Program-made: the position numbers and the translations under genes
Assembly (NCBI GenBank): GCA_040389185.1
Contig: JAZKAJ010000011.1
Coordinates: 1,033 to 65,032 of the forward strand
DNA from: Patescibacteria group bacterium
Lineage (GTDB): Bacteria; Patescibacteriota; Minisyncoccia; Phycocordibacterales; CAIRYW01
DNA length: 64,000 nucleotides
Direction of reading: 5' to 3'
The notes under the pieces: model-generated
What the model was told of the DNA's origin: nothing
The model's database searches: none
Seen by the model: only the letters and a program-made list of their open reading frames with translations
In this document: positions 1 through 64,000 of the stretch, piece by piece
Layout of the letters: each line of letters begins with the position of its first letter
Position numbering within the stretch: position 1 is the first letter of the stretch

Positions 1-675
1 GAGGAGTTTGATACGAGAAATAAGAAGATCATATGTTTCGTTGTCGAAATTAATGATATCGACAAGCACACCATCGAGTCGATATCTAAGACGCGTTACT
101 TTTTCTTCCGGTTCAATGTGAATATCCGATGCTTTAAGTGATATCGCCCCTGCCATTATGATACCGATGATCTTTGATACTCGATACACTCTTTTGACTG
201 CAATCGTTTCGTCAACAAGCTTTTGAATGTCGCTAATACTTTTTACTTTTTCACTCAGTTCCTGAATTTCTTCGCTTGAAATATCGAGGGACCCTGCTTT
301 GGTCGCCATGGCAAATGAGAGATCTTTGTATCGCCCCCATGCTTTTTCAAGACTCGCCATTGATACCATGTAGATATTTACTTTGTATTCCTTGTCTTGG
401 AGTTCTTTGATTATTTTTTTGACATCTTCTTTGTTAGGGGATTGGACAGCAATAGAGAGAATTTTTCCCACCATTTTAAATGTTGCACATTTTGCGGCTC
501 TAGCCTTATCTTCGGGTATCAGTCGAAGCGAATCGGTATTGATGGTGATTCCAGAGAGATCAACATAATCAACTCCATATTTTTTGGAAAGTATTTCCGC
601 GAGTTCCTCCTCCTCTTTTTTGCGGAGAGTATCAATTTGTGAACCTTGTTTGTCTTCGTCAAATACTATTGTCAT
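1..675 (-). CDS. pilB: Type IV pilus / T2SS assembly ATPase PilB/GspE, N-terminal part (C-terminus lies beyond the window start)
   Basis: Reverse-strand ORF starts at the ATG whose complement is 673-675 and is in frame through position 1. Translation MTIVFDEDKQ...KKYGVDYVDLSGITINTDSLRLIPEDKARA... is typical of the GspE N-terminal domain. The ATPase core then begins with ASDIHIEPEEKVTRLRYRLDGVL. Not in the ORF track because it has no stop within the window. Confidence 0.6.
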   Translation of the reverse strand, partial: MTIVFDEDKQGSQIDTLRKKEEEELAEILSKKYGVDYVDLSGITINTDSLRLIPEDKARAAKCATFKMVGKILSIAVQSPNKEDVKKIIKELQDKEYKVNIYMVSMASLEKAWGRYKDLSFAMATKAGSLDISSEEIQELSEKVKSISDIQKLVDETIAVKRVYRVSKIIGIIMAGAISLKASDIHIEPEEKVTRLRYRLDGVLVDIINFDNETYDLLISRIKLL

Positions 676-761
676 ATATGAAGTAGTATATCGTATTTGG
701 AATGGAGTATCTAGCGTAGGTTTTTGTATGAGGGACTAAAAGATTTGATATAATAGAACAT

Positions 762-1634
762 ATGAAACTAGATTCCGGATCAGTACATGTTAATAGTATT
801 ATGATCAAAGCATGTCTCTATTTCGGACTCATTTTTATAGGTGAGCTTGTGTTAGCTGAACTTCTTGAAAGATTTTATTCACCAGATAATGGCGCTCCAA
901 TTGCAGGATTTCTGAGTTGTATTGTTTTTGTTTTTTTCATGTATTGGCTCATGAAAACTTTTAGTGATGCTCAAAAGGGCTTTATGCAAACAGTGGCAAA
1001 AAAGTTTGGTTTTGATTATATCTACGAGAAAGGTCAAGAAAATGTTCTCGGTGGAAATCTTTCCCTATTCTCTTACGGGGATTTTAGATTTTTTAGTAAT
1101 GTGGTATTGGGAACTTACGATGGGCTTTCATTTAAAATTTTTAATTATTCATATTCAGATGGTATAAAAGTGGGGAGCCAAAAGGTTGAAAAGATGCTTT
1201 ATTCTGAAGACGGTAGGCATGTATTTACTGTTTTCGAATCCATTCACAAGTCTTCGGTATCTCAAATTATGATAAATCCTTCTTATAGTTTACTCAAGGC
1301 GGCAATAGACGGAAAGAAAACCCCATTTGTTCAAAAGCAGGAAGTGCCAAAACCAGCAGGTTTAAAGGAATTAAAACTCGAGGGTAATTTTAATGATTAT
1401 TTTCGTGTATTGTGCAAAGACGGTCACGAGGCGGAGGTTTATGAGTTGTTGACCCCTGATGTGATGGAATTTTTGATCAAAAATGCGAAAGATGTTGGAC
1501 TAGAGTTTAATACAGATCGAATGTATATGTATACCGATCATCTCATTTCGCAAATAGGGGAGATGAATAAAAATGTTGAATTGTTTGTAAGATTGAATAA
1601 CTTCATTGGACAACAATTAGAAAACATAAAATAA
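762..1634 (+). CDS. hypothetical membrane protein (two N-terminal TM helices, soluble C-terminal domain; possibly DUF3137-like)
   Basis: 290-aa ORF; hydrophobic N-terminus, then FSYGDFRFFSNVVLGTYDGLSFKIF region. No motif confidently recognised. Confidence 0.45.
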   Translation: MKLDSGSVHVNSIMIKACLYFGLIFIGELVLAELLERFYSPDNGAPIAGFLSCIVFVFFMYWLMKTFSDAQKGFMQTVAKKFGFDYIYEKGQENVLGGNLSLFSYGDFRFFSNVVLGTYDGLSFKIFNYSYSDGIKVGSQKVEKMLYSEDGRHVFTVFESIHKSSVSQIMINPSYSLLKAAIDGKKTPFVQKQEVPKPAGLKELKLEGNFNDYFRVLCKDGHEAEVYELLTPDVMEFLIKNAKDVGLEFNTDRMYMYTDHLISQIGEMNKNVELFVRLNNFIGQQLENIK

Positions 1635-1720
1635 TGATCGAGGCCAATATAGAAGTGCCTACTCTATTAGTAAGAATTAAAGCGGGGTATAATTAAATCG
1701 TTATTATTTAACATATTTTT

Positions 1721-2110
1721 ATGGCGATATTTACGGAATCTACAAAGACACTCAGGTGGTTTCTTATTATTCTTGGTCTCGTAGGAGTTGATATTACGGT
1801 TAATGGGTTAGGAGCTTTTCGTTATTTGGATGGATTAGGTGAGCTTGTTTTTATTATTTCAGCTATTATTAATGTGACGGTTTTATACTCTGGATTATTC
1901 TTTAATAGTCTCATTCAATCAAAGACGAATCTCATGATTAATTTCTTTTGGTTTTGTATTGTTTTTTATTTACTAAATACCATAAGACTTTATTTTATTG
2001 GCATACTAGGATTTAACAGAGTTGTGATTGAGATTATATTTCTGTTTATCCCCTATGTTATTATTGATAATATTAAAAGACTCTCTCAGAATAATATTCC
2101 TTGGAACTAA
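1721..2110 (+). CDS. hypothetical small multi-pass membrane protein
   Basis: 129-aa ORF, very hydrophobic, AT-rich; follows the upstream gene closely. Confidence 0.35.
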   Translation: MAIFTESTKTLRWFLIILGLVGVDITVNGLGAFRYLDGLGELVFIISAIINVTVLYSGLFFNSLIQSKTNLMINFFWFCIVFYLLNTIRLYFIGILGFNRVVIEIIFLFIPYVIIDNIKRLSQNNIPWN

Positions 2111-2113
2111 TAT

Positions 2114-2968
2114 ATGAATAAAGAAAAAATAATAAAATATGGTTTGTATTTAATTGCGCTCGCACTTCTCATTTATGTTGTAATTGATTATCCACTTTGG
2201 AATAGGCAAGAGCAACCCTCTTTACAAAACAATTCTCAATACACTAATACTGCACAAAATGAACCTGTACAAAGCGGGGAGGTAAAACAGGTTAATCCTC
2301 CAGAGCCAATAAGGAAACAACCACAGTTATCAGGGGATCATTTTCTGGACAATCAGGTGACTTTCTATACAGTTTCATCATCAGGAAAGAAAATAAAAAT
2401 CGAAATTGTGCCGTGCAAAGAAGGTGACAGAAGATTTTGTTTTGGAAGTGGCTCGATATTTGATCATAAAGATTTAAACGGGACAGATTATTGGAGTTTG
2501 ATTACAGATGGTGGGTACGATGGTATTGGTATAAATTATCACACTAAGGATTTTGATGAAAAAAATTATAATGTTTATGTTTACGATGATACCTCTAACA
2601 CTAATGATGCGGCTACAGCAATTGCAGATAATGTAATAAGAGGCAATGATACTTTACCTACAGAAGTAGGGCAATGCTCTGTGACCAAAGTAAAATTGGT
2701 TGGGAATAGACTCCAGGATGGACAAGGTGGACCTTTTATTAAAGATAGTGGAAGTAAGGTTGTGTATACAAACGGGGCGTATCAAACAAACTATGAACAG
2801 ATACCGGGTATAGATAATTCTAAGGTGGGGGATAGTGTGGTGCTTTGTCTAGTGTTACCCTCAAAGGCCTGCGCGCCAGGTTTGGATATGACAATGGATT
2901 TCAGTGCGACAAATGTTCGTACAGGAGAAAGTTGGGAGTCGTTAAACTATGAATGTACTGGAGTTTAA
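2114..2968 (+). CDS. hypothetical membrane-anchored/secreted protein
   Basis: 284-aa ORF with an N-terminal TM segment (LYLIALALLIYVVI) and a Gly/Asp/Thr-rich extracytoplasmic region; start codon 3 nt after the previous stop. Confidence 0.45.
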   Translation: MNKEKIIKYGLYLIALALLIYVVIDYPLWNRQEQPSLQNNSQYTNTAQNEPVQSGEVKQVNPPEPIRKQPQLSGDHFLDNQVTFYTVSSSGKKIKIEIVPCKEGDRRFCFGSGSIFDHKDLNGTDYWSLITDGGYDGIGINYHTKDFDEKNYNVYVYDDTSNTNDAATAIADNVIRGNDTLPTEVGQCSVTKVKLVGNRLQDGQGGPFIKDSGSKVVYTNGAYQTNYEQIPGIDNSKVGDSVVLCLVLPSKACAPGLDMTMDFSATNVRTGESWESLNYECTGV

Positions 2969-2987
2969 TGTACTTCTTTAAGTTTTA

Positions 2988-3029
2988 AAAACAAAACCCT
3001 TCGCCTTAGGCGAAGGGTTTTGTTTTTAA
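2988..3029. terminator. bidirectional intrinsic terminator hairpin
   Basis: aaaacccttcgcc-ttag-ggcgaagggtttt with flanking A and T runs, between convergent genes. Confidence 0.55.
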
Positions 3030-3050
3030 TTACTGTAAGAGACGAGGTAA

Positions 3051-3314
3051 TTAAAATCCAATAAACATCATTGCAAAGAAGACGACTGGTATTATGATGC
3101 TACTCAATATCAATCCGATCCCAAATCTTCTTTTATTTTGGTAGATCATAAAGATGGCGCCAAGAATTATGAGCAAAGGGAAAAGTGTGAGAAATCCTTT
3201 CCATACAAACTCATTCCAAATAGGATTTGAGAGTATGATTAGGCACCCAAGTGTTGCATAGATGATCGCACATCCAACCCCGACCAATATTCCAGTTTTG
3301 ATTTTATTTTGCAT
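3051..3314 (-). CDS. hypothetical small membrane protein
   Basis: 87-aa ORF, three predicted TM helices. Confidence 0.35.
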   Translation of the reverse strand: MQNKIKTGILVGVGCAIIYATLGCLIILSNPIWNEFVWKGFLTLFPLLIILGAIFMIYQNKRRFGIGLILSSIIIPVVFFAMMFIGF

Positions 3315-3321
3315 ACCTTTA

Positions 3322-4836
3322 TTAGATATCTAATTTAACAGAACTAATCATCTGTTGAAGTTTTTGGTCTGTGTCCGCAGCTTTTTCTAAAGGACTTATA
3401 CCAGAAAATTCTACCGCAATCTTTCCAAGAACAATCGAGTATCTTTTGTCAACAACTTCAACCCCATTCTTACCCTTAAGTCTTATCTCAATAACTGCCA
3501 CATTCTTGTTTTGAGGCCATTTTGCAAAAGTGTAGTTTTCGATTGCGCCACTTTGTTTTTTCTTTTCAAGTAAATTTCTGTAGTCTGTTTGGAGTGTGTA
3601 AGAATCAGGCCCTTCTTCTTTTAGATTGGTTATAAAAAGATCCGCATAACTATCTGTTTCATCAGAATTTTTGCTACTAAAAGTTGCGTCTGCACCATAT
3701 GATGAATTGGCCGCATATCTTTTCCAGTCCTTGTCATAATTAAACGCGATGCCGAACCCTCGAAATAGATTCACGTCTTTTCCATCAACTGTTATTTGTT
3801 GGGTTCCTCCTCCTTGTTCTGCATTTATTTGATCTGAGAAACTTTGCATATCTGCCTGGTTTGATTGTTCATTCATTGTTGCCGCCTTTGTCGCTTTTTC
3901 TTTCATACTGTCTAGAGAATTTTGTGTTGTGACAGTTATAAAATACATAAGTCCAATCCAAAGTCCAAGTCCGATGCAGGCAATGAGTATTGGTTTTTGG
4001 AGACTATTTCCAATCTCTCCCTCAGACTTAGTCTTCAGTGTTTTGTATATTGTTGAAGATACCGAAATCATGGACACTGCGCTTACAACACCTATTAGGA
4101 ATGTGAGGATTCCTGACACCCATAAAACAGCCCTTTGGAGTATTTGAATTGAACTTAGTATTTTTGCAATAACTGTCAATATGAAAGTTGCCGCCACAGA
4201 AAAAATAATCATAAGGATCATACTAAAGATTAGGACTGCGAACACTCTAAACCAGACTCCTTTTACATAGTAGATACTTTTAAGAATTGATTGCTTTACT
4301 GTTGTTCCTTGATCTATGAACAAAAACATAGCAAGGGATAAGGCAACAAAATAATAGATTCCCGGTATCAAGAAAACAACTGCTGAAAAAGTTGAAATAA
4401 AATACGCACTGATTAGTAGCCCCAAGACTTTAATTTTTTGTTTGAAACCTCCTCGGAGTGAATTAATAAGTGACATCTTTTCCTCTGCAAGACTTAATTT
4501 TATTAGTGAAGTTAAGAGGAACGAAAGCAATATGAGCATGATCCCACCGAATACAACCATTGATGCAAAAAATATTGTAAATGTTGGAGAACCTACTGAG
4601 CCGATGGTATTAATAATCCCTAAAGTATAAACATAATACAGATCCGACAGATGTGCCCCGGCTAACAAAATATTTATAATAATGGTCAAAAGGAGGCCAA
4701 TAATATAAAAAAGTCCAAAAGCGGCTATTGCGAGTGCTTTCGGAGTAAAGTTATGAAATATATTTTTAATTGAGTTTCTTACTGTTTCCCAGACTTTTAA
4801 TGTTATTGGTGCTGGGGCGTTTGTTATTTCGTCCAT
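3322..4836 (-). CDS. hypothetical polytopic membrane protein with a C-terminal extracytoplasmic domain
   Basis: 504-aa ORF; about 8 hydrophobic helices in the N-terminal 300 aa, then a soluble Asn/Asp/Lys-rich domain. Confidence 0.45.
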   Translation of the reverse strand: MDEITNAPAPITLKVWETVRNSIKNIFHNFTPKALAIAAFGLFYIIGLLLTIIINILLAGAHLSDLYYVYTLGIINTIGSVGSPTFTIFFASMVVFGGIMLILLSFLLTSLIKLSLAEEKMSLINSLRGGFKQKIKVLGLLISAYFISTFSAVVFLIPGIYYFVALSLAMFLFIDQGTTVKQSILKSIYYVKGVWFRVFAVLIFSMILMIIFSVAATFILTVIAKILSSIQILQRAVLWVSGILTFLIGVVSAVSMISVSSTIYKTLKTKSEGEIGNSLQKPILIACIGLGLWIGLMYFITVTTQNSLDSMKEKATKAATMNEQSNQADMQSFSDQINAEQGGGTQQITVDGKDVNLFRGFGIAFNYDKDWKRYAANSSYGADATFSSKNSDETDSYADLFITNLKEEGPDSYTLQTDYRNLLEKKKQSGAIENYTFAKWPQNKNVAVIEIRLKGKNGVEVVDKRYSIVLGKIAVEFSGISPLEKAADTDQKLQQMISSVKLDI

Positions 4837-4922
4837 AAATTATTTATAATTTGTAATACTGATATTGTATCATAGGCGTTTGTGTATTATAGTTTGGGTG
4901 TTAATAAATAACTTAAATTTAT

Positions 4923-5204
4923 ATGGATGGAATGGAACAACAGTCACCTCAAGAGGCTTTAGAATCAGACATGGTTATTCTTGCGGATTTAATGAGTCTC
5001 TATAAAAAAGAAAGAACACCAAATGAAAGTGTTGGAGAAAGGGTCCCTGAATCGGCAGAAATTACAGAGTTTATTGTAACAAGTATGGTGCCAAATTTAA
5101 CCAAGATTAATAACGTTAATGAAAAAGGGGAAATCAAGAATGCAATTGACCGACAACTTAAGGGGGCTGGTATTTCTATGCCTGTCGACCTTCTTCATGC
5201 TTAA
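4923..5204 (+). CDS. hypothetical protein
   Basis: 93-aa ORF immediately upstream of tsaE (stop at 5204, tsaE ATG at 5208). Confidence 0.3.
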   Translation: MDGMEQQSPQEALESDMVILADLMSLYKKERTPNESVGERVPESAEITEFIVTSMVPNLTKINNVNEKGEIKNAIDRQLKGAGISMPVDLLHA

Positions 5205-5207
5205 TAT

Positions 5208-5642
5208 ATGATTTCTCGATCTTTTGACGATACAAGACAATTTGCAAAGGAATTGATTGTTAAAATATCAAAGAACACTTCAGACCGAGCCGTAGTTTTA
5301 GATTTGAAAGGAGATTTAGGTGCAGGAAAGACTACTCTTGTGCAGATGATTGGAAGAGAACTCGGAGTTACAGAAACGATGCAGAGTCCCACATTTGTCA
5401 TAATGAAGTCCTACAAAACAACAAACCCTCGATTTAAAACATTGGTACATATTGATGCATATAGAATAGAACAAATAGATGAGGTGAAGATTTTGCGACT
5501 CGAAGAAGTTTTCGCTGAGTCTACAAATCTTGTTTGTATCGAATGGGCAGACAAAGTAAGAGAAATAATGCCTAATTGGACTGTAAAAATTGAGTGTACT
5601 CTTCTTGAAAACGACGAACATCAATACAGGATACACGAGTAA
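5208..5642 (+). CDS. tsaE: tRNA threonylcarbamoyladenosine biosynthesis protein TsaE (YjeE ATPase)
   Basis: P-loop GDLGAGKTTLVQ followed by SPTF and HIDAYRI motifs; length 144 aa is typical of TsaE. Confidence 0.75.
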   Translation: MISRSFDDTRQFAKELIVKISKNTSDRAVVLDLKGDLGAGKTTLVQMIGRELGVTETMQSPTFVIMKSYKTTNPRFKTLVHIDAYRIEQIDEVKILRLEEVFAESTNLVCIEWADKVREIMPNWTVKIECTLLENDEHQYRIHE

Positions 5643-5685
5643 CCTTATGTAAGATTCTTTCCACTTTTTCTGCTAAAATACCTTC

Positions 5686-8079
5686 ATGGCCACTAAATCT
5701 AAAAAAGACACAAAAACCCTCGTCCTCCTCGATGTTCACGCGATTATTCATCGTGCGTATCATGCCCTTCCAGATTTTGCTTCGAGCAAAGGTGAGCCAA
5801 CAGGTGCACTCTATGGGCTTTGCCTCATGCTCTTTAAACTTATTGAAGATTTCAAGCCGGACTATATCGCTGCTTGTTTTGATCTTCCGAAGCCCACTTA
5901 TAGACACCTAGCATACGACGGGTACAAAGCGGGACGAAAGAAAACTGATGATGAACTCGTCTCACAGCTTATTCGTTCGCGAGAAGTGTTTCGTGCATTT
6001 TCAATTCCAGAATACGACAAAGAAGGATTCGAAGCTGATGATATGCTCGGAACTATTGTTGAACAGATGAAAGATGAGAAGGGAATCGAGATTGTGATTG
6101 CATCAGGAGATATGGATACAATGCAGCTCATTGAAGGTGATCGGGTCAAAGTGTTTACTCTTCGCAAAGGTGTTAAAGACACTGTGACTTATGGCGAGAA
6201 AGAAGTGGTAGAGCGATTTGGATTTAAACCGTTACAGCTCACTGACTATAAAGGACTTCGAGGAGATACATCAGATAATATTATAGGGATCAAAGGTATT
6301 GGAGAAAAGACTGCAACAACGCTCATTCAAGAATTTGGAACGATAGAAAATATGTATGCAAAAATTGAAGCCGGCAAGAAAGAAGAATTCAAAAAGATCG
6401 GAGTGACTGAGAGAATTTACGAACTTCTCGCAAACAACAAAGACGAAGCGGTGTTTTCAAAAATGCTTGCGACAATTCGTCGTGATGCGCCAATCGATTT
6501 CAAACTCCCTGACTCAACCTGGAGAGAACATATTGAGACAGAAAAGGTCAAAAACATGTTGAAATCATTCGATTTTCGAAGCATGGTGCCACGAGTTGAT
6601 GTGGTATTCGGAGATACGAGCTTAGAAGCTGAGGAGCTTAGAAGCTTAGAAGGAAAAACAAAAAAACAGGAGGAGGTTGCTCATAATTTATCTGATGAAG
6701 AAATTGAGAAACTAAAGATTGCAACATTTGTTTTGAATTCAACAATCAGTAATCCGGAACTTTCTGATGTGATCGCCTTTTCTGAACACGAGGATGCAGA
6801 TGAGGCCAAGAAAAATATTTTAAATGAAATCAAAAAGAAGGGTCTTGAATTTGTATACGAAAAGATCGAACTTCCGCTCATTCCGATTATCAAAAAAATG
6901 CATGATATTGGTGTAGCTATTGATGCTGACTATCTCAAAAAGCTCGCTAAGGACTATCATAAAGAACTCGACAAAATAGACAAGAAAATATTTGAACATG
7001 CAGGACACGAGTTCAATGTTGATTCACCAAAGCAGCTCGGTGTTGTGCTTTATGATGAATTGAATCTCGTCGGCAAGAACATGAAAAAGACCGCGGGTGG
7101 TGCGAAGTCGACCAAAGAAAGTGAACTCGAAAAACTTAAAGACTTACACCCGATCATTTCACTCATCATGGAACATAGAGAGCTCGCAAAACTTCTGGGC
7201 ACCTATATCGATGTGATCCCAACACTTCTTGATGATAATGGACGACTCCATCCAACATTCATTCAGACAGGTGCTGCGACAGGGAGAATGGCTTCAAAGG
7301 ATCCTGGAGTACAAAATATTCCAATTAAAACAGAGCTCGGACGAGCGATCAGAAATGCATTCATAGCAGAAAAAGGATTCAAGCTTTGTGCCTTTGACTA
7401 CTCACAGATCGAGCTTCGAATCGCGGCAATACTTTCTGACGATCAAAAACTCCAAGAGATTTTCAAAAGTGGAGAAGATGTTCATTCAGGAGTAGCATCA
7501 CAAGTCTTTGGAGTACCGATAGAGGAAGTAACTAAAGATATGCGACGAAAAGCGAAGGTGATTAACTTCGGGATCCTTTATGGAATGGGAGTAAATGCGC
7601 TCAAAAGTAATCTCGGAAGTACTCGAGAAGAGGCGCAGAGATTCTATGATGATTACTTCAAAACATTCTCGACTCTCGCAGAATATCTCGAAAACACCAA
7701 GAAAGAGGCTGCCAAAAACGGTTTTGTTACAACGATGTATGGAAGAAGAAGATATTTTGAAGGTATCAAATCCCACCTTCCGTTTATCCGTGCCGCTGCA
7801 GAGCGAATGGCTATCAATGCGCCGATACAGGGGACACAGGCAGATATTGTAAAACTCGCAATGACTGAGATAGATCGGATTTATGGGGATGATAAAGATG
7901 TGAGACTTCTCCTTCAAATTCACGACGAGCTTATCTATGAGATTAAAGAAAGTAAGGTGAAGGAGGTGTCAGAAAAAATAAAAAGTGTGATGGAAAACAT
8001 AATGGATCCAAAGATGACAAAAGGTGTGCCTATCGTAGCCAATGCATCATGTGGAGATGATTGGGGAAACTTGAGGTAA
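5686..8079 (+). CDS. polA: DNA polymerase I (5' nuclease plus family A polymerase domain; short or absent 3'-5' exonuclease region)
   Basis: 797 aa. N-terminal 5'-3' exonuclease motifs (LLDVHAIIHRAYHA, GIKGIGEKTA); polymerase motifs DYSQIELRI, RRKAKVINFGILYG and QIHDELIYE. Confidence 0.9.
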   Translation: MATKSKKDTKTLVLLDVHAIIHRAYHALPDFASSKGEPTGALYGLCLMLFKLIEDFKPDYIAACFDLPKPTYRHLAYDGYKAGRKKTDDELVSQLIRSREVFRAFSIPEYDKEGFEADDMLGTIVEQMKDEKGIEIVIASGDMDTMQLIEGDRVKVFTLRKGVKDTVTYGEKEVVERFGFKPLQLTDYKGLRGDTSDNIIGIKGIGEKTATTLIQEFGTIENMYAKIEAGKKEEFKKIGVTERIYELLANNKDEAVFSKMLATIRRDAPIDFKLPDSTWREHIETEKVKNMLKSFDFRSMVPRVDVVFGDTSLEAEELRSLEGKTKKQEEVAHNLSDEEIEKLKIATFVLNSTISNPELSDVIAFSEHEDADEAKKNILNEIKKKGLEFVYEKIELPLIPIIKKMHDIGVAIDADYLKKLAKDYHKELDKIDKKIFEHAGHEFNVDSPKQLGVVLYDELNLVGKNMKKTAGGAKSTKESELEKLKDLHPIISLIMEHRELAKLLGTYIDVIPTLLDDNGRLHPTFIQTGAATGRMASKDPGVQNIPIKTELGRAIRNAFIAEKGFKLCAFDYSQIELRIAAILSDDQKLQEIFKSGEDVHSGVASQVFGVPIEEVTKDMRRKAKVINFGILYGMGVNALKSNLGSTREEAQRFYDDYFKTFSTLAEYLENTKKEAAKNGFVTTMYGRRRYFEGIKSHLPFIRAAAERMAINAPIQGTQADIVKLAMTEIDRIYGDDKDVRLLLQIHDELIYEIKESKVKEVSEKIKSVMENIMDPKMTKGVPIVANASCGDDWGNLR

Positions 8080-8165
8080 GTTAACAAGTGGCAAGTATTC
8101 AAGGATCCAAGTGAATTGAAAACTTGAACCTTGAGACTTGAATACTTTAAATTTTTAATTAAAAA

Positions 8166-8888
8166 TTGAGCATGATCTACTTTTACTACGGAACAGATAG
8201 AGAAAAGATTCAAAAGACTGCACGAGCAACTTTTGATGCTCTACAGAAGAAGAAGCCAGACGCGAGCTTCGTTTCTTTTGGTGTAGAAAATCTTGATGAA
8301 AATATACTCCAGGAGATTACTGCATCCCAAGGACTTTTTGAGCGAAAGGTTGTTGCGAAGATTGCTGATATAATGGAAGACAAAGAAAAAAGTGAACTTG
8401 TTTTGAAATTCTTGAAGGAAATGAAAGCAACAGAAAACATCATTGTCTGGTCAGAAGGCGAAGTTAATAAGGCACCACTTGAGAAAATAAAAAAATACGC
8501 AGAAAAAGTAGAAGAATTTGGAGTCAAACAAAAAGCAGAAAAGAAATTCCCGAGTATTTTTAAAATGACTGATGCGATAGGGGACAAAGACAAAAAGAAT
8601 GCGTGGGCACTCCTTAGAAATGAGCTTGATCAAGGGACTGCAGACGAGGAACTTCACGGAACAATATTTTGGCAAATGAAATCAATCCTTCTTGCAAAGA
8701 AAACAAAAGGGGCCGACGAAGCGGGGCTTAATCCATATGTATATAGCAAAGCAAAATCTTTTTCTCGAAACTGGGAAGAGAAGGAATTAAATAATGCTAT
8801 TTCAAGTCTTATTGATATGTACCACAAAGCGCACAGAGGACAAGTGAATTTTGAAACAGAACTTGAGAGATGGATGCTCTCAATATAA
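8166..8888 (+). CDS. holA: probable DNA polymerase III delta subunit (short form)
   Basis: N-terminus IYFYYGTDREKI resembles the HolA start (YLLYGEE...) and the gene sits next to polA. Weak similarity only. Confidence 0.4.
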   Translation: MSMIYFYYGTDREKIQKTARATFDALQKKKPDASFVSFGVENLDENILQEITASQGLFERKVVAKIADIMEDKEKSELVLKFLKEMKATENIIVWSEGEVNKAPLEKIKKYAEKVEEFGVKQKAEKKFPSIFKMTDAIGDKDKKNAWALLRNELDQGTADEELHGTIFWQMKSILLAKKTKGADEAGLNPYVYSKAKSFSRNWEEKELNNAISSLIDMYHKAHRGQVNFETELERWMLSI

Positions 8889-8903
8889 ACCTAATAAATA
8901 TTT

Positions 8904-9452
8904 ATGAATCATAAAACCAGAATTGTAATTATTGTCACTCTATTGATTGTTTTTGTTCTGGGTATATATGAGCTTCAATCTCTCGAAGAAAAAGTCAATT
9001 TAAAAAATGATCCTATAACATCTATAGATGCGACAAAATCACCTATTGCAAAAGAGGATCTTGCCAAACTTTCGAATGCCGAATGGAAAAACAGACTAAC
9101 TCCAGAGCAATATGCAGTTCTTAAAGAGGGTGGGACCGAGATTCCTTTTACAAGCGATCTGCTTCATGAGACTCGCCCAGGAACTTTTGTCACAGCAGAC
9201 TGTGGTGAGCCTGTATTTCGGTCAGAGGCTAAGTTTGATTCTGGTACAGGATGGCCTAGTTTTTTTGAACCGATTAAAGGGTCTGTTATTGAAAATACTG
9301 ATACAAGTTTTGGCATGGAAAGAATCGAGATTGCCTCTGCAATTTGCCATAGTCATCTAGGACATGTTTTCGATGATGCGCCACAAACTCCAACGGGACT
9401 TCGGTATTGTATAAATGGAGTCGCACTGATCTTTATACCTGATAAGAAATAA
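8904..9452 (+). CDS. msrB: peptide-methionine (R)-S-oxide reductase MsrB with N-terminal membrane anchor
   Basis: SelR-domain motifs CGEPVFRSEAKFDSGTGWPSF and HLGHVF...GLRYCINGVAL; N-terminal TM helix. Confidence 0.85.
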   Translation: MNHKTRIVIIVTLLIVFVLGIYELQSLEEKVNLKNDPITSIDATKSPIAKEDLAKLSNAEWKNRLTPEQYAVLKEGGTEIPFTSDLLHETRPGTFVTADCGEPVFRSEAKFDSGTGWPSFFEPIKGSVIENTDTSFGMERIEIASAICHSHLGHVFDDAPQTPTGLRYCINGVALIFIPDKK

Positions 9453-9578
9453 GAAACAAAAAAATGCCTCGAAAGAGGTGTTTTTGTTTCCCGTAGAGCT
9501 GCACCTCTTTTAATTTCTCTCTCGTATCAATTATCACAAGCTGCAGTAAAGCTTGGTACTACTAGTAATATATAAATT

Positions 9579-10397
9579 ATGATACAAAAGAAAATTTTTA
9601 CATTAGGATTGCTCGCTATTATGGCGCTATTTGCAGCTACGACAGTTTTTGCAGATACAAATCAGACTAATCAAGGCGGAGGACCAGGTGGATGGCAAGG
9701 GCAAGGTGCTCCACGAATGCAGGGAGGACCACGAATGATGAATGGAGGACCAGGTGGAAAAGGTATGATGGCAAAACCTGCAGTTGTAGGTAAAGTTGAG
9801 TCTATTTCAGGCAACACTCTCACGATAACAAGTAGAGGATTTGGTCAAAATGCCGCAACCACAACATATTCTGTAGATGCTTCTCACGCAATAATCTTTA
9901 AGGCAAATGCAACAAGTACTCTCTCAAGTATTGCGACTGGAGATAATGTGATGGTAGAGGGTTCTGTTTCTGGTACAAATGTTACTGCAACAACAATTCG
10001 TGACGGTCTAGGTATGATGGGAAGAGGGGGTGTACTACCAGAAGGATTTTCAGGCAATGGTCAGCCTGTGGTTGCGGGGAATGTTACAGCTATCAGTGGT
10101 TCTACAATTACAATCTCAAATGAAAGTAATGTGACTTACACAGTGGATGCAACTAACGCAAAAGTCATGAAAGGGCGAGATGCAGGAGTTATTGGAGATG
10201 TTGCCGCGGGTGATCATCTTGTTGTTCAGGGTACTGTAAATGGTAGCTCAATTTCTGCAACAACGATATTTGATCAGAAGGTACCAACAGGGAATGGAGA
10301 TAATTCTAACGGGCAAGGAGACAAAAACGGAGGACAAATCCACCCAGGATTCTTCGGGGCAATCAGAGGATTCTTTGGAAAGTTGTTTGGATTCTAA
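9579..10397 (+). CDS. secreted glycine-rich protein with two tandem beta-rich repeats (DUF5666-like)
   Basis: Signal peptide, GGPGG repeats, and an internal duplication (GNTLTITS...VSGTNVTATTIRDG versus GSTITISN...VNGSSISATTIFD). Confidence 0.5.
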   Translation: MIQKKIFTLGLLAIMALFAATTVFADTNQTNQGGGPGGWQGQGAPRMQGGPRMMNGGPGGKGMMAKPAVVGKVESISGNTLTITSRGFGQNAATTTYSVDASHAIIFKANATSTLSSIATGDNVMVEGSVSGTNVTATTIRDGLGMMGRGGVLPEGFSGNGQPVVAGNVTAISGSTITISNESNVTYTVDATNAKVMKGRDAGVIGDVAAGDHLVVQGTVNGSSISATTIFDQKVPTGNGDNSNGQGDKNGGQIHPGFFGAIRGFFGKLFGF

Positions 10398-10475
10398 TTT
10401 AAATTAAGCGACATTCGAAAATAGGGCCACCTCGAGAGAGGTGGTTTTGTTTTGTATAGAAAATGATAGTATTGG

Positions 10476-11066
10476 GTGATCACTATGTCGCTCGATATTA
10501 TTTTAGTTTTGGTCTCGGTATGTCTCTCGTTGTTTGGGAGCTATAGGTATATTTACGATACGATTAAAGGAACAACAAGACCGAATAGGGTTTCTCAGAG
10601 TCTTTGGGCAGTCGCACCACTTATTGGTGTTGGTGCCGCAATATCTTCCGGGGCAGGAGTTTTGACTACTGTGAGGACTTTTATGTCGGGCTTTATTCCA
10701 CTTGTCATATTTATTGTTTCATTCGTAAATAAAACAGGGTATTGGAAGACAACAAAATCTGATTATTTTTGTGGAATATTTTCTTTGGTTGCACTGGTAT
10801 TGTGGCTTTTGATTGATATGCCTGTATATGCAGTTTTATTTGCTGCGCTCGCTGATATGTTTGCAGCAATTCCAACAATCAAAAAATCCTGGACCAATCC
10901 AGAAAGTGAAACAGGCGCGGCTTATGTTATGAGTTTATTAAGTGTGATAGTTATTTTACCTACAATAAAAGTGTTTGATATTCAAAATACAGTTTTCCAA
11001 ATTTATTTGTTGTTTATAGATATTGTATTAATATTTTGTATTTATAGGAGGAGGATTTTTAGATAA
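10476..11066 (+). CDS. hypothetical polytopic membrane protein
   Basis: 196-aa hydrophobic ORF; stop at 11064-11066. Confidence 0.4.
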   Translation: MITMSLDIILVLVSVCLSLFGSYRYIYDTIKGTTRPNRVSQSLWAVAPLIGVGAAISSGAGVLTTVRTFMSGFIPLVIFIVSFVNKTGYWKTTKSDYFCGIFSLVALVLWLLIDMPVYAVLFAALADMFAAIPTIKKSWTNPESETGAAYVMSLLSVIVILPTIKVFDIQNTVFQIYLLFIDIVLIFCIYRRRIFR

Positions 11067-11069
11067 ACA

Positions 11070-11264
11070 TCATCCAGTTGGACCGCGAGTACGCTTATCG
11101 AACCTTACAGGTTCAGTACACCTTTTGGTGATTTTGTTTCGTTCCTCACAAAATCAGCTCAAAAGGTTTTCGATTCCAACACGCAAGTGCCCCACACTTG
11201 CTTGGACGCACAAAAATACAAAAACCTCAGACGTTGGACGTCTGAGGTTTTTGTATTTTTGTGC
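11070..11264 (+). repeat. tRNA 3'-half mimic structured element, type-2 copy D (partner tRNA-Lys), ending in a 26-bp perfect hairpin/terminator
   Basis: The conserved block gttggaccgcgagtacgcttatcgaaccttacaggttcagtacaccttttgg is shared with 52770-52823 in the opposite orientation. ggttttcgattccaac matches the tRNA-Lys T-arm and ttggacgcac matches the tRNA-Lys acceptor 3' strand. The hairpin gcacaaaaatacaaaaacctcagacg/cgtctgaggtttttgtatttttgtgc spans 11208-11264. Confidence 0.6.
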
Positions 11265-11388
11265 CCCAACTCAGTCTCGGAATATAGGTAATGAGACCAT
11301 GTAAGGGTTCTTTGAGTGATTTCGATATAGAAAATTTAACCCAGTCGGTCGGGGTTTTGTTTTTTCAAAATGAGACAAATGAGACAGT

Positions 11389-12183
11389 TCAAGACTTTTT
11401 CTTGCGTTTCATTTTCACACGTTTTTTTGCTTCCCTGCGAGCATATCGGTTTTCCAATCTCTTCTTCTCCTCAGCTTCACGCTCTGCCATTTCCTCAGGT
11501 GACACAACTCTCATGTGTTCCATGATTCGATATCCTTTAAGATGTTCGAATGGATCAACAAATCTGTACCAAGGTTCAGAATGATACCAAGTTTCTCCAT
11601 TCCTATCTTCTTTTACCATATACGATTTCACCATTTTCCTTTGCGGTAAGAAATCTTTGTTATCTTTTATTAAAAAGATATGGCAATGAACTCGGCTACC
11701 ATCCATAACCGTTCTTGGTTTGATGATTCCTGCTTCGATCCATTCTTTTAGTTTCTTTTTGTTCACATTAAAATCACTTTCCATGTCATATTCTGAATAC
11801 CGATTGTCTCTATTCTTTGCAATGGAAGGAAGGATTTCTTTTCTATTTATTGCTTTCTGGCATATAGAACATTTGATTCCATATTGGTCATACCAGTTTT
11901 CATTTTCCTGAGTTGAGTTACCGCAGATTGCACAACTGTATCCTCGACTTTCTAATATATACCCTTTAGGAAATTCTCTAAGTTTGTTTTTTCTTCTTCG
12001 ATCTTCTAGTGCAAATTCATAAATTAAGTTTGCATACCTTCCAAGATTAGCAAAAGCTTCCTCAGCTTCATCCCAAGTAACTTCTTTGCCACCTTCTCTC
12101 TCCATAATATTCTTCATCTCCTGAACATGTTCTTCGTGAGACTTACTCATATTATAATTATAACTCCATAATATTTTTTTCAT
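11389..12183 (-). CDS. hypothetical zinc-finger protein with lysine/arginine-rich C-terminal tail
   Basis: 264 aa; CxxC...CxxC (CAICGNS...CSICQK); C-terminus EKKRLENRYARREAKKRVKMKRKKKS. TGAGACAG motifs lie at both ends of the gene. Confidence 0.45.
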   Translation of the reverse strand: MKKILWSYNYNMSKSHEEHVQEMKNIMEREGGKEVTWDEAEEAFANLGRYANLIYEFALEDRRRKNKLREFPKGYILESRGYSCAICGNSTQENENWYDQYGIKCSICQKAINRKEILPSIAKNRDNRYSEYDMESDFNVNKKKLKEWIEAGIIKPRTVMDGSRVHCHIFLIKDNKDFLPQRKMVKSYMVKEDRNGETWYHSEPWYRFVDPFEHLKGYRIMEHMRVVSPEEMAEREAEEKKRLENRYARREAKKRVKMKRKKKS

Positions 12184-12344
12184 AAATGAGACAGTCTATG
12201 TGAGTAGTTTAAATCTGAGCTCGTAAAAATCATCTTATTTCATAAGATGATTTAATTGAATTGAACCTATAAATAAAAAATAATTTTACTTAGTTTGACT
12301 TTGATGTCGGAACAGCTAGTATTACCCCGGAAGCGCTCGAGTGA

Positions 12345-13721
12345 GTGCTAAACTCGCTCCTTGAGAGCAAAACAAACAGAAACACGACTATGATATCTAA
12401 CCTTAGAGGTCAGTCAAAACTGCGTTGCATGCAATGTGGGGCAGTTGTGCCCTTGTATGGAACAGTGCAGTTCACCTGCGGAAAATGCGGTGGATTGTAT
12501 GATGTCGAACATGAGTTCGGTCACATCACAAAAGGAGGACCCGATTATTGGAAAACAATCTTCGACGTTCGCACAAAACCATCGGGCAACGTCCTGTATT
12601 CCTCTGGGGTGTGGCGGTTCCATGAACTCATCATGCCCTCTCTCGATCCACAGGAAATTGTGTCGCTTGGCGAAGGTGTGTTCCAGATACTTTCTGCGGG
12701 CAAAAAGGTTCGTGACTGGGTCGGTGGCAACACCGATTTGTGGATCGTTCCTGAAGGTCTCACTCAAACTGGTTCCTTCAAGGATCACGGTGGCACAGTT
12801 GCCATGAGTGTTGCGAAAGCAATGGGCATCAAAACCATAGCTTGTGCATCCACTGGCGACACATCCGCAATGGCAGCCGCATACGCCGCCGCAGCAGGAT
12901 TGAAGTGTGTTGTTGTCTTGCCTGCGGGTAAGGTCACCAATGTGCAACTCGCTCAACCTGTCGCTCATGGTGCACGAATCATTACGATCCCCGGATCGTT
13001 TGATGACTGCATGCGCGTCGTTCGGGAACTCTGCGAAGCAGGCAGGGTTTTTCCAATCAACAGCATCAATCCGACGCGAATCGAAGGTCATCAAGCAACC
13101 GTCTTCCTTATGGCACAGTTCCTCCAATGGCAACTACCTGATGTGTTTGTGGTTCCTGTCGGTAACGGCAGCAACTCCTCATCCATCGGCAAAGCCATCC
13201 GTCTCCTCAAACAACTCGGTCTCGTCGCAGACAAGGAATGCAAGATTATCGGTGTCCAATCCGACTCTGCAAATCCGTTGGCGACAAGTTGGGAAAGTGT
13301 TCAAAGACTGGGACGGGTTGATATTGAGAAATGGCGCTCGGTCTATCAGCCGCGGAAAGACCTCGGAGAAACAGCTGCTACAGCGGCACGGATCGGAAAT
13401 CCGGTTTCTTGGGCCAAAGTCATGCGCGAAATCTGTGCCTCCGATGGTGCGGTGCTTACAGTGACTGAAGCTGAGCTTCTCGAAGCAACCCGAACACTCG
13501 GATCTTCTGGATTCTCTGGCTGTCCGCAAACTGGGACAGCTCTCGCGGGTCTCCGGCAAGCGATTGCTCGTGGATTCGTTAAACCAGGTGCGACGGTGTC
13601 GTTGGTGTCAACGGCAACCTCACTTAAGTTCCCTGATGTGGCGATGGAGTTTGGGGGTGACTTGATCACAAGTGCAGGGTCTTGCGACACTGAGGATATC
13701 GCGAGTATCATGGGAATCTGA
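12345..13721 (+). CDS. thrC: threonine synthase-like PLP enzyme with N-terminal zinc ribbon; markedly higher GC than surrounding DNA
   Basis: Zn ribbon CMQCG...CGKCG, PLP-lysine motif TGSFKDHGGT, glycine-rich loop VPVGNGSN. Local GC is visibly about 50-55% against roughly 35-40% elsewhere, and several long ORFs on other frames overlap it, as expected for high GC. The start may be the internal ATG at 12390. Confidence 0.7.
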   Translation: MLNSLLESKTNRNTTMISNLRGQSKLRCMQCGAVVPLYGTVQFTCGKCGGLYDVEHEFGHITKGGPDYWKTIFDVRTKPSGNVLYSSGVWRFHELIMPSLDPQEIVSLGEGVFQILSAGKKVRDWVGGNTDLWIVPEGLTQTGSFKDHGGTVAMSVAKAMGIKTIACASTGDTSAMAAAYAAAAGLKCVVVLPAGKVTNVQLAQPVAHGARIITIPGSFDDCMRVVRELCEAGRVFPINSINPTRIEGHQATVFLMAQFLQWQLPDVFVVPVGNGSNSSSIGKAIRLLKQLGLVADKECKIIGVQSDSANPLATSWESVQRLGRVDIEKWRSVYQPRKDLGETAATAARIGNPVSWAKVMREICASDGAVLTVTEAELLEATRTLGSSGFSGCPQTGTALAGLRQAIARGFVKPGATVSLVSTATSLKFPDVAMEFGGDLITSAGSCDTEDIASIMGI

Positions 13722-13742
13722 TGGAGTGCTCTGACGACAATG

Positions 13743-13777
13743 GGGAGGTGGTGCTTACGGGCCCACCTCCTTTTTTA
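13743..13777 (+). terminator. intrinsic terminator
   Basis: ggaggtgg-tgcttacgggc-ccacctcc followed by TTTTTT directly after the thrC-like stop. Confidence 0.6.
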
Positions 13778-14125
13778 TTTAAATTCCTTATCCGCAGTTC
13801 TAAACATAATAACCATCATTATAATAAATGCTACACCGATAGATATTGCAATTCCTTTTTCTGTAGAAGTTGAGACATCAAGTGCAAATTGAAATATAGC
13901 TATAATCATTTGAACGATAGCAAAGAATGCAATGACTTTTGAAAATTTTTTGTTTGATGCATCTAAATCAACCATTGTTTTGTTTGTCCTCAGTGTTGCC
14001 TTTATCTGAAGCTCATTCATCTTCATTTGTTGTTTAGAAAAAGCAATCCCTGTAGAAATTTCTCCAATAGAATCGAGTGCGTCTAATATATCTTTATCTT
14101 CGGGTAAATATTGTTCTTTTTTCAT
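13775..14125 (-). CDS. hypothetical small membrane protein
   Basis: 116-aa ORF with two C-terminal TM helices. Confidence 0.35.
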   Translation of the reverse strand: MKKEQYLPEDKDILDALDSIGEISTGIAFSKQQMKMNELQIKATLRTNKTMVDLDASNKKFSKVIAFFAIVQMIIAIFQFALDVSTSTEKGIAISIGVAFIIMMVIMFRTADKEFK

Positions 14126-14373
14126 AAATTATATTGTAACATTTTGAGCTTTTATGGAAAATTTCAATTTACTTTTTTCTGTCCATAAATACCCTTATTT
14201 CCCAACACATTTTCGTGTGGATAAATTTACGAGATTCCCACAAAACGCATTTTGAATATATTAGAATGATGTTAAGGAAGAGGAGTTGTGAAATTACAAG
14301 AGTGTTAGTTTAAAGAACATTCCTGTAACTTTAGAAGCCTTCCTACAAATTAATAGTTAGTAAAAATAAAAGA

Positions 14374-15720
14374 ATGAAAAAACTTGATGAAAAGTTGGTT
14401 GTTAAGTATGTCCAAATTTCTGAGATTAAGCCCTCAGAATATAATCCACGAAAGTGGGATGCGGAACAGAAGGAATCGCTTAAGCAAAGTCTTACTCAAT
14501 TCGGTATAGTTGATCCACTGGTTTGTAATAGTGCAGAAGGGAGAATGAATATTCTCCTTGGTGGTCACTTCAGATTGGAAGTGTTGAAGGAACTTGAATA
14601 TAAAGAAGTTCCAGTGGTTTACATCAATATCTCAGATATTGAAAAAGAGAAGGAACTCAATATCAGATTAAACAAGAATACGGGAGAATTCGATTTAGAT
14701 CTGTTGGCAGAATTTGATGAGGCACTCCTTTCTAATATTGGATTTGATTCAGAAGAACTCGATACCATCTTCAACAATGATGAGGACGAAGAGGAACAAT
14801 TTGATCTCAAGAAAGAACTAGAGAAACTTAATATCAATGAAATCAAAGTAAAGAAGGGTGACGTATATGAACTCGATGGATCAAGACTTATGTGTGGCGA
14901 CAGCACGATTGAAGAAGATATGCTTTCCCTTATGGGTGAGCATAAGGCAGACATGGTAATGACTGATCCGCCATATATTCTTGATTACCTGCATGGTAAG
15001 ACAAGGCACGGAGAAGCAACAGAAGGGTTTGGATCAAAGAAAAACAGAAGATATCTTGAGACAGATGTTTTGCCTGATAACTTCACAGAACTTTGGATGG
15101 GAAATATACAAAAAATACAGAAAGAAAACTTTCATATTGTTTGCTACGAGAACTGGAAGAATATTCGTACTATCTGGAACGAGATGGAGAAGCATTGGAA
15201 AGTCCGCAATATGATTGTCTGGCATCTTCCTAATCGTGTACAGGGATATTCAGGAAAGTACAAACTCTTTAACAAGTACGATATTGCCATGGTTGGTACG
15301 ACTGAAGACGAAGTGAATCTCAACACTGAAAAGGAGGATGAGATTGTTGATAACGAGTATGAGACAGCACTCTATGCAACATCAGGATCACCACATTGGG
15401 AAAGTTACGGAGCTGGTAAGAAGATTTGTCCAACTGATTTTATTGAGTTTAAAGCCGCGGATGAGAAATCTTCAGGACAAGGAATCATCTTCGGTACAAA
15501 ACCGCTTGAGATCCTTATGCCTTACATAAAGATACTAACAGAGAGGGATGATCTTGTAGTAGAGCCTTTTGGTGGAAGTGGGTCGACATTAATAGCATCC
15601 ATCAAAATGAAAAGAAGATGCTTTCTTATGGAGAAATCTCCAGTCTATGTTGAGGTAATCCTTCGAAGATGGAGAATACAGACTGGTAAGGAGCCGGTAA
15701 AAATTTATGAGAGAGCATAA
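14374..15720 (+). CDS. ParB-like nuclease domain fused to a beta-class N6-adenine/N4-cytosine DNA methyltransferase
   Basis: The N-terminal ParB/Srx-like region (VQISEIKPSEYNPRKWD...GGHFRLEVL) precedes catalytic motif IV DPPY, which in turn precedes SAM motif I FGGSGST. That order (IV before I) marks the beta class. Such fusions are typical of phage or island orphan methyltransferases. Confidence 0.8.
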   Translation: MKKLDEKLVVKYVQISEIKPSEYNPRKWDAEQKESLKQSLTQFGIVDPLVCNSAEGRMNILLGGHFRLEVLKELEYKEVPVVYINISDIEKEKELNIRLNKNTGEFDLDLLAEFDEALLSNIGFDSEELDTIFNNDEDEEEQFDLKKELEKLNINEIKVKKGDVYELDGSRLMCGDSTIEEDMLSLMGEHKADMVMTDPPYILDYLHGKTRHGEATEGFGSKKNRRYLETDVLPDNFTELWMGNIQKIQKENFHIVCYENWKNIRTIWNEMEKHWKVRNMIVWHLPNRVQGYSGKYKLFNKYDIAMVGTTEDEVNLNTEKEDEIVDNEYETALYATSGSPHWESYGAGKKICPTDFIEFKAADEKSSGQGIIFGTKPLEILMPYIKILTERDDLVVEPFGGSGSTLIASIKMKRRCFLMEKSPVYVEVILRRWRIQTGKEPVKIYERA

Positions 15721-16096
15721 AGAAGATAAGATAAGATTTCTTGAGGAACTGCAGAAGATAGGAAATGTATGGACTGCGTGTGGAAGAATTAAGATTCCAA
15801 GATCGACAATATATCGTTGGTTAAAGACTGATCCAGAATTTAATGAATTGGCCCGAAAAGCAATGAAAATCGGTCGAATCAGCCTAAGTGAAATGACAGA
15901 GGGTGTAGTAATTAAGAAAGCTATTGTAGAAAAAGATTTGAAAGCTTCAATGTATATTCTGAGCCACAATCATCCTAGGTATATAAAACGAGAGCCACTG
16001 CCACCTAAAGATGAAAATCAGGCAATGAATTTGGCTGATCTAATTAAGAAGAGTATAAAAAAGGATGGAACGAATGAGGATTCTTTCGGACTGTGA
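15707..16096 (+). CDS. HTH-domain protein (phage terminase small-subunit-like or regulator)
   Basis: 129 aa; helix-turn-helix IPRSTIYRWLKTDPEF; overlaps the methyltransferase stop by 14 nt (translational coupling). Confidence 0.35.
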   Translation: MREHKEDKIRFLEELQKIGNVWTACGRIKIPRSTIYRWLKTDPEFNELARKAMKIGRISLSEMTEGVVIKKAIVEKDLKASMYILSHNHPRYIKREPLPPKDENQAMNLADLIKKSIKKDGTNEDSFGL

Positions 16097-16158
16097 TTAA
16101 TTACAGATCTTTATTTAAAAGAACCAGTAGTTCATACTACTGGTTCTTTTAAATAAAT

Positions 16159-16806
16159 TTACTTCACTATCGAACATCCATTCACAAGCACATTACCAAG
16201 CTTTCCAGAGAGCTCACCTTTAAGAGTTAATCGATCTCCCTTGGATACTGTTGCCAATTGAGTCTCATCAGCTTTTGAGAACATACACTGAACATTCTCA
16301 AAAGAATACTGGCTTCCGTCGGTAAGTGAAATGTATGGAGTATCAACAATGTCTTTGCCAATGGTATCAACAAGGCCTGACACTTCGACAATATTGTTCT
16401 TGTACTTTGCATCAGCAGAAACTTCATTTGCTTTGTAGTCAGCAAGAAGTTTTGTTGCTGTTACTTTGATTGCTGGTTGTTCTGGTACTGGCACAGACAC
16501 ACTTTTATCTGTTACTACTGACGGCATAACATTACTTGATGAAGTTGTACCTATTATCACAAAGAGTACTAAGACAAGAAAGACTTTCAATCCTCGAGAA
16601 AGATTGATATGTAATTTCTCCTTTATTAATTTGTTACTCGGTGGCAATACAATGATTGCGATAAGGAGAAACAAAATTCCTGAGAGAGGCTTAGTAAAAA
16701 TTGTACTTACTGCTGTAAGTAACATGACTACACCAAATACCCAAGAGAATACAGAACCTAGAGTTATGTTTTTAGTCTTAACTGAAGACTGGTTGTTGTT
16801 TTCCAT
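16159..16806 (-). CDS. membrane-anchored OB-fold protein (tRNA_anti-like / BOF-type domain)
   Basis: 215 aa; N-terminal TM, then YKANEVSADAKYKNNIVEVSGLVD...GDRLTLKGELSG typical of OB-fold anticodon-binding-like domains. Confidence 0.4.
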   Translation of the reverse strand: MENNNQSSVKTKNITLGSVFSWVFGVVMLLTAVSTIFTKPLSGILFLLIAIIVLPPSNKLIKEKLHINLSRGLKVFLVLVLFVIIGTTSSSNVMPSVVTDKSVSVPVPEQPAIKVTATKLLADYKANEVSADAKYKNNIVEVSGLVDTIGKDIVDTPYISLTDGSQYSFENVQCMFSKADETQLATVSKGDRLTLKGELSGKLGNVLVNGCSIVK

Positions 16807-17070
16807 TGTAGCGAGTTTTTATAACATGACAGGTAGACAAAAAGCCCTCCGCCATGGCGATGGTCCGAAGACCACCCACATCCGTTTCCAGATATGACTC
16901 GCTACAAGTACCCTGACGAAGGGTTTTTTATCTTGTAGCGAGCTTTTCGACCATATCCTTTAAAACTTTTAAGGGTTTCAAAGGGGTTAGGTCTCTTATT
17001 AAGTTGTACTAAACAATAATACCAAGATTATAGGTATTAGTCAGTACCTTAGCTCGGATTAGGAATTTTA

Positions 17071-17091
17071 GGTAATCGAGTTACCAACAGC
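17071..17091. promoter_or_regulatory. candidate recombinase half-site GGTAA-tcgag-TTACCAACAG (shares an 11-mer with 18505-18515)
   Basis: gttaccaacag at 17080-17090 is identical to 18505-18515; small inverted repeat ggtaa/ttacc. Confidence 0.3.
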
Positions 17092-17478
17092 TTAGAATTG
17101 TGCTTTTTGACCCCAATTACCATCATCCCAGGCGGGTTTATCCGTTCCTGTGATATGAAATTCTCCATCATCCATCATTTCGCCGTAATAGACAGTGCCT
17201 GGTAGCCAGGCGGTTTCTCCAAGAAATTCTGATATAGCTTCTCCAGACTTCTGATAAACATAATTTATAATATTGTCTCCAGAATAATCACGAACATGAG
17301 TGTAAGGCATTACAGGGTTTGGAATTCCCATAAGAAAAAGGGTTGTCTTTTCTTTACCTGTCACTTCTTTTAATTCTGATCGTAGAAGAAACCGCAATCC
17401 TGTTCCAAGATACTCACCAGTACTCAACATATAACTTTTACTTGCAGTTTTAATTTCTGTTTCTTTATTCTCACTCAT
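17092..17478 (-). CDS. hypothetical protein
   Basis: 128-aa ORF; no recognisable motif. Confidence 0.35.
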   Translation of the reverse strand: MSENKETEIKTASKSYMLSTGEYLGTGLRFLLRSELKEVTGKEKTTLFLMGIPNPVMPYTHVRDYSGDNIINYVYQKSGEAISEFLGETAWLPGTVYYGEMMDDGEFHITGTDKPAWDDGNWGQKAQF

Positions 17479-17516
17479 TGTTTAATGATATTTAATATCG
17501 GTTAAATTGATAATGG

Positions 17517-17894
17517 TTATTTTTTAAGCTTCAATATCTGTGCCCAGCCTTTCTCATGAATGTCCTTTGCAAGAATAACTAATCGTCCCGCAAAAAAAGC
17601 AACACCCATACCCAAGACAGATAAACAAAGACCCGAAGCGAATGGATTTGTAAGTAAATTTGATAGACGTGGGTCAAGTTTTTCTAATCCACCATAAGCA
17701 GCAATCAGGGCGATTCCCCAGAATGCACTAAATCCTATATATTCGAATTCACTAAGTTTTTTATCCAAGTTTACTGTTTTCCTGTAAGACCACACAGTTA
17801 TAAAACCTGTGAAGATAATATAGAAGTAAACATATGCGTCATCTGTTGGATTCATATTTTTTAATTTTCTAATAATTATGACCCGTTCCTCCAA
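17517..17894 (-). CDS. hypothetical membrane protein
   Basis: 125 aa, three hydrophobic helices. Confidence 0.35.
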   Translation of the reverse strand: MEERVIIIRKLKNMNPTDDAYVYFYIIFTGFITVWSYRKTVNLDKKLSEFEYIGFSAFWGIALIAAYGGLEKLDPRLSNLLTNPFASGLCLSVLGMGVAFFAGRLVILAKDIHEKGWAQILKLKK

Positions 17895-17918
17895 ATTAAG
17901 GAGGAACGGGTTCTGTCA

Positions 17919-18203
17919 CTATCTCGCTGGAACTAAATCACCACACCAAGCTGTATATTGTAAGACAAGAATATTTGATGTCTTACCTGTACTGTTGGAT
18001 GACGTCTTTGCAAGAATGTGGACCTGCTGACAAGTTGCTGTAGTGTTTAGGGTGTATTCGGCAGTCGGAAGACTGTATCGAGCACCGTTACCTGCAGTGA
18101 TTGTCTTAACGAATCCTGCACGCTGCATTGCAGTATGAAGGATGTTATAATCGTTAGGATAGATAGCGTTGTGCAATTCTACTCTGATAAAGTATGAATT
18201 CAT
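17919..18203 (-). CDS. hypothetical small protein
   Basis: 94 aa (FIRVELHNAIYPNDYNILHTAMQRAGF...); first gene of a three-gene minus-strand block. Confidence 0.35.
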   Translation of the reverse strand: MNSYFIRVELHNAIYPNDYNILHTAMQRAGFVKTITAGNGARYSLPTAEYTLNTTATCQQVHILAKTSSNSTGKTSNILVLQYTAWCGDLVPAR

Positions 18204-18241
18204 TTTGTTTTCTAAGATTGGTTAATAAAATCGACCGTTAA

Positions 18242-18275
18242 CAAAAAGCGATGACCCCTCGGTCATCGCTTTTTG
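18242..18275. terminator. bidirectional intrinsic terminator
   Basis: aagcgatgacc-cctc-ggtcatcgctt flanked by AAAAA and TTTTT. Confidence 0.55.
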
Positions 18276-18483
18276 TATGGAATTTTTTTAGAGTAAATAA
18301 CTACTTATGATTCTATAATTTTAGTGATGATCGAAGGCTGTGAAGTTTGTTGTTTTGTTATGTTATGTTTTTTGCCTTCGAGATTGATGTCTCGTACGAA
18401 TATTGATCTATGTAGTTTTCAATGAACTTAACGATAATATATCACTATTTTTTATTTGCACAAACCGGGTAAAGTTTATATCC

Positions 18484-18515
18484 CTGTTGGTAAATTGGGG
18501 ATAAGTTACCAACAG
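18484..18515. promoter_or_regulatory. 32-bp imperfect palindrome CTGTTGGTAA-N12-GTTACCAACAG, candidate serine-recombinase site
   Basis: Perfect 10-bp inverted arms; lies about 30 nt upstream of the recombinase ORF; 11-mer shared with 17080-17090. Confidence 0.45.
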
Positions 18516-18541
18516 TCCAACCTGGACTCTCAAGAGGGGTT

Positions 18542-19879
18542 GTGTCATTCATTGAGTATATGAGTAGCGCAACAAATGCACCATTAGGAACAACAGCTAA
18601 AATAGTAATACCTGTAAAGGTGAAATACTGTCTTTACGCTAGAAAAAGCACAGAATCGGAAGAAGCTCAGATTCTTTCGATTGATAGCCAAATAAGGGAA
18701 ATGCAACAAATGGCAGACAGGGAGTGTTTGGAGATAGTTGAAATAAAGAGAGAATCACACTCCGCCAAAGAAGCAGGACAACGACCTGTGTTTAATGAGA
18801 TTGTAGAAGAAATTAAACTTGGAAAATTTAATGGAATTCTGACTTGGGCGGCAGATAGAATAAGTCGTAATGCGGGGGATCTTGGAAGAATTGTAGATCT
18901 AATGGATGCTGAGAAGCTTCATGATATTAGAACCTATAGCCAAAGATTCACCAACAATCCCAATGAGAAATTTCTTCTTATGATTCTTGGCTCACAAGCA
19001 AAGCTTGAGAATGACAATAAGGTGTTGAATGTAAAAAGAGGACTTAAAGCACGGTGTGAGATGGGACTCTGGCCTTGTGTACCGCCGACTGGATATTTAA
19101 GAAACAAGAATGTTGATAATAAATGTTTACCTGAAATAGATTCATATAGAGGAGCAATAATTAAGAAATGTTTTGAAAAAATAGCTTATGAAAAATGGTC
19201 AGGTAGAAAAGTATATAAATGGTTAAGAGACGAAGTAAACTTTAAAACAAAGACAGGTAAAATATATACTTTGAGCAATCTATATCTTACGTTACGGAAT
19301 CACTTCTATTACGGCACTTTTGAATATCCAAAAGACAGCGGTCATTGGTATACAGGTAAACATACACCCCTCATAACCAAAGAGTTGTTTGATAAGGTAC
19401 AGGAAGGAATAAGTAATTACAATGATCGAAACGAACACAAGGAATTCGCTTTTACAAAGATAATGTCTTGCGGACTGTGTGGATCTGGGATTACTGCTGA
19501 TGAGAAATTTAAGAAACTGGCGAATGGCAGTGTTCAGAGATATGTGTATTATGGTTGCACAAGATTTAATGATCGTGATTGTAAATCAGGATGGATCAAT
19601 GAAGTTGATCTTATAGAACAATTAGCTAATCTAATGGGCAATATTGATCTCGATGAAATTGGCATGAAGGAAAAGATAAAAGAAGAAATAGAACGACATA
19701 AGAAGTTTAGTTTGGGGCTACTAGGCGAAAAAGCTAAAGTAATTAAGACAACTGATATTGATATTCGAAATTATGCCAAATATGTTCTCCGCGACGGTGC
19801 CTCATGGGAGAAAAGAGAGTTATTGGGATGCTTAAGAAGTAAGATTTCCCTAAATGCAAAAAAGATAGAGATTCACTAA
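18542..19879 (+). CDS. large serine recombinase (resolvase catalytic domain plus recombinase domain plus zinc ribbon)
   Basis: Catalytic-serine motif CLYARKSTESEE; GDLGRIVDLMD and LLMILGSQAKLENDN regions; C-terminal Cys cluster CGLCGSG...YYGC. The true start is probably the ATG at 18560. Confidence 0.85.
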   Translation: MSFIEYMSSATNAPLGTTAKIVIPVKVKYCLYARKSTESEEAQILSIDSQIREMQQMADRECLEIVEIKRESHSAKEAGQRPVFNEIVEEIKLGKFNGILTWAADRISRNAGDLGRIVDLMDAEKLHDIRTYSQRFTNNPNEKFLLMILGSQAKLENDNKVLNVKRGLKARCEMGLWPCVPPTGYLRNKNVDNKCLPEIDSYRGAIIKKCFEKIAYEKWSGRKVYKWLRDEVNFKTKTGKIYTLSNLYLTLRNHFYYGTFEYPKDSGHWYTGKHTPLITKELFDKVQEGISNYNDRNEHKEFAFTKIMSCGLCGSGITADEKFKKLANGSVQRYVYYGCTRFNDRDCKSGWINEVDLIEQLANLMGNIDLDEIGMKEKIKEEIERHKKFSLGLLGEKAKVIKTTDIDIRNYAKYVLRDGASWEKRELLGCLRSKISLNAKKIEIH

Positions 19880-19888
19880 GCCGGTAAG

Positions 19889-20128
19889 CTATTCCATTGC
19901 ATTCTTTTTGATTCTATACCATTCTCTTACATCAAGTTGTAAATAATCTTTACAGTCCAAAAGAATTTTAGATAACTCTTTATGTCTATACATATCTTCT
20001 AGCGGTGGCGCTGGTCGAATATCTCGTCGAATATTGGAATCCCTATCATAAACTTGAAACGCATAATTTATTGTGGTATCAATTTTTTTATACTCTTCAT
20101 AAAGCTTTAAGTATTCTTTTTCTTCCAT
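19889..20128 (-). CDS. hypothetical small protein (third gene of the nuclease operon)
   Basis: 79 aa; 17-nt gap from the upstream gene on the same strand. Confidence 0.4.
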   Translation of the reverse strand: MEEKEYLKLYEEYKKIDTTINYAFQVYDRDSNIRRDIRPAPPLEDMYRHKELSKILLDCKDYLQLDVREWYRIKKNAME

Positions 20129-20145
20129 GCAATTTATGTTATTGA

Positions 20146-20463
20146 TTATTTAATCGAATAAGCGAACTGAAGCATGCCGTTTGTTTGCGGATAAAAATCA
20201 AATAAAGTCTCAAAATTATCTTGATTTTCAGATGTCTGGAATTTGACATACTTTAAATTGGTCTTTTCTTCAAACCACTTTTTTAAAACTTCATCAACCT
20301 TTATATCTTTTGTTTGCTTCTTGAAGAGTCTGGATAGAAATACTATGTCAGCACAAACAATAATTTTACATAAAATACTACCATTATCGTCTTCAATAAA
20401 ACTCCTTTGCCAAAAAACATCAGCATGCCAATCCTCTTTAATATTTCCTAGAATTAATTTCAC
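20146..20463 (-). CDS. hypothetical small protein (second gene of the nuclease operon)
   Basis: 105 aa; its start overlaps the upstream gene's stop by 4 nt (ATGA), implying translational coupling. Confidence 0.4.
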   Translation of the reverse strand: MKLILGNIKEDWHADVFWQRSFIEDDNGSILCKIIVCADIVFLSRLFKKQTKDIKVDEVLKKWFEEKTNLKYVKFQTSENQDNFETLFDFYPQTNGMLQFAYSIK

Positions 20464-21683
20464 AGTTTTGATCTTAAATTTTTAAGGTTTTCGAGTAATT
20501 CATCATAGAGAATGAAGTTTATATTTTTCAATGATGATCCAAGCTTCCTGAAATCAGCTGACTCTTTTTTATTTTTGAACTGCTTGCTTGTACCAGCAAT
20601 AATATATCCTCGCGGTCTTACCACCTGTATATCAATACCTTTTTTATTTTTTACAGCACGAATATATGCGTCAGAATTATGAACGATCTCATCAGTGTAA
20701 TTTTCTATTTGAGCAATAGCCATTGAAACATCCGGCTTCCAATAATAATTATCATGATCTTTATCAAAACTAAGCAATGAAACATCATGTTTCTTTATTT
20801 CAAAAACATCAACAAATCCATATACATCCACTAATACGAAGTCGGGGTAGCTAACACTAATACTTACATTTTGTTTTTCAATTGCAGTGACATAATTGGC
20901 CATAAATCGAAACACCTTTTCACTAAGAAATTTTTGCCAATCATTTTCGGAAATGCTTTTTTTAGCCAAATTTGCCTCAAACTCTTTAATAACTTCATCA
21001 AGATAAATTCTATCTGTAGTAGTTTTAGCGCTTTTAATTAGTGTAGCGCGCCCATTTTTTATTCCTCGTTTTTTACCTTTAAGAGAACCTTCAAATATTT
21101 TCGGGAAGAAGTTATTAAGCGACTCAAGATCCTCCTCATTTAGCCTTTGAGCTACTTTCTTACGTCGTAAGAGAGCAGCAATCTCACCTGCCTTATACTC
21201 ATCAAAATCGTCAGTAGAAATCTTTATGTCTTTTGGAAACTTAGTACTTAAAAAAGATGCTACAGCACTTCGTAACTCATTATTACTGTCTTCGTTAATA
21301 CGACCAAGTTTAATAAGAAGATTTTTTATGTCTAAAAGCGGCAGAACAACAGAAACCTTATGCTTTCCTTTATGAACCTTCTTTGTCTTCTTGGAAACAA
21401 TAAGTTCAAGAACTTTGGATCCCGCTAAATGCTCCTTCAGAGCAGTAAGGAGGAAAATTCCTTTTTTTCCAAAACCATAACCTTTTTTATTAAGATAAAG
21501 TCCTGAAGGAAGACCTTGATAACCTTCGAGAGTAATACTTGATACTTGTTTTGATTTTGCAGGTTGTAAATAGTAGATGGTCTTATCTGATTTAGGATAT
21601 ACCTCATATACACAAAAGTCAGGTTTATCAGACGCATAATGACGTTCTGGAATTTCAATCTTTTTATCTTTTTTTGCAACCAT
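20460..21683 (-). CDS. PD-(D/E)xK nuclease-domain protein, Shedu (DUF4263)-like or RecB/Cas4-like C-terminal domain, lysine-rich N-terminal region
   Basis: 407 aa. The C-terminal region shows the ordered motifs YPDFVLVD, then DVFEIKK ((D/E)xK), then AIAQIENY (QxxxY), as in RecB-family and Shedu-type nucleases. The N-terminal 280 aa are K-rich with no recognised domain. The Shedu assignment is made from motifs only. Confidence 0.5.
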   Translation of the reverse strand: MVAKKDKKIEIPERHYASDKPDFCVYEVYPKSDKTIYYLQPAKSKQVSSITLEGYQGLPSGLYLNKKGYGFGKKGIFLLTALKEHLAGSKVLELIVSKKTKKVHKGKHKVSVVLPLLDIKNLLIKLGRINEDSNNELRSAVASFLSTKFPKDIKISTDDFDEYKAGEIAALLRRKKVAQRLNEEDLESLNNFFPKIFEGSLKGKKRGIKNGRATLIKSAKTTTDRIYLDEVIKEFEANLAKKSISENDWQKFLSEKVFRFMANYVTAIEKQNVSISVSYPDFVLVDVYGFVDVFEIKKHDVSLLSFDKDHDNYYWKPDVSMAIAQIENYTDEIVHNSDAYIRAVKNKKGIDIQVVRPRGYIIAGTSKQFKNKKESADFRKLGSSLKNINFILYDELLENLKNLRSKL

Positions 21684-21790
21684 ATATAAGCTACTTTATA
21701 CCATAAAAATAGCCCAATTTCATTGGTTAAAATAACTTAAACTATAGACTATGTTGGACTTGACCCAACTTAGTAGGTCTCACATGTGGG

Positions 21791-21863
21791 TGCGTCCAGT
21801 TGGAATCGAACCAACGACCGTCTCCTTAAAAGGGAGCTGCTCTACCGACTGAGCTATGGACGC
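21791..21863 (-). tRNA. tRNA-Lys (anticodon UUU)
   Basis: Cloverleaf: acceptor GCGTCCA/TGGACGC; D-arm GCTC-AGTCGGTA-GAGC; anticodon loop CTTTTAA; T-arm GTTGG-TTCGATT-CCAAC. CCA is not encoded. Confidence 0.85.
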
Positions 21864-21924
21864 AATACGTGAAAATATATCAGAAAATCAGAAAAAGTCC
21901 ACTTTCACGAGTGAGTAGTTCTTA

Positions 21925-22347
21925 TTAAATCATCAAGTCTATGGCATAATATCCCGCTCCAGAGATGAAGAGGGAAAGCATTATTGCAGCGAGGAGTACA
22001 TAGACATTCAAATCTCTTTCGATTGTTGATGTTCCACTCCTTTGTATCAGTAATCCTACAATACAAATGATGAAAAAAATGAGTGCTACGAGTTGAGTCA
22101 TAAATCCCATAAGGAGCATTATTCCTCCCAAGAGTTCTGCGATAGTGATGACGTACGCATAGAATTCATAGGGTTTAAAATGAATTTCTCGAAAGAAAAT
22201 GAGTTTGTTTTGCCACTCGGAAGTCATACCTCTGTAGCCGAAATAAATGAAATATGCCCCACCAACAATTCGGAGGATAAATGGAACGATAAGGCTCCAA
22301 CTAAGGAGATATGGAAATATGCTTTGCATACACATATTATACAACAA
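21925..22347 (-). CDS. DoxX-family membrane protein
   Basis: 140 aa, four TM helices; RIVGGAYFIYFGYRGM and ELLGGIMLLMG motifs are typical of DoxX. Confidence 0.55.
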   Translation of the reverse strand: MLYNMCMQSIFPYLLSWSLIVPFILRIVGGAYFIYFGYRGMTSEWQNKLIFFREIHFKPYEFYAYVITIAELLGGIMLLMGFMTQLVALIFFIICIVGLLIQRSGTSTIERDLNVYVLLAAIMLSLFISGAGYYAIDLMI

Positions 22348-22447
22348 CTAAGATAAATCTGGCTACAAGGTCTTAATAGACCTTCCAGACCCTCCTGGTG
22401 TATGATTACTTTATTAGGACTAATTATTATTTCACTCATTAATTATT

Positions 22448-22927
22448 ATGAACAATGCAGAACATTTAGCGGAATTATTGGAATCTTTAAAGAAGACTAC
22501 AGGTATTATCAGTACGCTTGCCGAAAAGGGGGGGATTGATTCTGCTGTTGTTTATTTCACAGTTGATAAGAATTTGAATTTGTATTTCTTTACACGAGCA
22601 AACAGTGCGAAAAGTAAAAATATAATGCAAAACAGTCTCATCTCATTCGTGACATATTCAGAGGAATTGATGCAGACATTCCAGCTTCGAGGTGACGCAT
22701 CAGCTATTGAAGATCCTTCTGAACAAGCTGTTGCATTCGAGGCACTGTTGAAAATAGCTAACAAGCAAAGTAATGGAAATCCTCCAATTGCGCAGATGAT
22801 GCAAAGTGAGATAACGGTTTTCAAAGTTATTCCACTTTGGGCACGATTCAGTAATTTCGGGGTATCAAATGATTCAAACAAGATTGAAGAATTGAAAGTT
22901 GCCGAATTCCTAGGAGAACAGCTCTAG
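22448..22927 (+). CDS. pyridoxamine 5'-phosphate oxidase-like FMN-binding protein (general stress protein 26 family)
   Basis: 159 aa; VVYFTVDKN...LYFFTRANSAKSKNI pattern of the split-barrel PNPOx-like fold. Confidence 0.5.
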   Translation: MNNAEHLAELLESLKKTTGIISTLAEKGGIDSAVVYFTVDKNLNLYFFTRANSAKSKNIMQNSLISFVTYSEELMQTFQLRGDASAIEDPSEQAVAFEALLKIANKQSNGNPPIAQMMQSEITVFKVIPLWARFSNFGVSNDSNKIEELKVAEFLGEQL

Positions 22928-22931
22928 AACC

Positions 22932-23408
22932 ATGAAGGCTCGCAAGGTAATTATTATTTTGGATAATATCAGAAGCAACCATAATGTAGGCTCTATTTTC
23001 CGTACCGCAGATGCTCTCGGTGTATCCAAAATTTATCTTTGTGGGACAACACCGAAACCAATAGATAGGTTTGAAAGACCTGTAGGGGAAATAGCCAAGA
23101 CTGCGCTCGGAGCGGAGAAGAGTATTTCTTGGGAGTATGCAAAAACTACTCTGGGTGTAATAAAAAGATTGAAAAAGAATGGAACAGAGATTATTGCGAT
23201 TGAGCAATTTGATAATTCAGTCGATTATAAAAAAGTAAAACCAAAAGAAGATGTTGCATTCGTACTCGGCAATGAAGTAGACGGAGTAAACAAAAACATT
23301 TTAAAACTTTGTGATGTTGTGGCAGAGATTCCAATGAAAGGAGGGAAGGAGTCTTTGAATGTTGCTGTCGCATGTGGTACTGCATTATTTCGCATACTAA
23401 ATTATTAA
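22932..23408 (+). CDS. SpoU/TrmH-family RNA 2'-O-methyltransferase
   Basis: VIIILDNIRSNHNVGSIFRTADALG, then FVLGNEVDGV and ESLNVAVACG (SPOUT knot motifs). Confidence 0.75.
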   Translation: MKARKVIIILDNIRSNHNVGSIFRTADALGVSKIYLCGTTPKPIDRFERPVGEIAKTALGAEKSISWEYAKTTLGVIKRLKKNGTEIIAIEQFDNSVDYKKVKPKEDVAFVLGNEVDGVNKNILKLCDVVAEIPMKGGKESLNVAVACGTALFRILNY

Positions 23409-23451
23409 AAATAAATAACAATCTCACGATCGTGAGATTGTTATTTATTTT
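23408..23451. terminator. 44-bp perfect palindrome (bidirectional terminator-like), copy 1
   Basis: aaaataaataacaatctcac-gatc-gtgagattgttatttatttt; near-identical second copy at 23954-23995. Confidence 0.6.
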
Positions 23452-23472
23452 GATCAGTATATAATTTATATT

Positions 23473-23958
23473 ATGTCACTCATACTTGATATATTGGAGG
23501 AGTTGTCGAATGTGGAAATACGTTACAAAGGAGGTGTTGGGATCAATCTTTTTGGTATGCCGAGATTCGAGTCTCAAAATAAACAGTCTTTGAAATCTAG
23601 TTTTTATAGATTAAGTCGGGGTGGTTATATTGAAAAAGAGGCTAGCGGATGGAGGTTAACGGAAACCGGTAAAAAATATTTAAAATCTGACCATTCAAAC
23701 TATAAGACTTTTTCATCACCTTTTAAAAAAGAAAGTCCTAAAAATCTTATTGTAATATTCGATATACCAGAAGAGCGCAGGTCAGAAAGAGACTGGTTTA
23801 GAAGTCATCTAAGAAGATTTGATTATTTGATGATTCAAAGGAGTGTGTGGGTAGGGCCCTCTCCGTTGCCGAAGGAATTTCAGGACTATCTTAAGAAGTT
23901 AAAATTAAAATCCTGCTTAAAGACCTTTAAACTTTCTAAAAGTTATAAGGCTAAATAA
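23473..23958 (+). CDS. winged-helix domain protein with a C-terminal Cas2-like motif
   Basis: 161 aa. N-terminal wHTH-like region (YRLSRGGYIEKEASGWRLTETGKKYL). C-terminal LIVIFDIPEERRSERDWFRSHLRRFDYLMIQRSVWVG resembles the Cas2/PaaX-C core (beta1 xDIP...RR...L...G..RIQ.SVW). Confidence 0.35.
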   Translation: MSLILDILEELSNVEIRYKGGVGINLFGMPRFESQNKQSLKSSFYRLSRGGYIEKEASGWRLTETGKKYLKSDHSNYKTFSSPFKKESPKNLIVIFDIPEERRSERDWFRSHLRRFDYLMIQRSVWVGPSPLPKEFQDYLKKLKLKSCLKTFKLSKSYKAK

Positions 23959-23995
23959 AATAACAACTTCACGATCGTGAAGTTGTTATTTTATT
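23954..23995. terminator. 42-bp perfect palindrome, copy 2
   Basis: aataaaataacaacttcac-gatc-gtgaagttgttattttatt; same tcacgatcgtga core as copy 1, with arm substitutions that preserve pairing. Confidence 0.6.
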
Positions 23996-23997
23996 CT

Positions 23998-24717
23998 CTA
24001 TTTCTTCATTCCCAGTTCTGTGAGAAACTGCTGAAGCTCACCACCCGTGATTCTTCGAACAGTATTTTCTTTCATTGCTCCGACTTTGATATTCATGATT
24101 CGGACACGGGTTAGATCCTTCACTTGGTTTTTGAGTGCTTCTACCATTCTTCGTACCTGTCGTTTTTTACCTTCAGTAATAACGATACTGAATTTTCTGT
24201 ATCCCAATATTGTCACAAGACAAGGCTTTGTTTTGTAAGTGAGCTTTGAGTATTCTTCTTTGATGACCACTCCTTTTTCGAGGGCTTTGGCGAATGCTTC
24301 GTCGATCTTTGTTTCTGTCTCTACAATGTATTCCTTTTCGTGATTTTCTTCGGGATTCAAGAGTTTGCCTGTGATTCGTCCGTCGTTTGTGAGAATAATA
24401 AGCCCATGCGAATCCTTATCGAGCCGTCCGAGAGGGAAAACCTTTGCTCCTTCAGTCTTTCCTTTAATCATCTTGTTGATATCCATATCATCCCCTTTGG
24501 CAGAGTGAGTAAGAACGTCTCGTGGTTTGTTGTATGCGAAATAGAGGTGTCCAATTTCTTTGGAATCCTTTTTGACCGTGACTTTATCTGTCGGTTTTAC
24601 ATCATCGCCAAGTTGTGCGATTTTGCCATTGATTGATACTCTTTTGGCTTTGATCATCTCGTCTGCTTTACGGCGAGATGCGATATTTTGTTCTGCGAGG
24701 TATTTATTGATTCTCAT
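23998..24717 (-). CDS. rRNA pseudouridine synthase, RsuA/RluB family (S4 domain plus catalytic domain)
   Basis: N-terminal S4 (MRINKYLAEQNIASRRKADEMIKAKRVSING); catalytic-aspartate motif LGRLDKDSHGLIILTNDG. Confidence 0.8.
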   Translation of the reverse strand: MRINKYLAEQNIASRRKADEMIKAKRVSINGKIAQLGDDVKPTDKVTVKKDSKEIGHLYFAYNKPRDVLTHSAKGDDMDINKMIKGKTEGAKVFPLGRLDKDSHGLIILTNDGRITGKLLNPEENHEKEYIVETETKIDEAFAKALEKGVVIKEEYSKLTYKTKPCLVTILGYRKFSIVITEGKKRQVRRMVEALKNQVKDLTRVRIMNIKVGAMKENTVRRITGGELQQFLTELGMKK

Positions 24718-24818
24718 CTGCTTAATCTACACTTTTATTAAGGTTTTGCAAATCAATTTAATAAAAAATGCCCGAGGATGAAAATCCTTGGACATTTTGA
24801 CAATCTTTTTGACCCACT

Positions 24819-25469
24819 TTACTCTTCGCTGTCTTCCGAATGCCTGAGGCCGAAGTGCTTAAGAAAATGGAACAATTCAAGGACTCGCTTTTCAGGTGTA
24901 TCATCACCTGGATGATGTCCTGTCTCGGGATGGTCTGTGAGATTAAGGTGTTTTTTCAAATCGGATGTAGGAGTAGCTGCGAGATCGCTTAGAGTATTCA
25001 CTCCTGCTTTGCAGAAGACTTTTGTCCAGCGAGAACCACAGAGTGAGAGTGGGAGTGCATCGATCGCCGCCTTTTCTTTTGGTCCAGGTTTGACGGTAAG
25101 TCCAAATTGCAGATTAAGATCGTAGATTGCTCTTTGTATTTCAGCGTGGCCGGGTGGACCAACGTTTGAAATGTAGAAATCTTGCGCCTTTCTCACAAGT
25201 TGTCCTAAAAGCAGATAACCATTCATCTTCAGTGCCTTCGCAACACGATTTGAGATGTCGTAAGTGACCACAAAATTGTCGATAGGCATGGCCAACAGAG
25301 CATCCATATCGATTGTTGAAGTAATCGCAATCTCGATATGCATTCCGCGTGCCATTTTCGTTGTGAGCACCACTGTTTCATTTGAACTTATAATCTTCTG
25401 CTGTTTGAGCCATCTCTGGATGAGTGTTTGTAGTTGGCGGCTCTTTTTTGTGAACAGTTCGTGTTTCAT
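24819..25469 (-). CDS. hypothetical protein with two helix-hairpin-helix-like motifs
   Basis: 216 aa; HhH-like segments ISNRVAKALKMNGYLLLGQLV and RWTKVFCKAGVNTLSDL. Confidence 0.3.
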   Translation of the reverse strand: MKHELFTKKSRQLQTLIQRWLKQQKIISSNETVVLTTKMARGMHIEIAITSTIDMDALLAMPIDNFVVTYDISNRVAKALKMNGYLLLGQLVRKAQDFYISNVGPPGHAEIQRAIYDLNLQFGLTVKPGPKEKAAIDALPLSLCGSRWTKVFCKAGVNTLSDLAATPTSDLKKHLNLTDHPETGHHPGDDTPEKRVLELFHFLKHFGLRHSEDSEE

Positions 25470-25581
25470 GGATGTGTTTTCGGTGGGTTGATTGTGAAGG
25501 AGCAGGAGTTTAAATTTTCCTCACTATTTTCAAACCAAAAATAGCATCCAGACTGTAGTAAGTCAAACTATCTAAATTGCT

Positions 25582-26502
25582 TTATTTCTGATGCACATCA
25601 CAAAAGTGTGCACTTCTGCCACCGATCACTTTTCTTTTAATTGTTCCGGTGCACCCACGTTTTTCACATTTTGTTCCTGTTTTTCTATATGCTTTGTGTT
25701 CTGCCTGAAATTTTCCTCGTTCACCTAGGATGTTTCGATAGTCGCTCATTGAATCACCACCAAAATCGATTCCTTTTTTGAGAGTTTCCCTCGTTGCTTC
25801 AAACATTGTTTCGAATTCTTTGTCAGTGATATTTTTTATTAATCTTTCTGGGTGAATACTTGCTCTCCAGAGTATTTCGTCTGAATAGATATTGCCGATA
25901 CCAACAACAATTTTAGGATCGAGAAGCACAGTCTTTATTTTGCCACCCATTCTCTTTTGGAGTCTTTGTTTGAATTCTTCTTTTGTAAACTCTGGGTCAA
26001 GTGGTTCTGGGCCGAGATCTTTCAGATGAAGTGTCTGGCCGATATCTTCTTTTGGAATGTAAGTAACTTTGGCAAACTTTCTCATATCTGAAAGTGCGAG
26101 GTATTTGCCATCAGAGAGCGTAATAATAAATCTGACGTGTCTGTTGAATGGATCTTTGAGTGATTCGGGGGAGACACCTTTCCAGGGATCTTTTTTATCA
26201 GTCTTATCAAACATATATGTGCCGTACATGAGATGCCCTGTCATTTTGAGATGAATAAGAATTATACTTTCATCGTCCAATTCAATCAAAATGTTCTTTG
26301 CTCTTCTTTTGGCGCTTACTATTTTTCTTCCGACAACTTGTTTTTTGAAATAGGTGAAAAACTTTGCATCTTTAATATGATCTTTCCCTGTATGAAATCC
26401 ACTTATATTGCCGTAGTTGGTCCAGGTATCAGAAATAGAGAGACCTTTGAGATAGGTGTTAATTCCGTTTACGGTAGTTTGGACTTCCGGGAGTTCAGGC
26501 AT
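25582..26502 (-). CDS. mutM: formamidopyrimidine-DNA glycosylase / endonuclease VIII family (Fpg/Nei)
   Basis: N-terminal MPELPEV (catalytic Pro2/Glu3); H2TH region; C-terminal zinc finger CEKRGC...CDVHQ. Confidence 0.75.
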   Translation of the reverse strand: MPELPEVQTTVNGINTYLKGLSISDTWTNYGNISGFHTGKDHIKDAKFFTYFKKQVVGRKIVSAKRRAKNILIELDDESIILIHLKMTGHLMYGTYMFDKTDKKDPWKGVSPESLKDPFNRHVRFIITLSDGKYLALSDMRKFAKVTYIPKEDIGQTLHLKDLGPEPLDPEFTKEEFKQRLQKRMGGKIKTVLLDPKIVVGIGNIYSDEILWRASIHPERLIKNITDKEFETMFEATRETLKKGIDFGGDSMSDYRNILGERGKFQAEHKAYRKTGTKCEKRGCTGTIKRKVIGGRSAHFCDVHQK

Positions 26503-26536
26503 TTATCCTAGAAAATTTTAGCTGTTAAAAAAGTTG
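26500..26536 (-). promoter_or_regulatory. conserved 5' leader/promoter block (copy 1) upstream of fpg
   Basis: atcctagaaaattttagctgttaaaaaagttg (32 nt) is identical at 27378-27409 upstream of the NUDIX gene; similarity continues more weakly for about 100 nt further upstream. Confidence 0.5.
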
Positions 26537-26781
26537 ATCAGATTACTATACTTTCTAACTCAATCTTACTTTATACTGTTAATCCTTACATATAATCTTA
26601 CTTTGACCAACTTTTTCTTGTTATGTAATCTTTAGTTGAAAAATATACTATTCAAGCTTTATGTATGAAAATGGCTGTAGATTTTAATAAAAAATTGCCA
26701 GATTGCTTAACGACAGCTAAAATTTTAGAGGATGAAGATAAATCAAAAGTTATAGATCAAAAATCAAAAATAAATTCAAAG

Positions 26782-27375
26782 TCAGATAATGCTGTATTTC
26801 TCTGGGTTTCGGAATATATCAAAGAGGGTTTCGACTTTGTCTTGAATGATGAATTCATCTACGAATGTTGGCTTGTGGAAGAATTTTCTCTGCTTCGCAA
26901 GAGTGATAAGTTCATCAAACGATACTTCTCTTGAGGTTGTTCTTTCTCCAGCATCTAATTTCGGTTTTTTCTGTGCAATCAAGTTTTTTGCTATGAATAC
27001 GTAGACATTAGATTGAACATCTTTTGATTTTTGTTCTGAGTTTACAAGATAAAAATCTTTAAACACCATTCCTGTTTCTTCCTCAAGTTCACGTCGAGCA
27101 GCATCGAATATGTCCTCATCATTATTGATTCCTCCTGCAACAATCGTATCACTGGCTTTCAACCAGTGTGGCTGTTGCTCCTCGAGTATTACTATTTTTT
27201 CATCAATTACTGGGTAAACGATTACGCTATCAAATCTTTTTACGGATTCAAATATTATTACTGAACCATCAAATTGTTTCTGCTCCCATTGATATACAGA
27301 CCATCTGTCTCCTTGGAAGACCTTTTTGGCGTGGTCGGGCAGGGGATGGTGATTGTGAGGCTTTGGTCGGTGCAT
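26782..27375 (-). CDS. NUDIX hydrolase
   Basis: Nudix box GGINNDEDIFDAARRELEEETGM. Confidence 0.75.
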   Translation of the reverse strand: MHRPKPHNHHPLPDHAKKVFQGDRWSVYQWEQKQFDGSVIIFESVKRFDSVIVYPVIDEKIVILEEQQPHWLKASDTIVAGGINNDEDIFDAARRELEEETGMVFKDFYLVNSEQKSKDVQSNVYVFIAKNLIAQKKPKLDAGERTTSREVSFDELITLAKQRKFFHKPTFVDEFIIQDKVETLFDIFRNPEKYSII

Positions 27376-27410
27376 TTTATCCTAGAAAATTTTAGCTGTT
27401 AAAAAAGTTG
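27373..27410 (-). promoter_or_regulatory. conserved 5' leader/promoter block (copy 2) upstream of the NUDIX gene
   Basis: Same 32-nt block as 26505-26536 with a 1-nt T-run difference next to the start codon. Confidence 0.5.
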
Positions 27411-27610
27411 GAAATTATTGTTTTGATTGGTTCTTTGGCTTGGTTGATAAAGATTGGTTTTATGTTGAAATTATAATCTAACGAACTTTTTATTGTTATG
27501 CAATATTGGAGTAACTTGGACTATTTTTAGCATATTATATATAGAAATCATAATGCTTCTGTTCATTCATTCGGCTATATTGCACAACAACAGCTAAAAC
27601 TTTAGAGGAT

Positions 27611-28168
27611 TTATTTGTTCAAAATTTTAAGTGCCTGTTTGATTTTCTCTTGGGTTGTTCCCTCGGTAATTTCTTTGAGTGCTTTTCGCGCATCGTTCTG
27701 ACTGTATCCAAGTGATTGGAGTGCTTCTACCACATCTACATCTCCACTTCCGTGAGAAACGCTTTCATCGTGTTCGAATTTACCCTTAAGTTCAAGTACG
27801 ATCTTGTCTGCATTCTTTTTACCAATGCCAGAAACTTTGGTGAGGTGACTCGTGTCGCCTGAAGAGACCGCCTTTTTGAGTGCACCTATTGTTGTGACAT
27901 TAAGAATTCCGAGCGCTGTTCGCGGGCCAATTCCTGAGATGCCGATAAGAAGCTCAAAGAACTCAAGCTCATCTTTGGTATTGAATCCGAAGAGGTCTTC
28001 TGCATCTTCACGAACTACATGGTGGACCCAGAGAGACCTCTCATGGTCTGTGACACCGCTTTGGATCGTGTCTGTGGTAGCGAAGATTTTGTATCCAATA
28101 TTGTTCACCTCGAGGACGAGGAAACGGTCGGATTTGTCTAAGATTGTGCCTTTGAGGTGAATTATCAT
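27611..28168 (-). CDS. ruvA: Holliday junction branch-migration protein RuvA
   Basis: MIIHLKGTI..., then the HhH pair LIGISGIGPRTALGIL and the C-terminal domain. The longest ORF extends to 28264, but the RuvA-like start is the internal ATG (complement of 28166-28168). Confidence 0.8.
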   Translation of the reverse strand: MIIHLKGTILDKSDRFLVLEVNNIGYKIFATTDTIQSGVTDHERSLWVHHVVREDAEDLFGFNTKDELEFFELLIGISGIGPRTALGILNVTTIGALKKAVSSGDTSHLTKVSGIGKKNADKIVLELKGKFEHDESVSHGSGDVDVVEALQSLGYSQNDARKALKEITEGTTQEKIKQALKILNK

Positions 28169-28244
28169 AAGGTTTAGTATAATGTATAATGTATTAAGTA
28201 TAAAGTGGGGAATTTTGATTATTTTATAATATTTTGGATATTTT

Positions 28245-28775
28245 ATGGAACGCAATCTGCACAATCATGCAAACGAAGAGGTTTATAGTATGGAATTGTA
28301 TAAATCGAGACTAGTGTATACAATCACTTCTTGTGTGGAAGAGGTTCGTGGCCAAATGGGGTATACAAAAAATCAGAGACATGTTGAAGATGGTCGTGCT
28401 TTTCGAGGTGTCTACGACAAAGAAACCCTGGCACTCATAGATGATTGTTTGAAGGGTTTCGAAAGTGCAGTTAGATATATTGAGCGGGAGAGTAACCGAG
28501 ATGCGCTGGGAAAAAAAGCTGAATTCATAGTGAGCAGTATTGATGTACTCAAGTCAAATATTGCAAATATTTACTCAGGAATTGATGATATGAATACTTT
28601 TAATATCGAAGACGAACTCGGGGTGCCTAGTGCGAAAAAGTGGGAAAATATATCTATGGCTACTTATGATGCCGGTCTTGGAACTAGGGAGAGCGAAATG
28701 AAAATATACAAAATAAGATTGGCGAATTTGTGTGAAAATTTACATCGACTTTTCCCTAGTGAAGATCAGGATTAA
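28245..28775 (+). CDS. hypothetical protein
   Basis: 176-aa ORF; no motif; the start may be the internal ATG at about 28290. Confidence 0.3.
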   Translation: MERNLHNHANEEVYSMELYKSRLVYTITSCVEEVRGQMGYTKNQRHVEDGRAFRGVYDKETLALIDDCLKGFESAVRYIERESNRDALGKKAEFIVSSIDVLKSNIANIYSGIDDMNTFNIEDELGVPSAKKWENISMATYDAGLGTRESEMKIYKIRLANLCENLHRLFPSEDQD

Positions 28776-28826
28776 GGACAGGAAACTATAGTTGATATTA
28801 TTAGAATGCTGTGCTATATTGGTCAA

Positions 28827-29090
28827 ATGCCAATTACATCATCAGCAAAAAAAGCACAGAGAGCTTCTAAAAAGAAGGCGGTATATAATATTCGCCGAAA
28901 AAAGGGGGTTGATACTGTTGTTCACGAGATTAAGAAACTAATCAAAGCTAACAAAAAGGAAGAGGCAACAAAACTTCTCCCAAAGGCATACCAAGCGTAT
29001 GATAAGGCTGCGAAAGCAAATACTCTAAGTTCGAACACAGCATCAAGAAAGAAAAGCAGACTATCAAAGTTTATAAAAAACTCAAAGTAA
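28827..29090 (+). CDS. rpsT: 30S ribosomal protein S20
   Basis: MPITSSAKKAQRASKKKAVYNIRRKK...KAYQAYDKAAKANTLSSNTASRKKSRLSKF; basic and alpha-helical as in S20. The longest ORF starts at 28806. Confidence 0.75.
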   Translation: MPITSSAKKAQRASKKKAVYNIRRKKGVDTVVHEIKKLIKANKKEEATKLLPKAYQAYDKAAKANTLSSNTASRKKSRLSKFIKNSK

Positions 29091-29091
29091 G

Positions 29092-29126
29092 AAAAACAAA
29101 ACCCGCGAAAGCGGGTTTTGTTTTTG
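29092..29126 (+). terminator. intrinsic terminator
   Basis: aaaacccgc-gaaa-gcgggtttt followed by gttttt. Confidence 0.6.
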
Positions 29127-29153
29127 TGTGACATGTGATAATTTGATGTCAGC

Positions 29154-29225
29154 CCCTTTGTCGTTCAATGGATAGGACACATCCTTGCGAAGGATGTGAT
29201 AGAGGTTCGATTCCTCTCGAAGGGA
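29154..29225 (+). tRNA. tRNA-Arg (anticodon GCG as read; unusual)
   Basis: Acceptor CCCTTTG/CGAAGGG (one G-U pair); D-arm GTTC-AATGGATA-GGAC; anticodon arm CATCC-TTGCGAA-GGATG; T-arm AGAGG-TTCGATT-CCTCT. Confidence 0.7.
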
Positions 29226-29446
29226 TACAATTAAAAAAAACGTACCGGTTCGTACGTTTTTTTTAATTGTATCCCTTCGAAAAAGTGCTGAACGCACTTT
29301 TGTAGAGGAATCGAACGCCGGAATATATTTTTCGGAGTTGAGAAAAATACGAGGTGGTGACCAGACAAATTCTGCAGGTAGCAGAATTTAGTCGAGGTCG
29401 ATACTCCTCTAGTAGAGGAATCGGGGTACTGAACCTGTAAGAATCG
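29226..29446 (-). repeat. tRNA 3'-half mimic structured element, type-1 copy C (partner tRNA-Arg-GCG), minus-strand sense
   Basis: A 29-bp perfect hairpin (29217-29280) embeds the tRNA 3' end. Read on the minus strand, the element carries sense copies of the T-arm (ggcgttcgattcctct) and the acceptor 3' strand (cgaagggata). The small hairpin aagtgcgttcagcactt lies between those two copies. The type-1 core is cgactaaattctgc-tacct-gcagaatttgtctggtcacca. A partial type-2 block lies at 29422-29446. Confidence 0.6.
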
Positions 29447-29479
29447 ATATTTCATTTTTATTTTTGCTATAATATCTAG

Positions 29480-30040
29480 ATGAACGCTAATGCATTGGAA
29501 CAAGAACCAAAATTCACCATTGAAACACCTAAGGAAGGTGATGAGACAGAGATTGGGAAAATGCATTTACAATCATGGCACGAATCATATACTGATCCAA
29601 AAAGAGGGGTAACAAAAGAAGTGATTGATGAATTTAGAAGTGATACCACGACTGAGAATGGTGACGAGAGAAGAAGAGGTTTTTTCAGAGAAGCGGCAGA
29701 ACATCCAGACAAGATTCTTTACAAAATAGTTAGAAATAGTAAGGGGGAGATTGTGGGCTTTCTTCATTGTACCAAAGGAGAAGAGTTTAATGACCTCGAT
29801 GCAATTTATCTTTTGAATGAAGCAAAAGGGGAAGGTGTTGGAGGAAAACTGATGGAAGAGTTCCTAGCTTGGTCTGACAAGAAAAAACCTTCACATCTTG
29901 AAGTCTTTTCTGCGAATGAAACGGCATTGGGTTTTTATGAAAGATATGGCTTCGCGAAAACTGACAAAGCTCCGAAATTGTATAAAGACAGACTTGAGTA
30001 TATTGAAATGATGCGCCCGGCAGAAGAACAGCAAGATTGA
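29480..30040 (+). CDS. GNAT-family N-acetyltransferase
   Basis: 186 aa; acetyl-CoA binding region GEGVGGKLMEEF and ERYGFAKTD. Confidence 0.65.
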   Translation: MNANALEQEPKFTIETPKEGDETEIGKMHLQSWHESYTDPKRGVTKEVIDEFRSDTTTENGDERRRGFFREAAEHPDKILYKIVRNSKGEIVGFLHCTKGEEFNDLDAIYLLNEAKGEGVGGKLMEEFLAWSDKKKPSHLEVFSANETALGFYERYGFAKTDKAPKLYKDRLEYIEMMRPAEEQQD

Positions 30041-30052
30041 ATATAATAGTGT

Positions 30053-30643
30053 ATGTCTAAACACCTCATTCTCGCCTCAAAATCAGCTGGTAGAAAACTT
30101 ATTTTGGAAAAACTCGGTATTCCATTTGAGGTAATTGTCAGTAACTTCGAAGAAGATATGTCGCTTCCTCTGTCAGCACCAGAACTTGCTTTGTATTTAT
30201 CAAAAGGTAAAGCCGGGACTCTTGTGGAAAAATATCCAGAAGCAATCATTATAGCCGCAGACACCTTTCTTGTTTTTGAAGATAAATTCTTGGGCAAACC
30301 AAAAGATGAGAGTGACGCAAAAGTAATGCTTAAAAAACTTTCAGGTCGTACACATATTGTTGTCACAGGTATGACCGTTCGACAAGGGAAGAAGGAAATC
30401 TCTGAAGTGGTAAATATAGAGGTGACTATGAAAAATTTTGATGAACAAAAAATTAATGAATATGTCGCATCTGGTGAGCCTCTTGATAAGGCTGGATCAT
30501 ATGCCATTCAAGGCAAAGGTGCAGAACTCGTAGAGAAAATAAACGGAGATGTAGACAGTGTTGTAGGTTTGCCACTAAATAGGCTTGTAGAAATTCTAGA
30601 AGATGAATTTGGAGTTCAAGCTAAAACCCCAAAAACTCCATAA
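30053..30643 (+). CDS. maf: Maf-like nucleoside triphosphate pyrophosphatase
   Basis: LILASKSAGRKLILEKLGIPFEV...AADT...GKP...AGSYAIQG motifs of the Maf/Ham1 fold. Confidence 0.8.
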   Translation: MSKHLILASKSAGRKLILEKLGIPFEVIVSNFEEDMSLPLSAPELALYLSKGKAGTLVEKYPEAIIIAADTFLVFEDKFLGKPKDESDAKVMLKKLSGRTHIVVTGMTVRQGKKEISEVVNIEVTMKNFDEQKINEYVASGEPLDKAGSYAIQGKGAELVEKINGDVDSVVGLPLNRLVEILEDEFGVQAKTPKTP

Positions 30644-31088
30644 ACCGGATAGAAAGAGGCTCATCCATTTTTTCTTCTGGAACGTAGTCAAGGAGAAAAT
30701 CTCTAACAGTTTCAGCATCAACATAATCTGTTTCAATTGTAATAACGAGGATTGGATTTAGTAATCTTCCGGTTCGAAGCAGGAGTTTTGGGACATGATA
30801 CTTGCTCTCAAGTACAAAGAAGGCTTTGAAATTTATATGAGGGTAGAGTCTGTCATTGATGAGTAATCCGTCTTTGTTTAGTTCGTAGTCAAGGAGCTGT
30901 GGAGGTTTCTTGGCGAGAGAAAGACTGGTGAGTCCTGCGAGAAGAATGAATATTGCAAAAATGGTGTTGTCGTACATATACGCAATAACAGCGACAGAAA
31001 CAACAATAATTGAAACAGCCCAAAACCAGTCGGCCGTTTTTTCTTTGTATTCAAATTCAAATCCTGTCCATCGAATGCGTTCGTTCAT
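30621..31088 (-). CDS. hypothetical membrane protein (two TM helices plus PH-like C-terminal domain)
   Basis: 155-aa ORF; overlaps the maf stop. Confidence 0.35.
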   Translation of the reverse strand: MNERIRWTGFEFEYKEKTADWFWAVSIIVVSVAVIAYMYDNTIFAIFILLAGLTSLSLAKKPPQLLDYELNKDGLLINDRLYPHINFKAFFVLESKYHVPKLLLRTGRLLNPILVITIETDYVDAETVRDFLLDYVPEEKMDEPLSIRFMEFLGF

Positions 31089-31185
31089 GATAATATTTTA
31101 TCACAACTAGATTTTTTGTGTAAAACAAAAAGAACGAGTGTTGATCACGCTCGTTCTTTTCGACATAATTTTTTGAGCAATACTA

Positions 31186-31542
31186 TTACTTTTCTTGATT
31201 ATTCAATTTCACTGCAGCTTCAGGAGTAGAAACTGTTTTACCCATAAGAAACAATTTGATGATACTTGTTGCAACAACGAGGTATACGAACATTGCGAGA
31301 ATAGTGGTCCATTCAAACGTGCTTCCGGCTACATAAGTGATACTGAACACATTCAAAAATGGAGCGGCAAAAATGTAGGTAATTCCATAAATAAAGCTTG
31401 AGAATCCCGCCGCAGGATTTGCGCCGAGGAGTTTCAAAACAAAACGAAATGCTAAGAGTATTTCTACAAGACCTAGAATATACCAAACTATTTGTGTGCC
31501 TCTGTATAAAGGCTTAGTGGTAGGTGAGTTAAATGAGTCCAT
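31186..31542 (-). CDS. YggT-family membrane protein
   Basis: 118 aa; RFVLKLLGANPAAGF motif and four TM helices. Confidence 0.45.
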   Translation of the reverse strand: MDSFNSPTTKPLYRGTQIVWYILGLVEILLAFRFVLKLLGANPAAGFSSFIYGITYIFAAPFLNVFSITYVAGSTFEWTTILAMFVYLVVATSIIKLFLMGKTVSTPEAAVKLNNQEK

Positions 31543-31610
31543 AAAATTTTTGTGAGTTATTAAATTAATACCTTCATATATGAAGACGACCTACAGTCCT
31601 GTCTATTACA

Positions 31611-32006
31611 TTATTTATTTAACGTTTCTTTCACTTTTTCTACCAGGTCCCCAATAGCCCAATCGGATTTTACGAGATACTCTACATTAGCATCACTGAA
31701 AATGGTTTTGTTCCTGTGTTCGTCATCTGCACCGAGATTTGTGAGGAGAATGACAGGGACATCCTCGCCCCATTTGTTTGCAGCGCGAATTCTTTTGAGC
31801 ATTTCCATTCCGTTCAATTTTGGCATGACCATATCCAAAAGAATAATGTCAGGAGTTTTTTTGAGTGCTATTGCAAGGCCTACTTCTCCATCTTTTGCAT
31901 CTATGATAGAAAATCCCTCTCGCTTAAATTTCATACAAAGTGCGTTTCGAAGTGACACCTCGTCTTCAACTATGAGTAATAATTTTTTTGTGTGAGAGGT
32001 CGGCAT
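31611..32006 (-). CDS. stand-alone response-regulator receiver (REC) domain protein
   Basis: LLIVEDE...D (phospho-acceptor, ILLDMVMP)...K; 131 aa, no output domain. Confidence 0.75.
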   Translation of the reverse strand: MPTSHTKKLLLIVEDEVSLRNALCMKFKREGFSIIDAKDGEVGLAIALKKTPDIILLDMVMPKLNGMEMLKRIRAANKWGEDVPVILLTNLGADDEHRNKTIFSDANVEYLVKSDWAIGDLVEKVKETLNK

Positions 32007-32007
32007 T

Positions 32008-32463
32008 TTATTTTTTAGGCTCGAGACACAGATTTATCTCTTTGATTATATTTTCAAGTTTGTGCTCAGCTTTTATGTAGTAGTGATTTACGCCAAGTTT
32101 TGCATATGTTTTTACGAGATCACTGTTTGAGGTATTTGAAACCACAAAGATAGGAATTTTACTCCACTTGCCATCATTGGCTTTGAATTTAGTTACAAAA
32201 TCAAGTCCATCTTCTTTGCCCAAAAGATTATGGTCGAGCCATATTGCATCGACTCGTTCTAGGTTTTCAATATGTTTTAGGGCTTCAATAATACTGTCTT
32301 TTGTCACAGTACCTTTACCATCCTCTTCAAGAGGGGACCCGAAAGCTCGGATTACACTTCGTGATGTAATTACATCGAAATTGTTTTTTTCAAGTTTCAT
32401 TTTGACTGCCTCGAGTAATGGCTTTTCGTCTTCGATCACTAAAATTGTTTTTTTATTTTTCAT
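32008..32463 (-). CDS. stand-alone response-regulator receiver (REC) domain protein
   Basis: ILVIEDEKPLLEAV...IWLDHNL; 151 aa; 1-nt gap to the downstream REC gene. Confidence 0.7.
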   Translation of the reverse strand: MKNKKTILVIEDEKPLLEAVKMKLEKNNFDVITSRSVIRAFGSPLEEDGKGTVTKDSIIEALKHIENLERVDAIWLDHNLLGKEDGLDFVTKFKANDGKWSKIPIFVVSNTSNSDLVKTYAKLGVNHYYIKAEHKLENIIKEINLCLEPKK

Positions 32464-32476
32464 ATACTATTTTAAA

Positions 32477-33781
32477 TTAAAAATTAACTGGTAATTCGAC
32501 ATTAAATGTTGTGCCCTTATCTTCGACTGATTCAAACCACACCTTTCCTTTGGAATTATCTATGATTGATTTGACCATATAGAGTCCTAGTCCTGTGCCC
32601 TCGGTATCTTTTTCTCTTACATTATCTGCCCGGAAAAGTTTGGTGAATATTTTGCTTTGCTGGTTTTTTGGAATCCCATATCCTGTGTCGGTAATTTTGA
32701 AAAGCAGTGTTTTCTTTTTGTTCACAAGATTGAGTGAGAGTTCGATCTTGCCTTTATTTGGCGTATATTTAATTGCATTCGATAAAAGATTTTGGATGAC
32801 CATTCGAAGAAGCTTCGGATCAGTTTGAATGAGTGGTATATTGGTTCCAAATAGGGGAAAGAGTGAGATCTTCTTTTGATCGATCTGTGGCTTCTGCTCG
32901 TTCACTACTCCTCGGACGAGTGCAGTAACATCTGTTGGTTCTGGCTCAAGGACAAATGTCCCCAGATCCATTCGAGAAACACTAAGGAGCGCATTCACGA
33001 GACCTACCATTCTTTGGTTGCCACGATATACTTCATCCAAATATTTTTCCTGATCGCTATTTAATTTGCCGACATCTCCAGCAAGAAGCATTTCGGTGTA
33101 CCAATTAATCGTTGAGAGGGGTGTGCGAAGTTGATGCGAGGCAAGTGAGACGAATTCTGTTTTTGCTTTGTCTATTTCTTTTTCTTTTGTAATATCTCGG
33201 AATGTTTCAACAACTCCAATGATCTCTCCATCGAGAATGATCGGTGTTACAATACTGCTTGTAGGGAAGCGACTGCCGTCTTTGCGGATATAATAAAATG
33301 GATTTGTAAGGTCAGCTATGACTATTTCGCCTGATAGAACCTTGGTCAAAATTCGTTCGTTGAACTCTACTATCTCACCTTTTTCTGATTCTCTCGGGAT
33401 CACTTCAATAATACTTTTTCCTAATACTTCTTCTTCATTCCATCCCACCATTCTCTCAAAGGCCTGGTTTACATAGGTTATTTTGCCTTCCTTATCTACT
33501 ACAACAAGTCCATCTCCAATACTCTCAAGTATTGCATCACTGATCGCTTTGGTATGAAGAATGTTTTGTTCACTTAATTCCAGCTCGATCGTTTTTTGTT
33601 CAAGGTGAGCATTATTTATTTCCAAATCTTCAAGCACGTTTAAAATCGCTCTTCTGGATAGTCTGATATCCTCGTCATCTATTTTGTTGTCACCTAGTAC
33701 ATCTAAAATTGCTGCCTGATGGTCTTCAAGTTCTTTTTTGTATAGCAGTTCTTTGTTGCTCTGTACTCGATTATGAGGCAT
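32477..33781 (-). CDS. PAS-domain sensor histidine kinase
   Basis: PAS region; H-box SHQLRTPLSTI; N-box LLSNAIKYT; G-boxes DTGYGIP and GTGLGLYMV. Confidence 0.85.
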   Translation of the reverse strand: MPHNRVQSNKELLYKKELEDHQAAILDVLGDNKIDDEDIRLSRRAILNVLEDLEINNAHLEQKTIELELSEQNILHTKAISDAILESIGDGLVVVDKEGKITYVNQAFERMVGWNEEEVLGKSIIEVIPRESEKGEIVEFNERILTKVLSGEIVIADLTNPFYYIRKDGSRFPTSSIVTPIILDGEIIGVVETFRDITKEKEIDKAKTEFVSLASHQLRTPLSTINWYTEMLLAGDVGKLNSDQEKYLDEVYRGNQRMVGLVNALLSVSRMDLGTFVLEPEPTDVTALVRGVVNEQKPQIDQKKISLFPLFGTNIPLIQTDPKLLRMVIQNLLSNAIKYTPNKGKIELSLNLVNKKKTLLFKITDTGYGIPKNQQSKIFTKLFRADNVREKDTEGTGLGLYMVKSIIDNSKGKVWFESVEDKGTTFNVELPVNF

Positions 33782-33786
33782 GTCTT

Positions 33787-34365
33787 TTATTTTTTCGTTG
33801 ACAAAACTTCCAATTCCTTTTTGAGCTCAATCATTTTGAGTTCTCTACCAACCATAGCTTTGTTAAGTAACTGAAGATCGTGCACTCTATCCTCGATCTC
33901 TTTTGTTCTTTCAAGTACTTTTAGTTCAAGTCCTGTTGTGTATTCGGCAAGTTTCTGCTCGAGTTGTTTTCTTTCAGTAATGTCTTCCATTGCAAGCACG
34001 ATCATATGGGCAGTATCAATATCAATCTGTCTTGCGTTGAGGAGTATGGTTTTTTCACCTATGTTTTGGAACGTGTGCTTTACTTCATAATCTTTGACTA
34101 CTTTTTTGAGGGGGAGTATTTCTTCAAGAAGACTTTTGAGGATTGGAATATTCCACTGACCGTTTCCAAGTTCGTAGAGGAATACGTTTTCAGTTTGTTC
34201 GGGTGTCACTTCAAAATTTTGATAAAATGTTGGGTTTGCTGAAACGACTCGAAGATTAGAATCGAGAATGAGAAATGATTCACGGGCTACTTCAACCAGT
34301 GTTTTCATATAGTGGAGAGCAAGCTCTTGAGATTCTTTGGATTTATTTTTTTTGTTTTGATGCAT
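33787..34365 (-). CDS. PAS-domain protein with C-terminal coiled coil
   Basis: 192 aa; PAS-like fold region; immediately upstream of the kinase (5-nt gap). Confidence 0.5.
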   Translation of the reverse strand: MHQNKKNKSKESQELALHYMKTLVEVARESFLILDSNLRVVSANPTFYQNFEVTPEQTENVFLYELGNGQWNIPILKSLLEEILPLKKVVKDYEVKHTFQNIGEKTILLNARQIDIDTAHMIVLAMEDITERKQLEQKLAEYTTGLELKVLERTKEIEDRVHDLQLLNKAMVGRELKMIELKKELEVLSTKK

Positions 34366-34632
34366 TGTTTTGATTGGTTTAAGAGGTAACTAACGATAAA
34401 GCCGTTTGAAACGCTCGTATATTACAGGAGCCAAAGTAATTGACTTACTTTAGGGTTATCTATAATAGCCGTGGAAGTTTCAAACCATTACAAGACTTTA
34501 TGCTACGCAATGAAAGCTATTATTTGTATAGTGTGTTAAGCTTGTTCCTCAGGTATTTCATTCTCTTCCCGGACTACAACATTTATGTATTTGCTGTAAT
34601 AACACGCCGCATAGAACGGCTCTACTTATATA

Positions 34633-35160
34633 ATGACTACAAAACAAGAGGCAGAGCAGGAAGCTCAGATGACTCTTGCTCATGCTGATTTTGATAAGAT
34701 GCTCAATTCTTATGCCTTTTTCAAGGTGAATAATCGGGAGATAGGACAGGATCTTGTACAGGATACGTTCATGAAAACCTGGAACTATCTTTTAAAGGGT
34801 GGAAAAATCGATACAATGAAATCTTTTCTCTACCACGTCTTGAATAATCTGATCGTTGATGAATATCGAAAAAGAAAGAACAAAAGTTCTTCGCTTGATG
34901 TCTTGCTTGATGCAGGTTTTGAACCAGGAATTGATGAATCAGATCGACTCATTAATATTTTTGATGGCAAATCAGCAATACTTCTCATACAGAATCTGCC
35001 TATGGCATATCAGGCTGTGATGACAATGCGGTATGAAAAAGACCTTTCGCTTAAAGAAATATCGATCATTACAGGCAAGTCTGAAAATTCAATTGCTGTG
35101 CAGGTACATAGAGGACTAGGAAAGTTGAAAATCTTATACAATAGTCACGTAAAGCTGTAA
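34633..35160 (+). CDS. ECF-type RNA polymerase sigma factor
   Basis: Region 2 (QDTFMKTWNYL) and region 4 HTH (LSLKEISIITGKSENSIAVQVHRG). Confidence 0.8.
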   Translation: MTTKQEAEQEAQMTLAHADFDKMLNSYAFFKVNNREIGQDLVQDTFMKTWNYLLKGGKIDTMKSFLYHVLNNLIVDEYRKRKNKSSSLDVLLDAGFEPGIDESDRLINIFDGKSAILLIQNLPMAYQAVMTMRYEKDLSLKEISIITGKSENSIAVQVHRGLGKLKILYNSHVKL

Positions 35161-35212
35161 TCCAGGATTTTTACTTTGCTGCATACGTACAGTGATTTGA
35201 TATAATTATCTT

Positions 35213-35878
35213 ATGGATTATCCTTTTATTTCAAAACAAAAAATATATTTTTTGGTATTAGTGATTCTATTTGTTGTCACGCTTGCATCAATCTCCCTTT
35301 TTAAAAATAGGGGAGTGAAAGTCTCATCCGATAATACTAAATCAGTTTCTGACAATGTTGCTGTCAAAGATGAATCGGCCTCATTTGTGATGCCGATCTC
35401 GGATGCTAGCTCACGCATCACCAAAAAACATTTTGGCACTTATGTGACCCCAAAGAATTCTCCCGTATCTCCTGAAGTATTTACTGGTTTCCATACAGCG
35501 GTTGACTTCGAAACATTTCCAAGTGAAAAAGATATTGATGTGCCTATATATGTGATCTGTTCGGGGAAGATTTTAGTGAAGCGAGTTGCAAATGGATATG
35601 GTGGAATGGTAGTGCAAAGTTGTGCGCTTCAGGGTAGTCCGATTACGGTTGTCTATGGACATCTTCGGCTCGCAGATATGAAAGCAATCGTTGGAGATAC
35701 TCTCAAGTCAGGAGAATTCCTTACGAATCTCGGAACTGGATATAGTACTGAAACAGCGGGAGAAAGAAAACACTTACACTTAGGAATCCACAAAGGTGCG
35801 ACTCCTGATACGAGGGGATATATCGCAAACAAAAGTGATCTTCAAAATTGGATAGATTTTGAGCCGTACGTAAAATAA
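35213..35878 (+). CDS. membrane-anchored M23-family (LytM-like) peptidase-domain protein
   Basis: N-terminal TM; HTAVDF (HxxxD) and HLHLGIH (HxH) zinc-ligand motifs; directly downstream of the ECF sigma gene. Confidence 0.55.
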   Translation: MDYPFISKQKIYFLVLVILFVVTLASISLFKNRGVKVSSDNTKSVSDNVAVKDESASFVMPISDASSRITKKHFGTYVTPKNSPVSPEVFTGFHTAVDFETFPSEKDIDVPIYVICSGKILVKRVANGYGGMVVQSCALQGSPITVVYGHLRLADMKAIVGDTLKSGEFLTNLGTGYSTETAGERKHLHLGIHKGATPDTRGYIANKSDLQNWIDFEPYVK

Positions 35879-35896
35879 AGTATAAACAAATAAAAA

Positions 35897-35926
35897 ACAA
35901 AAGGACCGCGAGGCCCTTTTGTTTTT
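35897..35926 (+). terminator. intrinsic terminator-like hairpin
   Basis: caaaagg-accgcgagg-cccttttg followed by a T run. Confidence 0.4.
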
Positions 35927-35949
35927 CTGATGTAAAACGGTCGAATGTC

Positions 35950-36192
35950 TTACACGCTATCTACATGTTCTCCTACTATAGCGTAGTCTGATTGATCGTT
36001 CATGATGAGTACTCCACTGTGCTCATCAATATTTGGAGCAGTCAGCATTGCAGAATATGCATCATTAGCTACTGTTGTCTTTACGAAACCTGACTGATCA
36101 ACATAGGCGAACGTAGCTGCGAAGGATGCTGCTGGGAGAGCAAATACCGCTGCTGCTATTACGACTAACTGAAGATTTGTTATTTTTGTCAT
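35950..36192 (-). CDS. hypothetical small secreted protein
   Basis: 80 aa with signal-peptide-like N-terminus (LQLVVIAAAVFALPAASFAA). Confidence 0.35.
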   Translation of the reverse strand: MTKITNLQLVVIAAAVFALPAASFAATFAYVDQSGFVKTTVANDAYSAMLTAPNIDEHSGVLIMNDQSDYAIVGEHVDSV

Positions 36193-36270
36193 ATATTTAT
36201 TTTAAGTAATTGTTTATTATCTACAGCAAACCATCGATTCGCTTGCTGTCCTTTCGCTTATGATGACGCG

Positions 36271-36993
36271 TTGACTCCTGATTCATTACAAGGTCAAATA
36301 TTTGGTATAATTACTCATAACAGCATGAATACTGAAATCAAAATTGAACCTTCCTGGAAACGCTATTTAAGCGATGAATTTGTTAAGTCGTATTTTGAAG
36401 AACTCCGAAAGTTTGTAAAGTCAGAGTATCTCAAAAATAAGGTTTTCCCAGAACCTAAGAATATATTTAGGGCATTCGATCTCTGCCCATTCGACAAAGT
36501 AAAAGTAGTAATCATTGGCCAAGATCCGTATCATGGAGTAGGGCAAGCCAACGGTCTTTCCTTTGCAGTAGGAGAGAATGCGGCGATACCGCCATCTCTT
36601 AAAAACATTTTCAAAGAGATTGAAAGTGATCTTGGTATAAAGCCTTTCCAAAATGGAGATCTGACGAGATGGGCAAAACAAGGAGTGCTCCTTTTAAATG
36701 CGACTCTTACGGTCCGAGCGGAAAGTCCAGGATCACATCAAAATCAAGGATGGGAAGAATTCACTGATGCTGTGATCAAAGCGCTTTCAGAACATCGGAC
36801 AGGGCTTGTGTTTATTCTCTGGGGTAACTACGCAAAGAAAAAAGGCGCACATATAGATCGGACAAAACATTTTGTATTAGAGTCTGCACACCCTTCACCA
36901 TTTTCTGTGACGAAATTTCTCGGATGCCGACATTTCAGCCGAACAAATGAGTATTTGAAAGGAGAGGGGAAGAGTGAGATTGATTGGAAATAA
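36271..36993 (+). CDS. ung: uracil-DNA glycosylase (family 1)
   Basis: GQDPYH water-activating motif, GVLLLNATLTV, and HPSPFS leucine-loop region. The start may be the internal ATG at 36325. Confidence 0.85.
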   Translation: MTPDSLQGQIFGIITHNSMNTEIKIEPSWKRYLSDEFVKSYFEELRKFVKSEYLKNKVFPEPKNIFRAFDLCPFDKVKVVIIGQDPYHGVGQANGLSFAVGENAAIPPSLKNIFKEIESDLGIKPFQNGDLTRWAKQGVLLLNATLTVRAESPGSHQNQGWEEFTDAVIKALSEHRTGLVFILWGNYAKKKGAHIDRTKHFVLESAHPSPFSVTKFLGCRHFSRTNEYLKGEGKSEIDWK

Positions 36994-37033
36994 AATGAAA
37001 ATAAAAAATACGCGCTTGGGTACAAGCGCGTTA

Positions 37034-37178
37034 GGATTCCCAGTCAGCCTCTTTGAGTGCTTCTCTTGCTCCGTTCGTGAGATTGGAGCCAGATGGTCGT
37101 GGTTCTGGCTTTTGGGCAGGTGGATGGCAGTGTGGGCACGAGAAGTCTTTCCCGCATGTTGTACATTTCGTAGTCATA
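37034..37178 (-). CDS. possible small zinc-ribbon protein (48 aa)
   Basis: MTTKCTTCGKDFSCPHCHPPAQKPEPRP... contains CxxC...CPHC; below the ORF-track size cutoff. Confidence 0.25.
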
Positions 37179-37222
37179 GGTGTGTATCTCCATGGATTAA
37201 AATACCACAGTTCAATATACTG

Positions 37223-38401
37223 TCAAATACTTAGGTTTTTCCGAAGCCTTGCTTTTAGTTGTTCTTGTATTTTAGGACTTTCTTTAAGTAGTTTTGATTT
37301 GAGTATATCTGCAAAGACTAGGAGTTCTAGAGGTATTTTTTCATCCATCGGCACATTACCTGTTACATAATCATACATCCAAATAGGGTACTGTTTCGTT
37401 TGTTGGATAAGTTCAGCCCTGCTTATTTTTCGTTCAGCATCTTCCAATCTCTCGTTCAACACTTCATCTGTTTCATTGAAAGCACTATCCCAGAATTTTG
37501 CGCGATATTGTTCATCTCGCACTTCTTGCATTCGCACCACCTCCTTTTTCCATTCATCATTTTCAAACATCTTCCGCATATGCGGAAGGATTTTGCCTTG
37601 GACTAATTTCCAATCTGCAGCCTCAAGAGTGTCCTTGTGTTTGGTTGCTACTGCTTGTCCTTTTTGGTCGGTGCCTGGGAGGAGATATATATCTTCTTGT
37701 TTGCTTATGCGCTCCAGCACTGCGATGTTTTCAAGAATTTCATGCACCACCGCTTGATTAAAATCAACAACCAATAGTATTCGAGATTGACCATCATTAT
37801 CTTTATTTGTTTCTATCCTCACTATTTCAAATCCGTCTTTTCGTTCGATGGTTAGACTTTCCATATCAAGAGGCGTTTCTGTTTGATAGCCAAGCAAATA
37901 ATTTTTGCCTTCGAATTCGACAGCGATATACGGATGATCGGGAGTGATTGCCATCCTGACTGCGAAACCTTCATCTTTGAGGTCTGTGCCGAGTGCAATT
38001 GCTTTACCTAAGCAATTGAGTGCTGAGCCACCTTCGGGATCTTCGGCGAGTCTGGGTGTAAATCCCCAGCCTTGATATGAGTCTATAGCATTTACGCGCG
38101 CTAAATTATTGATATCATCAAGTGTTTTGGTTTGTTCACCCGTGACTTTAATTCCTGCAGGATCGATGCCGAGCTTTTCAAATGTCTGACTAATTGAATC
38201 GTGCACACTTTTTATTTTACCTGCTTGTGTGACAGGGAGTTCAAGCATTTCTCTTTGAATTGTCTCAGATATTTGATCGACATTTGATTGTGTTAAATCA
38301 ATATTCGGATCATTAACAAAAACAAGTTCATTGGCAACTCTGTGCCATGCTTTCTGCTCTGCCTCGGTCAGATGTTCAAATGTTTGTACCTGTTGTTCCA
38401 T
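37223..38401 (-). CDS. hypothetical protein
   Basis: 392-aa ORF, soluble, no recognised motif. Confidence 0.4.
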   Translation of the reverse strand: MEQQVQTFEHLTEAEQKAWHRVANELVFVNDPNIDLTQSNVDQISETIQREMLELPVTQAGKIKSVHDSISQTFEKLGIDPAGIKVTGEQTKTLDDINNLARVNAIDSYQGWGFTPRLAEDPEGGSALNCLGKAIALGTDLKDEGFAVRMAITPDHPYIAVEFEGKNYLLGYQTETPLDMESLTIERKDGFEIVRIETNKDNDGQSRILLVVDFNQAVVHEILENIAVLERISKQEDIYLLPGTDQKGQAVATKHKDTLEAADWKLVQGKILPHMRKMFENDEWKKEVVRMQEVRDEQYRAKFWDSAFNETDEVLNERLEDAERKISRAELIQQTKQYPIWMYDYVTGNVPMDEKIPLELLVFADILKSKLLKESPKIQEQLKARLRKNLSI

Positions 38402-38420
38402 ATTTTTGAGCAGTAATAGT

Positions 38421-38978
38421 TTACTTCCGCATATTCATATAATAGAGAATGAGTACAAATGAGAGAGTAGCAGAGGCAATCATAAAATAAATAAGAACCT
38501 CAAACCCAAAGAAAGTTGCAATAAGTCCACCAAAGATTGCGGCGATTCCACTTAGAATATCTTGGAGTGCTTCAAAGATTCCCCATTCATATGATTTAAT
38601 TTTTGCATCAGTGTGATCATCGAGCTCGGCATCAAACGCGGGATTAGCCGTCGCATTTCCAAGGGCAATGAGAACCTGCGCCATAAAAAGTGTAAACACA
38701 TCAGCGATAACGAGATACATCGCAATACCGAGAACCCAGATAAACCATCCCAAGACCATAAGAAGTTTTCGATGTTTTTGACTCCAGCTAGATCGGTGGA
38801 TGATCATTGTTGCGATTCCGCTTACGATAAGAAAAGTTGCGACTGCACCGGTAGCTTCAAGAATGTCTCCGCCAATTTTTTGCACAAAGATTGCATAAAT
38901 CGGTCCGATGATTCCTTCTGCGAATGTTGAGATTGCATAGGAGAGAACGAGGATTCGATAAAAACGATTTGGTGTCAT
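38421..38978 (-). CDS. hypothetical six-TM membrane protein (half-MFS-like)
   Basis: 185 aa, six hydrophobic helices. Confidence 0.4.
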   Translation of the reverse strand: MTPNRFYRILVLSYAISTFAEGIIGPIYAIFVQKIGGDILEATGAVATFLIVSGIATMIIHRSSWSQKHRKLLMVLGWFIWVLGIAMYLVIADVFTLFMAQVLIALGNATANPAFDAELDDHTDAKIKSYEWGIFEALQDILSGIAAIFGGLIATFFGFEVLIYFMIASATLSFVLILYYMNMRK

Positions 38979-39055
38979 AAAGGTATTTTAACAAGTTTGA
39001 GAGATGTGTCGAGGTTCGTCGTTTAAGATGGGGTGGATTCGAGATAGCTTTTTGG

Positions 39056-39490
39056 GTGGGGAGGAGTATCATTAATTCAAAGCACATTGAGTTAGTCAAC
39101 AATCAACCACAAAATGATATGGCTCACTACGAAATTTCAATGCTGGAAGATGGACAAGCCCGCGTTCGTTGGTTTGAAAGTGATCTTTGCATCTCGATTC
39201 GAAAGGGTAGGTGTTTCAATACACCAGCGGGCGGTTTACTAAGTGCTCGTGCTTATAAGGATCTTCAATACCGAAAGCCGCTCCTTATGTATTTTTGGAG
39301 TCCTTTCGGATCATCTGTAGATGTGTTTGCCACGTACCTCATATCTACATCAAACATGTTGCCCAATGTTCTCGTTTTCAATGATGAGGAACTTTGTACA
39401 CTTTATTTAACAGATCCGAATCTTGTACACCCAGTGTTGATGCTCATGGAAAAGGATCAACCGTTGACCATGCTGAGACCCCCTGCGTGA
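39056..39490 (+). CDS. hypothetical protein
   Basis: 144-aa ORF; no motif. Confidence 0.3.
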   Translation: MGRSIINSKHIELVNNQPQNDMAHYEISMLEDGQARVRWFESDLCISIRKGRCFNTPAGGLLSARAYKDLQYRKPLLMYFWSPFGSSVDVFATYLISTSNMLPNVLVFNDEELCTLYLTDPNLVHPVLMLMEKDQPLTMLRPPA

Positions 39491-39519
39491 ATGCGGGGCG
39501 GTTTTTTATTTGATAAAAT

Positions 39520-39819
39520 ATGGATATGAAAAAGATAAAGACTAAAATTGTAGAAACCAGAGTACCTACAGATCTTGCGAAAGCATTAAAGGCTCATCCT
39601 AAAGCTCTTGCACAATGGAAAGCGAATACTCCACTCGCACGAAGAGATTGGGTGTTGTGGCTCAGTACTGCAAAAAAAGAAGAAACTCGCGTACGAAGAA
39701 TTGAGAAAGCTATTTCCATGCTTTCTTCTGGAAAGAAAAGGATCTGCTGTTTTGGTGGAATCAATTGGTTAATCAAGATTGGAGAATTGAATAAGAAGGG
39801 TAAAAAAATAACTAAGTAA
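39520..39819 (+). CDS. YdeI/OmdA-family protein (DUF1801-like)
   Basis: TPLARRDWVLWLSTAKKEETRVRRIEKAISMLSSGKK pattern. Confidence 0.5.
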   Translation: MDMKKIKTKIVETRVPTDLAKALKAHPKALAQWKANTPLARRDWVLWLSTAKKEETRVRRIEKAISMLSSGKKRICCFGGINWLIKIGELNKKGKKITK

Positions 39820-40013
39820 TGATTTGGTCAAAAGAAAGACGAGAAGGTGTAAAGAGTACCTTTTATAATTTTCTCTACGCTTTATTACTTTTGGTTATTG
39901 TTTTTTATTTTGGGCCAGATATATATACGACAGAAGGAACAAAGCTTGTAATCTTTGTTTTCTATGTGATTTGTTTGTGGGTACTAGGAAAGATTTTTAA
40001 AAAATTAAATTAG
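39819..40013 (+). CDS. hypothetical small membrane protein
   Basis: 64 aa, two TM helices; start overlaps the previous stop. Confidence 0.3.
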   Translation: MIWSKERREGVKSTFYNFLYALLLLVIVFYFGPDIYTTEGTKLVIFVFYVICLWVLGKIFKKLN

Positions 40014-40954
40014 ATTTTTAATCGTGAACCAGACCCTAGAATGATTAGTACAATTGCAATTGAAAAGTGTGGCAAATGCCCGATGAGCTCTATGGGCCCA
40101 AGTAGATAGAGTGTGGTGATAAGAAATACTGCAAGTGCCAGTGTTGTTGTTCGAGTGACAAGACCTAGGAGGAAGAAAAGTCCGAAAAGTGCTTCAGATA
40201 CTCCAGCAGAATATGCAAACCAATAATTAGAGTATGAGTGAAATCCTAGCATCTCCATAAAATTCCAGTGATATTTTGAGAGGAAGTTGGCAGTGAGTGA
40301 CGGGTCAAGAATCTTTTCTGAGAATCCAAGTATCATGAGATTCAGTCCCGTACCAACACGGAGAAGGGGAAGTCCATATGGATGCAGCTTGTGTCTAAGT
40401 TTTAGAAAGGCATCAGTGTCTACAATCTTCCATTTTGATCTTCCTATGATCATTGCATACATAGCAAAGCCTAGCATTTCAAATGTATCCATCACATCCA
40501 TGAATCCAAATTCTTTTACCGAGAGACTAAATAGAATAAGAATAAGTAATCCTGCAATTCTCTCGTATATTCCAAATAGAATCATTGCTCCGGCAATACC
40601 TTGGATGCCGAGAAGCAATACATCATGAGTATGAAGTGGGGGAGCGAATACAAATTCATTGTAAGTAAATATCAAAAATGAGAGTCCAAATCCCATACTA
40701 GCAAATGACAAAATGTTCGGTGCCCACTTTTCAGTAAATACGTCAAACCATTTTGGAGTCTGTAATTTTTTCTCAAGATAGACTCCGATGAGGACTATAA
40801 TAAGAACAATAGCTATTGAAGCAATGACAGGTAAGTCGGACCATGAGTATGGTCTGACAAATGTTGTCTCGTGAGCAAACCATCTGACGTGTGCTTCTGT
40901 TATAAATGGAATGGAGAGAATCACGAAAGCAAACAGAGATATTTTTTTGAACAT
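40010..40954 (-). CDS. hypothetical polytopic membrane protein
   Basis: 314 aa, about 8 TM helices; 4-nt overlap with the convergent small ORF. Confidence 0.4.
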   Translation of the reverse strand: MFKKISLFAFVILSIPFITEAHVRWFAHETTFVRPYSWSDLPVIASIAIVLIIVLIGVYLEKKLQTPKWFDVFTEKWAPNILSFASMGFGLSFLIFTYNEFVFAPPLHTHDVLLLGIQGIAGAMILFGIYERIAGLLILILFSLSVKEFGFMDVMDTFEMLGFAMYAMIIGRSKWKIVDTDAFLKLRHKLHPYGLPLLRVGTGLNLMILGFSEKILDPSLTANFLSKYHWNFMEMLGFHSYSNYWFAYSAGVSEALFGLFFLLGLVTRTTTLALAVFLITTLYLLGPIELIGHLPHFSIAIVLIILGSGSRLKI

Positions 40955-40981
40955 TATTTATTTTAATTTGATAAATGAAAA

Positions 40982-41557
40982 CTATTTGCTGCGCCTAGAA
41001 TGTCGACGGAAGAAATAAAAGAGAATAAGGATGATGTAGGCGGTGAGTGACATCATCGGGATCGTAATATATCCAAAAGTGACAAAGAATATCTTTGCAC
41101 ATGAAGCTCCTTGTGAAGTACACATACTTAATATATCTGGGTTAAACATTTGTCCATAGTATTGAAATAGGGCAACTGTAGCACCACAAATCGAAAGCAC
41201 AAGACTATAGAGAAACACCATTTCATCTTCAACCTTCCTGATCTTTTCATTATAGAGCGCTATAGCAAAAATGATCACTTGAGGATAGAGGAACACTCTC
41301 TGCCACCAACAGAGTTCGCATGGATCAAATCCGATAATGTTTGAATAGATGAGACTTGTTGCAAGTCCTGTAAGACTAATCAAAAAACCAGCAAGCATCG
41401 CGTGCTCTGCTGCTTTTTGTGAGAGGTGGTGAAGAATCTGCGCTGGGTGTTTGAGAGTGATGAGAACAAGTGCAAGTGCGGAAAAGATTATCCCGATCTG
41501 TGCGAAGACGGTGAACCAGGAAAGTATGAGGGTGATTTGTTCTCCAAAAGGTGACAT
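40982..41557 (-). CDS. dsbB: DsbB/BdbC-family disulfide bond formation protein
   Basis: Four TM helices with a Cys pair CELCWWQRVFLYPQ plus a second Cys pair in the later periplasmic loop. Confidence 0.6.
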   Translation of the reverse strand: MSPFGEQITLILSWFTVFAQIGIIFSALALVLITLKHPAQILHHLSQKAAEHAMLAGFLISLTGLATSLIYSNIIGFDPCELCWWQRVFLYPQVIIFAIALYNEKIRKVEDEMVFLYSLVLSICGATVALFQYYGQMFNPDILSMCTSQGASCAKIFFVTFGYITIPMMSLTAYIILILFYFFRRHSRRSK

Positions 41558-42108
41558 AAAATTATAATAGCATTTCTTTTTAGATTAACTAAGTTGATTG
41601 TATATTGTTAGATATTAATAACTCTTTCTAATACAATACAATCGTTTTGTATATCATTCAGGTCTCATTATGTTCATTTTATTTTCTCTCCTTATTATTT
41701 CAAATAATTAGATATTTGTTGCAGGCGCAAGGTAAGTAAGTCAAGAACTGGAGTAAGAATTTTTCATTGAAAAAATGCTCCTGACTTGTATGAGAACTAA
41801 TATGAAAAAATGACACATTCGATGATATTGAACTCTTGAAAACTTGCATACAGATTGAAGATAACTTCGGCAATCTGAAACAGATTGCGTAATCTCACTT
41901 TAGCTGTCTGTTGATCTCCCGAAGGATACTTTGTAAACTACTTTTCTTCTATCTTCGCATACATATTAGTTTAGAAAATATAGTTGGTAATCCTTGCTGT
42001 TTCTGATTTCGCAAAGTGAGAAGGGTATTAGATCGGACGCTGTATACGAGAACACTTGTCTACGCGCTTCTTGCTCGTCGAAATAAGAAGTACTCTTGTG
42101 GCACAAAA

Positions 42109-42960
42109 TTACTTTCCTTTATACTTACCATCAAGCAGATCTCTCATTCCTTTATATTCAAATTGAACAGTTTTTGTTACCCATTTATTATTACGGATAG
42201 TGTGAGCATATCTAACCTTAGGTTCTTCATGGGTATTTTCTAAAACCTCCTCAGCAACAACGGGAGAAACCGCTATCGTAGATGCTTCGAATTTAGGCTT
42301 TAAAATTTCCATAACTTTTTCTCGGGTTTCTTTGATTTTTTTTGGATCCCACACCTCCTCCTCTTTTGGAGTACCTTCTTCAAGTAAAGAATAGATTTTT
42401 TCCTTTTCTTCGGGAGTTATTTCAAGATCTTTATCTGCCGTGAGTTTAAGCATTGCTTGTGAGAACATGACCCACGCCCGAAGCATATGAAAATCATTGG
42501 TAACAATTTCCACTTTTTTTACATCACCAAGATCTTCTTTGTGTGCTTGAATATATTCAAGAGTTGCACCTGCATTTCCAAGAGTCGAACCTTGCCCACC
42601 AATTGAAACCACATCTTCTTTTGCAATGCCTTCGGTATCTACGAGGCGCTTGGCAGCTTCATCAGCTCTTGAATCTCCGCTTTTTTCGTTCCCTCCTGTT
42701 GCCAAGACGATTATTTCTTCACCTATTTTCTTTGCATCTTCATAAGCAATCTTCACTGCTTCCTGTCTTGAAAACCCTCCTGAGACTTCACCAGGAAGAC
42801 TTGTGCCTGCATTCGTCTGGTTGGGAGTAAAAAGTTTAAATGCCCATTTTTTCTTACCTCCTCCATCTTCGATATTCCTTGGTGTCATTCGGGCACCCAA
42901 ATAGACCATAACTCTTTTTTTCTGTTCAATAATTTCTGCACTCGGTGGTTTTTCTATCAT
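42109..42960 (-). CDS. DUF218 (YdcF/ElyC)-domain protein
   Basis: VLATGGNEKSGDSRADEAAKRL...VVSIGGQGSTLGNAGATLEY...IVTNDFHMLRAWVMF matches the DUF218 pattern. Confidence 0.5.
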   Translation of the reverse strand: MIEKPPSAEIIEQKKRVMVYLGARMTPRNIEDGGGKKKWAFKLFTPNQTNAGTSLPGEVSGGFSRQEAVKIAYEDAKKIGEEIIVLATGGNEKSGDSRADEAAKRLVDTEGIAKEDVVSIGGQGSTLGNAGATLEYIQAHKEDLGDVKKVEIVTNDFHMLRAWVMFSQAMLKLTADKDLEITPEEKEKIYSLLEEGTPKEEEVWDPKKIKETREKVMEILKPKFEASTIAVSPVVAEEVLENTHEEPKVRYAHTIRNNKWVTKTVQFEYKGMRDLLDGKYKGK

Positions 42961-43493
42961 TTTTTAATTTTTATGCTAACTCTTAATCTTATTGCAATAC
43001 TATTATACCCCAAATTACGAAATGACCAAACCACACAATCTGATACAATACAAGAGCAACCGTAAGGTAGCTCTTGTATGTATGTTAAAAACATCCATCA
43101 AAATCTACAACACATTGCGAAATATTGGTACTAAAGTATTTTACACACTTAAACTTCAAAATACTACACTAGATAAATTTATGTTTATGTTTTGGTGTAG
43201 TCAAGCCAAAATGGAAAACGAGAAGGAAATTAATGGATGTAATGTGGTTATGAAATCAAATGAGAGAGCTTACAAGGCTTGGTCAGCGAAGATTGGTGGT
43301 CTAACTTGACTATGAGGTGGAGAAATATCTGCCGAGGAATTTGTCGAAAGAAGAATTTTTTTTCTGAGATTGAGATATTGGGTTTAATGAAGTTGATTGC
43401 CAACCGCTAGGGAGGCATTGATTATGCAAACCATTGACAAACGTGCATTTATTTGATATACTGAGTTTCAGTTCTTTAACAAGAAACACTGTG

Positions 43494-43547
43494 TGAGACT
43501 AGCTTTTTGTACCCTAATTTAGTTTAGGGTCTAAAAAGCTAGTCTCA
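43494..43547. repeat. 54-bp near-perfect palindrome upstream of a high-GC ORF
   Basis: tgagactagctttttgtaccctaa-tttagt-ttagggtctaaaaagctagtctca; 24-nt arms with 2 mismatches. Confidence 0.6.
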
Positions 43548-43603
43548 ACCTAAGACAAGCCGCTGCGGCGTGATCAGTCAAATCAATACAGGGATAAATA
43601 TCG

Positions 43604-44278
43604 ATGAAAAAAACATTGAGCACGTCTGCACTGGTAACCGCAGACAGTCCGAAAGAACAGAGAGCTACCAAAAAGTCCCGTTATACCCTGGCTCAATCAA
43701 TTCTCGGTGTGGATTTCATCACGCCAGAAGAGGTAGCCAAGGCTCGCGGGGCAATCTACACTGACGAGCAGATCAAGGCACTCGCCGAAAGTCTGCCGTC
43801 GGAAGACATGCTGAAGTGGTGCAAGGAAAATGGTTACGCCGTCATGCCCGCACCGCCCCAAGCGATGTCGTTGCTTGACGTTCGTAGTATCAAGTCCGAC
43901 CACTTCTACAACAAGACTGGGTGGCGGTATGCCGACCAGAAGTTTGCCCGTGAGGACAAGACGTCGTTCGGATGGCTTGCCATCAAGAAGACGCCAGTCT
44001 CGAACTCAGCTAGCAAAAACTGGGATGAGCAAAGCAAGCTCCTGTCCGCACTCGAGAAGGTGCCGAACGCTGCCGAAATGAGCTGGTTCATCACGACCTA
44101 CTTTGAGGTTCGTGGTGTCCGACTCTTCGAAGGTGTTTACGTTCGGACGTCCAGTCTCGACTCGGACGGCAACCACGTCCTCGTCGGCGGCTTTGACTCC
44201 GAGGGTCTCGGCGTCGACCGCTACTGGGCCAACGACCGCCACGACGTCCTTGGTGTCTCGGCCAGCAGGAAGCAGTGA
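43604..44278 (+). CDS. hypothetical protein encoded in a high-GC (foreign-looking) segment
   Basis: 224-aa ORF; GC visibly above 55% with many overlapping alternative-frame ORFs; no recognised motif. Confidence 0.4.
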   Translation: MKKTLSTSALVTADSPKEQRATKKSRYTLAQSILGVDFITPEEVAKARGAIYTDEQIKALAESLPSEDMLKWCKENGYAVMPAPPQAMSLLDVRSIKSDHFYNKTGWRYADQKFAREDKTSFGWLAIKKTPVSNSASKNWDEQSKLLSALEKVPNAAEMSWFITTYFEVRGVRLFEGVYVRTSSLDSDGNHVLVGGFDSEGLGVDRYWANDRHDVLGVSASRKQ

Positions 44279-44477
44279 TCCTTGAACCATTGAGCCTCCG
44301 CGAAAAATTTTTTCGTGGAGGCTCTGTCATTTTTATATTATTAAATCTAAGATATTTATATCTTGCTAATGTAACTTGGATCACGGTTCAAGTTCGCGAG
44401 ATATCTCACTTTGAAATATCGCCAGAATACTAATGCTTTACAAATCACGGTAGAGTGCGATTAAAGATAGAGAGAGC

Positions 44478-44605
44478 TCGTGTACTGAAACTGCAGAATG
44501 AGTAGTTAGGATATGTGCCTGCACCGGCTTCGCCGATGGCCTGGCGGACGGTATCTGCGTGAGAGAGGGGGGACGGTGAAGATGAGTTTGTATTTGGGCA
44601 TAGAT
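44478..44605 (-). pseudogene. frameshifted 5' fragment of a paralogue of the 47108-47431 gene
   Basis: About 88% nucleotide identity to 47307-47433 (start codon and first about 42 codons, MPKYKL(I/V)FTVP...). An extra C in the CCCCCC run shifts the frame. The fragment has GC-enriched third positions and is truncated at 44478. Confidence 0.6.
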
Positions 44606-44721
44606 TAAAGTGTAGCTTAGTTTTGGGAGGGAGAGGGTTTTGAAATATTTTTAGGGCGCAGGTAATGCCTTGGATCTAGGAGGTGTAATTCTTTGTTATA
44701 AGGAAAACAAAAATCAAGGGA

Positions 44722-45999
44722 TTATTTATTCTCCAAAATCTTGGGAACATTGAACATTGCGATTGTAATGTCGTCAGGTTTAGTAATATATTTACTGGTC
44801 ATTTCGCTTTTTATTTCAGCTTCATTTTTCACATCTTTGAATTTCATAGGATCGAAAGATTCAAGTGTGCCTTGTGTGAGCATAGTTTTTCGAATGTGAT
44901 ATTCATTAATGAAACCAGACGCTGTTCCTAGGACAGAGGGTGGTGTGAGCTTAAGTGTAGGATATTTCAATTCATATTTATCAAGCCAAGCTTCATTATA
45001 CTCTTTTGTTCTGGATTGATAGTTGTCAGAGAACCAGTCTGTAGCACATGTTATTGAATCTACATTTTGAACAGTGTGTATATTTTGTTTCAAATCAAAT
45101 GTGGTCTGTCGGCTTCCATCAGTAACACCAAGCGCTATACCAGTATCAGCATCATTTATATTGTCATCTCCATAAGAGATCAAGTTTCCATCTTTTGTTT
45201 TCACGTATACTGGTGAATCACCAAGCTGAAGTATGTTCACAGAACCATCGTCATTGATTCTACAAAGGGACATTGTGGTGTGGCCATTAAATTTATCTGC
45301 TTTAATTGCTGGATCTTTTGCTCTCACATCTTCAATAAATTTCTCAATAAGCGATTCTAGACCTCCATCTTCAAAGGCTTGTTCCCATGAATTGTTATCT
45401 TTTGTGAGCTCGTGTGATAAAAATCTGGCTATATCTCCGGAGTGTGGAGCGCCTCCCATCCCATCGGCAACACAGAATGTTTTTCGGTCTGGAGATATGC
45501 CAAATCCATCTTGCCCATGACTTTTTTCTTGTCTGTGTCTCATATTTGCATGAATGATTTTATAGCCGTCATCATCCAAATCGCCAAGCACTATTTTTTC
45601 ATTGCCTAATTCTAGTCCTTGATTGCCGTAAGTTTCATTTAGAGTTTCGTTGGTAATCGGACGATCTTTGAATTCCAAAGGTTCTTTTGAGAAAGAGAAT
45701 TGTGGTGGAGTATTAGGTATTGTTTGAACCATCTTCGGTTGAGATGCTGCTACTATTGGGACAGGTGTCGATTCTACGTTTCCATTTTTCACAAGTTGTT
45801 CTTTCAGAAATGTGTCAAAAAGACCAGTTCTCGTAGTCGGTGGCACAGGCTTTGATGGTATTTTTTGTGGTACCACTTGGCTCTCAATTTGTTTGCGTTT
45901 TAATAGATTATCAAATGATTCGGTCTGAGGTAACTCATCTTGAACAGGTTGCTGTCCGTTCTCCATAGATTTACGCAAGAGATCATCAAAATTACTCAT
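44722..45999 (-). CDS. PP2C-family Ser/Thr protein phosphatase with Pro-rich N-terminal region
   Basis: FCVADGMGGAPHSGD (PP2C DGxGG motif) and LQLGDSPVYV (GDS motif); 425 aa. Confidence 0.65.
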   Translation of the reverse strand: MSNFDDLLRKSMENGQQPVQDELPQTESFDNLLKRKQIESQVVPQKIPSKPVPPTTRTGLFDTFLKEQLVKNGNVESTPVPIVAASQPKMVQTIPNTPPQFSFSKEPLEFKDRPITNETLNETYGNQGLELGNEKIVLGDLDDDGYKIIHANMRHRQEKSHGQDGFGISPDRKTFCVADGMGGAPHSGDIARFLSHELTKDNNSWEQAFEDGGLESLIEKFIEDVRAKDPAIKADKFNGHTTMSLCRINDDGSVNILQLGDSPVYVKTKDGNLISYGDDNINDADTGIALGVTDGSRQTTFDLKQNIHTVQNVDSITCATDWFSDNYQSRTKEYNEAWLDKYELKYPTLKLTPPSVLGTASGFINEYHIRKTMLTQGTLESFDPMKFKDVKNEAEIKSEMTSKYITKPDDITIAMFNVPKILENK

Positions 46000-46040
46000 G
46001 TAAGGATTATATCAAAATATAGAAATACTGCTAAATATTT

Positions 46041-46266
46041 TGGGTGAGGCGAGAGTTTCGACCTCGACTAAATTTTTCTACCCGAAAAATTTGTCTGGTC
46101 ACCAGCTCACACCGCCGATGAGCTCATCGGCGACTACGCTTCGCTTCGTGTGTTCCGCTGTTCGAATCTCGCCTGTTTTTCGGAGAAAAACCAAGTTGCT
46201 TCGCAACTTGCCTCCGCCAATAAGAAAAAACACCTGCATCTGCACGGTGTTTTTTCTTATTGGCGG
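46041..46266 (+). repeat. tRNA 3'-half mimic structured element, type-1 copy A (partner tRNA-Ser)
   Basis: Its 5' end tgggtgaggcgagagtttcgac is antisense-like to the tRNA-Ser 3' end. The core is cgactaaatttttc-taccc-gaaaaatttgtctggtcaccagctcac, followed by the perfect hairpin cgccgatgagctcatcggcg. Sense T-arm/acceptor copy ccgctgttcgaatctcgcc and acceptor end cctccgcca follow. A 21-bp perfect hairpin closes the element at 46214-46266. Confidence 0.6.
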
Positions 46267-46534
46267 GCCACTGGAGTTAAGTGATAGAGGACTCAAGTGT
46301 CATAAGGATATTCTAGGATTTTTACAGAGAATATTCGAGGCACTTGAGTCTAAGGTGGACTTTCTATAAAATGAGACAACTGAGACAGTTTTGAGAGGTT
46401 TGAAATACGCGCATTGTAAAATTGAAAATTCGTGGTATTGTTTTCGCGTTAGTCTAACCGTTCGACAGTATCTAAAGAACTGTCTCATGGTAAGACAGTT
46501 CTTCGATATCTAACGAATCAACCTCTCGTAACCT

Positions 46535-47038
46535 ATGAAAACACCGATTACCGCCGGCCGCGTCTTTTCGCAGCTCTCTTATACAACCATCATCAAAGTC
46601 ATTGCTGCACTTACTGTGATGCACAATTCTGAGAAAGAGTGCAGGGGTGGAATCCTTGCTATTCTGGTGCAAGGACCAGAAGGAAGCACCCTCGAATCTC
46701 GCGAACTCGGAGCCCCGGGAGAAAAGGCATTTGATTCTGCCTATTTCGCCCACGAAAAAATCCGTCGCCTCGCCACTCGTCGCCTGACTGCGGGAAGCGA
46801 AGGGGAATATGCATCTTCGCAAAGTGCAGATCCTGAGAAGGGTCAGTACGGCGGCTGCGTCGTGTCGTGGCACGGGAAGTATGAAATCTTTATCTCATTC
46901 TCGGGAGCACCCGCTGTCGTGGATGAGGTCGTCACTTATGTCGTCGCTGAAGCCCTCGGGTTCACGGTTTCGACTGAGTATCAGAACGATCTTCTTCCGC
47001 AAGCTCGCGCACTACTCGAGCGTTGTCGCAGGCCATGA
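46535..47038 (+). CDS. hypothetical protein in a second high-GC segment
   Basis: 167-aa ORF; visibly high GC; preceded by (T)GAGACAG motifs at 46372-46392 and 46485-46505. Confidence 0.4.
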   Translation: MKTPITAGRVFSQLSYTTIIKVIAALTVMHNSEKECRGGILAILVQGPEGSTLESRELGAPGEKAFDSAYFAHEKIRRLATRRLTAGSEGEYASSQSADPEKGQYGGCVVSWHGKYEIFISFSGAPAVVDEVVTYVVAEALGFTVSTEYQNDLLPQARALLERCRRP

Positions 47039-47107
47039 AATAAGGCAAGTGTCGTTGATATCCCACGTGGAGTCCTGAGCAATCGGGACTCCATTTTTAT
47101 TTTTTTA

Positions 47108-47431
47108 TTAGAATTTTCTTGTTTCGAGAGGGAATAAATCGTATGCAATTTCTTCGTATGGGTGACTTGCTCGGAGTGCTTTTAATACTTCATCAACTTT
47201 ATCTGCATCAATCTGACATTCAATTCTTTCTTCCTCCACCTCTTCAAATTTTCCGACTTCACCGATTGCTGGTGTTGCACCTGTTTCAGGCTTGAATCTT
47301 CCTATGCCTCGTGTACTGAAACTGCAGAATGAATAGTTGGGATATGTGCCTGCACCAGCTTTGCCGATAGCTTGGCGAACAGTGTCTGCGTGGGAGAGGG
47401 GAACTGTGAAGACGAGTTTGTATTTGGGCAT
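47108..47431 (-). CDS. conserved hypothetical small protein (alpha/beta, about 107 aa)
   Basis: MPKYKLVFTVPLSHADTVRQAIGKAGAG...HPYEEIAYDLFPLE; a frameshifted paralogous fragment lies at 44478-44605. Confidence 0.45.
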   Translation of the reverse strand: MPKYKLVFTVPLSHADTVRQAIGKAGAGTYPNYSFCSFSTRGIGRFKPETGATPAIGEVGKFEEVEEERIECQIDADKVDEVLKALRASHPYEEIAYDLFPLETRKF

Positions 47432-47435
47432 AGGG

Positions 47436-48467
47436 TTATTTTACCACTCTTTTAGATCTTAAGGGTTTGAGTTCAGGGAACAAGTTCAAGTTAAAAATTT
47501 TATTCAATAATAGATTCCTTGTTATTTCATCCATTTTAAGCATGAGACTTAATAATGCTACTGAATTCTCGCGCCACTCCTCACTCGTCCTTGACCAGTC
47601 CCAAACAATCTCTCCTTCATCCTGGATGATGTTTGATGATTTTGGAATCAGTGCCTCGTGCACGGTTTTGTGTCTTATTTTTTGCCTTATTTCCCAAATT
47701 ACTTTTAAGTATTCTTCTACCCGTTCAGTATCTTTGATTATTTCTGAAAGGCGATGCTCGATCCACTCCTTTGATGTTGTTTTACTATGAGAATGAATTT
47801 TTCCATGAACACTACATTCAACTATTCCAGGACATTTAGGTGCTGTTCCTATTATTGATTCCGTTATAGAGAATAGAACCAAGATGCGCAGAAAGGATGA
47901 ATTTCTAATAGTTCTTTCGGTGGTAATCCTTGTATTTTCTTTACTATTAAAATAAGCCTTAATTAAGGATTTGTTTTCTCTAGACTGGTCTAGATATTTT
48001 TTATATAAATCCGCGTATCTTAAAATATGTGGGTAATTATTTGGGAAATATATTTTATTTGATATGTCAGAATAATCTAAAAGATAATTACACTCACCTT
48101 CGGGTATCATCTTATCCGTATCAAAATTTGTACTTTCGTACCATTCCAGAGAAATATAATCATTAAAAATTATGTTATGAAATATTACCCATTCGTTGAT
48201 TGTGTTTTGACTACATTCACTAAATTCAATATTCATTGAGTCCCAATACATCGTCCCAAATCCAACCTCTATCTTAACTCGGGTTGCGGGAGAGATTGTT
48301 AACCCGTTAATAGTAACTTCTTTGTTTGGGGCATGTTGAGTTGGTAGTGTAAATTTCACGAGTCTAATTATATATCTACATATATAATTGTCGATAAATG
48401 AGGAGGCGAGAGTTTCGATCGTTACACGATCAGTACCCCGATTGGATAATTTGTTTCGATACCTCAC
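47436..48467 (-). CDS. hypothetical protein with C-terminal Rx4H (HEPN-like) motif
   Basis: 343 aa with IRQKIRHKTVHEA near the C-terminus. The 5' end of the longest ORF overlaps repeat element E (48400-48467), so the true start may be downstream. Confidence 0.35.
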   Translation of the reverse strand: MRYRNKLSNRGTDRVTIETLASSFIDNYICRYIIRLVKFTLPTQHAPNKEVTINGLTISPATRVKIEVGFGTMYWDSMNIEFSECSQNTINEWVIFHNIIFNDYISLEWYESTNFDTDKMIPEGECNYLLDYSDISNKIYFPNNYPHILRYADLYKKYLDQSRENKSLIKAYFNSKENTRITTERTIRNSSFLRILVLFSITESIIGTAPKCPGIVECSVHGKIHSHSKTTSKEWIEHRLSEIIKDTERVEEYLKVIWEIRQKIRHKTVHEALIPKSSNIIQDEGEIVWDWSRTSEEWRENSVALLSLMLKMDEITRNLLLNKIFNLNLFPELKPLRSKRVVK

Positions 48468-48573
48468 ACATTATGCTCAATCGGGCTTCGAATCTCGCAA
48501 GCAGTGCGCCCCGGCACTGCACTCCTCCGCCCAACAAAAAAGGCGCCCATATAAGGCGCTCTTGTTTTGTATT
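48400..48573 (+). repeat. tRNA 3'-half mimic element, degenerate type-1 copy E, abutting the tRNA-Ser 3' end
   Basis: gaggaggcgagagtttcga is antisense-like to the tRNA-Ser 3' end. Also present: aatttgtttcgatacctcac (core-like), the T-arm copy gggcttcgaatctcgc, the hairpin gcagtgcgccccggcactgc and the acceptor copy ctcctccgccca. A long inverted repeat with the real tRNA end spans 48510-48590 and encloses the ggcgcc-catataa-ggcgc terminator. Confidence 0.5.
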
Positions 48574-48661
48574 GGGCGGAGGAGGCGAGATTCGAACTCG
48601 CGGTACCTTGCGGCACTCCTGTTTTCAAGACAGGTGCACTAAACCACTATGCGACTCCTCC
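48574..48661 (-). tRNA. tRNA-Ser (anticodon UGA), type II with long variable arm
   Basis: Acceptor GGAGGAG/CTCCTCC; 3-bp D-stem with large D-loop; anticodon arm CCTGT-CTTGAAA-ACAGG; variable arm GTGCC-GCAA-GGTAC; T-arm GCGAG-TTCGAAT-CTCGC. Confidence 0.8.
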
Positions 48662-48721
48662 AATATTTGGCTATGTTAGCAGAAAAAGCTGGAATTCACA
48701 AATTGGGGTATACTATTCTAT

Positions 48722-49114
48722 ATGAGAATTTTGGGTATTGATTATGGTTCAAAGAGGGTAGGGCTTGCAACTGCTGATACAGAGAGCGGTATGGCGTTTC
48801 CTCGTTCTGTTATAAATAACGACAAGGATCTTTTGAAGACTATTGGCGAGATTAAAAAAAAGGAAAATATCTCAAAAATTATTCTTGGTGAAAGTAAAAA
48901 CCTGAACGGTACGGATAACGATATTATGGAAGATATTCGGAAATTCAAGGCGGTTCTTGAAGCTGAACTTGATGTCGAGGTAATATTACAGCCAGAATTT
49001 TATAGCACTTATGGTGCATCAAGGATCCAGGGGGATAGCGCTATGATAGATGCATCAGCAGCAGCCATCATTTTGCAGTCATATGTTGATCAATTAAAAA
49101 ATATAAAACAATAA
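48722..49114 (+). CDS. ruvX: Holliday-junction-resolvase-like nuclease RuvX/YqgF
   Basis: MRILGIDYGSKRVGLATAD start and overall 130-aa YqgF pattern. Confidence 0.85.
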   Translation: MRILGIDYGSKRVGLATADTESGMAFPRSVINNDKDLLKTIGEIKKKENISKIILGESKNLNGTDNDIMEDIRKFKAVLEAELDVEVILQPEFYSTYGASRIQGDSAMIDASAAAIILQSYVDQLKNIKQ

Positions 49115-49115
49115 A

Positions 49116-49505
49116 ATGTCAGACGAAATAAAAGTAGAAGAAAAGGTGGTAGAAGAAATGAAAGTTGATCCAAAGATAAGTATTGATGATCTAAAGAAAA
49201 TCGAGGTAACACTGGGCAAGATCCTCAGTGCTGAAAAAATAGAAGGATCAGACAAGCTTTTAAAACTCAAAGTTGATTTCAAAGAAGAGTCAGGTCCTCG
49301 ACAGATCCTCTCAGGGATTCAAAAATATTTTCCTGACGAATCCGTGCTTGTGGGGCAGAAATGTATGTTCGTCACAAACCTCGCACCTCGAATGATGATG
49401 GGTATGGAAAGTAATGGAATGCTCTTCGCGCTCGGAGGAGGAGACAAACCATTTTCACTTTTGAAGGCGGATGATGCGGTGGAAGAGGGAACGAGTGCCA
49501 ATTAA
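49116..49505 (+). CDS. tRNA-binding domain protein (CsaA/Trbp111-like, EMAP fold)
   Basis: KLKVDFKEESGPRQILSGIQKYF...MFVTNLAPRMMMGMESNGMLFAL typical of the OB-fold tRNA-binding domain. Confidence 0.7.
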   Translation: MSDEIKVEEKVVEEMKVDPKISIDDLKKIEVTLGKILSAEKIEGSDKLLKLKVDFKEESGPRQILSGIQKYFPDESVLVGQKCMFVTNLAPRMMMGMESNGMLFALGGGDKPFSLLKADDAVEEGTSAN

Positions 49506-49534
49506 AAGCTCAGGCTTTTAATTGAATTTCTAAG

Positions 49535-49645
49535 TTCTAATTCCTAATTTCTAAAAAAATACAAATCAGTCGCTTCCCGAAGGGAAGCGACTGATTTTTT
49601 AATCATTTCATTAGAAATCGTAATTTAGAAATTAGGAATTAAAAT
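49535..49645. terminator. nested palindrome: terminator hairpin inside an 18-bp outer inverted repeat
   Basis: Inner aatcagtcgcttccc-gaa-gggaagcgactgatt followed by TTTTTT; outer ctaattcctaatttctaa (49535-49552) with its exact reverse complement at 49628-49645. Confidence 0.55.
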
Positions 49646-49659
49646 TTAAGGACCATCCT

Positions 49660-50751
49660 GTGATGTCTGTCCTTAAATTTTCTGGTATACTTATTACAAT
49701 GATCAAAAAGATTTTTGAATTTTTTCCTACACCGAGATTTCTAAAATTCTCTTATGTTGGCCTCGATATTGGTCGAGAGTCACTTCATTTTGCTGAACTT
49801 GTAAGTACGGGAGAAAGTTTCAAGCTTGGACGATATGGGCGCAGAGCTTTTGAGCCGGGTGATAATATCCTCACAAACGAATCTCTCAAAAAAACACTCC
49901 GAGAAATTAAAAAGACAGACGGAGTTACTTATGTAAAAGTGGCACTACCAGAAGAAGAAACATATCTCTTTACGGTGGAGGTGGCAGGAGATACACCACA
50001 GGAGATCAAGAACAACATCGAATTTCATCTTGAAGAAAATGTGCCTATTCAGGATGCCGACGCACTTTTTGACTATTATATCCTCCCAAAAAAGGATATT
50101 AAGATTGCGGTAGTATCGGTGGTATCTCGGCAAGTGGTCAACAAATACAATTCTCTTTTGGAAGAATGCGGAATGACTGCAGTATCATATATGGTGGAAT
50201 CAGGGGCGCTCTCACGATCAATTGTAAAGAAGAATTATGTAGGAAGTCATCTTCTTGTATATCTCTCGAGAGAGAAGACGATGCTCGGAGTTGTTGAATA
50301 TGGATTTGTACAATTTAGCTCTACGACAAGTTTTGGTGGAGCGCAGCTTACGAGTGCTATCCAAAAACAATTCAATGTGGATATTGAAGAGGCGAGAAAG
50401 ATCAAATATAAAGAGGGACTTTTCAAGACAAGTGGGGATGGTGAATCTTTTGCAACAGGTCTTGCAACCACGATCTCGGTTCTTCGAGATGAGATTCAAC
50501 GAGTGTCAGCGTATTGGCTGAAGCAAACAAACGGGGGAGGATCTCCAGTAGAAAAAATAATTCTCTGTGGAAAGGATGCGGCGATTCCTGGATTTGCGGA
50601 CTACCTTTCATCATCACTCAAGATGCCAGTGAAGGTTTCAAATGTGTGGGCGAATATTAATTATTACAAAAACCTCGTACCCGAGATTTCTTTTGAGGAT
50701 TCACTTTCTTATGCAACAGCGCTTGGACTCGTGCTTCCAACTAATGATTAA
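49660..50751 (+). CDS. pilM: type IV pilus assembly protein PilM (actin-like ATPase fold)
   Basis: GLDIGRESLHFAEL... actin-fold start; conserved gene order with pilN/pilO. The true start may be 49699. Confidence 0.7.
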   Translation: MMSVLKFSGILITMIKKIFEFFPTPRFLKFSYVGLDIGRESLHFAELVSTGESFKLGRYGRRAFEPGDNILTNESLKKTLREIKKTDGVTYVKVALPEEETYLFTVEVAGDTPQEIKNNIEFHLEENVPIQDADALFDYYILPKKDIKIAVVSVVSRQVVNKYNSLLEECGMTAVSYMVESGALSRSIVKKNYVGSHLLVYLSREKTMLGVVEYGFVQFSSTTSFGGAQLTSAIQKQFNVDIEEARKIKYKEGLFKTSGDGESFATGLATTISVLRDEIQRVSAYWLKQTNGGGSPVEKIILCGKDAAIPGFADYLSSSLKMPVKVSNVWANINYYKNLVPEISFEDSLSYATALGLVLPTND

Positions 50752-50784
50752 ATTTATCTAATTCAAAAATAACCGTTTATTAAA

Positions 50785-51318
50785 ATGTTTACACTACTTC
50801 CCGAACAACACAAAAAAAGATTATATCGAGAATATCGAATGAGGCTCGTTGTCATAGCTCTTATTTTTGTTTCCCTCTTTTTTATTATCGGATGTGCGCT
50901 TTTGTTTCCATCATATATTTCACTTAAATCAGAAAAGATATCGTACGAAGCAGATCTCACTAGTCTTACCAACCAGGTAGAAATAAAAGATAAAGAGGGA
51001 CTTACGGCAACCATGAATGCGATCCAATCAAATCTCTCGCTTGCAAAACCTGACGAGACGATGATCTATAGAGCTGTCGGTATGCTTTTGGACAATGTGA
51101 CAAACGATATATCTATTTCTTCTATCAATTACACCAGGGGTGATAAATCACAAAGTTCACTTAATATACAAGGAATAGCAAAAGATCGAACAAGTCTCAT
51201 TACTTTCTCAAACAATTTAAAAAAAGAGCTTATGTTTGAAAAAGTTGATTTACCTGTATCCAATCTTGCCAAACAAATCGACGTCCCTTTTAATATGACA
51301 CTTTTGGGTAAGTTTTAG
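50785..51318 (+). CDS. pilN: type IV pilus assembly protein PilN
   Basis: Short cytoplasmic N-terminus (KKRLYREYRMR), one TM helix, periplasmic domain; position between pilM and pilO. Confidence 0.6.
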   Translation: MFTLLPEQHKKRLYREYRMRLVVIALIFVSLFFIIGCALLFPSYISLKSEKISYEADLTSLTNQVEIKDKEGLTATMNAIQSNLSLAKPDETMIYRAVGMLLDNVTNDISISSINYTRGDKSQSSLNIQGIAKDRTSLITFSNNLKKELMFEKVDLPVSNLAKQIDVPFNMTLLGKF

Positions 51319-51327
51319 ATTAAAAAA

Positions 51328-51951
51328 ATGAAAAACAAGATAAACATTTTAATTATATTTGCACTCGTGATCACCGGGCTATCATCTGGCCTTTATATTT
51401 ATTTTTATAATTCTCTCGCATCAAACAAAGCAGAGGCGGGAGACTTGAAGTCAAAATCACAAACGCTTGAGTCAACACTAAAAAGTCTGGATGTTATCGA
51501 ACAGAATCTCAAAGGTACTGTCGAAGATGGCAACAAGATCTCGGAGCTTTTTTTGGGGCAAGATTCAATTGTTGATTTTATTCAAATGATCGAAGGCTTG
51601 ATGAAGAATGTTGACGTCACTGGCTCAGTTGACTCAGTTGTTGAACAAAATACACCGGAGCTTGATGCACTCGGTAAGGAGAAAATAAATATGGTTGTTT
51701 CGGCAAAGGGTAATTGGTCGGGGCTTATAAATCTCTTAGGGCTCCTTGAGAGATTACCTTACAAATCAACTGTTAATTCATTTTCACTTCGAAACGATGA
51801 AGTTACACTTGAAGCAACCAAAGGCAAGACCGCAACAACAACAAAGGTGTGGAAGCTTCAAGTGAACCTAGATGTCTGGGCAGTAAAGAAGGTGGATCTT
51901 AAGACTCCAGATCAAGGAACAGGAGAAACGCCAGATCAGGTAAACGAATAA
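51328..51951 (+). CDS. pilO: type IV pilus assembly protein PilO-like
   Basis: One N-terminal TM, a coiled-coil region, then a periplasmic domain; its start is 10 nt after the pilN stop. Confidence 0.5.
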   Translation: MKNKINILIIFALVITGLSSGLYIYFYNSLASNKAEAGDLKSKSQTLESTLKSLDVIEQNLKGTVEDGNKISELFLGQDSIVDFIQMIEGLMKNVDVTGSVDSVVEQNTPELDALGKEKINMVVSAKGNWSGLINLLGLLERLPYKSTVNSFSLRNDEVTLEATKGKTATTTKVWKLQVNLDVWAVKKVDLKTPDQGTGETPDQVNE

Positions 51952-51960
51952 TCAAAACAA

Positions 51961-52272
51961 ATGAAAAAATTTTCTATTACAATTTTCTTTAAAAAAATTA
52001 AGCATTCATTTGCGAATATTGGTAGTGATGCTGATAAAGACTGGAAGATCGTTCTTTCTTTGTTTATGTTGTCTATTCTCATCTCGATCATTTGGCATAC
52101 CAACCTATATTTAAATATCGGAACTAGCGATAACACTATCTCAAGCGAAGCGGCAAAATCCCCAATAAATACCAAAGCGCTTGGCGGAATGATCGTGAAA
52201 TACGACGATAGGGCGGGGGAGTTTCAAACTATTGCGACTGACAAAAAAGTCTTCGTTGACCCAGCTCGATAA
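51961..52272 (+). CDS. hypothetical small membrane protein (pilus operon tail)
   Basis: 103-aa ORF, one TM helix; 10 nt after the pilO stop. Confidence 0.3.
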   Translation: MKKFSITIFFKKIKHSFANIGSDADKDWKIVLSLFMLSILISIIWHTNLYLNIGTSDNTISSEAAKSPINTKALGGMIVKYDDRAGEFQTIATDKKVFVDPAR

Positions 52273-52497
52273 TTGTGTTAATTTGTATAGAATCCATCTC
52301 AAAATTAAGCGCGTATTCAAACATCTAATAAGAATGCTTGAATATCTAAAACCAAAAATTTCGGTAAAAAATAAAGTTTCGTCGGTCGACATAACACAGT
52401 TATGACTTCCTCCTCATCCTTTATTTTTTCCTTCGAAATTTTTGATTTTATATTATTCATTAATTTTGAGATTGATTCTAGGTATTTTCGCCCAATT

Positions 52498-52569
52498 GCC
52501 CCTGTAGTTAAATGGATATAACTGCGGACTTCTAAGCCGTTATTCGAGGTTCGATTCCTCGCGGGGGCA
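52498..52569 (+). tRNA. tRNA-Arg (anticodon UCU) with an A31/G39 mismatch at the base of the anticodon stem
   Basis: Acceptor GCCCCTG/CGGGGGC; D-arm GTTA-AATGGATA-TAAC; anticodon arm GCGGA-CTTCTAA-GCCGT; T-arm CGAGG-TTCGATT-CCTCG. Confidence 0.6.
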
Positions 52570-52682
52570 CAAAGATAAACAAAAAGCCCTATCGTTTTTC
52601 AACAATAAGGCTCTTATAAATTTGGATTACGATTTACAAAATCTAATCCATAGAATCAAATATCTGAGATTTTTTATATGTT

Positions 52683-52830
52683 ATGCCCCCGAGCAAGCCT
52701 GGGATGGCTTGCGTCCAGGAATCGAAAACCTTTTGAGTATAATTTATGATTTTAAGAAATAAATTATCCAAAAGGTGTACTGATCCTGTAAGGATCGATA
52801 AGCGTACTCGCGGTCCAACCGGGAGCACTG
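52683..52830 (-). repeat. tRNA 3'-half mimic element, type-2 copy F (partner tRNA-Arg-UCU), minus-strand sense
   Basis: Block 52770-52823 is near-identical to the reverse complement of 11074-11127. Read on the minus strand, the element carries ctcaaaaggttttcgattcc, then the hairpin gcaagcc-atc-ccaggcttgc, then tcgggggca. That last segment matches the Arg-UCU acceptor 3' strand. Confidence 0.55.
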
Positions 52831-52835
52831 CCAAT

Positions 52836-53609
52836 TTAGTTTTGTAACCAAAGCACTTCAAATACAGATTTCATACTTTCTGCAATACTTTTGCTTCTTA
52901 TTACTATTCCATGTTCATTTCCTTTTGCATGAGAAGTGATGCCAACATTATCTCCATAAATGTCTATCTCGTTCTTGAATTTGAAAAGATCAGGCGAGAT
53001 AAATTTGAGTTCTCTGAGCTCCTTTTTATTTCTCTCTGGATGTAATCTAGTTTCAAACTTAGTATTTGAGGGAAGAATACCACGAGTAGGAATACTGAGA
53101 TTAACTCGTTTTTTCCAATAGTTTTCTAAAAACTTGTCTTCGAATCCTTCTTCAAGTGATTCACCTGATGCAAAAGATAGAATCTCTTTTGGTTTTTGTT
53201 TCAGTGTATCTTGTAAAACAGATTTGATACCTTCTTTACCTCCAAAAAATAGAACAGTAGGCTTATCCTCGTTTACTGTGAAGAACGCTCTAAACTCATC
53301 TTGGAATTCATCAACTTTCTTTATGGTCTCGGTCAATTCATCTTTCTTGTTTTCCAACTTTTCTTTTATTATATCAATATCTTCGGGAACAAAGTATTTC
53401 ACTGAGCTATTTTTCTTAGCTCTAATTTTGATGAAACCTTTTTTGGATAGTCGTTTTAATGCTTCGTACGTAGTCACTCTATTAAGTCCGGCAGACTCAG
53501 AGATTGTACTTGCCGGGCCAGAGCCAATCTCTAGGGAAGCCATAAATACCCTTGCTTCAATAGGGTTTAGGTCGAGTGAAGACAGCAATTCTTTTATTTC
53601 TTTCTTCAT
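52836..53609 (-). CDS. TrmB-family transcriptional regulator
   Basis: N-terminal wHTH NPIEARVFMASLEIGSGPASTISESAGLNRVTTYEALKRLSKKGF; 257 aa. Confidence 0.6.
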   Translation of the reverse strand: MKKEIKELLSSLDLNPIEARVFMASLEIGSGPASTISESAGLNRVTTYEALKRLSKKGFIKIRAKKNSSVKYFVPEDIDIIKEKLENKKDELTETIKKVDEFQDEFRAFFTVNEDKPTVLFFGGKEGIKSVLQDTLKQKPKEILSFASGESLEEGFEDKFLENYWKKRVNLSIPTRGILPSNTKFETRLHPERNKKELRELKFISPDLFKFKNEIDIYGDNVGITSHAKGNEHGIVIRSKSIAESMKSVFEVLWLQN

Positions 53610-53742
53610 TTGTCGTAATTATATTACAAAATATATGACTAAATTATCCTTATATATTAAGTATATTTAGGTATATATACTTAATTTAGTAATTACTATT
53701 TTACTATAGATACTATACATTGTAAAGTGTGCATAGTTAAAT

Positions 53743-54447
53743 TTGATCATTTACATCTACCCAAACCCTAATCAAATCATGAAACTCATCAGTAACACTA
53801 TTACACACAAAGGTCAGGAATTCACACCACCTGATAAAAAAGGCTTTAGCGTTGTTTTCCATAACGAACATCAAATTATCGCCGGAACATCTGATTGTTG
53901 TTGCGGCAGCATCTACTCAGGCACTGTGGAGGTGATTGGAGAAATTTCCAGACTCGTATTCAAGGAGTTTGTCGCTCCAACAAACGTACTCGACATGATT
54001 CCTATCTTCGTTGACCATAAGAAGACTGGTTTTATGGATGATCAGGCAGTGCTGATTGCTGGGCATGGTTGCGATGGCAAAGGTGTCTTTCTTCTCTCTG
54101 TCAGCGAATCAAGATCAATTCAAATTATGAGCACAAATGTTTATACCAGAAACTCCGCTCTAGGCCCAGCTGATAACTGCCGTCCGAGGTTTAAGCTCGC
54201 GGTAGATAGTAAACTCAGTGTTGCATTTCATAATGCAGGTTTCTATCCGAAGGCGGACGATGCTCAAGATCATCGTTTCTCGAGGTATGACGGCAGAAAT
54301 TTAGAGTGGTTTATCAATCCTGTTCCTGGCAACATTATTGATCTTACTTCAGTACTTGAAACTTACGGTTTCAGTGCAGAAAACACCTTCAAGATTCTGC
54401 AGGGGATGGAAAAGTGGGAAGGGCTCAGGAATAAATTGCCTACATAG
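53743..54447 (+). CDS. hypothetical protein (Cys-rich)
   Basis: 234-aa ORF with CCCGS and GHGCDGKG segments; the start may be the internal ATG near 53773. Confidence 0.35.
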   Translation: MIIYIYPNPNQIMKLISNTITHKGQEFTPPDKKGFSVVFHNEHQIIAGTSDCCCGSIYSGTVEVIGEISRLVFKEFVAPTNVLDMIPIFVDHKKTGFMDDQAVLIAGHGCDGKGVFLLSVSESRSIQIMSTNVYTRNSALGPADNCRPRFKLAVDSKLSVAFHNAGFYPKADDAQDHRFSRYDGRNLEWFINPVPGNIIDLTSVLETYGFSAENTFKILQGMEKWEGLRNKLPT

Positions 54448-54505
54448 GGAATGATGTCTTGAGACACTTATTAACGTACTAACTTAGGTTGGTACGTTTT
54501 TTATT

Positions 54506-55201
54506 TTACTCCTTTCTAAAATCTGGAGGAGTCATACCCTTAATCCAATAACTGAAATAGATAAATGGAGTGTCTATGAGGGCAAGTGGTACTTTGAAAA
54601 TCCATCCAGTACAAATAAGTGTTAAAAGTGTTTCTGTGCTAACAGAACCTAAGAATGCTAGTGGAAAGAAAACTAAACTATCTATTGCAAGGGAAGTGAT
54701 AGTTCCCAAATCATTTCTAAGCCATAATTTTTTGTCTGAAGTTTTTATTTTAATTACTCTATAGAACCAAATATTAAATCTTTGTGATATGAGGTATGAA
54801 ATAAAACTCGCTGTTACTATTCGGGGGATTGGGGTGAATAATGTCACCATTGCATCAGCTATGTTTGCTGTTTCCGGTGCAGAAGTAAATTGTAAAGCAA
54901 GCATGCTGCATATTATAAGCATAATTTGCCCCACGAATCCCATCCAGATTGATTGATATGACACCTGCTTTCCTTCATGTTCAGTTAGAATATCTGTTGC
55001 AATATAAATAGATGCATAAAATGCTTCTCCTGCTGTTGTGTTAAAACCAAATATTGGAATTAATTTATTTACAAAGATACTTGTCATTACGGCGTTTGCT
55101 ATTATTGTTGCAATGAGATAATGAGTACCTGCCTTCCATGCGAGGAGTACAATCGTAAAATCAATAATCGCTATTTCTAAAAATATTAATGCGTTATTCA
55201 T
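54506..55201 (-). CDS. yhhQ: queuosine-precursor transporter YhhQ (DUF165) family membrane protein
   Basis: AGEAFYASIYIATDILTE and SLAIDSLVFFPLAFLG motifs. The start is taken at MNNALIFLE; the longest ORF extends to 55294. Confidence 0.6.
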   Translation of the reverse strand: MNNALIFLEIAIIDFTIVLLAWKAGTHYLIATIIANAVMTSIFVNKLIPIFGFNTTAGEAFYASIYIATDILTEHEGKQVSYQSIWMGFVGQIMLIICSMLALQFTSAPETANIADAMVTLFTPIPRIVTASFISYLISQRFNIWFYRVIKIKTSDKKLWLRNDLGTITSLAIDSLVFFPLAFLGSVSTETLLTLICTGWIFKVPLALIDTPFIYFSYWIKGMTPPDFRKE

Positions 55202-55937
55202 GGTTTTTATATTTAGCTTCAAAGATTTCAAATGAAACCGGATGGATTTCACTCGATTGTTCTTTATATATAAGTCCCATTTCAAATCCGGCACCCGATA
55301 CTATTTCTTGGAGAGTGTCTAATTTTCCAAGCGTGCTACTAAATCCAATAAGTAGGCGACCGTTTGGTTTGAGATGGAGGTGAGCCTCCTCGATGAATTT
55401 TCTAGTCGATCTGTATTTTGGATCAAAAACAGATCTCTGGATGCTGCTTATATTTTCTTCATCAATGTATCCAAAAGGGGTATTCCAGAATATAGTGTCG
55501 AATTTTTCATCCTGTCTGATTGGTGCGTATAAATCACCTTGTCGGGCGTCTATTTTGTCTATTAGTCCAAACCTTTGGATATTTAATCTTGTATTTTCGA
55601 CTGCGCTTGGATTTATATCTACCGCCACAACTTTTGATGATCCGTTTAAAATTGCATTTATCGAAATCGCTCCTGTCCCGGGTCCAATTTCAAGCATTTC
55701 TTCACCAGGTCTCACAGGCAAGTGTTTTGCGAATATTTCTGTGTCATTAAAGTATTTTGGTGAAAAGACGTTAGGAAGTACAACAAAACTCCGACCGAGT
55801 ACTTCGGTAGTATAGGGGCCACTTTCTTCTTGGCTTTGATCGAGAAGCATTTGGGTGCCTTCAAGATAATCTCGGTAATTCAGTTGTTCTGATCTAACTA
55901 ATTCCATAATAGGGAAGTATAGTAGGGTAGTTGACAT
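55194..55937 (-). CDS. class I SAM-dependent methyltransferase, HemK/PrmC-like (NPPF-type motif IV)
   Basis: SAM motif I LEIGPGTGAISI, acidic loop VVAVDIN, motif IV IFWNTPFG. Confidence 0.65.
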   Translation of the reverse strand: MSTTLLYFPIMELVRSEQLNYRDYLEGTQMLLDQSQEESGPYTTEVLGRSFVVLPNVFSPKYFNDTEIFAKHLPVRPGEEMLEIGPGTGAISINAILNGSSKVVAVDINPSAVENTRLNIQRFGLIDKIDARQGDLYAPIRQDEKFDTIFWNTPFGYIDEENISSIQRSVFDPKYRSTRKFIEEAHLHLKPNGRLLIGFSSTLGKLDTLQEIVSGAGFEMGLIYKEQSSEIHPVSFEIFEAKYKNHE

Positions 55938-55963
55938 AATTCAAAAAACAAGGTAATTTATAT

Positions 55964-56827
55964 TTGATAGTCAACAAAAAGTTGACTAAGCTCTATATGA
56001 TAATCTCCAAAAAACAAAGTATTGAAGATCTGGTTATTGAGATCCTCGCTAAAAAGCCATATACAAATGGATCGGATTTGGTATTGGTAATAAACAAGCT
56101 TCGTGCAAATACAACGAAACAGGCGGTATATAAGTCGCTCGGGTTTCTCCTTGATAATGAGGTGGTGGCGAAAGTGGACGGGACATATTTCTTGAGTCTT
56201 GTATGGGTAAAAAGAATTCAGAAAATGTTTGGCACAAGTACTCAAAACACCGATGCGGTTTTTGATCTTAAGAATGGAGAATCTATTTCGTATCAATTTC
56301 CAAGTCTTTTATCTCTCGACACATACTGGGCTCACATCACAAATATACTGATTGATTATGTACCTCAAAACATTCCTGTTATTCTTTTTGATCCACACTA
56401 TTGGTTCGTTATAGGGAGAAGTGAGGTTGAGAAAGATATTCTGGAGGTTTTTGAAAAGAAGCAAAAACACATCTTTGCAACTATTGGAGGTGATACTATT
56501 CTCGACAAGAAATTCAGAGACGAATACCGAAGCAAATATTTCGGGGTTAATATTGGGGGTAAAGAGAAATTTAAACTGGAGCAGTATCTTCATATATTTG
56601 GAGACTTTATTATTGAAGTATTTATCGACCGGAAACTTTCTTTGGACATAGAACATTTTTATAGGACTCGAAAAAGTATTACAAAAGAAGATGAAGAAAT
56701 TTTCGAAAAAATAATCAACAAGAAATATAAAGTTCGAATGAAAATTTCGAGAAATATGCGAAAATCAGGTGAGCTTCGAAAGAGGTTCTCAAAAGATTTT
56801 TATATGCCACGGATATCTGATTTATAA
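55964..56827 (+). CDS. hypothetical protein (possible N-terminal winged helix)
   Basis: 287-aa ORF; no firm motif. Confidence 0.35.
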   Translation: MIVNKKLTKLYMIISKKQSIEDLVIEILAKKPYTNGSDLVLVINKLRANTTKQAVYKSLGFLLDNEVVAKVDGTYFLSLVWVKRIQKMFGTSTQNTDAVFDLKNGESISYQFPSLLSLDTYWAHITNILIDYVPQNIPVILFDPHYWFVIGRSEVEKDILEVFEKKQKHIFATIGGDTILDKKFRDEYRSKYFGVNIGGKEKFKLEQYLHIFGDFIIEVFIDRKLSLDIEHFYRTRKSITKEDEEIFEKIINKKYKVRMKISRNMRKSGELRKRFSKDFYMPRISDL

Positions 56828-57607
56828 TTGCCTAATACTCCTTCAGGGTTTAATATCTATGATATGGTACCAACAAAAATCCTCGCATCTGGAAAATTTT
56901 CTCCTCAAGATTTGATCGTTTCCGTAAGTGAATCTAATCGGAAGATTGATTCTTCTATTGAAAGTCAGATCGATGCAGTCTGGGAAGCGAAGAAAAAAGA
57001 TGCTGATGAAAAAGGTCAGATTTGCTATAACGGCACTTCATACAGACTTAATTCTTTAGAGGCTAAAGAGAACAAGATCTTTCTTGATTTTGGTACGCTT
57101 GAATTTAAAACTAGAGTGTCGCTTCTGCAAATTCCAGAATACTTTAACTTGCCTCCCGAATATTATAAAAAGGGTTGTACTGTGGATTCAACGATAAAAA
57201 CTGCAGATAGAAGGTACCTAATGGTTGAACTTTCGGGGAAGTCACTCAATCATAATGTAACAGATGTTTTAGGTGGTCTGATTGAAAAACCTCTCGAATT
57301 ATCTACAGGAAATGATATTTTTAATGCACTTTATATTGAGTTGGAAGAGGAGGGAAGTATTCATAAATCAGATGTAAAAGAAATCTATCTCAAATCTATC
57401 TACTTGGCATGTCAGACAGATATACATTTTTATTTTGAAGTTGAACTTAATTTGGATATAGAAGAGCTTCGTGAAAAATTTGATAAAGAAAATGAGGATC
57501 AAGATATTGAATCAATTAAGGATTTTTCTCGCGAAGAGTATCTTGATCATTTGAAAAACCACAAATCGAAAAATAAGCAATTGATCGCTGAACTTTTGGA
57601 AATTTAG
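56828..57607 (+). CDS. hypothetical protein
   Basis: 259-aa ORF; its start abuts the previous stop. Confidence 0.35.
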   Translation: MPNTPSGFNIYDMVPTKILASGKFSPQDLIVSVSESNRKIDSSIESQIDAVWEAKKKDADEKGQICYNGTSYRLNSLEAKENKIFLDFGTLEFKTRVSLLQIPEYFNLPPEYYKKGCTVDSTIKTADRRYLMVELSGKSLNHNVTDVLGGLIEKPLELSTGNDIFNALYIELEEEGSIHKSDVKEIYLKSIYLACQTDIHFYFEVELNLDIEELREKFDKENEDQDIESIKDFSREEYLDHLKNHKSKNKQLIAELLEI

Positions 57608-57634
57608 TTTAATGTCTTATGTTAAAATAACCCC

Positions 57635-58165
57635 ATGGTATTCCCAGGACACATTGCAGCAGGGTATTTAACAGCTCTTGGAGTTGTTACATTTGCGGGC
57701 TTCTCACTTACTCCAAATGAGCAAGCACTTCTTCTCACACTTGGTTCTCTTTTGGGTGATGCACCTGACATAGATGTGTTTTATAGTTTCTTGAAAAAGA
57801 AAACAACAGGCATCTCGGCTCTCCAAGGCCATCGTGACCACATAACTCATATGCCTCTTTTGTGGCTTCTCATTGGGCTCTTTGTTTATGTATTCACTGA
57901 TTCAAATTTTGGGAAGGTATTAGGACTTCTCATATGGCTTTGTTCATGGAGTCATCTCTTGTGTGATTCGATATTCTCATCTGTTGGTATCCAATGGCTT
58001 AAACCATTCTCAGAAAAAAGATTCACACTGTTTCGAAAACCTGATATGACTTTGTCGAGCTGGAAAGAGTTGTTACCACATCTTGTGAAAAGTCCAATTT
58101 TTTACCTTGAATTTATTGTTGCATTTACTGCGATTGCGGTTTTTATAGTAAGAAATTTTTTTTAG
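57635..58165 (+). CDS. hypothetical membrane protein, possibly a DUF457 metal-dependent hydrolase
   Basis: 176 aa, several His in TM segments (HIAAGY, HRDHITH, WSH). Confidence 0.35.
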   Translation: MVFPGHIAAGYLTALGVVTFAGFSLTPNEQALLLTLGSLLGDAPDIDVFYSFLKKKTTGISALQGHRDHITHMPLLWLLIGLFVYVFTDSNFGKVLGLLIWLCSWSHLLCDSIFSSVGIQWLKPFSEKRFTLFRKPDMTLSSWKELLPHLVKSPIFYLEFIVAFTAIAVFIVRNFF

Positions 58166-58216
58166 AGTTACATCCCTTATTTTTATAGCTTAATTGATTG
58201 GTGTTATACTCAACAA

Positions 58217-59248
58217 ATGGAACAAGACCTCCTAAACCATATTTCAGAAGTATATAATCTCTCGTCATTAATATATGTGGGCTCATCAGCCCAAGGAATT
58301 AGTGCTCATAATGCAATTGTTAAAACAACTGGTGGCACGTTTTTTTTCATTAAAAATTATAAAAAGACTGATGCGGATAGAAGAGAGAATTCGGAAGCGG
58401 TTGAAATCTTCGTGTCGGAGAATTCTTCATTACCGGTCGTACTCCCTTTAAAAACAGCTTCAAATCAAGCGCATTACATTATTGATGAAAAAATGTATGC
58501 AGTTTTTCCTTACCTAGAGCATAAGGAATATAAACCAGAATTATTGGAAGAAAAAATAAAGTTGGCAGAGTCTCTCGGTGCAACTCTCGGCACAATCCAT
58601 TCGATTTCAATGAAAGTGCCTATTAATAAATCAATTCAGCCTATTGTTTCTTGGATAGTGCCCACCAAAGAAAAGAGTATTGAAAATTTAGAAAAAATAA
58701 TAGAAACGATAAATAATAAAAAGGTTCATGATGAGTATGATAAGAAAGCACTTAATTTTGTTGATCTCAAAATATCTTTGTTGAAAGAAAGTAGTTTTCG
58801 GGGAAGGGGTGCCACATTCGAGACTATTTGTCACGGAGATTTTCACAAAGGAAATATTCTTTTTGATGAAAAAGGATCAATAATTGGTATATGCGATTGG
58901 GATATAAGTGGTAGAGCAAATCCGTATCTTGAATTCATTAGATCATTTAACATGTGTGTGATACGAAGAGATTTTGAACACTATCAAGAAAAAGGTGAGT
59001 ATTCAAAAGCTTTTTGTGCGGGATATCTAAAAAATTGTGGTTTTGAATTTGATTTTAATGAATTGGAATATGCGATTGAGTGGTGGTATCAACTTACCTT
59101 AAGTATTAGCTGGCCTATGAGCGATCATTACTATTTGGATCACACAAAAACTGATGCATCACTCGACTCAGAAATTTTAAAAGTTTCGTTTTTGAAAGAG
59201 AATCGAGCTCAGCTTCTGGAGTATATAAGATCTTGTATACAAAATTGA
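58217..59248 (+). CDS. aminoglycoside-phosphotransferase-fold kinase (APH/choline kinase family)
   Basis: Catalytic loop ICHGDFHKGNILFD and metal-binding GICDWDISG. Confidence 0.65.
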   Translation: MEQDLLNHISEVYNLSSLIYVGSSAQGISAHNAIVKTTGGTFFFIKNYKKTDADRRENSEAVEIFVSENSSLPVVLPLKTASNQAHYIIDEKMYAVFPYLEHKEYKPELLEEKIKLAESLGATLGTIHSISMKVPINKSIQPIVSWIVPTKEKSIENLEKIIETINNKKVHDEYDKKALNFVDLKISLLKESSFRGRGATFETICHGDFHKGNILFDEKGSIIGICDWDISGRANPYLEFIRSFNMCVIRRDFEHYQEKGEYSKAFCAGYLKNCGFEFDFNELEYAIEWWYQLTLSISWPMSDHYYLDHTKTDASLDSEILKVSFLKENRAQLLEYIRSCIQN

Positions 59249-59298
59249 GGGATTTTTTTAAATAAAAAATTACCGACACTTTCGTGCCGGCTTTAACT

Positions 59299-59826
59299 TT
59301 AAAATTGCTTGTTAGCTTCTCTCCGTCTAAGGATGATCTTTTTGACACGAGCCCTTTGCCCGAGGAGATCTGCTATTGGAAAAAGAACGGTAAAAATACA
59401 ATCCGTGACAGCTTCGAGAATGCGAGGAAGTCCCCAAGCAATCACCACCTTCACATTTTTGATCTTCTTTGTGAACCAGATGACTCGCAAGTAATGTGTG
59501 GGAGCAACGAAGAGGGTGATTGGATCACTCGGGAGAGTATTATTCTCAATAAAATCAATTTGACCCATTGTCTCGTAGCCCTCATTGAAGACCCTGATCT
59601 GGTGCGCCGGGACGCCTAACTTCAGAAGAGTTTCGAGATAAAGATCTGCCTCAGATTGATAGTCGTCAACCTTAAGGGCGGTGATCACCCATACTTCACT
59701 TGAAGGATCAAGTGTTGCAAGTGTGGCTGTGTGAACAAGTCCGGAATACCAATCTTGTTGCTCTCGAGACCCAATGCGTCCCTTGTGGGGAAGTGGACTT
59801 TTTGGTAACGGAACAATTATATTCAT
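59299..59826 (-). CDS. DUF218 (YdcF/ElyC-like) domain protein
   Basis: QSEADLYLETLLKLGVPAHQIRVFNEGYETMGQIDF...TLFVAPTHYLRV pattern; second DUF218 gene in the window. Confidence 0.45.
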   Translation of the reverse strand: MNIIVPLPKSPLPHKGRIGSREQQDWYSGLVHTATLATLDPSSEVWVITALKVDDYQSEADLYLETLLKLGVPAHQIRVFNEGYETMGQIDFIENNTLPSDPITLFVAPTHYLRVIWFTKKIKNVKVVIAWGLPRILEAVTDCIFTVLFPIADLLGQRARVKKIILRRREANKQF

Positions 59827-59902
59827 ATATCAAATGTTTATCGCGATTCTCATTTATTGTCAATGCAAAGTGACTTCGGGTTTCACTTGATAGTTTTTTT
59901 GC

Positions 59903-60577
59903 TTGCATATGCACAATTTTATTTCTATCATAATCAATATGAATAATTTTTTTTCCGATCTTTCAAAACATGAACTCTCAATTCTTCGTCGTCTCAATAC
60001 GCCGATTAAAGTTCAAAACTTCATTGATGACATTCCAACCAACTTTGAATTAGACGGGGAGACCAACAAGTCTCCTCGAAGAACACTTCGGGAAAACAAA
60101 GCTCACTGCCTTGAAGGTGCACTACTCGCGGCGCTCGCACTTTGGATAAGCGGCCACAAGCCATTAATTATGGATATGAAATCAACAGATAATGATGTTG
60201 ATCATGTGATCGCACCATTTAAAATAAATGGATATTGGGGATGCGTGAGCAAAACTAATCATGCAACGATAAGATATCGTGATCCTGTTTACAAGACTAC
60301 TCGAGAACTTGCGATGTCATATTTTCACGAGTGGTTTATGGATGTTGATGGAGCAAAGACGCTTCGAAGTTTTTCGGAACCTTATGATCTTCGCAAATTC
60401 AAAAAGAATTGGACAACTGAAGAAAAAGACCTTTGGGAAATATCTGAACTTCTTGATAGTTTGAAACATTTTAAAGTGGCGCCAGAAAAGAATATTAAGA
60501 TGGTGCGAATTGCCGATACAATGGAGAGAAAGGCGGGGAAGATTCAGGAGTGGGGGAGGGATGGAAAAAGATTGTAA
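59903..60577 (+). CDS. hypothetical protein
   Basis: 224-aa ORF; no motif recognised. Confidence 0.35.
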   Translation: MHMHNFISIIINMNNFFSDLSKHELSILRRLNTPIKVQNFIDDIPTNFELDGETNKSPRRTLRENKAHCLEGALLAALALWISGHKPLIMDMKSTDNDVDHVIAPFKINGYWGCVSKTNHATIRYRDPVYKTTRELAMSYFHEWFMDVDGAKTLRSFSEPYDLRKFKKNWTTEEKDLWEISELLDSLKHFKVAPEKNIKMVRIADTMERKAGKIQEWGRDGKRL

Positions 60578-60584
60578 TATATAG

Positions 60585-60784
60585 TATACAGGAGTCTCTC
60601 CTTCGACTAAATTTTGCTACCCGCAAAATTTGTCTAGGCACCAGCTCACTTGTTTTGAAAGCTTTCAAAACATAGCTCCGCTGTTCGAGTCCTAACGAAA
60701 GTGCGTTTAGCACTTTCTTATCGCCCACAAAAATACAAAAACACCAGATATTATCTGGTGTTTTTGTATTTTTGTGGGCGATAC
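60585..60784 (+). repeat. tRNA 3'-half mimic structured element, type-1 copy B (partner tRNA-Val), ending in a 31-bp perfect hairpin that includes the tRNA-Val 3' end
   Basis: Its 5' end tatacaggagtc is antisense-like to the tRNA-Val T-arm. The core is cgactaaattttgc-taccc-gcaaaatttgtctaggcaccagctcac, followed by the hairpin tgttttgaaagctttcaaaaca. Sense T-arm copy ccgctgttcgagtcct and the hairpin aagtgcgtttagcactt follow, then the acceptor copy atcgccca. The palindrome 60720-60782 contains the A-rich run cacaaaaatacaaaaac. Confidence 0.65.
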
Positions 60785-60847
60785 AGGACTCGAACCTGTG
60801 ACCATCCGAGTGTAAATCGGGCGCTCTACCAACTGAGCTAATCGCCC
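60775..60847 (-). tRNA. tRNA-Val (anticodon UAC)
   Basis: Acceptor GGGCGAT/ATCGCCC; D-arm GCTC-AGTTGGTA-GAGC; anticodon loop TTTACAC; T-arm ACAGG-TTCGAGT-CCTGT. Confidence 0.85.
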
Positions 60848-60898
60848 TCACTTGGAAAGAATAAACTATTTTGACAGATTATTCAAATAATTGAACCT

Positions 60899-61597
60899 GT
60901 GTGTTATACTTATTGGTATATAGTTATGAAATTTGAAGAACAACAAAAAGCAATAAAGATGAGACGGAAGGGTCTTTCTCTCAAAGAAATAGCCAGATCT
61001 CTTGGAGTTGCTAAGGCTAGTGTAAGTGTTTGGGTTAGAGATGTTGTGCTGAGTGATAAGACTAAACAGGATCTTAGAATGAAAGGATCTTCTCGTGATG
61101 TAATAGAAAAAAGGAGAGATATTCGATTGTTAAGAGAAAAAGAAAAGGTGGATATATTGAAAACGGAAGCAAAGAAAGATTTTGATCACATAACTCAAAG
61201 AGAGTTAAAGATAATAGGCTGCATGCTCTATCTTGCTGAAGGCGGAAAAACTAAAAAGGGAATGGCTCGAATCTCGAACAGTGATCTAGAAGTCATAAAA
61301 ATAATGCTCCGGTTTTTTAAGGAGATATGTTTAGTTCCAGATGAAAAATTCAAAGGACATATTCATACTCATTCTGAAAATAATGCAAAAAAATGTGAGA
61401 ATTATTGGTCCGATCTGACAGGTATACCAAAAACTCAATTCTTCAAAACTTATGTAAAATTAAGTAAAGCGGGAAGTGGAAACAGGGGAACGTTGCCATA
61501 TGGAACTTTTGATTTATATGTTTGTGACACAAAAATTTTCTTAAAAATTATGGCCTGGATAGAGAAGATTTGTTTCCTGGTTAATAATAAAGCATAA
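60899..61597 (+). CDS. HTH-domain protein with a possible LAGLIDADG-like segment
   Basis: N-terminal HTH LSLKEIARSLGVAKASVSVW; the later segment IIGCMLYLAEGGKTKKG loosely resembles a LAGLIDADG motif. The start is probably the internal ATG at 60926. Confidence 0.35.
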   Translation: MCYTYWYIVMKFEEQQKAIKMRRKGLSLKEIARSLGVAKASVSVWVRDVVLSDKTKQDLRMKGSSRDVIEKRRDIRLLREKEKVDILKTEAKKDFDHITQRELKIIGCMLYLAEGGKTKKGMARISNSDLEVIKIMLRFFKEICLVPDEKFKGHIHTHSENNAKKCENYWSDLTGIPKTQFFKTYVKLSKAGSGNRGTLPYGTFDLYVCDTKIFLKIMAWIEKICFLVNNKA

Positions 61598-61621
61598 AAT
61601 TCATGTTATAATACACAAATC

Positions 61622-62548
61622 ATGATTACAGCATCCATCCTCACCATCTTCGGTCTCGCCTTATTCGAAATCATCTCAAGTGCGGACAACGCTATTGTTA
61701 ACGCAGAGGTCCTCGAAACCATGTCTCCAAAGGGGAGAAAGTGGTTTCTTTTTTATGGAATTATCTTCGCGGTCTTTGTTGTTCGAGGACTTCTTCCTTG
61801 GCTTATTATTTATGTTACAAATCCATCACTTGGATTCTTTGGGGCGTTTACTGCAGCACTTTCAAGCGACCCAATAGTTGCAGAGTCAATTCACCGTTCA
61901 GCACCAATACTAATGGCAGGTGGTGGAATATTCCTTGTTTTTCTTTTCTTTCATTGGCTCTTTCTCGAGAAGAAAACGTATGGACTCGTGGGCGAAGCAT
62001 TCTTTCATAGACAGGGAGTTTGGTTTTTTGCTGTCGTATCTGCAATTCTCGCGGCTGTGGTGTGGGAAGCGCTTAAGGTTGATCCTATAATGGCATTCGG
62101 TGCTGTCATTGGTTCCACCGCTTTTTTCATCACACATGGATTTAAAGAGAATGCAGAGAAAGCCGAAAAAGATCTTTTGCATGGACATTCAAAAAAATCA
62201 GACTTGAGCAAAATTCTTTATCTCGAAGTGATCGACGCAACATTTTCTATCGACGGGGTACTCGGCGCATTCGCGTTTACACTTTCTGTCCCGCTTATTC
62301 TCATTGGTAATGGGATTGGAGCATTCATACTTCGGAAGCTTACAATCTCAAACGTGGATAATGTAAAGAAATATATCTTCCTCAAAAACGGCGCGATGTA
62401 TTCAATTTTTTTCCTTGGAGTCATTATGCTGCTTCATGCATTCGGATTTGATCTTCCTGAGTGGGTTTCTCCTGTAGTGACATTTGCTACTGTTGGATAC
62501 TTTTTTCTCAAATCTCATTACCACCTTGTTAGAAATAAAACTATATAA
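61622..62548 (+). CDS. TerC/DUF475-family integral membrane protein
   Basis: EIISSADNAIVNAEVL motif and a second half-repeat LEVIDATFSIDGVLGAF; about 8 TM helices. Confidence 0.55.
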   Translation: MITASILTIFGLALFEIISSADNAIVNAEVLETMSPKGRKWFLFYGIIFAVFVVRGLLPWLIIYVTNPSLGFFGAFTAALSSDPIVAESIHRSAPILMAGGGIFLVFLFFHWLFLEKKTYGLVGEAFFHRQGVWFFAVVSAILAAVVWEALKVDPIMAFGAVIGSTAFFITHGFKENAEKAEKDLLHGHSKKSDLSKILYLEVIDATFSIDGVLGAFAFTLSVPLILIGNGIGAFILRKLTISNVDNVKKYIFLKNGAMYSIFFLGVIMLLHAFGFDLPEWVSPVVTFATVGYFFLKSHYHLVRNKTI

Positions 62549-63272
62549 TTTTGTGAATGATATTAAAATCCTCTTTGAAGACAAAGATATTGTCGCGATC
62601 AATAAGCCTGCGGGTATCGTTGTTCATGGTGATGGAAAAATGAAAGACAAGACGATCTCTGACTGGGTAGTCAAAAAATATCCTGAAACAAAAGATGTGG
62701 GGGAGTCTATTGAACTTGAAAGTGGCGAGATGATAGACCGACATGGGATTGTGCACAGACTCGACAAAGACACTTCTGGAGTGCTTTTGATCGCAAAGAC
62801 ACAGGAAGGATATCTGCATCTCAAAGCACAATTCAAAGAAAGAAAGATCAAAAAAACTTACAACGCATTTATATACGGAAAGATGAAAGATGAACGAGGG
62901 ATCATCAATCGTCCGATCGGACGAGCGACAGGAAGTGTCCGTAAATGGGCAACAGGCAATAAGACTCGAGGAGAGCTTCGAGAAGCTGTGACAAAGTTTA
63001 AGGTAGTGAAGAATGCAATGCCAGCGTCTCTCTTGGAGCTTTGGCCACAGACAGGGCGAACTCATCAGATTCGTGTGCATATGCAAGCTCTGGGGCACCC
63101 AGTGGTCGCAGACTCCTTGTATGCGCCGAGTCGTGAAGCTGTATATGGATTCAAAAGACTTGCACTTCACGCAAAAAGACTGATATTTAATGATCTCAAA
63201 GGTGGACTCATCGAGGTCGAGGCACCGTTTCCAGAAGACTTTAAGGAGGCGATGAGGGAAATAGGACTATAG
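62484..63272 (+). CDS. RluA-family pseudouridine synthase
   Basis: ILFEDKDIVAINKPAGIVVH and catalytic HRLDKDTSGVLLIAKT. The longest ORF overlaps the preceding gene in another frame, so the true start is probably near 62553 (GTG) or a later ATG. Confidence 0.75.
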   Translation: MLLLDTFFSNLITTLLEIKLYNFVNDIKILFEDKDIVAINKPAGIVVHGDGKMKDKTISDWVVKKYPETKDVGESIELESGEMIDRHGIVHRLDKDTSGVLLIAKTQEGYLHLKAQFKERKIKKTYNAFIYGKMKDERGIINRPIGRATGSVRKWATGNKTRGELREAVTKFKVVKNAMPASLLELWPQTGRTHQIRVHMQALGHPVVADSLYAPSREAVYGFKRLALHAKRLIFNDLKGGLIEVEAPFPEDFKEAMREIGL

Positions 63273-63338
63273 ATACAAGCATTGCAATGGCTTGAATTCT
63301 ATGATAAAGTCTCTAAATCAATTTAAGTTAAATTATAT

Positions 63339-63755
63339 ATGAAAGCGACTGCAAAAACAGCAAATGTAAACATAGAAGAAAGACGAACTCAGGATATCCG
63401 ACCTGGAGATGTTGTTAAGGTACACCAGAAAATTCAAGAAAAAGGAAAGACTCGAATCCAGATCTTCGAAGGTATGGTTCTTGCACGAAAGCACGGAGTA
63501 GAAGCAGGGGCTACTATTACTGTACGACGTGTTGCTAATGGATACGGAGTAGAAAAAATCTATCCTATGTATTCTCCACTTATCGAGAAAATCGAGGTTG
63601 TCAGACGAGCAAAGGTTCGAAAGGCAAAGCTCTATTATGTCCGAGACAAAGCTCAGAAAGAACTTTCAAAGAGAATGCGAGCAGAGATGATGAGAAAAGA
63701 TGAAACTCCAGCGGCAGAAAATGCGGGAGCAGAACTAGTCAGCGAGTCCAATTAA
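63339..63755 (+). CDS. rplS: 50S ribosomal protein L19
   Basis: [34 protein letters not shown]...[29 protein letters not shown] matches L19 end to end. Confidence 0.9.
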
Positions 63756-63790
63756 GGATTCGTCGGTCTTTTCAATCAAAATGAAAAAAT

Positions 63791-63819
63791 AAACGAGTCC
63801 TTAATTGGGCTCGTTTTTT
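63791..63819 (+). terminator. intrinsic terminator
   Basis: aacgagtcc-ttaatt-gggctcgtt followed by TTTTT after rplS. Confidence 0.5.
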
Positions 63820-64000
63820 GTTGTGGGTGGGTGCTCACACAAAAAAATGTTCTTTAACTCCAAACAAGTTATGTTTATGCATTCAAACGAAAAAATCGTT
63901 AGGTTGGGCGTTGATCCGTCCATAGAAAGTTCGATCATTTTGGAAGCAAATTATGAACAGGGAATGCTCGGCAGAATGATTATAAATGCTTCAGGTGACG

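Follow-up and report, generated by a model that had tools for sequence, protein, structure and literature searches.

A probable serine-recombinase island abutting the 3' end of tRNA-Lys in a member of the Patescibacteria

The 64,000-nucleotide stretch of Patescibacteria DNA analysed here (the window) carries, between core genes, a segment at 11265-21789 that is very probably a 10.5-kb integrative island. It holds 13 ORFs, including the gene of its sole recombinase, and a non-coding RNA. The leftmost gene (11389-12183, minus strand) encodes a 264-aa CxxC...CxxC protein with a Lys/Arg-rich C-terminus; it displayed a weak match to a CxxC family, was assigned to no Pfam, PHROG or PADLOC family, is absent from the other loci with a large serine recombinase (LSR), and is regarded as cargo. 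Next to it lies a gene for a threonine-synthase-like PLP enzyme (PALP/thrC-like; 12345-13721, plus strand; PALP, E 5e-50), which has a GC content of 52.1% and scores 182.8 bits against TIGR00260 (thrC; cut-off 167.1). Its nearest relatives, the identical source record aside, are Patescibacteria proteins of at most 70% identity. Since these are Patescibacteria threonine synthases, the gene appears to originate from within this group, and a cross-phylum import was rejected. An ORF of 116 aa (13775-14125, minus strand) had no family matches in Pfam, PHROG or PADLOC. Further along, a membrane OB-fold (tRNA_anti-like) protein is encoded at 16159-16806 (minus strand; PF12869, E 1e-24); it resembles superinfection-exclusion (Sie) proteins (PHROG 8545, Sie-like) and has homologs in two other loci only, L038 and L050. 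Three small genes at 17092-18203 (minus strand) code for proteins of 128, 125, and 94 aa, the last of which is GhoS/YmfI-like (PF11080, 23.1 bits, cut-off 21; PHROG 8894). No homologs of these three were found in other LSR loci except for a contig from the same sample (L070).

The right part of the segment is occupied by a three-gene unit (19889-21683, minus strand), which comprises a 407-aa SduA (20460-21683) and two small downstream ORFs of 105 and 79 aa; the 105-aa ORF overlaps sduA by 4 nt. SduA matches SduA_C (PF14082) with E 1e-25 and 91.2 bits (cut-off 27), as well as fifteen PADLOC SduA models (E as low as 2e-24). By the DUF4263 (PD-(D/E)xK) C-terminal domain of SduA, the unit is predicted to be a Shedu system. 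Together with the thrC-like gene and several of the small genes, it looks like exchangeable cargo that has no counterpart in related loci. The cargo of other islands differs: metal efflux and DsbA were found in L013, a type I restriction-modification system in L014, and a Panacea toxin-antitoxin system in L016.

A putative island backbone is made up of three other elements, which are found repeatedly close to the LSR throughout the family. One is a fusion of ParB_N with a DNA methyltransferase (14374-15720, plus strand; PF02195 and PF01555; PHROG 498, E 2e-77), whose homologs, 66-69% identical, are located upstream of the LSR in L017, L018, L029, and L031. It matches MTase_II and orphan-methyltransferase models, and the PHROG search identified the ParB_N fusion as typical of orphan methylases from phages and mobile elements. 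No endonuclease family that could pair with it in Type II restriction-modification was detected among the island ORFs by Pfam or PADLOC. The second is a small HTH protein (15707-16096, plus strand; PHROG 4044, E 2e-7), for which HTH_23 and Sf6_terminase remained below the Pfam cut-offs; its weak similarity to terminase small subunits is confined to the HTH. Homologs with 33-41% identity occur near the LSR in at least 12 loci, and the protein is a candidate regulator or directionality factor. No directionality factor, replication or transfer function was identified in the island. The third is a LOOT RNA (Rfam RF03000; 16859-16993, minus strand), with 76.4 bits against a gathering score of 46.4 and a full-length match (model positions 1-121 of 121). 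The LOOT RNA is antisense to the LSR gene, often just upstream of it; in a scan of 20 other LSR loci, it was present in 10, each time on the opposite strand from the LSR. This motif was described by Weinberg et al. (2017; PMC5737381), and many 'cross-covariations' were reported for it (PMC7657543). Here it is consistently part of LSR islands, which places a function-less RNA in a defined genetic context.

The LSR itself (439 aa; 18560-19879, plus strand; ORF open from a GTG at 18542) combines Resolvase (PF00239, E 6e-19), Recombinase (PF07508, 44.9 bits), and Zn_ribbon_recom (PF13408, a borderline 25.5 bits against a cut-off of 25.3) domains and matches the integrase family PHROG 95 with E 3e-56. 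PF07508 was found in all 120 LSR relatives among the matches listed, and PF13408 in nearly all of them. The protein is 100% identical to P0001, an annotated Patescibacteria recombinase. Its YARKST motif aligns with YLRRS in the structure of the SPbeta integrase (9dxh), i.e. with the Y-x-R-x-S nucleophile motif. The gene is located 7.3 kb from the left end of the island and 1.9 kb from the right end, and adjoins no att site.

A preliminary description of this DNA had listed most of these genes, and its gene list is largely borne out by the family matches, including the high-GC thrC-like gene; it had missed the LOOT RNA. The three-gene PD-(D/E)xK nuclease operon that it proposed is, on the basis of PF14082, a predicted Shedu system. 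The same description had delimited the island as 11067-21863, from a tRNA-Lys-mimicking element (element D) to the tRNA-Lys gene. The right limit agrees with our data, though the tRNA is host sequence; the left limit is displaced by about 200 bp according to the alignment with L006, a related genome. Element D (11067-11207, plus strand) is a structured tRNA-Lys mimic on the host side, present at the empty site and beside uninterrupted tRNA genes, so that it does not bound the island. It is followed by a palindromic bidirectional terminator (11208-11264; 27-nt arms, 100% complementary), which serves, on the host side, as the B arm of the left junction. At the empty site, this terminator is common to element D and tRNA-Lys, and the hairpin of L006 runs straight into the 3' end of tRNA-Lys. 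Since both the element and the palindrome occur at the empty site, they are host sequence and lie outside the island. On the other side, tRNA-Lys(UUU) (21787-21864, minus strand; ARAGORN; Rfam tRNA, 71.8 bits) is the intact integration target and provides the B' arm; the island ends at 21789.

These limits were obtained by blastn comparison with L006, where p193, element D, the hairpin, and tRNA-Lys are contiguous. Window positions 11096-11264 correspond to 6964-7131 of L006, and positions 21790-21901 to 7128-7239. The two alignments overlap by exactly GTGC; the inserted DNA is therefore 11265-21789 (10,525 bp), with the true left junction at 11264|11265. This 4-bp core is present at both junctions, between the palindromic terminator and the 3' end of the intact tRNA-Lys. 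The left copy occupies 11261-11264, and the right copy (21790-21793) is complementary to the terminal tRNA positions: the final bases of the 3' acceptor strand, the discriminator, and the C after it. Removal of the island restores a longer perfect palindrome, TGGAC-GCAC...GTGC-GTCCA. In another related species, L005, the syntenic site is likewise free of the island; both empty sites come from other species, and all comparisons are thus between species.

In the same species, neither an empty-site allele nor a circular junction was found. Look-ups of the proteins p193, DUF5666, and SpoU for such a site returned short contigs only. The conspecific contigs break off within the tRNA, at window position 21797, or within element D, at 11111, for which repeated k-mers could be the cause; because these repeats occur there, the short contigs are uninformative with regard to the empty site. 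An exact-protein look-up of SduA with its plausible ATG start gave no record, and the attP junction patterns had no matches in IMG/VR.

The composition of the island deviates modestly but measurably from the rest of the window. Its tetranucleotide distance, calculated without thrC, is 0.0144 as compared to 0.0095 ± 0.0013 in controls, none of which (0 of 86) reached this value, and no other 10.5-kb segment of the window deviates as strongly. The composition and the empty sites of L005 and L006, along with the linkage of the LSR family to tRNA 3' ends and the conserved end motifs, support the earlier notion of a mobile or defence island at tRNA-Lys between core genes.

The left end of the island (P' arm, 11265-11387), read directly from the sequence, contains CCCAACTCAGT and the T-arm-like TCGGAATAT, a hairpin TGAGACC-ATGTAA-GGGTTC at 11292-11310, a second motif, AACCCAGTCGGTCGGGG, at 11338-11354, and a tandem repeat ATGAGACAA/ATGAGACAG at 11370-11387. 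This layout is shared with the left ends of L016, L033, L038, L040, L044, L048, and L058. The right end (P arm, 21764-21789) reads CCCAACTTAGTAGGTCTCAC plus ATGTGG. In L014, L016, and L017, a motif of the AGTAGGTCTCAC type is separated from the tRNA end by 4-7 nt, and over 15 additional loci have related motifs in this place. In six tRNA junctions lined up by eye, GAATCGAAC is 9 nt away from the core, and P' arms carry a motif similar to GAATCGAAC. The P and P' arms share an 11-nt direct repeat, CCCAACTYAGT; B' and P' have a T-arm-like motif in common, and both B and P are T-rich. The half-sites are not evident inverted repeats, and the arms have no obvious dyad symmetry of the kind known from characterised LSR sites. 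A repeat search revealed no long flanking direct repeats duplicating part of the tRNA, which rules out an arrangement in the style of tyrosine integrases; the junctions share GTGC only. A composite of two tandem islands was also considered and dismissed, as no internal end motif is present upstream of the LSR.

The association with tRNA genes extends to the whole LSR family, which is confined mainly to Patescibacteria-type contigs. Of the related loci, 24 have a tRNA downstream of the LSR gene; in every one of them, the first such tRNA is encoded on the other strand and has its 3' end directed toward the LSR. At least 10 tRNA types are represented: Lys, Glu (two anticodons), Arg (three), Ile, Gln (two), Ser, Asp, and Gly. 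Conserved right-end motifs abut GTGC/GTGA plus the tRNA, and conserved left ends start directly after GTGC/GTGA in seven other loci; one or the other tetranucleotide is found at the left junction of L016, L033, L038, L044, L048, and L058. The island is one of a widespread family of serine-recombinase islands directed at the ends of tRNA genes, which appears to be undescribed so far.

We infer that the island was inserted by site-specific recombination catalysed by its own LSR. The host site would comprise the terminal bases of tRNA-Lys, which read GCAC on the strand of the tRNA, together with the beginning of the terminator. The island site would consist of a P arm ending in ...AGTAGGTCTCAC-N6 and a P' arm starting with CCCAACTCAGTCTCGGAAT and containing the T-arm-like motif. 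The shared 4-bp core is compatible with a 2-bp crossover, and the exact dinucleotide would lie within GTGC. Because the crossover would be positioned at the very end of the tRNA, the latter would be kept intact while losing its native terminator. The predicted attB and attP junctions are TTTTTGTATTTTTGTGCGTCCAGTTGGAATCG and GGTCTCACATGTGGGTGCCCCAACTCAGTCTCGG, respectively, and the island may well be mobile at present.

Several of the island proteins match phage families: the ParB-methyltransferase (PHROG 498), the HTH protein (PHROG 4044, E 2e-7), the OB-fold protein (PHROG 8545), the GhoS/YmfI-like protein (PHROG 8894), and the LSR (the integrase family PHROG 95). Among the relatives, L012 derives from a contig in IMG/VR. 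Such features would fit a decayed prophage or a PICI-like phage satellite, packaged by a helper via the TerS-like protein and equipped with the LSR as a phage-type integrase. However, no gene for a capsid, portal, large terminase, tail, lysis, primase, or repressor protein was revealed among the island ORFs by Pfam and PHROG, the latter search covering all 13 ORFs except three (the thrC-like gene, the 105-aa ORF, and sduA). Of virion, packaging, replication, and helper-interference genes, the sole hint is the weak TerS resemblance, which is limited to the HTH and falls below the Pfam cut-off. The LSR shares less than 30% identity with every integrase of the phage collection searched, and the cargo of related islands is non-viral. 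We therefore consider a phage origin unlikely.

Even less probable, to the point of being nearly negligible, is that the region was present ancestrally and lost by a precise deletion in both L005 and L006, the LSR being a domesticated invertase or resolvase unrelated to the boundaries. The comparisons are compatible with such a loss in that they are inter-species only, and the inversion of [tRNA + element] modules between species indicates that local rearrangement occurs here. Any deletion, however, would need to have recreated a perfect extended palindrome at a 4-bp repeat, and these end motifs also border LSR islands beside many different tRNAs whose contexts are unrelated. The deviating composition and the absence of the cargo from all other loci also argue for insertion of an integrative island.

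The domain set of the LSR (Resolvase, Recombinase, and zinc ribbon) is that of known serine-integrase elements, such as SPbeta (SprA/YokA), SCCmec (CcrA/B), phiC31, and Bxb1, which likewise have a short common core and no long direct repeats. The relationship is very distant: among solved structures, the SPbeta integrase 9dxh comes nearest (E 2.6e-8), and the best NCBIfam match, CcrB, reaches 113 bits against a cut-off of 900 bits. SCCmec inserts at the 3' end of rlmH without inactivating this gene. The island resembles it in being located at the 3' end of a conserved housekeeping gene that is kept functional. It differs from these elements in its target, the 3' ends of tRNAs of many identities, and in its att arms, which share a direct repeat in place of an obvious dyad symmetry. 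With islands that carry tyrosine (P4-type) integrases, it shares insertion on the 3' side of a tRNA, an intact tRNA, variable cargo, and empty sites in relatives. The differences are a recombinase of the serine family, a core of only 4 bp without a duplicated tRNA 3' segment, and a predicted crossover at the acceptor end/discriminator instead of inside the T or anticodon arm. The Shedu unit has the SduA_C/DUF4263 nuclease domain in common with known Shedu systems and, as in defence islands, is accompanied in a mobile island by a methyltransferase and a Sie-like protein; here, two small co-oriented ORFs follow sduA in what is a system predicted from sequence.

Serine integrases are prized tools of genome engineering; most of the targets known for them are idiosyncratic gene sequences. 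An LSR family keyed to the conserved tRNA 3' end and T-arm would find natural landing pads in almost any genome. In mycobacteria, tyrosine integrases are the ones that use attB sites overlapping tRNA genes, and those of the serine type insert at other places (PMC10654092). A full-text search listed no instance of the term 'tRNA' for a large LSR survey (PMC10083194). Mobile elements of the Patescibacteria (CPR) are poorly charted, and the island represents a recurrent type that has defined ends and combines a backbone with exchangeable cargo for defence or metabolism.

Element D is a member of a covarying family of tRNA-mimicking elements exposed by this analysis. Our covariance model (R1) scores 137.9 bits at 11082-11211; the family is characterized by three helices, with compensatory changes in 19 of 31 pairs. 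Its members follow tRNA genes convergently, copying the 3' end of the neighbouring tRNA, and adjoin uninterrupted tRNA genes. The element is present in two tandem copies at the L006 empty site and is inverted in L005; modules of tRNA plus element are inverted between species. Its occurrence at empty sites and beside four other tRNAs rules out an att scar or an island boundary. Homology of the P' arm with element D, suggested by a common TGTAA/TTACA hairpin loop, finds no support, as R1 hit no P' arm at E<=1. These elements may mimic the pre-tRNA 3' end, and in the relative L060 one of them serves as an alternative integration site. We tentatively suggest a possible, so far undescribed Patescibacteria system of three linked elements: LSRs whose attB is the near-universal tRNA acceptor end plus T-arm; LOOT as a regulatory or recombination-associated RNA/DNA element of the island; and a host family of D-type elements that copy the neighbouring tRNA 3' end in both orientations and act, as in L060, as secondary or decoy attachment sites. 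Another relative, L040, carries an intact P-GTGA-P' joint. Since housekeeping genes lie directly alongside, this joint is chromosomal and does not represent an excised episome; it is more likely a tandem or relic arrangement.

Species-representative genomes were scanned with the 193-aa membrane protein encoded to the left of the island, which yielded seven loci. In L006, a locus from a related species, the 193-aa gene is followed by two tandem copies of element D, the palindromic terminator, tRNA-Lys (minus strand) and the doxX side. Window positions 11096-11264 share 88% identity with L006 6964-7131, and positions 21790-21901 share 97% identity with L006 7128-7239 (blastn). The two L006 ranges have four bases in common, GTGC; the window therefore contains a 10,525-bp insertion, 11265-21789, with GTGC at each junction. 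With the insertion removed, ...TGGAC-GCAC[hairpin]GTGC joins GTCCA..., and the 27-nt perfect palindrome gains five pairs, which is exactly the L006 state. The related locus L005 likewise lacks the island, and the whole module of tRNA-Lys, hairpin and element D is inverted there. Relative to these other species, the island is an insertion positioned precisely where an intact tRNA gene ends.

The preliminary description had placed the island at 11067-21863, between element D and tRNA-Lys, and had proposed looking for an empty tRNA-Lys site in related genomes. The insertion is real and its empty site was found in L006 and L005, but the left coordinate lay about 200 bp too far left: since the order and alignments at these island-less sites include element D (11067-11207) and the hairpin (11208-11264), both are host sequence. 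The right bound was correct, except that the tRNA is itself host sequence; an intact tRNA-Lys(UUU) was identified at 21787-21864 (minus strand) by ARAGORN and Rfam. The expected difference in composition was also found. Without thrC, the island is the most deviant 10.5-kb segment in the window (tetranucleotide distance 0.0144 versus a control maximum of 0.0128; none of 86 controls as high), which modestly backs its foreign origin.

The insertion is flanked by polA, holA, msrB and genes for a DUF5666 protein and the 193-aa protein on the left, and by doxX, a PNPOx-like gene and spoU on the right. The genomes nearest to the window are Patescibacteria MAGs, one of them called 'Candidatus Taylorbacteria'. 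The right flank is 99.5-99.97% identical in a conspecific contig from GCA_040384165.1, which stops within tRNA-Lys at window position 21797. A same-species empty site or circular junction was looked for and not found. A second strain-level indel is the 828-bp segment 24754-25581, missing from conspecific contig L001 with 99.5-99.97% identity on both sides; it holds a 216-aa ORF (24819-25469, minus strand) with only a weak RpoA-CTD-like match.

The sole recombinase of the island is a 439-aa large serine recombinase (LSR; 18560-19879, plus strand) with Resolvase, Recombinase and zinc-ribbon domains. Its nucleophile motif, YARKST, aligns with the SPbeta integrase structure 9dxh (E-value 2.6e-8). 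The LSR scores 113 bits against the CcrB model (cut-off 900 bits) and shares <30% identity with any integrase in the phage collection searched; it is remote from characterised enzymes. Its close relatives are very numerous: over 120 protein clusters have 69-92% identity to it, and the majority derive from unnamed metagenomic contigs or from MAGs of Patescibacteria.

Fifty-eight loci encoding LSR relatives were fetched. The association with tRNA 3' ends is family-wide: in all 24 loci with a downstream tRNA, the first one lies on the strand opposite to the LSR gene, with its 3' end towards it. These are tRNAs for Lys, Glu (two anticodons), Arg (three anticodons), Ile, Gln (two anticodons), Ser, Asp and Gly. 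The island termini are conserved, and the motifs in the DNA adjoining the tRNA ends track LSR similarity. The right end reads ...CYYAGTAGGTCTCAC-N4-7-(TG)GTGC in the closest group (window, L014, L016 and L017), CCTTCTCGAGYGCTCRAACTAGCGCTC-N4-(TG)GTGA in a second group, and carries a CTCGGTCTC-type motif in a third. The opposite ends are conserved as well and start directly after GTGC or GTGA. They comprise, in order, a CCCAACTCAGT/CCTTCTCGAG motif, a T-arm-like GGAAT/GATAGAACC, a CC-TGTAA-GG hairpin, the first motif again and a short tandem repeat. In six tRNA junctions aligned by eye, the core is located 9 nt from GAATCGAAC, a spacing that offers a target geometry common to different tRNAs.

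In the mechanism we propose, the LSR would recombine an attP consisting of the P arm (right island end), GTGC and the P' arm (left end) with an attB formed by the terminator arm, GTGC and the tRNA acceptor and T-arm. Strand exchange would take place within GTGC, presumably at the non-palindromic dinucleotides GT or TG. The tRNA sequence is kept, and island DNA takes the place of its terminator. The att half-sites have no clear dyad symmetry; a direct repeat is common to P and P'. One candidate for a directionality factor is the conserved HTH protein.

At L040 4548-4680, a direct P-GTGA-P' joint corresponds to the predicted attP sequence. It is chromosomal, with IMPDH, thioredoxin-reductase-like and DedA-like genes as neighbours, and is therefore probably what remains of tandem or successive integrations; an episome is disfavoured by these housekeeping neighbours. 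At L018 11950-12010, an island end adjoins a partial tRNA 3' fragment in direct orientation (GTGCGCATGCCAAGACTCGAACC...), just before an intact tRNA-Ile, which suggests that the site was used repeatedly.

The CCCA that follows the tRNA-Lys gene after integration comes from the island end (21787-21793). At the empty site of L006, the tRNA-Lys gene runs into A-rich terminator sequence and CCA is not encoded. The same applies to three of the four island-free tRNA genes of the window; tRNA-Ser, also without an island, is followed by CCCA. An exact CCA (TGGTGC or TGGTGA) is supplied by the island end in several related loci.

A LOOT RNA (RF03000; 16859-16993, minus strand; 76.4 bits) had been overlooked in the preliminary description. 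Of 20 other LSR loci scanned, 10 contain it too (L012, L017, L018, L023, L025, L027, L038, L039, L040 and L047). It is antisense to the LSR gene wherever it occurs, and lies 100-350 nt upstream of the LSR in five loci. This orphan RNA is a recurrent component of these islands, and its position suggests a possible role in regulating or assisting recombination.

Family searches essentially bore out the island genes listed from sequence inspection. The thrC-like gene passed the thrC equivalog cut-off (182.8 versus 167.1 bits). Its GC content is 52.1%, versus 35.4% in the rest of the island, and its closest relatives are Patescibacteria threonine synthases (identity at most 70%); the high GC points to a donor inside the phylum. 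The nuclease unit described as a PD-(D/E)xK operon is present, and is identified as a Shedu system (SduA_C, 91 bits; 15 matching PADLOC SduA models); it is co-oriented with tRNA-Lys and located just downstream of it. To tell backbone from cargo, the fetched loci were all searched with the island proteins (tblastn). The ParB_N-DNA methyltransferase fusion (ParB-MTase) recurs upstream of the LSR in four loci (66-69% identity), the small HTH protein in at least 12 (33-41%), and the OB/Sie-like protein has homologues in only two. The 264-aa Zn-finger protein, thrC, the small ORFs and the Shedu unit were found in this island only; related islands carry metal efflux/DsbA, type I R-M or Panacea toxin-antitoxin genes. 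The island could also be read as a prophage or satellite, but this reading is weak because protein-family searches detected no virion, replication or conjugation genes in it.

Islands that carry serine integrases, islands linked to tRNA genes, and Shedu systems are all known already. What appears to be new is a coherent, abundant LSR family directed at tRNA 3' ends, with ParB-MTase, the HTH protein and LOOT RNA as its backbone. In mycobacteria, tyrosine integrases use tRNA attB sites and serine integrases go elsewhere (PMC10654092). For the main LSR survey (PMC10083194), a full-text search listing gave no instance of the term 'tRNA'. Literature searches combining serine recombinase, tRNA and CPR/Patescibacteria returned nothing relevant; their coverage was incomplete, and an earlier description is possible.

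Element D belongs to a family of tRNA mimics. Each of the five tRNA genes in the window has a convergent element of ~130-190 nt downstream, and the two share a palindromic terminator. The copies are located at 11067-11207 (plus), ~29271-29463 (minus), 48399-48530 (plus), 52683-52814 (minus) and ~60590-60730 (plus); others occur in L005, L006, L008, L038, L058 and L060. The 5' end of each element is an antisense copy of the 3' end of its own neighbouring tRNA, and its 3' end is a sense copy of the T-loop, T-stem 3' strand and acceptor 3' strand, with a small hairpin interposed. Seven aligned copies form three helices (89.9% of cells paired versus 69% in shuffles and <=46% with partners slid), with compensatory changes in 19 of 31 pairs. 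One helix is a hairpin whose loop has a conserved TTACA core (CTACA in one of the seven). A covariance model built from these elements detected additional copies in L060, L058 and L005 as well as at window 29271-29463, and had no match to the island ends; an Rfam search of the element D region gave no family match.

Islands in L058 and L038 lie between hairpin and tRNA, as in the window. At L060 10870-11160, an LSR island end (...CTCGAGTGCTCGAACCAGCTCTCTCTTTT, then GTGA) adjoins a tRNA-Glu mimic and not the tRNA. The contact is at the mimic's 5' end, where 23 nt perfectly copy the end of the tRNA gene; mimic, hairpin and tRNA-Glu are all intact. The element can thus act as an alternative (second) attachment site. 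Whole modules of tRNA, terminator and mimic are inverted between related species with the same flanking gene order, namely that of tRNA-Lys in L005 (10637-10885) relative to the window and L006, and that of tRNA-Arg(GCG) in L006 (13224-13430) relative to window 29154-29463.

Follow-up and report, generated by a model that had tools for sequence, protein, structure and literature searches.

Positions 11,070 to 11,264 of a stretch of 64,000 nucleotides from a Patescibacteria group bacterium (hereafter the window) hold a hairpin-rich sequence, copy D, whose counterpart, copy F, lies in the opposite orientation beside another tRNA gene. The question raised by this locus is what kind of sequence recurs in this way next to different tRNAs. 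The first-pass annotation of the window took both copies for a second variant (type-2) of a tRNA-associated repeat, and considered that D could equally be a decayed attL-like duplicate marking the left end of a genomic island.

Type-2 Copies in the Window

Copies D and F shared two blocks. The 52-nt block GTTGGACCGCGAGTACGCTTATCGAWCCTTACAGGWTCAGTACACCTTTTGG gave exact matches at 11077-11128 (+) in copy D and 52768-52819 (-) in copy F, about 3 nt away from the coordinates first assigned to it, and the only 2 differences between both copies (GAACC/GGTTC vs. GATCC/GGATC) were mutually compensating in a 5-bp hairpin. The 20-nt block CTCAAAAGGTTTTCGATTCC was exact at 11158-11177 (+) in D and at 52718-52737 (-) in F; each copy presented its own hairpin between the two blocks, in agreement with the annotation, and a second hairpin 3' of them. 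A chance origin of both blocks was ruled out, the number of matches expected being zero (52-nt block vs. shuffled sequences). A third type-2 copy, S, absent from the annotation, was also found, and the existence of a second variant of the repeat was supported; the arms of S (GAGGAGGCGAGA, and TTCGAATCTCGC followed by a hairpin and CTCCTCCGCCC) match tRNA-Ser(UGA). All five tRNAs of the window were accompanied by a unit; the type-2 sequences are listed in Table 1.

The tails of D and F had been reported to follow their partner tRNAs, and their sequences were as described: TTCGATTCCAAC and TTGGACGCAC around a hairpin in copy D vs. TTCGATTCCAACTGGACGCA in tRNA-Lys, and TTCGATTCCTGG and TCGGGGGCA around a hairpin in copy F vs. 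TTCGATTCCTCGCGGGGGCA in tRNA-Arg(UCU). In the 5' part of D, TCCAGTTGGA and ATCGAACC reproduced the antisense strand of the tRNA-Lys 3' end in 18/18 bases once the 14-nt insert CCGCGAGTACGCTT was removed, which bears out the split tRNA end proposed earlier; the 5' arm of F (GTGCTCCCGGTTGGA) coincided with the antisense of tRNA-Arg(UCU) in 11/15 bases. The insert, a mini-hairpin located between the T-stem antisense and the T-loop antisense, recurred in this place at 13 further loci, next to different tRNAs, with the covarying variants CCATGAGTACATGT and CTGTGAGTACACTT. Hairpin Pd was present at its position in all type-1 and type-2 copies read, the stem base GNAAG...CTTNC being common, not universal. 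The palindrome at the end of D is read as a bidirectional intrinsic terminator.

Table 1. Features of copy D, its island and the other type-2 sequences of the window.
Feature	Position (strand)	Remarks
5' arm of D, TCCAGTTGGA	11073..11082 (+)	Direct-repeat (antisense) copy of tRNA-Lys T-stem 3' strand and 5 nt of acceptor 3' strand; distally truncated
14-nt mini-hairpin module, CCGCGAGTACGCTT	11083..11096 (+)	GCG/CGC stem, GUAC-containing loop; optional in the family
T-loop antisense ATCGAA continuing as hairpin Pa (GAACC-TTACA-GGTTC), followed by conserved AGTACA	11097..11120 (+)	Exact block; Pa covariation
Helix Pb (CCTTTTGG / CTCAAAAGG) around variable hairpin Pc (11129-11157)	11121..11166 (+)	Covariation
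Sense copy of tRNA-Lys T-loop and T-stem 3' strand (TTCGATTCCAAC)	11169..11180 (+)	Tail-vs.-tRNA statistics
Hairpin Pd (GCAAGTG-CCCCA-CACTTGC)	11183..11201 (+)	Between T-stem copy and acceptor copy
Sense copy of tRNA-Lys acceptor 3' strand, discriminator and one more base (TGGACGCAC)	11203..11211 (+)	
Perfect palindrome, 27-nt arms, 3-nt loop	11208..11264 (.)	100% complementary
Inserted island, ~10.5 kb, between D and tRNA-Lys	11265..21789 (.)	Also contains PALP enzyme, ParB-N/DNA methylase, LOOT RNA, tRNA_anti-like OB protein
Large serine recombinase of the island	18542..19879	
Shedu SduA of the island	20460..21683	
tRNA-Lys(UUU)	21791..21863 (-)	Original partner of D
Truncated type-2 core, 5' half (TATCGATTCTTACAGGTTCAGTACCCCGATT)	29419..29449 (-)	Distal to type-1 copy C, which adjoins tRNA-Arg(GCG)
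Copy S	48400..48532 (+)	Type-2, sub-type CCCGATTGG...CTCAATCGGG, without mini-hairpin; 74% identical to F; convergent with tRNA-Ser(UGA)
tRNA-Ser(UGA)	48573..48662 (-)	Partner of S
tRNA-Arg(UCU)	52498..52570 (+)	Partner of F
Copy F	52684..52828 (-)	Mini-hairpin and core as in D; own Pc and Pd; tail CGGGGGCA; convergent with tRNA-Arg(UCU)

Distribution and Architecture of the Family

A scan with a 25-nt core motif gave matches at no fewer than 120 loci (at least 120), and all of the named loci among them were Patescibacteria. The motif had no match in 2.9 million viral contigs, and a phage origin was discarded on this basis. A tRNA gene was located within 350 nt downstream of 89 of the 127 copies; orientation was strictly convergent (89/89) and 31 different anticodons were represented. 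Around 58% of the tRNAs in the sampled loci carried a unit, a proportion obtained from loci that had been chosen for the motif. Copies D, F, and S are members of a family found throughout the Patescibacteria, whose gene-less DNA elements of ~130-150 bp are rich in hairpins and lie at tRNA 3' flanks. No description of these units was found in full-text literature searches, and the family of ~135-base units that copy tRNA ends is apparently undescribed so far.

Read on the element strand, the 5' half of the unit consists of an antisense direct repeat of the last 13-21 nt of the tRNA, the optional mini-hairpin and the core (Pa, Pb, and Pc), and the 3' half of a sense (inverted) copy of the T-loop and the T-stem 3' strand, Pd, and a sense copy of the acceptor 3' strand with the discriminator. 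The unit ends in the palindromic bidirectional terminator, after which comes the convergent tRNA gene.

Arms as Copies of the tRNA Gene End

Mean alignment scores of the arms against their own tRNA at the 89 loci were 15.7 for the 5' arm and 13.9 for the tail, vs. 6.8 and 8.1, respectively, against tRNAs with other anticodons; the tail matching that had been suggested from D and F was thus better than chance in a larger sample. At the 38 non-Watson-Crick pairs of the partner tRNAs, the 5' arm was the complement of the 3' strand in 37 cases and a copy of the 5' strand in the remaining one. The 5' arm thus repeats the end of the tRNA gene directly, at the DNA level, and does not imitate the tRNA helix. 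The tails previously called acceptor-like do match the tRNA but do not constitute an RNA feature, both arms being DNA copies of the end of the tRNA gene. When positions were changed in both arms pairing was kept in 5/16, which is the chance rate, and therefore arm pairing is not under independent selection.

The length of the direct repeat peaked at 20-24 nt (the stretch between the T-loop and 1-3 nt past the tRNA end) and ranged overall from about 10 to 111 nt, with 30-111 nt in tandem units. A second terminator was found immediately 5' of the 5' arm in 15/60 copies vs. 7/158 control positions; this would be the expected look of a displaced tRNA end that retains its old terminator. Arms and terminator together are able to form a continuous duplex like the tRNA gene end.

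Two other candidates were considered for the arms. A tRNA-minihelix mimic, chargeable in the manner of its neighbour, was weakened because the arm ignores the G-U pairs of the tRNA. A retroelement primer-binding site or mature-tRNA copy was rejected, since what the arm reproduces is the gene: a single C follows the discriminator, and a complement of CCA is missing.

Copy D and the 10.5-kb Island

The annotation had placed D at the left end of an island. Copy D does mark the left edge of the inserted segment of ~10.5 kb, but not as a decayed attL-like duplicate. A duplicate of attL type, made from tRNA-Lys when the 11.07-21.86 kb island integrated, would account for the antisense tRNA-Lys bases in the 5' part of D and for their lying in direct orientation relative to tRNA-Lys, across the island from it; nevertheless, we consider this origin hardly credible. 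The 14-nt insert is a module of the family, and the same arm, insert and core stand beside intact tRNAs without any island in dozens of species. The island junction (11264/11265) lies 190 nt further right, past the terminator of D, and copy F has the same block with an uninterrupted tRNA. In addition, the island recombinase is of the large serine class, and large serine recombinases are not known to make long direct repeats.

In other species (L097 and L113), arm, core, tail and terminator stood in this same arrangement immediately next to tRNA-Lys(UUU). The family module in the 5' part, these island-free parallels and the junction beyond the terminator indicated that D is an older element flanking tRNA-Lys. 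Later insertion of the island, with its serine recombinase and defence genes, at the tRNA-Lys 3' end parted D from its tRNA, and the island-free state would have been ...TTGGACGCAC-terminator-GTGCGTCCAGTTGG..., with tRNA-Lys directly after 11264; the GTGC that ends the right arm of the palindrome is all that is left there of the original tRNA-Lys end. At L011, L017, L041, and L103, too, orphaned copies had a truncated tRNA end 3' of the terminator. An exact search of metagenomes with the tail plus terminator returned no island-free allele of D. The gene upstream of D was unusable for synteny because its homologues appeared in unrelated contexts; at one of these homologue loci, L122, synteny existed for the tRNA-Arg and the tRNA-Ser region.

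Empty and Occupied Sites

At L122 both syntenic sites, tRNA-Arg(GCG) and tRNA-Ser(UGA), were empty. Four metagenome contigs displayed an identical tRNA-Lys 3' half, three of them (L126-L128) empty and one (L129) with a type-1 core; identical tRNA-Lys ends elsewhere were either empty or accompanied by a core of type 1 or type 2. Empty and occupied sites were found, then, at tRNAs that seem equivalent, either by synteny or by their identical tRNA-Lys 3' half. Core types were interchangeable: the same tRNA species carried a type-1, type-2 or type-3 core in different genomes, and the mini-hairpin was present with both type-1 (L129) and type-2 cores.

Nested arrays were observed in the window, with X followed by S at tRNA-Ser and a type-2 remnant followed by C at tRNA-Arg(GCG). 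The latter is the block fragment that the annotation had seen attached to type-1 copy C; it is real, and looks like the remnant of an older unit displaced outward. Tandem units occurred at L102, L106, and L107 as well. In tandem and nested units, the newer one adjoins the tRNA.

These data bear on the possibility that the unit is an immobile, cis-acting DNA module of the host, in other words a complex bidirectional terminator or insulator located 3' of tRNA genes, whose palindromes would be extended and homogenised against the tRNA gene by template switching or gene conversion, and which would be inherited vertically with occasional loss. Perfect palindromes that include the tRNA end, stems restricted to Watson-Crick pairs, units at all tRNAs of the window and no linked mobility gene are what such a module would predict. 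At the tRNA-Tyr loci L096 and L115, which have a near-identical terminator, the arms followed a T-stem change between loci, as it would also predict, but Pd was swapped between them, and this mosaicism, together with the mini-hairpin shared by two core types, speaks against it. Unrelated core types at the same tRNA species, identical tRNA-Lys ends that are mostly empty, empty sites served by ordinary terminators, and tandem or nested units of different types do not fit a vertically inherited module either, which makes it quite improbable.

Covariation, Folding and Transcription

The covariation that the annotation had proposed to look for across aligned copies was found in Pa and Pb. The Pa pair left free by the search pattern was CG in 52, AT in 32, GC in 23, TA in 7 and non-Watson-Crick in 3 of 117 copies. 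For Pa and Pb together, 96% of cells were paired vs. 72.7% in shuffles, and 0/500 shuffles reached the observed covariation score. In the Pd stems 425/436 pairs were Watson-Crick; for the stems overall this figure was ~97%, and one-sided (G-U type) changes were nearly absent. Two single-stranded motifs, TTACA and TCAGTAC, were invariant. Predicted folds were far more stable than those of shuffles (D, z = -10.8; F, z = -5.4).

The covariation, the invariant motifs and the stability of the fold would be expected from a gene for a structured non-coding RNA, or from a 3' UTR or trailer element that is processed, with a closing helix derived from the acceptor and T-stem of the neighbour tRNA and a role in tRNA biology; it could, for instance, serve tRNA-processing enzymes as decoy or substrate, or act antisense to the tRNA 3' end. 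Other features go in the same direction. A strong terminator is always located 3' of the unit, the GUAC loop of the mini-hairpin could pair with the conserved AGUAC junction, and the top pair of Pb on the element strand was G-T in 31/79 copies, which suits RNA. In the apparently orthologous tRNA-Val copies L009 and L029 the 5' half of the core was identical, the flanks differed more, and Pd displayed a compensating change; this conservation, judged by eye, fits a function in place. In the window, 3/6 copies begin ≤10 nt after the stop codon of a co-directional upstream gene, and would be transcribed as 3' UTRs.

Conversely, other results argue against an RNA. No Rfam match was obtained at the gathering score for the whole window or at E-value thresholds for D, F, S, and X, the sub-threshold matches near D, S, and X being of terminator type only. 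No positioned -10 box was evident upstream (22% vs. 15% in controls), and a -10-like hexamer at promoter spacing inside the core was present in only 21/117 copies; the CTTACA-18-GATAAT seen inside F was rejected as own promoter owing to this poor conservation. A quarter of the full copies present terminators on both sides. The strand was not assignable: the reverse strand folded better in 40/47 copies and had more G-U pairs (108 vs. 55), and assignment from G-U vs. A-C counts gave contradictory results (G-T vs. A-C 4 vs. 6 in Pd and 8 vs. 21 in Pc, with Pb pointing the opposite way). The arms lack both the G-U pairs of the tRNA and compensatory evolution of their own, and the element is dispensable, being absent in relatives at tRNA-Lys (identical 3' half), tRNA-Ser(UGA), and tRNA-Arg(GCG). 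Taking both groups of data into account, an RNA identity appears somewhat unlikely.

A general 3' UTR element of the upstream gene was ruled out as well, since this neighbour was divergent in 33 cases and co-directional in 22, with no strong preference. Linked enzymes were searched by clustering 1,060 neighbouring ORFs, and no recombinase family was enriched within 8 kb of the 120 loci. The commonest neighbour was IF-2 (16/120 loci), and, as judged from sequence, the frequent families look like housekeeping ones. In the window, no recombinase was found near F, S, C, V or X, and no transposase appeared among the ORFs examined or in the neighbourhood clusters; the size of the unit leaves no room for an ORF.

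Possible Origin of the Units

The explanation towards which we lean, with slightly less than even confidence, is that the unit is a gene-less, MITE-like or CIME-like non-autonomous integrative DNA element inserted at the tRNA T-loop. The unit would enter the tRNA gene at the T-loop and supply a replacement tRNA 3' end plus terminator, and the former tRNA end with the old flank would stay behind as the 5' arm. In favour of such an element are the restriction of the named loci to Patescibacteria, the strict convergence with tRNAs, the arms that copy the tRNA gene end without independent selection on their pairing, the length of the direct repeat, the second terminator 5' of the arm, the empty sites, the interchangeable cores, the nested arrays, the Watson-Crick stems, the lack of a positioned promoter and the neighbouring genes' lack of a strong preference in orientation. 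As its active form we envisage a folded single strand: the inverted arm would pair with the copy of the tRNA end, thereby mimicking a double-stranded target and resembling CTX-phage attP or integron attC. Joining may be carried out by a host enzyme or by homologous recombination after natural transformation, and copying or gene conversion could keep the match between arms and tRNA. Natural competence is found in Saccharibacteria, among them Southlakia epibionticum, and the candidate phyla radiation shows conservation of com genes (PMC10633639).

Against insertion at the T-loop count the lack of a linked recombinase or transposase, the conservation between L009 and L029, the G-T top pair of Pb and the copies in 3' UTR position; neither an excised or circular form nor an insertion event at strain level was observed. 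A further difficulty is how a unit could obtain arms that match a new tRNA and leave that tRNA unbroken in the process. A bolder proposal, which we regard as rather doubtful, is that this is mobile DNA (or its RNA) programmed by copying. For its attachment it would use a single strand folded into a replica of the final ~20 bp of the adjoining tRNA gene, with arms rewritten to the local tRNA, so that one core could colonise any tRNA gene and spread through naturally competent Patescibacteria by means of host enzymes only; the RNA version would be guide-like RNAs, each with 13-21 nt antisense to the 3' end of one tRNA.

Patescibacteria have streamlined genomes of ~1 Mb. If insertion at the T-loop is correct, tiny elements, each of which restores the tRNA end that it breaks into, are tolerated in these genomes at a large proportion of the tRNA genes, and the units would represent a new class of tRNA-targeted insertion without dedicated recombinase. 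They would also be markers of tRNA-linked genome dynamics and of island boundaries in metagenome-assembled genomes, and possibly a compact integration cassette for organisms that are now transformable. If they were RNAs instead, they would constitute a large unannotated RNA family tied to individual tRNAs. As inserted elements, the units would also call for caution in annotation, because they give rise to partial copies of tRNAs, to spurious ORFs and to covariation like that of an RNA.

Comparison with Known Systems

Group I introns in Patescibacteria tRNAs interrupt the anticodon loop at position 35/36, inside the gene (PMC13011429); such an intron was discarded, since the units are located outside the tRNA, which is intact, and their length is insufficient. 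Regarding tRNA-like RNAs (the tRNA-like domain of tmRNA, YrlA, and viral tRNA-like structures), the likeness consists of a closing helix with acceptor/T-stem, T-loop and discriminator base. Nevertheless, the helix of the unit is the Watson-Crick complement of the 3' strand and not the pairs of the tRNA itself, there are many copies per genome, each matching its neighbour tRNA, and neither promoter nor Rfam model was found.

With REP/BIME, ERIC, Correia, BOX, RUP, and MITEs the units share being short, gene-less, hairpin-forming, multi-copy and intergenic, as well as frequent terminator overlap and mosaic modules. Those repeats, in contrast, have element-specific ends, short fixed target duplications or none, and no single gene class as neighbour, whereas the ends of the unit copy the neighbouring tRNA gene and its position is fixed at the tRNA 3' end. 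The inverted arms are not element-specific, the repeat length varies, and no transposase of a parent insertion sequence was found, in contrast to what defines a MITE.

In CTX-phage attP(+) (XerCD) and integron attC, two inverted target-like sequences on either side of a spacer can fold so as to imitate the double-stranded target. The units would resemble them in covarying stems kept Watson-Crick, and tandem arrays beside an intact target would fit, by analogy, the folded single-strand mode of attP/attC. On the other hand, no dif-like or R'/R'' (GTTRRRY) consensus is general to the unit family (the GTTGGAC of D and F is the tRNA-Lys T-stem, and other copies carry other sequences there), no IntI or Xer link was seen, and the target is a tRNA gene, the arm sequence changing with the tRNA.

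Finally, as in tRNA-3'-end islands of the tyrosine-integrase type and CIMEs, the insert is bordered by the directly repeated tRNA 3' end, from T-loop to terminus, the tRNA remains intact, "accretion" arrays occur in tandem, and presence varies at tRNAs that seem equivalent. The units differ from these in their size of ~135 bp with an integrase neither inside nor nearby, and in a third, inverted copy of the tRNA end together with a conserved multi-hairpin core; moreover, one unit family spans at least 31 anticodons, vs. one tRNA per integrase lineage.

Units at the tRNA genes of the window

Repeat finding and reading of the tRNA flanks placed a unit, i.e., a hairpin-rich element of about 135 bases lying 3' of a tRNA gene, at every tRNA of the window. 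The units were each convergent with their own tRNA and had in common with it a palindromic terminator, in some cases with perfect arms of 27-32 nt extending into the tRNA end.

Units of the window and features of the island next to tRNA-Lys
Feature	Position	Strand	Core or class	Partner tRNA or remarks
Unit D	11073-11211	+	type 2	tRNA-Lys, 10.5 kb off
Unit C	about 29450-29270	-	type 1, type-2 fragment on outer side	tRNA-Arg(GCG)
Unit X	46040-46215	+	type 1, Ser-like tail	no adjoining tRNA
Unit S	48400-48532	+	type 2	tRNA-Ser(UGA)
Unit F	52828-52684	-	type 2	tRNA-Arg(UCU)
Unit V	about 60580-60730	+	type 1	tRNA-Val(UAC)
PALP enzyme	12345-13721			in island
ParB-N/N6-N4 DNA methylase	14374-15720			in island
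tRNA_anti-like OB-fold protein gene	16159-16806	-		in island
LOOT RNA, full-length	16859-16993	-	Rfam RF03000	76.4 bits (gathering score 46.4)
Large serine recombinase	18542-19879			in island
Shedu SduA	20460-21683			in island

The long, near-identical block that the first-pass annotation had reported in D and F was present, with coordinates shifted by about 3 nt: GTTGGACCGCGAGTACGCTTATCGAWCCTTACAGGWTCAGTACACCTTTTGG matched exactly at 11077-11128 (+) and 52768-52819 (-), with 0 occurrences expected by chance. The second conserved block, CTCAAAAGGTTTTCGATTCC, lay at 11158-11177 (+) and 52718-52737 (-). Only two differences separated D and F in the long block (GAACC/GGTTC to GATCC/GGATC), together preserving the pairing of a 5-bp hairpin, and both copies folded far more stably than shuffled sequence (z = -10.8 for D and -5.4 for F). 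The tRNA-like tails claimed for both copies proved to be split copies of the tRNA 3' end (TTCGATTCCAAC-hairpin-TTGGACGCAC in D vs. ...TTCGATTCCAACTGGACGCA in tRNA-Lys; TTCGATTCCTGG-hairpin-TCGGGGGCA in F vs. ...TTCGATTCCTCGCGGGGGCA in tRNA-Arg(UCU)), and the 5' side of D was, as also proposed, the same tRNA-Lys segment in antisense, TCCAGTTGGA...ATCGAACC, split by 14 nt. In F, the acceptor part of the 5' arm (the antisense copy of the tRNA gene end, the tail being the sense copy) was Arg-like and the T-stem part Lys-like, which may record a transition from one tRNA to another or gene conversion from a D-like copy.

Units C (29270-29418 without the type-2 fragment), X, and V, all of type 1, presented the same layout of arm, hairpin Pd, and terminator as type 2, with a different core (TCGACTAAATT..CTACC.G..AATTTGTCT..CACCAGCTC). 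Mechanical ORFs ran through unit C (29231-29566, minus strand, 111 aa) and through unit V plus tRNA-Val (60495-60851, minus strand, 118 aa); such units are a likely source of spurious gene calls in MAG annotation, an example being a 43-aa gene called directly after the queried gene at a locus from outside the window (L121). Unit X was flanked by two directly repeated stretches of about 127 nt (44477-44603 and 47308-47433, 89-92% identity), which appear to span the start regions of two short minus-strand genes, would-be paralogues, located downstream of a 425-aa PP2C-like ORF and of a 343-aa ORF.

Anatomy and covariation

On the element strand, the 5' to 3' consensus opened with two stretches complementary to the tRNA, first to its discriminator and acceptor 3' strand and then to the 3' strand of its T-stem. 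Next came a 14-nt mini-hairpin that is optional (CCGCGAGTACGCTT, with variants that covary), the T-loop antisense running into hairpin Pa, whose loop TTACA was invariant, and a conserved AGTAC(A/C). Helix Pb (CCTTTTGG...CTCAAAAGG or CCCGATTGG...CTCAATCGGG) then enclosed the variable hairpin Pc, and was followed by two pyrimidines, the T-loop TTCGANT, the T-stem 3' strand, AC, hairpin Pd (stem base often GNAAG...CTTNC; loops of the CCCA or AAGCAGT kind), a T, the acceptor 3' strand and discriminator, the terminator, and finally the tRNA.

Covariation sought among aligned copies was strong in Pa and Pb. In 21 copies, 96% of the cells were paired as compared to 72.7% in shuffles, with a covariation score of 0.517 vs. 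0.104 (0 of 500 shuffles as high). The Pa pair left free by the search pattern was CG in 52 copies, AT in 32, GC in 23, and TA in 7, with 3 of 117 being non-Watson-Crick.

A mini-hairpin with a GUAC loop (CGCGAGTACGC) occurred at 11083-11096 of the window and at loci L055, L096, L097, L113 (Pc apex), and L129. It behaved as a movable module: some copies lay at the Pc tip and others within the 5' arm, and it also accompanied a type-1 core. Pairing between its loop and the conserved AGUAC junction would be possible.

Distribution and link to tRNA genes

Scanning a collection of species-representative genomes for the motif TCGAWNNTTACANNWTCAGTACMCC matched at least 120 stretches, whereas the viral contigs searched gave 0 matches. 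Among the matches listed, all named records were Patescibacteria (candidate phyla radiation), comprising Saccharibacteria, Parcubacteria/Paceibacterota, Nomurabacteria, Taylorbacteria, Kaiserbacteria, and Minisyncoccia, and a tRNA lay within 350 nt downstream in 89 of 127 copies, convergent in 89 of 89 and representing 31 anticodons. The window, too, belongs to a Patescibacteria MAG (protein P0001, 100% identity). Copies without a nearby tRNA were mostly cut by the end of the locus, or had a truncated tRNA end after the terminator as in D. Local alignment of each arm with the 3'-terminal 24 nt of its own tRNA gave mean scores of 15.7 for the 5' arm and 13.9 for the tail, vs. 6.8 and 8.1, respectively, with tRNAs of other anticodons. 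The resemblance of tails to tRNAs therefore exceeds chance in this larger sample.

Nature of the arms

At 38 G-U or mismatch positions of the partner acceptor or T stem, the 5' arm was the Watson-Crick complement of the tRNA 3' strand in 37 and a copy of the 5' strand in 1. This indicated that the arm is a DNA direct repeat of the gene 3' end, and mimicry of the tRNA helix was ruled out. By eye, the 5' arm lacked the complement of CCA. Across 71 loci, both arms equalled the tRNA at 703 positions, the tail alone differed at 126, the 5' arm alone at 78, and both at 16; 5 of these 16 still paired, which is the one-in-three chance rate, so that these loci gave no sign of selection on arm-to-arm pairing independent of the tRNA sequence. 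The direct repeat was anchored at the T-loop, ended most commonly 1-3 nt beyond the tRNA end, and measured 20-24 nt in 35 of 89 copies; arms that were truncated and shorter were also present, as were repeats of 30-111 nt in tandem units. A further hairpin-plus-T-tract terminator stood directly before the 5' arm in 15 of 60 copies vs. 7 of 158 control positions. Such arms, taken with their left flanks, resemble a tRNA end that has been pushed aside together with its former terminator.

RNA or DNA

A structured RNA is an unlikely, though serious, reading of the units. D, F, and V started at most 10 nt from an upstream stop codon and would be transcribed as 3' UTRs. No family of Rfam 15 matched the units, no positioned -10 box was found upstream (22% of copies vs. 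15% of controls), and a promoter consensus scan gave no match near D; an internal CTTACA-18-GATAAT match in F was unconserved (21 of 117 copies). Neighbouring genes were divergent in 33 cases and co-directional in 22. Watson-Crick pairs made up 425 of 436 in Pd and 536 of 577 in Pc, with one-sided changes almost nil. The reverse strand folded better in 40 of 47 copies (108 G-U pairs on that strand vs. 55), and strand tests conflicted, Pc pointing to the reverse strand and the uppermost Pb pair to the element strand. No protein family was enriched nearby (the commonest, IF-2, occurred at 16 of 120 loci among the matches listed), and frequent neighbours looked housekeeping, as judged from their sequences. 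Taken together, these results favour a DNA-level element. Its hairpins may have a role when the DNA is single-stranded, or palindrome copying may maintain them.

Core swapping, empty sites, and nested units

That the unit belongs to the host as a terminator or insulator module, not mobile and kept homogeneous by gene conversion, is improbable in our estimation; the changing cores and empty sites speak against it. A single tRNA species carried different cores across genomes: type 2, type 1, or a third type (TTCGGTCACGAGTTACTAAG...CTAAGTACTCTCGACCCCG), found downstream of tRNA-Arg(GCG), Lys, His, and Val (L050, L053, L060, L026, and L083). The third type kept the arm layout, with tRNA-matched arms, and the units therefore constitute a superfamily with interchangeable cores. 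Type 2 occupied tRNA-Lys in the window, L097, and L113. Among four metagenome contigs with an identical tRNA-Lys 3' half, three were empty and the fourth combined a type-1 core with a complete arm and this same 14-nt mini-hairpin. A relative syntenic with the window, L122 (RuvA-S20-tRNA-Arg(GCG) ... tRNA-Ser(UGA)-RuvX), had no unit at either tRNA. At tRNA-Tyr, L096 and L115 had near-identical terminators; the tRNA T-stem differed and both arms tracked the change while Pd was wholly different, thus reflecting a mosaic structure.

Tandem units (L102, L106, and L107) and double cores (L014, L026, and L062) were also found. In the window, an older unit lay outside the tRNA-adjoining one at tRNA-Ser (X outside S) and at tRNA-Arg(GCG) (a type-2 stump outside C). 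Judging from the sequence, the former tRNA-Ser end lying between X and S appears to have been interrupted by a 2.1-kb insertion; the split ends ATTGGCGG and GAGGAGGCGAGA, on either side of 46269...48399, rejoin to a sequence resembling a tRNA-Ser end.

Copy D and the island

The D terminator ended in ...TTTTTGTGC at 11264 and was followed by 10.5 kb of island, whereas in intact loci the same terminator end ran on into the tRNA (...GTGCGTCCAGTTGG). On the right, the island ended at tRNA-Lys, with GTGC at 21790-21793 as well as at 11261-11264 on the left. D is therefore an orphaned tRNA-Lys unit. Similar orphans occurred at L011, L017, L041, and L103, where the terminator was followed by a 4-9 nt remnant of the tRNA end. 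That D was an attL-like duplicate, the alternative in the first-pass annotation, did not hold, the terminator preceding the island and the 5' arm being no att scar of it; an att site of the island in the 5' part of D is extremely improbable.

By its features, the segment 11265-21789, located 3' of tRNA-Lys, is a defence-type island. The LOOT RNA started 53 nt upstream of the tRNA_anti-like OB-fold gene. An 11-nt direct repeat, CCCAACT(C/T)AGT, was located at 11265-11275, exactly at the left junction, and at 21764-21774, 16 nt inside the right end. A 24-nt motif, AAAATGAGACAA(A/C)TGAGACAGTT, was common to 11366-11389 and 46367-46390. Both places lie about 100 nt in from the left end of a segment that parts a unit from its tRNA (the segments following D and X); apart from the motif, these ends aligned poorly.

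Proposed mechanism and comparison with known systems

We tentatively propose, at slightly below even confidence, that the T-loop of a tRNA gene is the site at which the unit integrates. It would enter there and bring a new T-stem/acceptor end and terminator, the displaced tRNA end staying behind as the 5' arm. As a single strand, the inverted tail, terminator, and tRNA-end copy can fold to give a double-stranded likeness of the target. CTX-phage attP and integron attC suggest, by analogy, that recombination might act on this folded form. Natural transformation has been shown for Saccharibacteria, and com genes are conserved throughout the radiation (PMC10633639); this route would be a candidate source of single-stranded DNA.

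Neither full-text literature searches nor Rfam 15 yielded an account of the units. The closest known systems are tRNA-integrating islands and CIMEs, folded-strand att sites, MITE/REP-type repeats, and tRNA-like RNAs, from each of which the unit differs in at least one defining feature. We would file it as tRNA-targeted integrative or MITE-like DNA, and consider a nature more remote from known systems rather unlikely.

Follow-up and report, generated by a model that had tools for sequence, protein, structure and literature searches.

The most GC-rich gene-sized stretch of the window, by which we mean the whole 64 kb of DNA analyzed here, carries thrC, a gene predicted to encode a class I threonine synthase with an N-terminal zinc ribbon. 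The gene was probably acquired from another Patescibacterium by way of a mobile island at a tRNA-Lys gene, and its GC excess has two parts, one of amino-acid composition and one of codon choice; we put the probability of this reading at roughly 0.7. Transfer, proposed for this gene in a preliminary description of the sequence, is supported mainly by synteny in close relatives and by discordance between gene and organism, not by GC content. The enzyme family is a known one and the mobile island is of an ordinary kind. The family-wide orphan distribution of the gene, together with its persistent GC excess, is more interesting.

The thrC gene and its product

The open reading frame at 12345..13721 of the forward strand has a GC content of 52.1% (57, 48, and 51% at the three codon positions), compared with 38.1% for the window. 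Its GC3 of 50.8% ranks third among 57 window ORFs and is a clear outlier from the mean of 34% (sd 7) for the 82 other window ORFs. In sliding windows of 1377 nt, the GC maximum of the 64 kb begins at 12401 (52.8%, exceeding the mean by about 4.6-5.3 sd). Maximum-likelihood segmentation with two change points delimits a cassette at 12325..13770 with 52.8% GC versus 32.2% in the immediate flanks, which drop to 25% at 12101-12300 and 27-31% at 13801-14400. The conspicuous GC-richness described earlier is thus borne out by windowed GC. The further statement that thrC is richer than everything around it holds for the flanks but does not make it unique in the window, where the ORFs at 43604..44278 and 46535..47038 are also GC-rich. 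The former, a hypervariable ORF syntenic in a near-identical relative, has 55.7% GC with a GC3 of 69%, and the latter has 53.8% with a GC3 of 52%. We considered a diversity-generating retroelement for the hypervariable ORF and rejected it, finding no template-repeat copy in the window or in L011, a contig with a related thrC that is discussed below.

As had been noted, thrC contains long spurious ORFs in other frames and strands, five of them of 121-239 aa, and is followed by a strong terminator, in which a hairpin at 13742-13772 precedes a U-run. The hairpin folds at -24.1 kcal/mol (z -2.2), and only 2 of 200 shuffled sequences fold as well. On the 5' side, the segment ahead of thrC has no Rfam riboswitch or leader match at E values up to 1 and folds no better than its shuffles (z -0.59). 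Where does the protein begin? A start at GTG 12345 had been assumed; ATG 12390, which gives 443 aa, is the likelier start because homologues begin about 10 residues ahead of the first cysteine. The NCBI record of the gene is only 362 aa long and thereby loses the zinc ribbon; another call gives the full 443 aa.

Assignment of the product to the PLP-dependent ThrC family, with a zinc ribbon, is supported by family models, its closest structural homologue, four conserved cysteines, and the predicted fold. The sole Pfam match is PALP (PF00291, E 4.6e-50, residues 115-407), and the TIGR00260 thrC model is matched at 182.9 bits, above its curated equivalog cut-off of 167.1. Two other threonine synthase equivalogs, NF006050 (207 vs 303) and NF004170 (133 vs 421), fall below theirs. 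The best sequence match in the PDB is the class I threonine synthase of Arabidopsis thaliana (1e5x, E 6e-67, ~31% identity), with which the motifs SFKD, ASTGDTSA, NSxNPxRxEG, GNGSN, and STAxxLKF align. K131 of SFKD, ASTGDTSA at 153-160, NSINPTRIEG at 224-233, and GNGSN at 258-262 match both the Arabidopsis and the B. subtilis enzymes and are invariant in the family. By analogy with fold-type II PLP enzymes in general, we take Lys131 to be the PLP Schiff-base lysine, and the motifs presumably serve the substrate- and PLP-phosphate-binding roles that they have in threonine synthase structures.

An AlphaFold (AF2) model built on 25 homologues (pLDDT 90.6) has threonine synthases as all of its top 21 fold matches in the PDB. 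An Arabidopsis structure is again first (2c2b, TM 0.82, E 1.7e-33), and the bacterial class I enzymes follow. From these sequence and model comparisons we infer that the product is a threonine synthase of the plant-like class I and has the corresponding enzymatic activity. In the predicted reaction, O-phospho-L-homoserine would be converted, with PLP as cofactor, to L-threonine and phosphate.

The plant enzyme (1E5X, 2C2B, 2C2G) is the closest known relative in both sequence and fold. It is activated by S-adenosylmethionine. Its alignment with the window protein begins in the N-terminal region at query residue 31 and includes GGLYDVEH, which corresponds to GGLLDVEH; the Asp of the ASTGDTSA loop is common to the two proteins. 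The four-cysteine ribbon of the window protein precedes this aligned segment, which starts past C30, with a Ser near C33. Bacterial class I enzymes (B. subtilis 6CGQ/6NMX, T. thermophilus 1UIM/1V7C, M. tuberculosis 2D1F, and A. aeolicus 2ZSJ) share the catalytic core and its motifs but, at about 350 aa, are without the ~80-residue N-terminal zinc-ribbon extension. In the alignment of 25 homologues, C13, C16, C30, and C33 are invariant or nearly so, and the model has beta-hairpins in the ribbon region at residues 10-13, 19-21, and 36-40. Threonine synthase is already known to have a rubredoxin-like zinc ribbon at its N-terminus, named as such in PMC5906684 with reference to Kaur and Subramanian 2017. 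The example in PMC5906684 is the E. coli enzyme (1VB3), a class II protein, whose ribbon may be equivalent to that of the window protein.

Distribution and function

In a set of 5.8 billion proteins, the best 120 matches to the protein have 52-70% identity, and all the named ones among these 120 belong to Patescibacteria (Taylor-, Kaiser-, Azam-, and Nealsonbacteria, and Paceibacterota). No donor lineage emerged from the 5.8 billion, among which, apart from the protein itself, none is more than 70% identical. Exact-sequence look-ups of protein P0001 and of two flanking proteins of the window gave no match. The same subfamily also occurs on contigs labelled Nitrospirota and Dehalococcoidia. That these contigs are genuinely non-Patescibacteria is shown by the ordinary metabolic neighbors of thrC there: a chemotaxis receptor, a homocitrate-synthase-like protein, PrpD, and a CoA ligase. 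We also considered thrC as a phage auxiliary gene and rejected this; the family is absent from IMG/VR, and GenBank phage matches are at most 36% identical and are ordinary ThrC/CysM-like proteins.

What does a threonine synthase do without its pathway? Bacterial class I threonine synthases are normally encoded together with hom and thrB. No homologue of either was found among the scanned window ORFs of at least 250 aa, in keeping with the earlier description of a lone thrC; an APH-family kinase at 58217..59248 matches the type II homoserine kinase model PRK05231 weakly (24 bits vs 271). The gene is an orphan elsewhere too. All-against-all BLAST of the flanking ORFs of 37 loci gave no recurrent neighbor, and among the 130 flanking ORFs nearest to thrC, which we sorted by Pfam family (195 families), there was nothing recurrent, no hom, and no thrB. 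We found no discussion of an orphan threonine synthase in Patescibacteria in the searchable literature.

That the protein is a ThrC-family paralogue catalyzing some other reaction in a symbiont lacking the pathway is, in our view, unlikely. Candidate activities would be those of a phospho-amino-acid lyase, a cysteate-synthase-like enzyme, or another beta/gamma-replacement enzyme. Such a role would fit an orphan gene that has no conserved neighbors, has neither hom nor thrB in the window, and falls below the NF006050 and NF004170 cut-offs; moreover, Patescibacteria generally lack amino-acid biosynthesis. Against it, the protein passes the TIGR00260 cut-off, lies far below that of the cysteate synthase model (61.7 vs 324.9), and retains every motif common to structurally characterized threonine synthases. 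The copies from Patescibacteria and those from the free-living Nitrospirota and Dehalococcoidia share 139 identically conserved positions and have none that are conserved but different, and the Patescibacteria copies are therefore without any sequence sign of changed function. The earlier suggestion of a function other than threonine synthesis thus finds no support in the sequence.

We accordingly prefer threonine synthesis. A well-conserved threonine synthase is a widespread orphan gene in Patescibacteria, and the source of its substrate becomes a question about symbiont metabolism.

The island at tRNA-Lys

The features of the locus are collected in Table 1. For PolA, encoded at 5686..8079 and 4 kb upstream of thrC, the relatives are 93, 91, 91, and 83% identical, and the closest is Candidatus Taylorbacteria by name. 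Their contigs (L039/L040, L041, L043, and L049) keep the order PolA-holB-...-tRNA-Lys-DoxX-SpoU-RluA-Fpg and are missing 11265..21786. In all four, a hairpin element that ends at ~11264 is joined straight to the 3' end of tRNA-Lys, at ~21783-21790. These empty sites mean that the window carries an extra 10.5 kb.

Table 1. Coordinates of the thrC gene, its signals, and the surrounding island in the window.
Feature	Position	Strand	Basis
Integrative island, ~10.5 kb, not in four related contigs; GC 35.1% outside the cassette	11265..21786	.	
Hypothetical CxxC protein, divergent from thrC, left island end	11389..12183	-	weak ECs_2282_CxxC match; no Pfam/PHROG match
Promoter-like TTGACT-16-TAGTAT directly 5' of cassette	12295..12322	+	consensus scan, 9/12 matches; pattern match only
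GC-rich cassette: ~65-nt leader, thrC CDS, terminator hairpin	12325..13770	+	
thrC, threonine synthase family gene, 443 aa, class I plant-like (predicted), N-terminal zinc ribbon	12390..13721	+	
N-terminal 4-Cys zinc ribbon, C13-x2-C16 ... C30-x2-C33 (CMQC...CGKC)	12426..12488	+	
Lys131 codon, SFKD motif, predicted PLP Schiff-base lysine	12780..12782	+	invariant in alignment of 25 homologues
Intrinsic terminator, GC-rich hairpin and U-run, common to thrC and the convergent 13775..14125	13742..13780	+	
Small hypothetical protein, 116 aa, convergent on thrC, hydrophobic stretch near C-terminus	13775..14125	-	no family match; hydrophobic stretch judged from the sequence
ParB_N-DNA methyltransferase fusion, phage-type	14374..15720	+	Pfam; phrog_498 E 2e-77
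Small HTH protein, terminase-small-subunit-like (TerS-like)	15707..16096	+	phrog_4044 E 2e-7; weak Sf6_terminase match
tRNA_anti-like OB-fold membrane protein, resembling superinfection-exclusion (Sie) proteins	16159..16806	-	PF12869 E 1e-24; phrog_8545
Large serine recombinase, candidate island integrase	18542..19879	+	Pfam Resolvase, Recombinase, and Zn_ribbon_recom; PHROG integrase phrog_95 E 3e-56
Shedu (SduA) anti-phage defence nuclease	20460..21683	-	SduA_C E 1e-25
tRNA-Lys(UUU); island abuts 3' end	21787..21864	-	ARAGORN, Rfam, junction sequences

The inserted segment resembles known tRNA-adjacent and phage-derived islands in that it adjoins the 3' end of a tRNA gene, combines a recombinase with phage-type and defence genes, and is missing in relatives. 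It differs from the usual tRNA-adjacent islands, which have a tyrosine integrase, in carrying a large serine recombinase and in having no convincing att direct repeats at its ends, where there is only a 4-nt GTGC overlap. Placement of the 10.5-kb segment at the tRNA-Lys 3' end would be the work of this recombinase. The ParB-methyltransferase has copies 55-56% identical in IMG/VR viral contigs, and a LOOT RNA is also present. No capsid or replication genes were found on the island, and its DNA gave no match to known phages. The locus documents, in a Patescibacterium, a tRNA-Lys-adjacent island with a serine recombinase on which a metabolic gene lies beside phage-derived and defence genes.

The gene and the organism also disagree in their relationships. 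In assembly JAQBQZ01 (RYN_386), PolA is 93% identical (L039) but thrC, on the separate contig L005, is only 63% identical. L005 carries the tRNA-flanking repeat of the lineage, which supports its belonging to a related genome. A neighbor-joining tree of thrC groups the window copy with those of L001 (a 41% GC contig) and L005 (39%), both GC-discordant, and in this neighbor-joining analysis the group is sister to copies from contigs of 51-62% GC. Horizontal acquisition of thrC is supported by these comparisons, the four empty tRNA-Lys sites on the one hand and a thrC at 63% where PolA is at 93% on the other. The host would be a Taylorbacteria-like Patescibacterium, and the window copy of thrC would not be ancestral to its lineage.

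Outside the window, the order thrC, ParB-methyltransferase, TerS-like gene is repeated only in L011, whose thrC is 61% identical and whose host has 35% GC; an HNH gene, a reverse transcriptase, and a DpnII system lie beyond the TerS-like gene there. A general linkage of thrC to island genes was tried and rejected; the 53 metagenome loci yielded no more than one weak ParB match and two serine recombinases, both distant. Homology between the 264-aa ORFs that adjoin thrC in the window and in L011 was likewise rejected.

Sources of the GC excess and origin of the gene

Why is thrC so GC-rich? In part the excess is a property of the family: thrC is richer than its flanks at every locus with enough flank (37/37 from genomes and 53/53 from metagenomes, 90/90 together), by 7.6 points on average, by 8.8 in low-GC hosts, and by 17 at most. 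We split the excess by recoding each protein with the codon usage of its host. The window gene has an observed GC of 52.4% versus 46.3% expected under host codon usage, and its excess of ~14 points divides into +7.8 from amino-acid composition (about 56%) and +6.1 from synonymous codon choice. The first part averages +7.1 in low-GC hosts. The second has a family mean of +1.5 (sd 2.5), and the window ranks third of 61 loci.

About 8 points thus stem from the Ala/Gly/Val-rich and Lys/Asn-poor composition found in this enzyme family everywhere, which in the window protein amounts to 9.9% Ala vs 5.7%, 10.8% Gly vs 6.3%, and 4.7% Lys vs 9.0%. Some 6 points reflect codon usage unlike that of the host, with C-ending NNY codons rising from 0.32 to 0.59, CGN arginine rising from 47% to 85%, and GTA and TTA never used. 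For K, E, and Q, G-ending codons are as frequent as in the host (0.31 vs 0.31), so the shift is confined to NNY and four- and sixfold codons. Such a shift could reflect codon selection rather than foreign origin. Across the family there is a small C-ending bias (+0.078, p 1.4e-4), and together with the NNY-restricted shift it means that composition alone cannot separate a moderately GC-richer donor from codon selection. For this family, GC-richness by itself is weak evidence of transfer.

A native, vertically inherited thrC, GC-rich by amino-acid composition and selection for C-ending codons, would account for much of this: for the excess over flanks at all 37 genome and 53 metagenome loci, for an amino-acid part nearly as large on average in low-GC hosts as in the window, and for a codon shift limited to NNY and multi-fold codons. 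The synteny of another GC-rich ORF, 43604..44278, in a near-identical relative agrees with it. Vertical inheritance is nonetheless largely refuted by the empty site in four related contigs, and it fits poorly with the 63% and 93% identities of thrC and PolA within one related assembly, with the position of thrC among recombinase and phage genes on an island, and with a synonymous excess in the top 5% of the family. We consider it highly unlikely. An assembly or binning chimera is barely credible: the sharp GC boundaries at 12325 and 13770 in a metagenome-assembled genome could suggest one, yet in a separate and independent assembly, that of run SRR26324622 in Logan, 11099-16759 (5.66 kb) is recovered at 100% identity with both junctions, host-like AT-rich sequence lies on both sides, and the boundaries match the promoter-proximal leader and the terminator.

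Acquisition by transfer, the reading we favor, leaves the donor to be considered. The preliminary description named a high-GC donor and a very recent event. The named close homologues are all Patescibacteria, which argues against an unrelated high-GC organism; a moderately GC-richer source is what survives of the first claim. The donor would be another Patescibacterium, probably with somewhat higher GC, roughly 45-50%. The best homologue of the gene, at 70% identity, sits in a 41% GC contig and is itself GC-discordant. As for the timing, the acquisition post-dates the split from the relatives at 83-93% PolA identity, but "very recent" itself cannot be dated. The gene may have arrived as cargo of the island or by later insertion into it, the island having 35% GC and the cassette 53%. 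In AT-rich reduced genomes, a GC-rich gene alone is no proof of a high-GC donor. For the thrC family, more than half of the GC signal is amino-acid composition, and it is synteny in close relatives that demonstrates transfer.

A wider interpretation, which we regard as quite unlikely, is that the zinc-ribbon thrC belongs to a small pool of orphan genes, persistently GC-rich, that pass between Patescibacteria of low GC and insert close to tRNA genes. If so, the GC-richness of the pool could be kept by frequent recombination or selection rather than reflect recent origin. The enzyme could then allow these episymbionts to make threonine from O-phosphohomoserine of host origin, or from homoserine phosphorylated by an unrecognized kinase. 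Two observations point toward such a pool: in L011 the gene immediately upstream of thrC is a homologue of ORF 43604..44278, and in L005 a homologue of ORF 46535..47038 is found 2.5 kb away from thrC, each of them GC-rich there too.

Probable insertions at tRNA genes and a repeat with a terminal hairpin

In the window, a repeated element of approximately 80-190 nt adjoins tRNA genes at the positions listed in the table. It terminates in a long perfect hairpin, with 27-nt arms at 11208-11264, and in relatives the outer end of this hairpin overlaps the 3' end of tRNA-Lys. The element marks the left border of the 10.5-kb island carrying the GC-rich threonine synthase gene (thrC) and the right border of a 2.3-kb indel at a tRNA-Ser gene. 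It was also identified in two relatives with an empty tRNA-Lys site (L041 and L049) and in L005, a contig whose thrC is 63% identical to that of the window. Rfam searches with the repeat returned only His_leader matches, all of them sub-threshold.

Within the island, a LOOT RNA lies between a Sie-like gene on one side and small ORFs on the other. A homologue of a small island ORF (17919..18203) is located just before the empty tRNA-Lys site of L049, where 14917-15206 aligns to window positions 18055-18356 with 72% nucleotide identity. Its presence there hints that the tRNA-Lys site may be a recurrent insertion hot spot.

Further downstream, a 161-aa ORF lies between two palindromic repeats of 39 nt (23408-23451 and 23953-23995) that share 85% identity. 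L039, a relative whose tRNA-Lys site is likewise empty, lacks the entire segment: between its SpoU and RluA genes the matching blocks are only ~45 nt apart. Judged from these sequence comparisons, the flanking repeats and the missing segment suggest a small inserted cassette.

Features of the window and counterparts in related loci
Feature	Coordinates	Strand	Remarks
tRNA-flanking repeat	11070-11270, 52663-52822, 48415-48494, 60726-60776, 29423-29449
LOOT RNA (RF03000)	16859..16993	-	Rfam 76.4 bits; gathering score 46.4
Shedu anti-phage defence gene	20460..21683	-	SduA_C; in island, adjoins tRNA-Lys
161-aa ORF between palindromic repeats	23473..23958		segment 23409..23997
Second strongly GC-rich ORF	43604..44278	+	55.7% GC, GC3 69%
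Its counterparts	L047 10001-10675; L011 8633-9427
2.3-kb stretch	46062..48402		missing in near-identical relative L047
Third GC-rich ORF	46535..47038		53.8% GC; inside 2.3-kb stretch
APH-family small-molecule kinase	58217..59248	+	faint resemblance to PRK05231, a type II homoserine kinase

Other GC-rich ORFs

Strongly elevated GC content is not confined to thrC. The second GC-rich ORF belongs to a highly conserved family of Patescibacteria hypothetical proteins (60-87% identity) with no Pfam domain and a hypervariable C-terminus of ~40 residues. Its counterpart in L047, a 96.6%-identical relative, is also GC-rich (56%). The two copies differ at 53 positions, which are clustered at residues 92-110 and 172-215 and distributed evenly across the codon positions (16, 20, and 17). 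A diversity-generating retroelement is unsupported because no template-repeat copy was found in the window or in L011, a locus on a 35% GC contig with a thrC 61% identical to that of the window. The third GC-rich ORF is a member of a small family with 59 representatives; in L005, a GC-rich homologue of it is situated 2.5 kb from thrC.

thrC in an unrelated contig, its public annotation, and a candidate kinase

Is there a kinase to accompany thrC? The APH-family kinase scores 24 bits against PRK05231, for which the cut-off is 271. From sequence, it is a candidate that could fill the role of the missing kinase. An APH-family gene was also called near the end of L043, another relative with an empty tRNA-Lys site.

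The public NCBI protein record for the window's thrC (MES2223746.1, corresponding to ORF 12345..13721) is called as 362 aa from an internal Met, and the zinc ribbon and N-terminal domain are therefore deleted from it; a 443-aa call of this gene exists as well.

In L011 (9980-19300), thrC resides in an unrelated Paceibacterota contig. Downstream are a ParB-methyltransferase, a second methyltransferase, a TerS-like protein, an HNH endonuclease, a reverse transcriptase, and a DpnII restriction-modification pair, a context of mobile and defence genes that resembles that of the window's thrC. Directly upstream of thrC in this locus is the homologue of the second GC-rich ORF.
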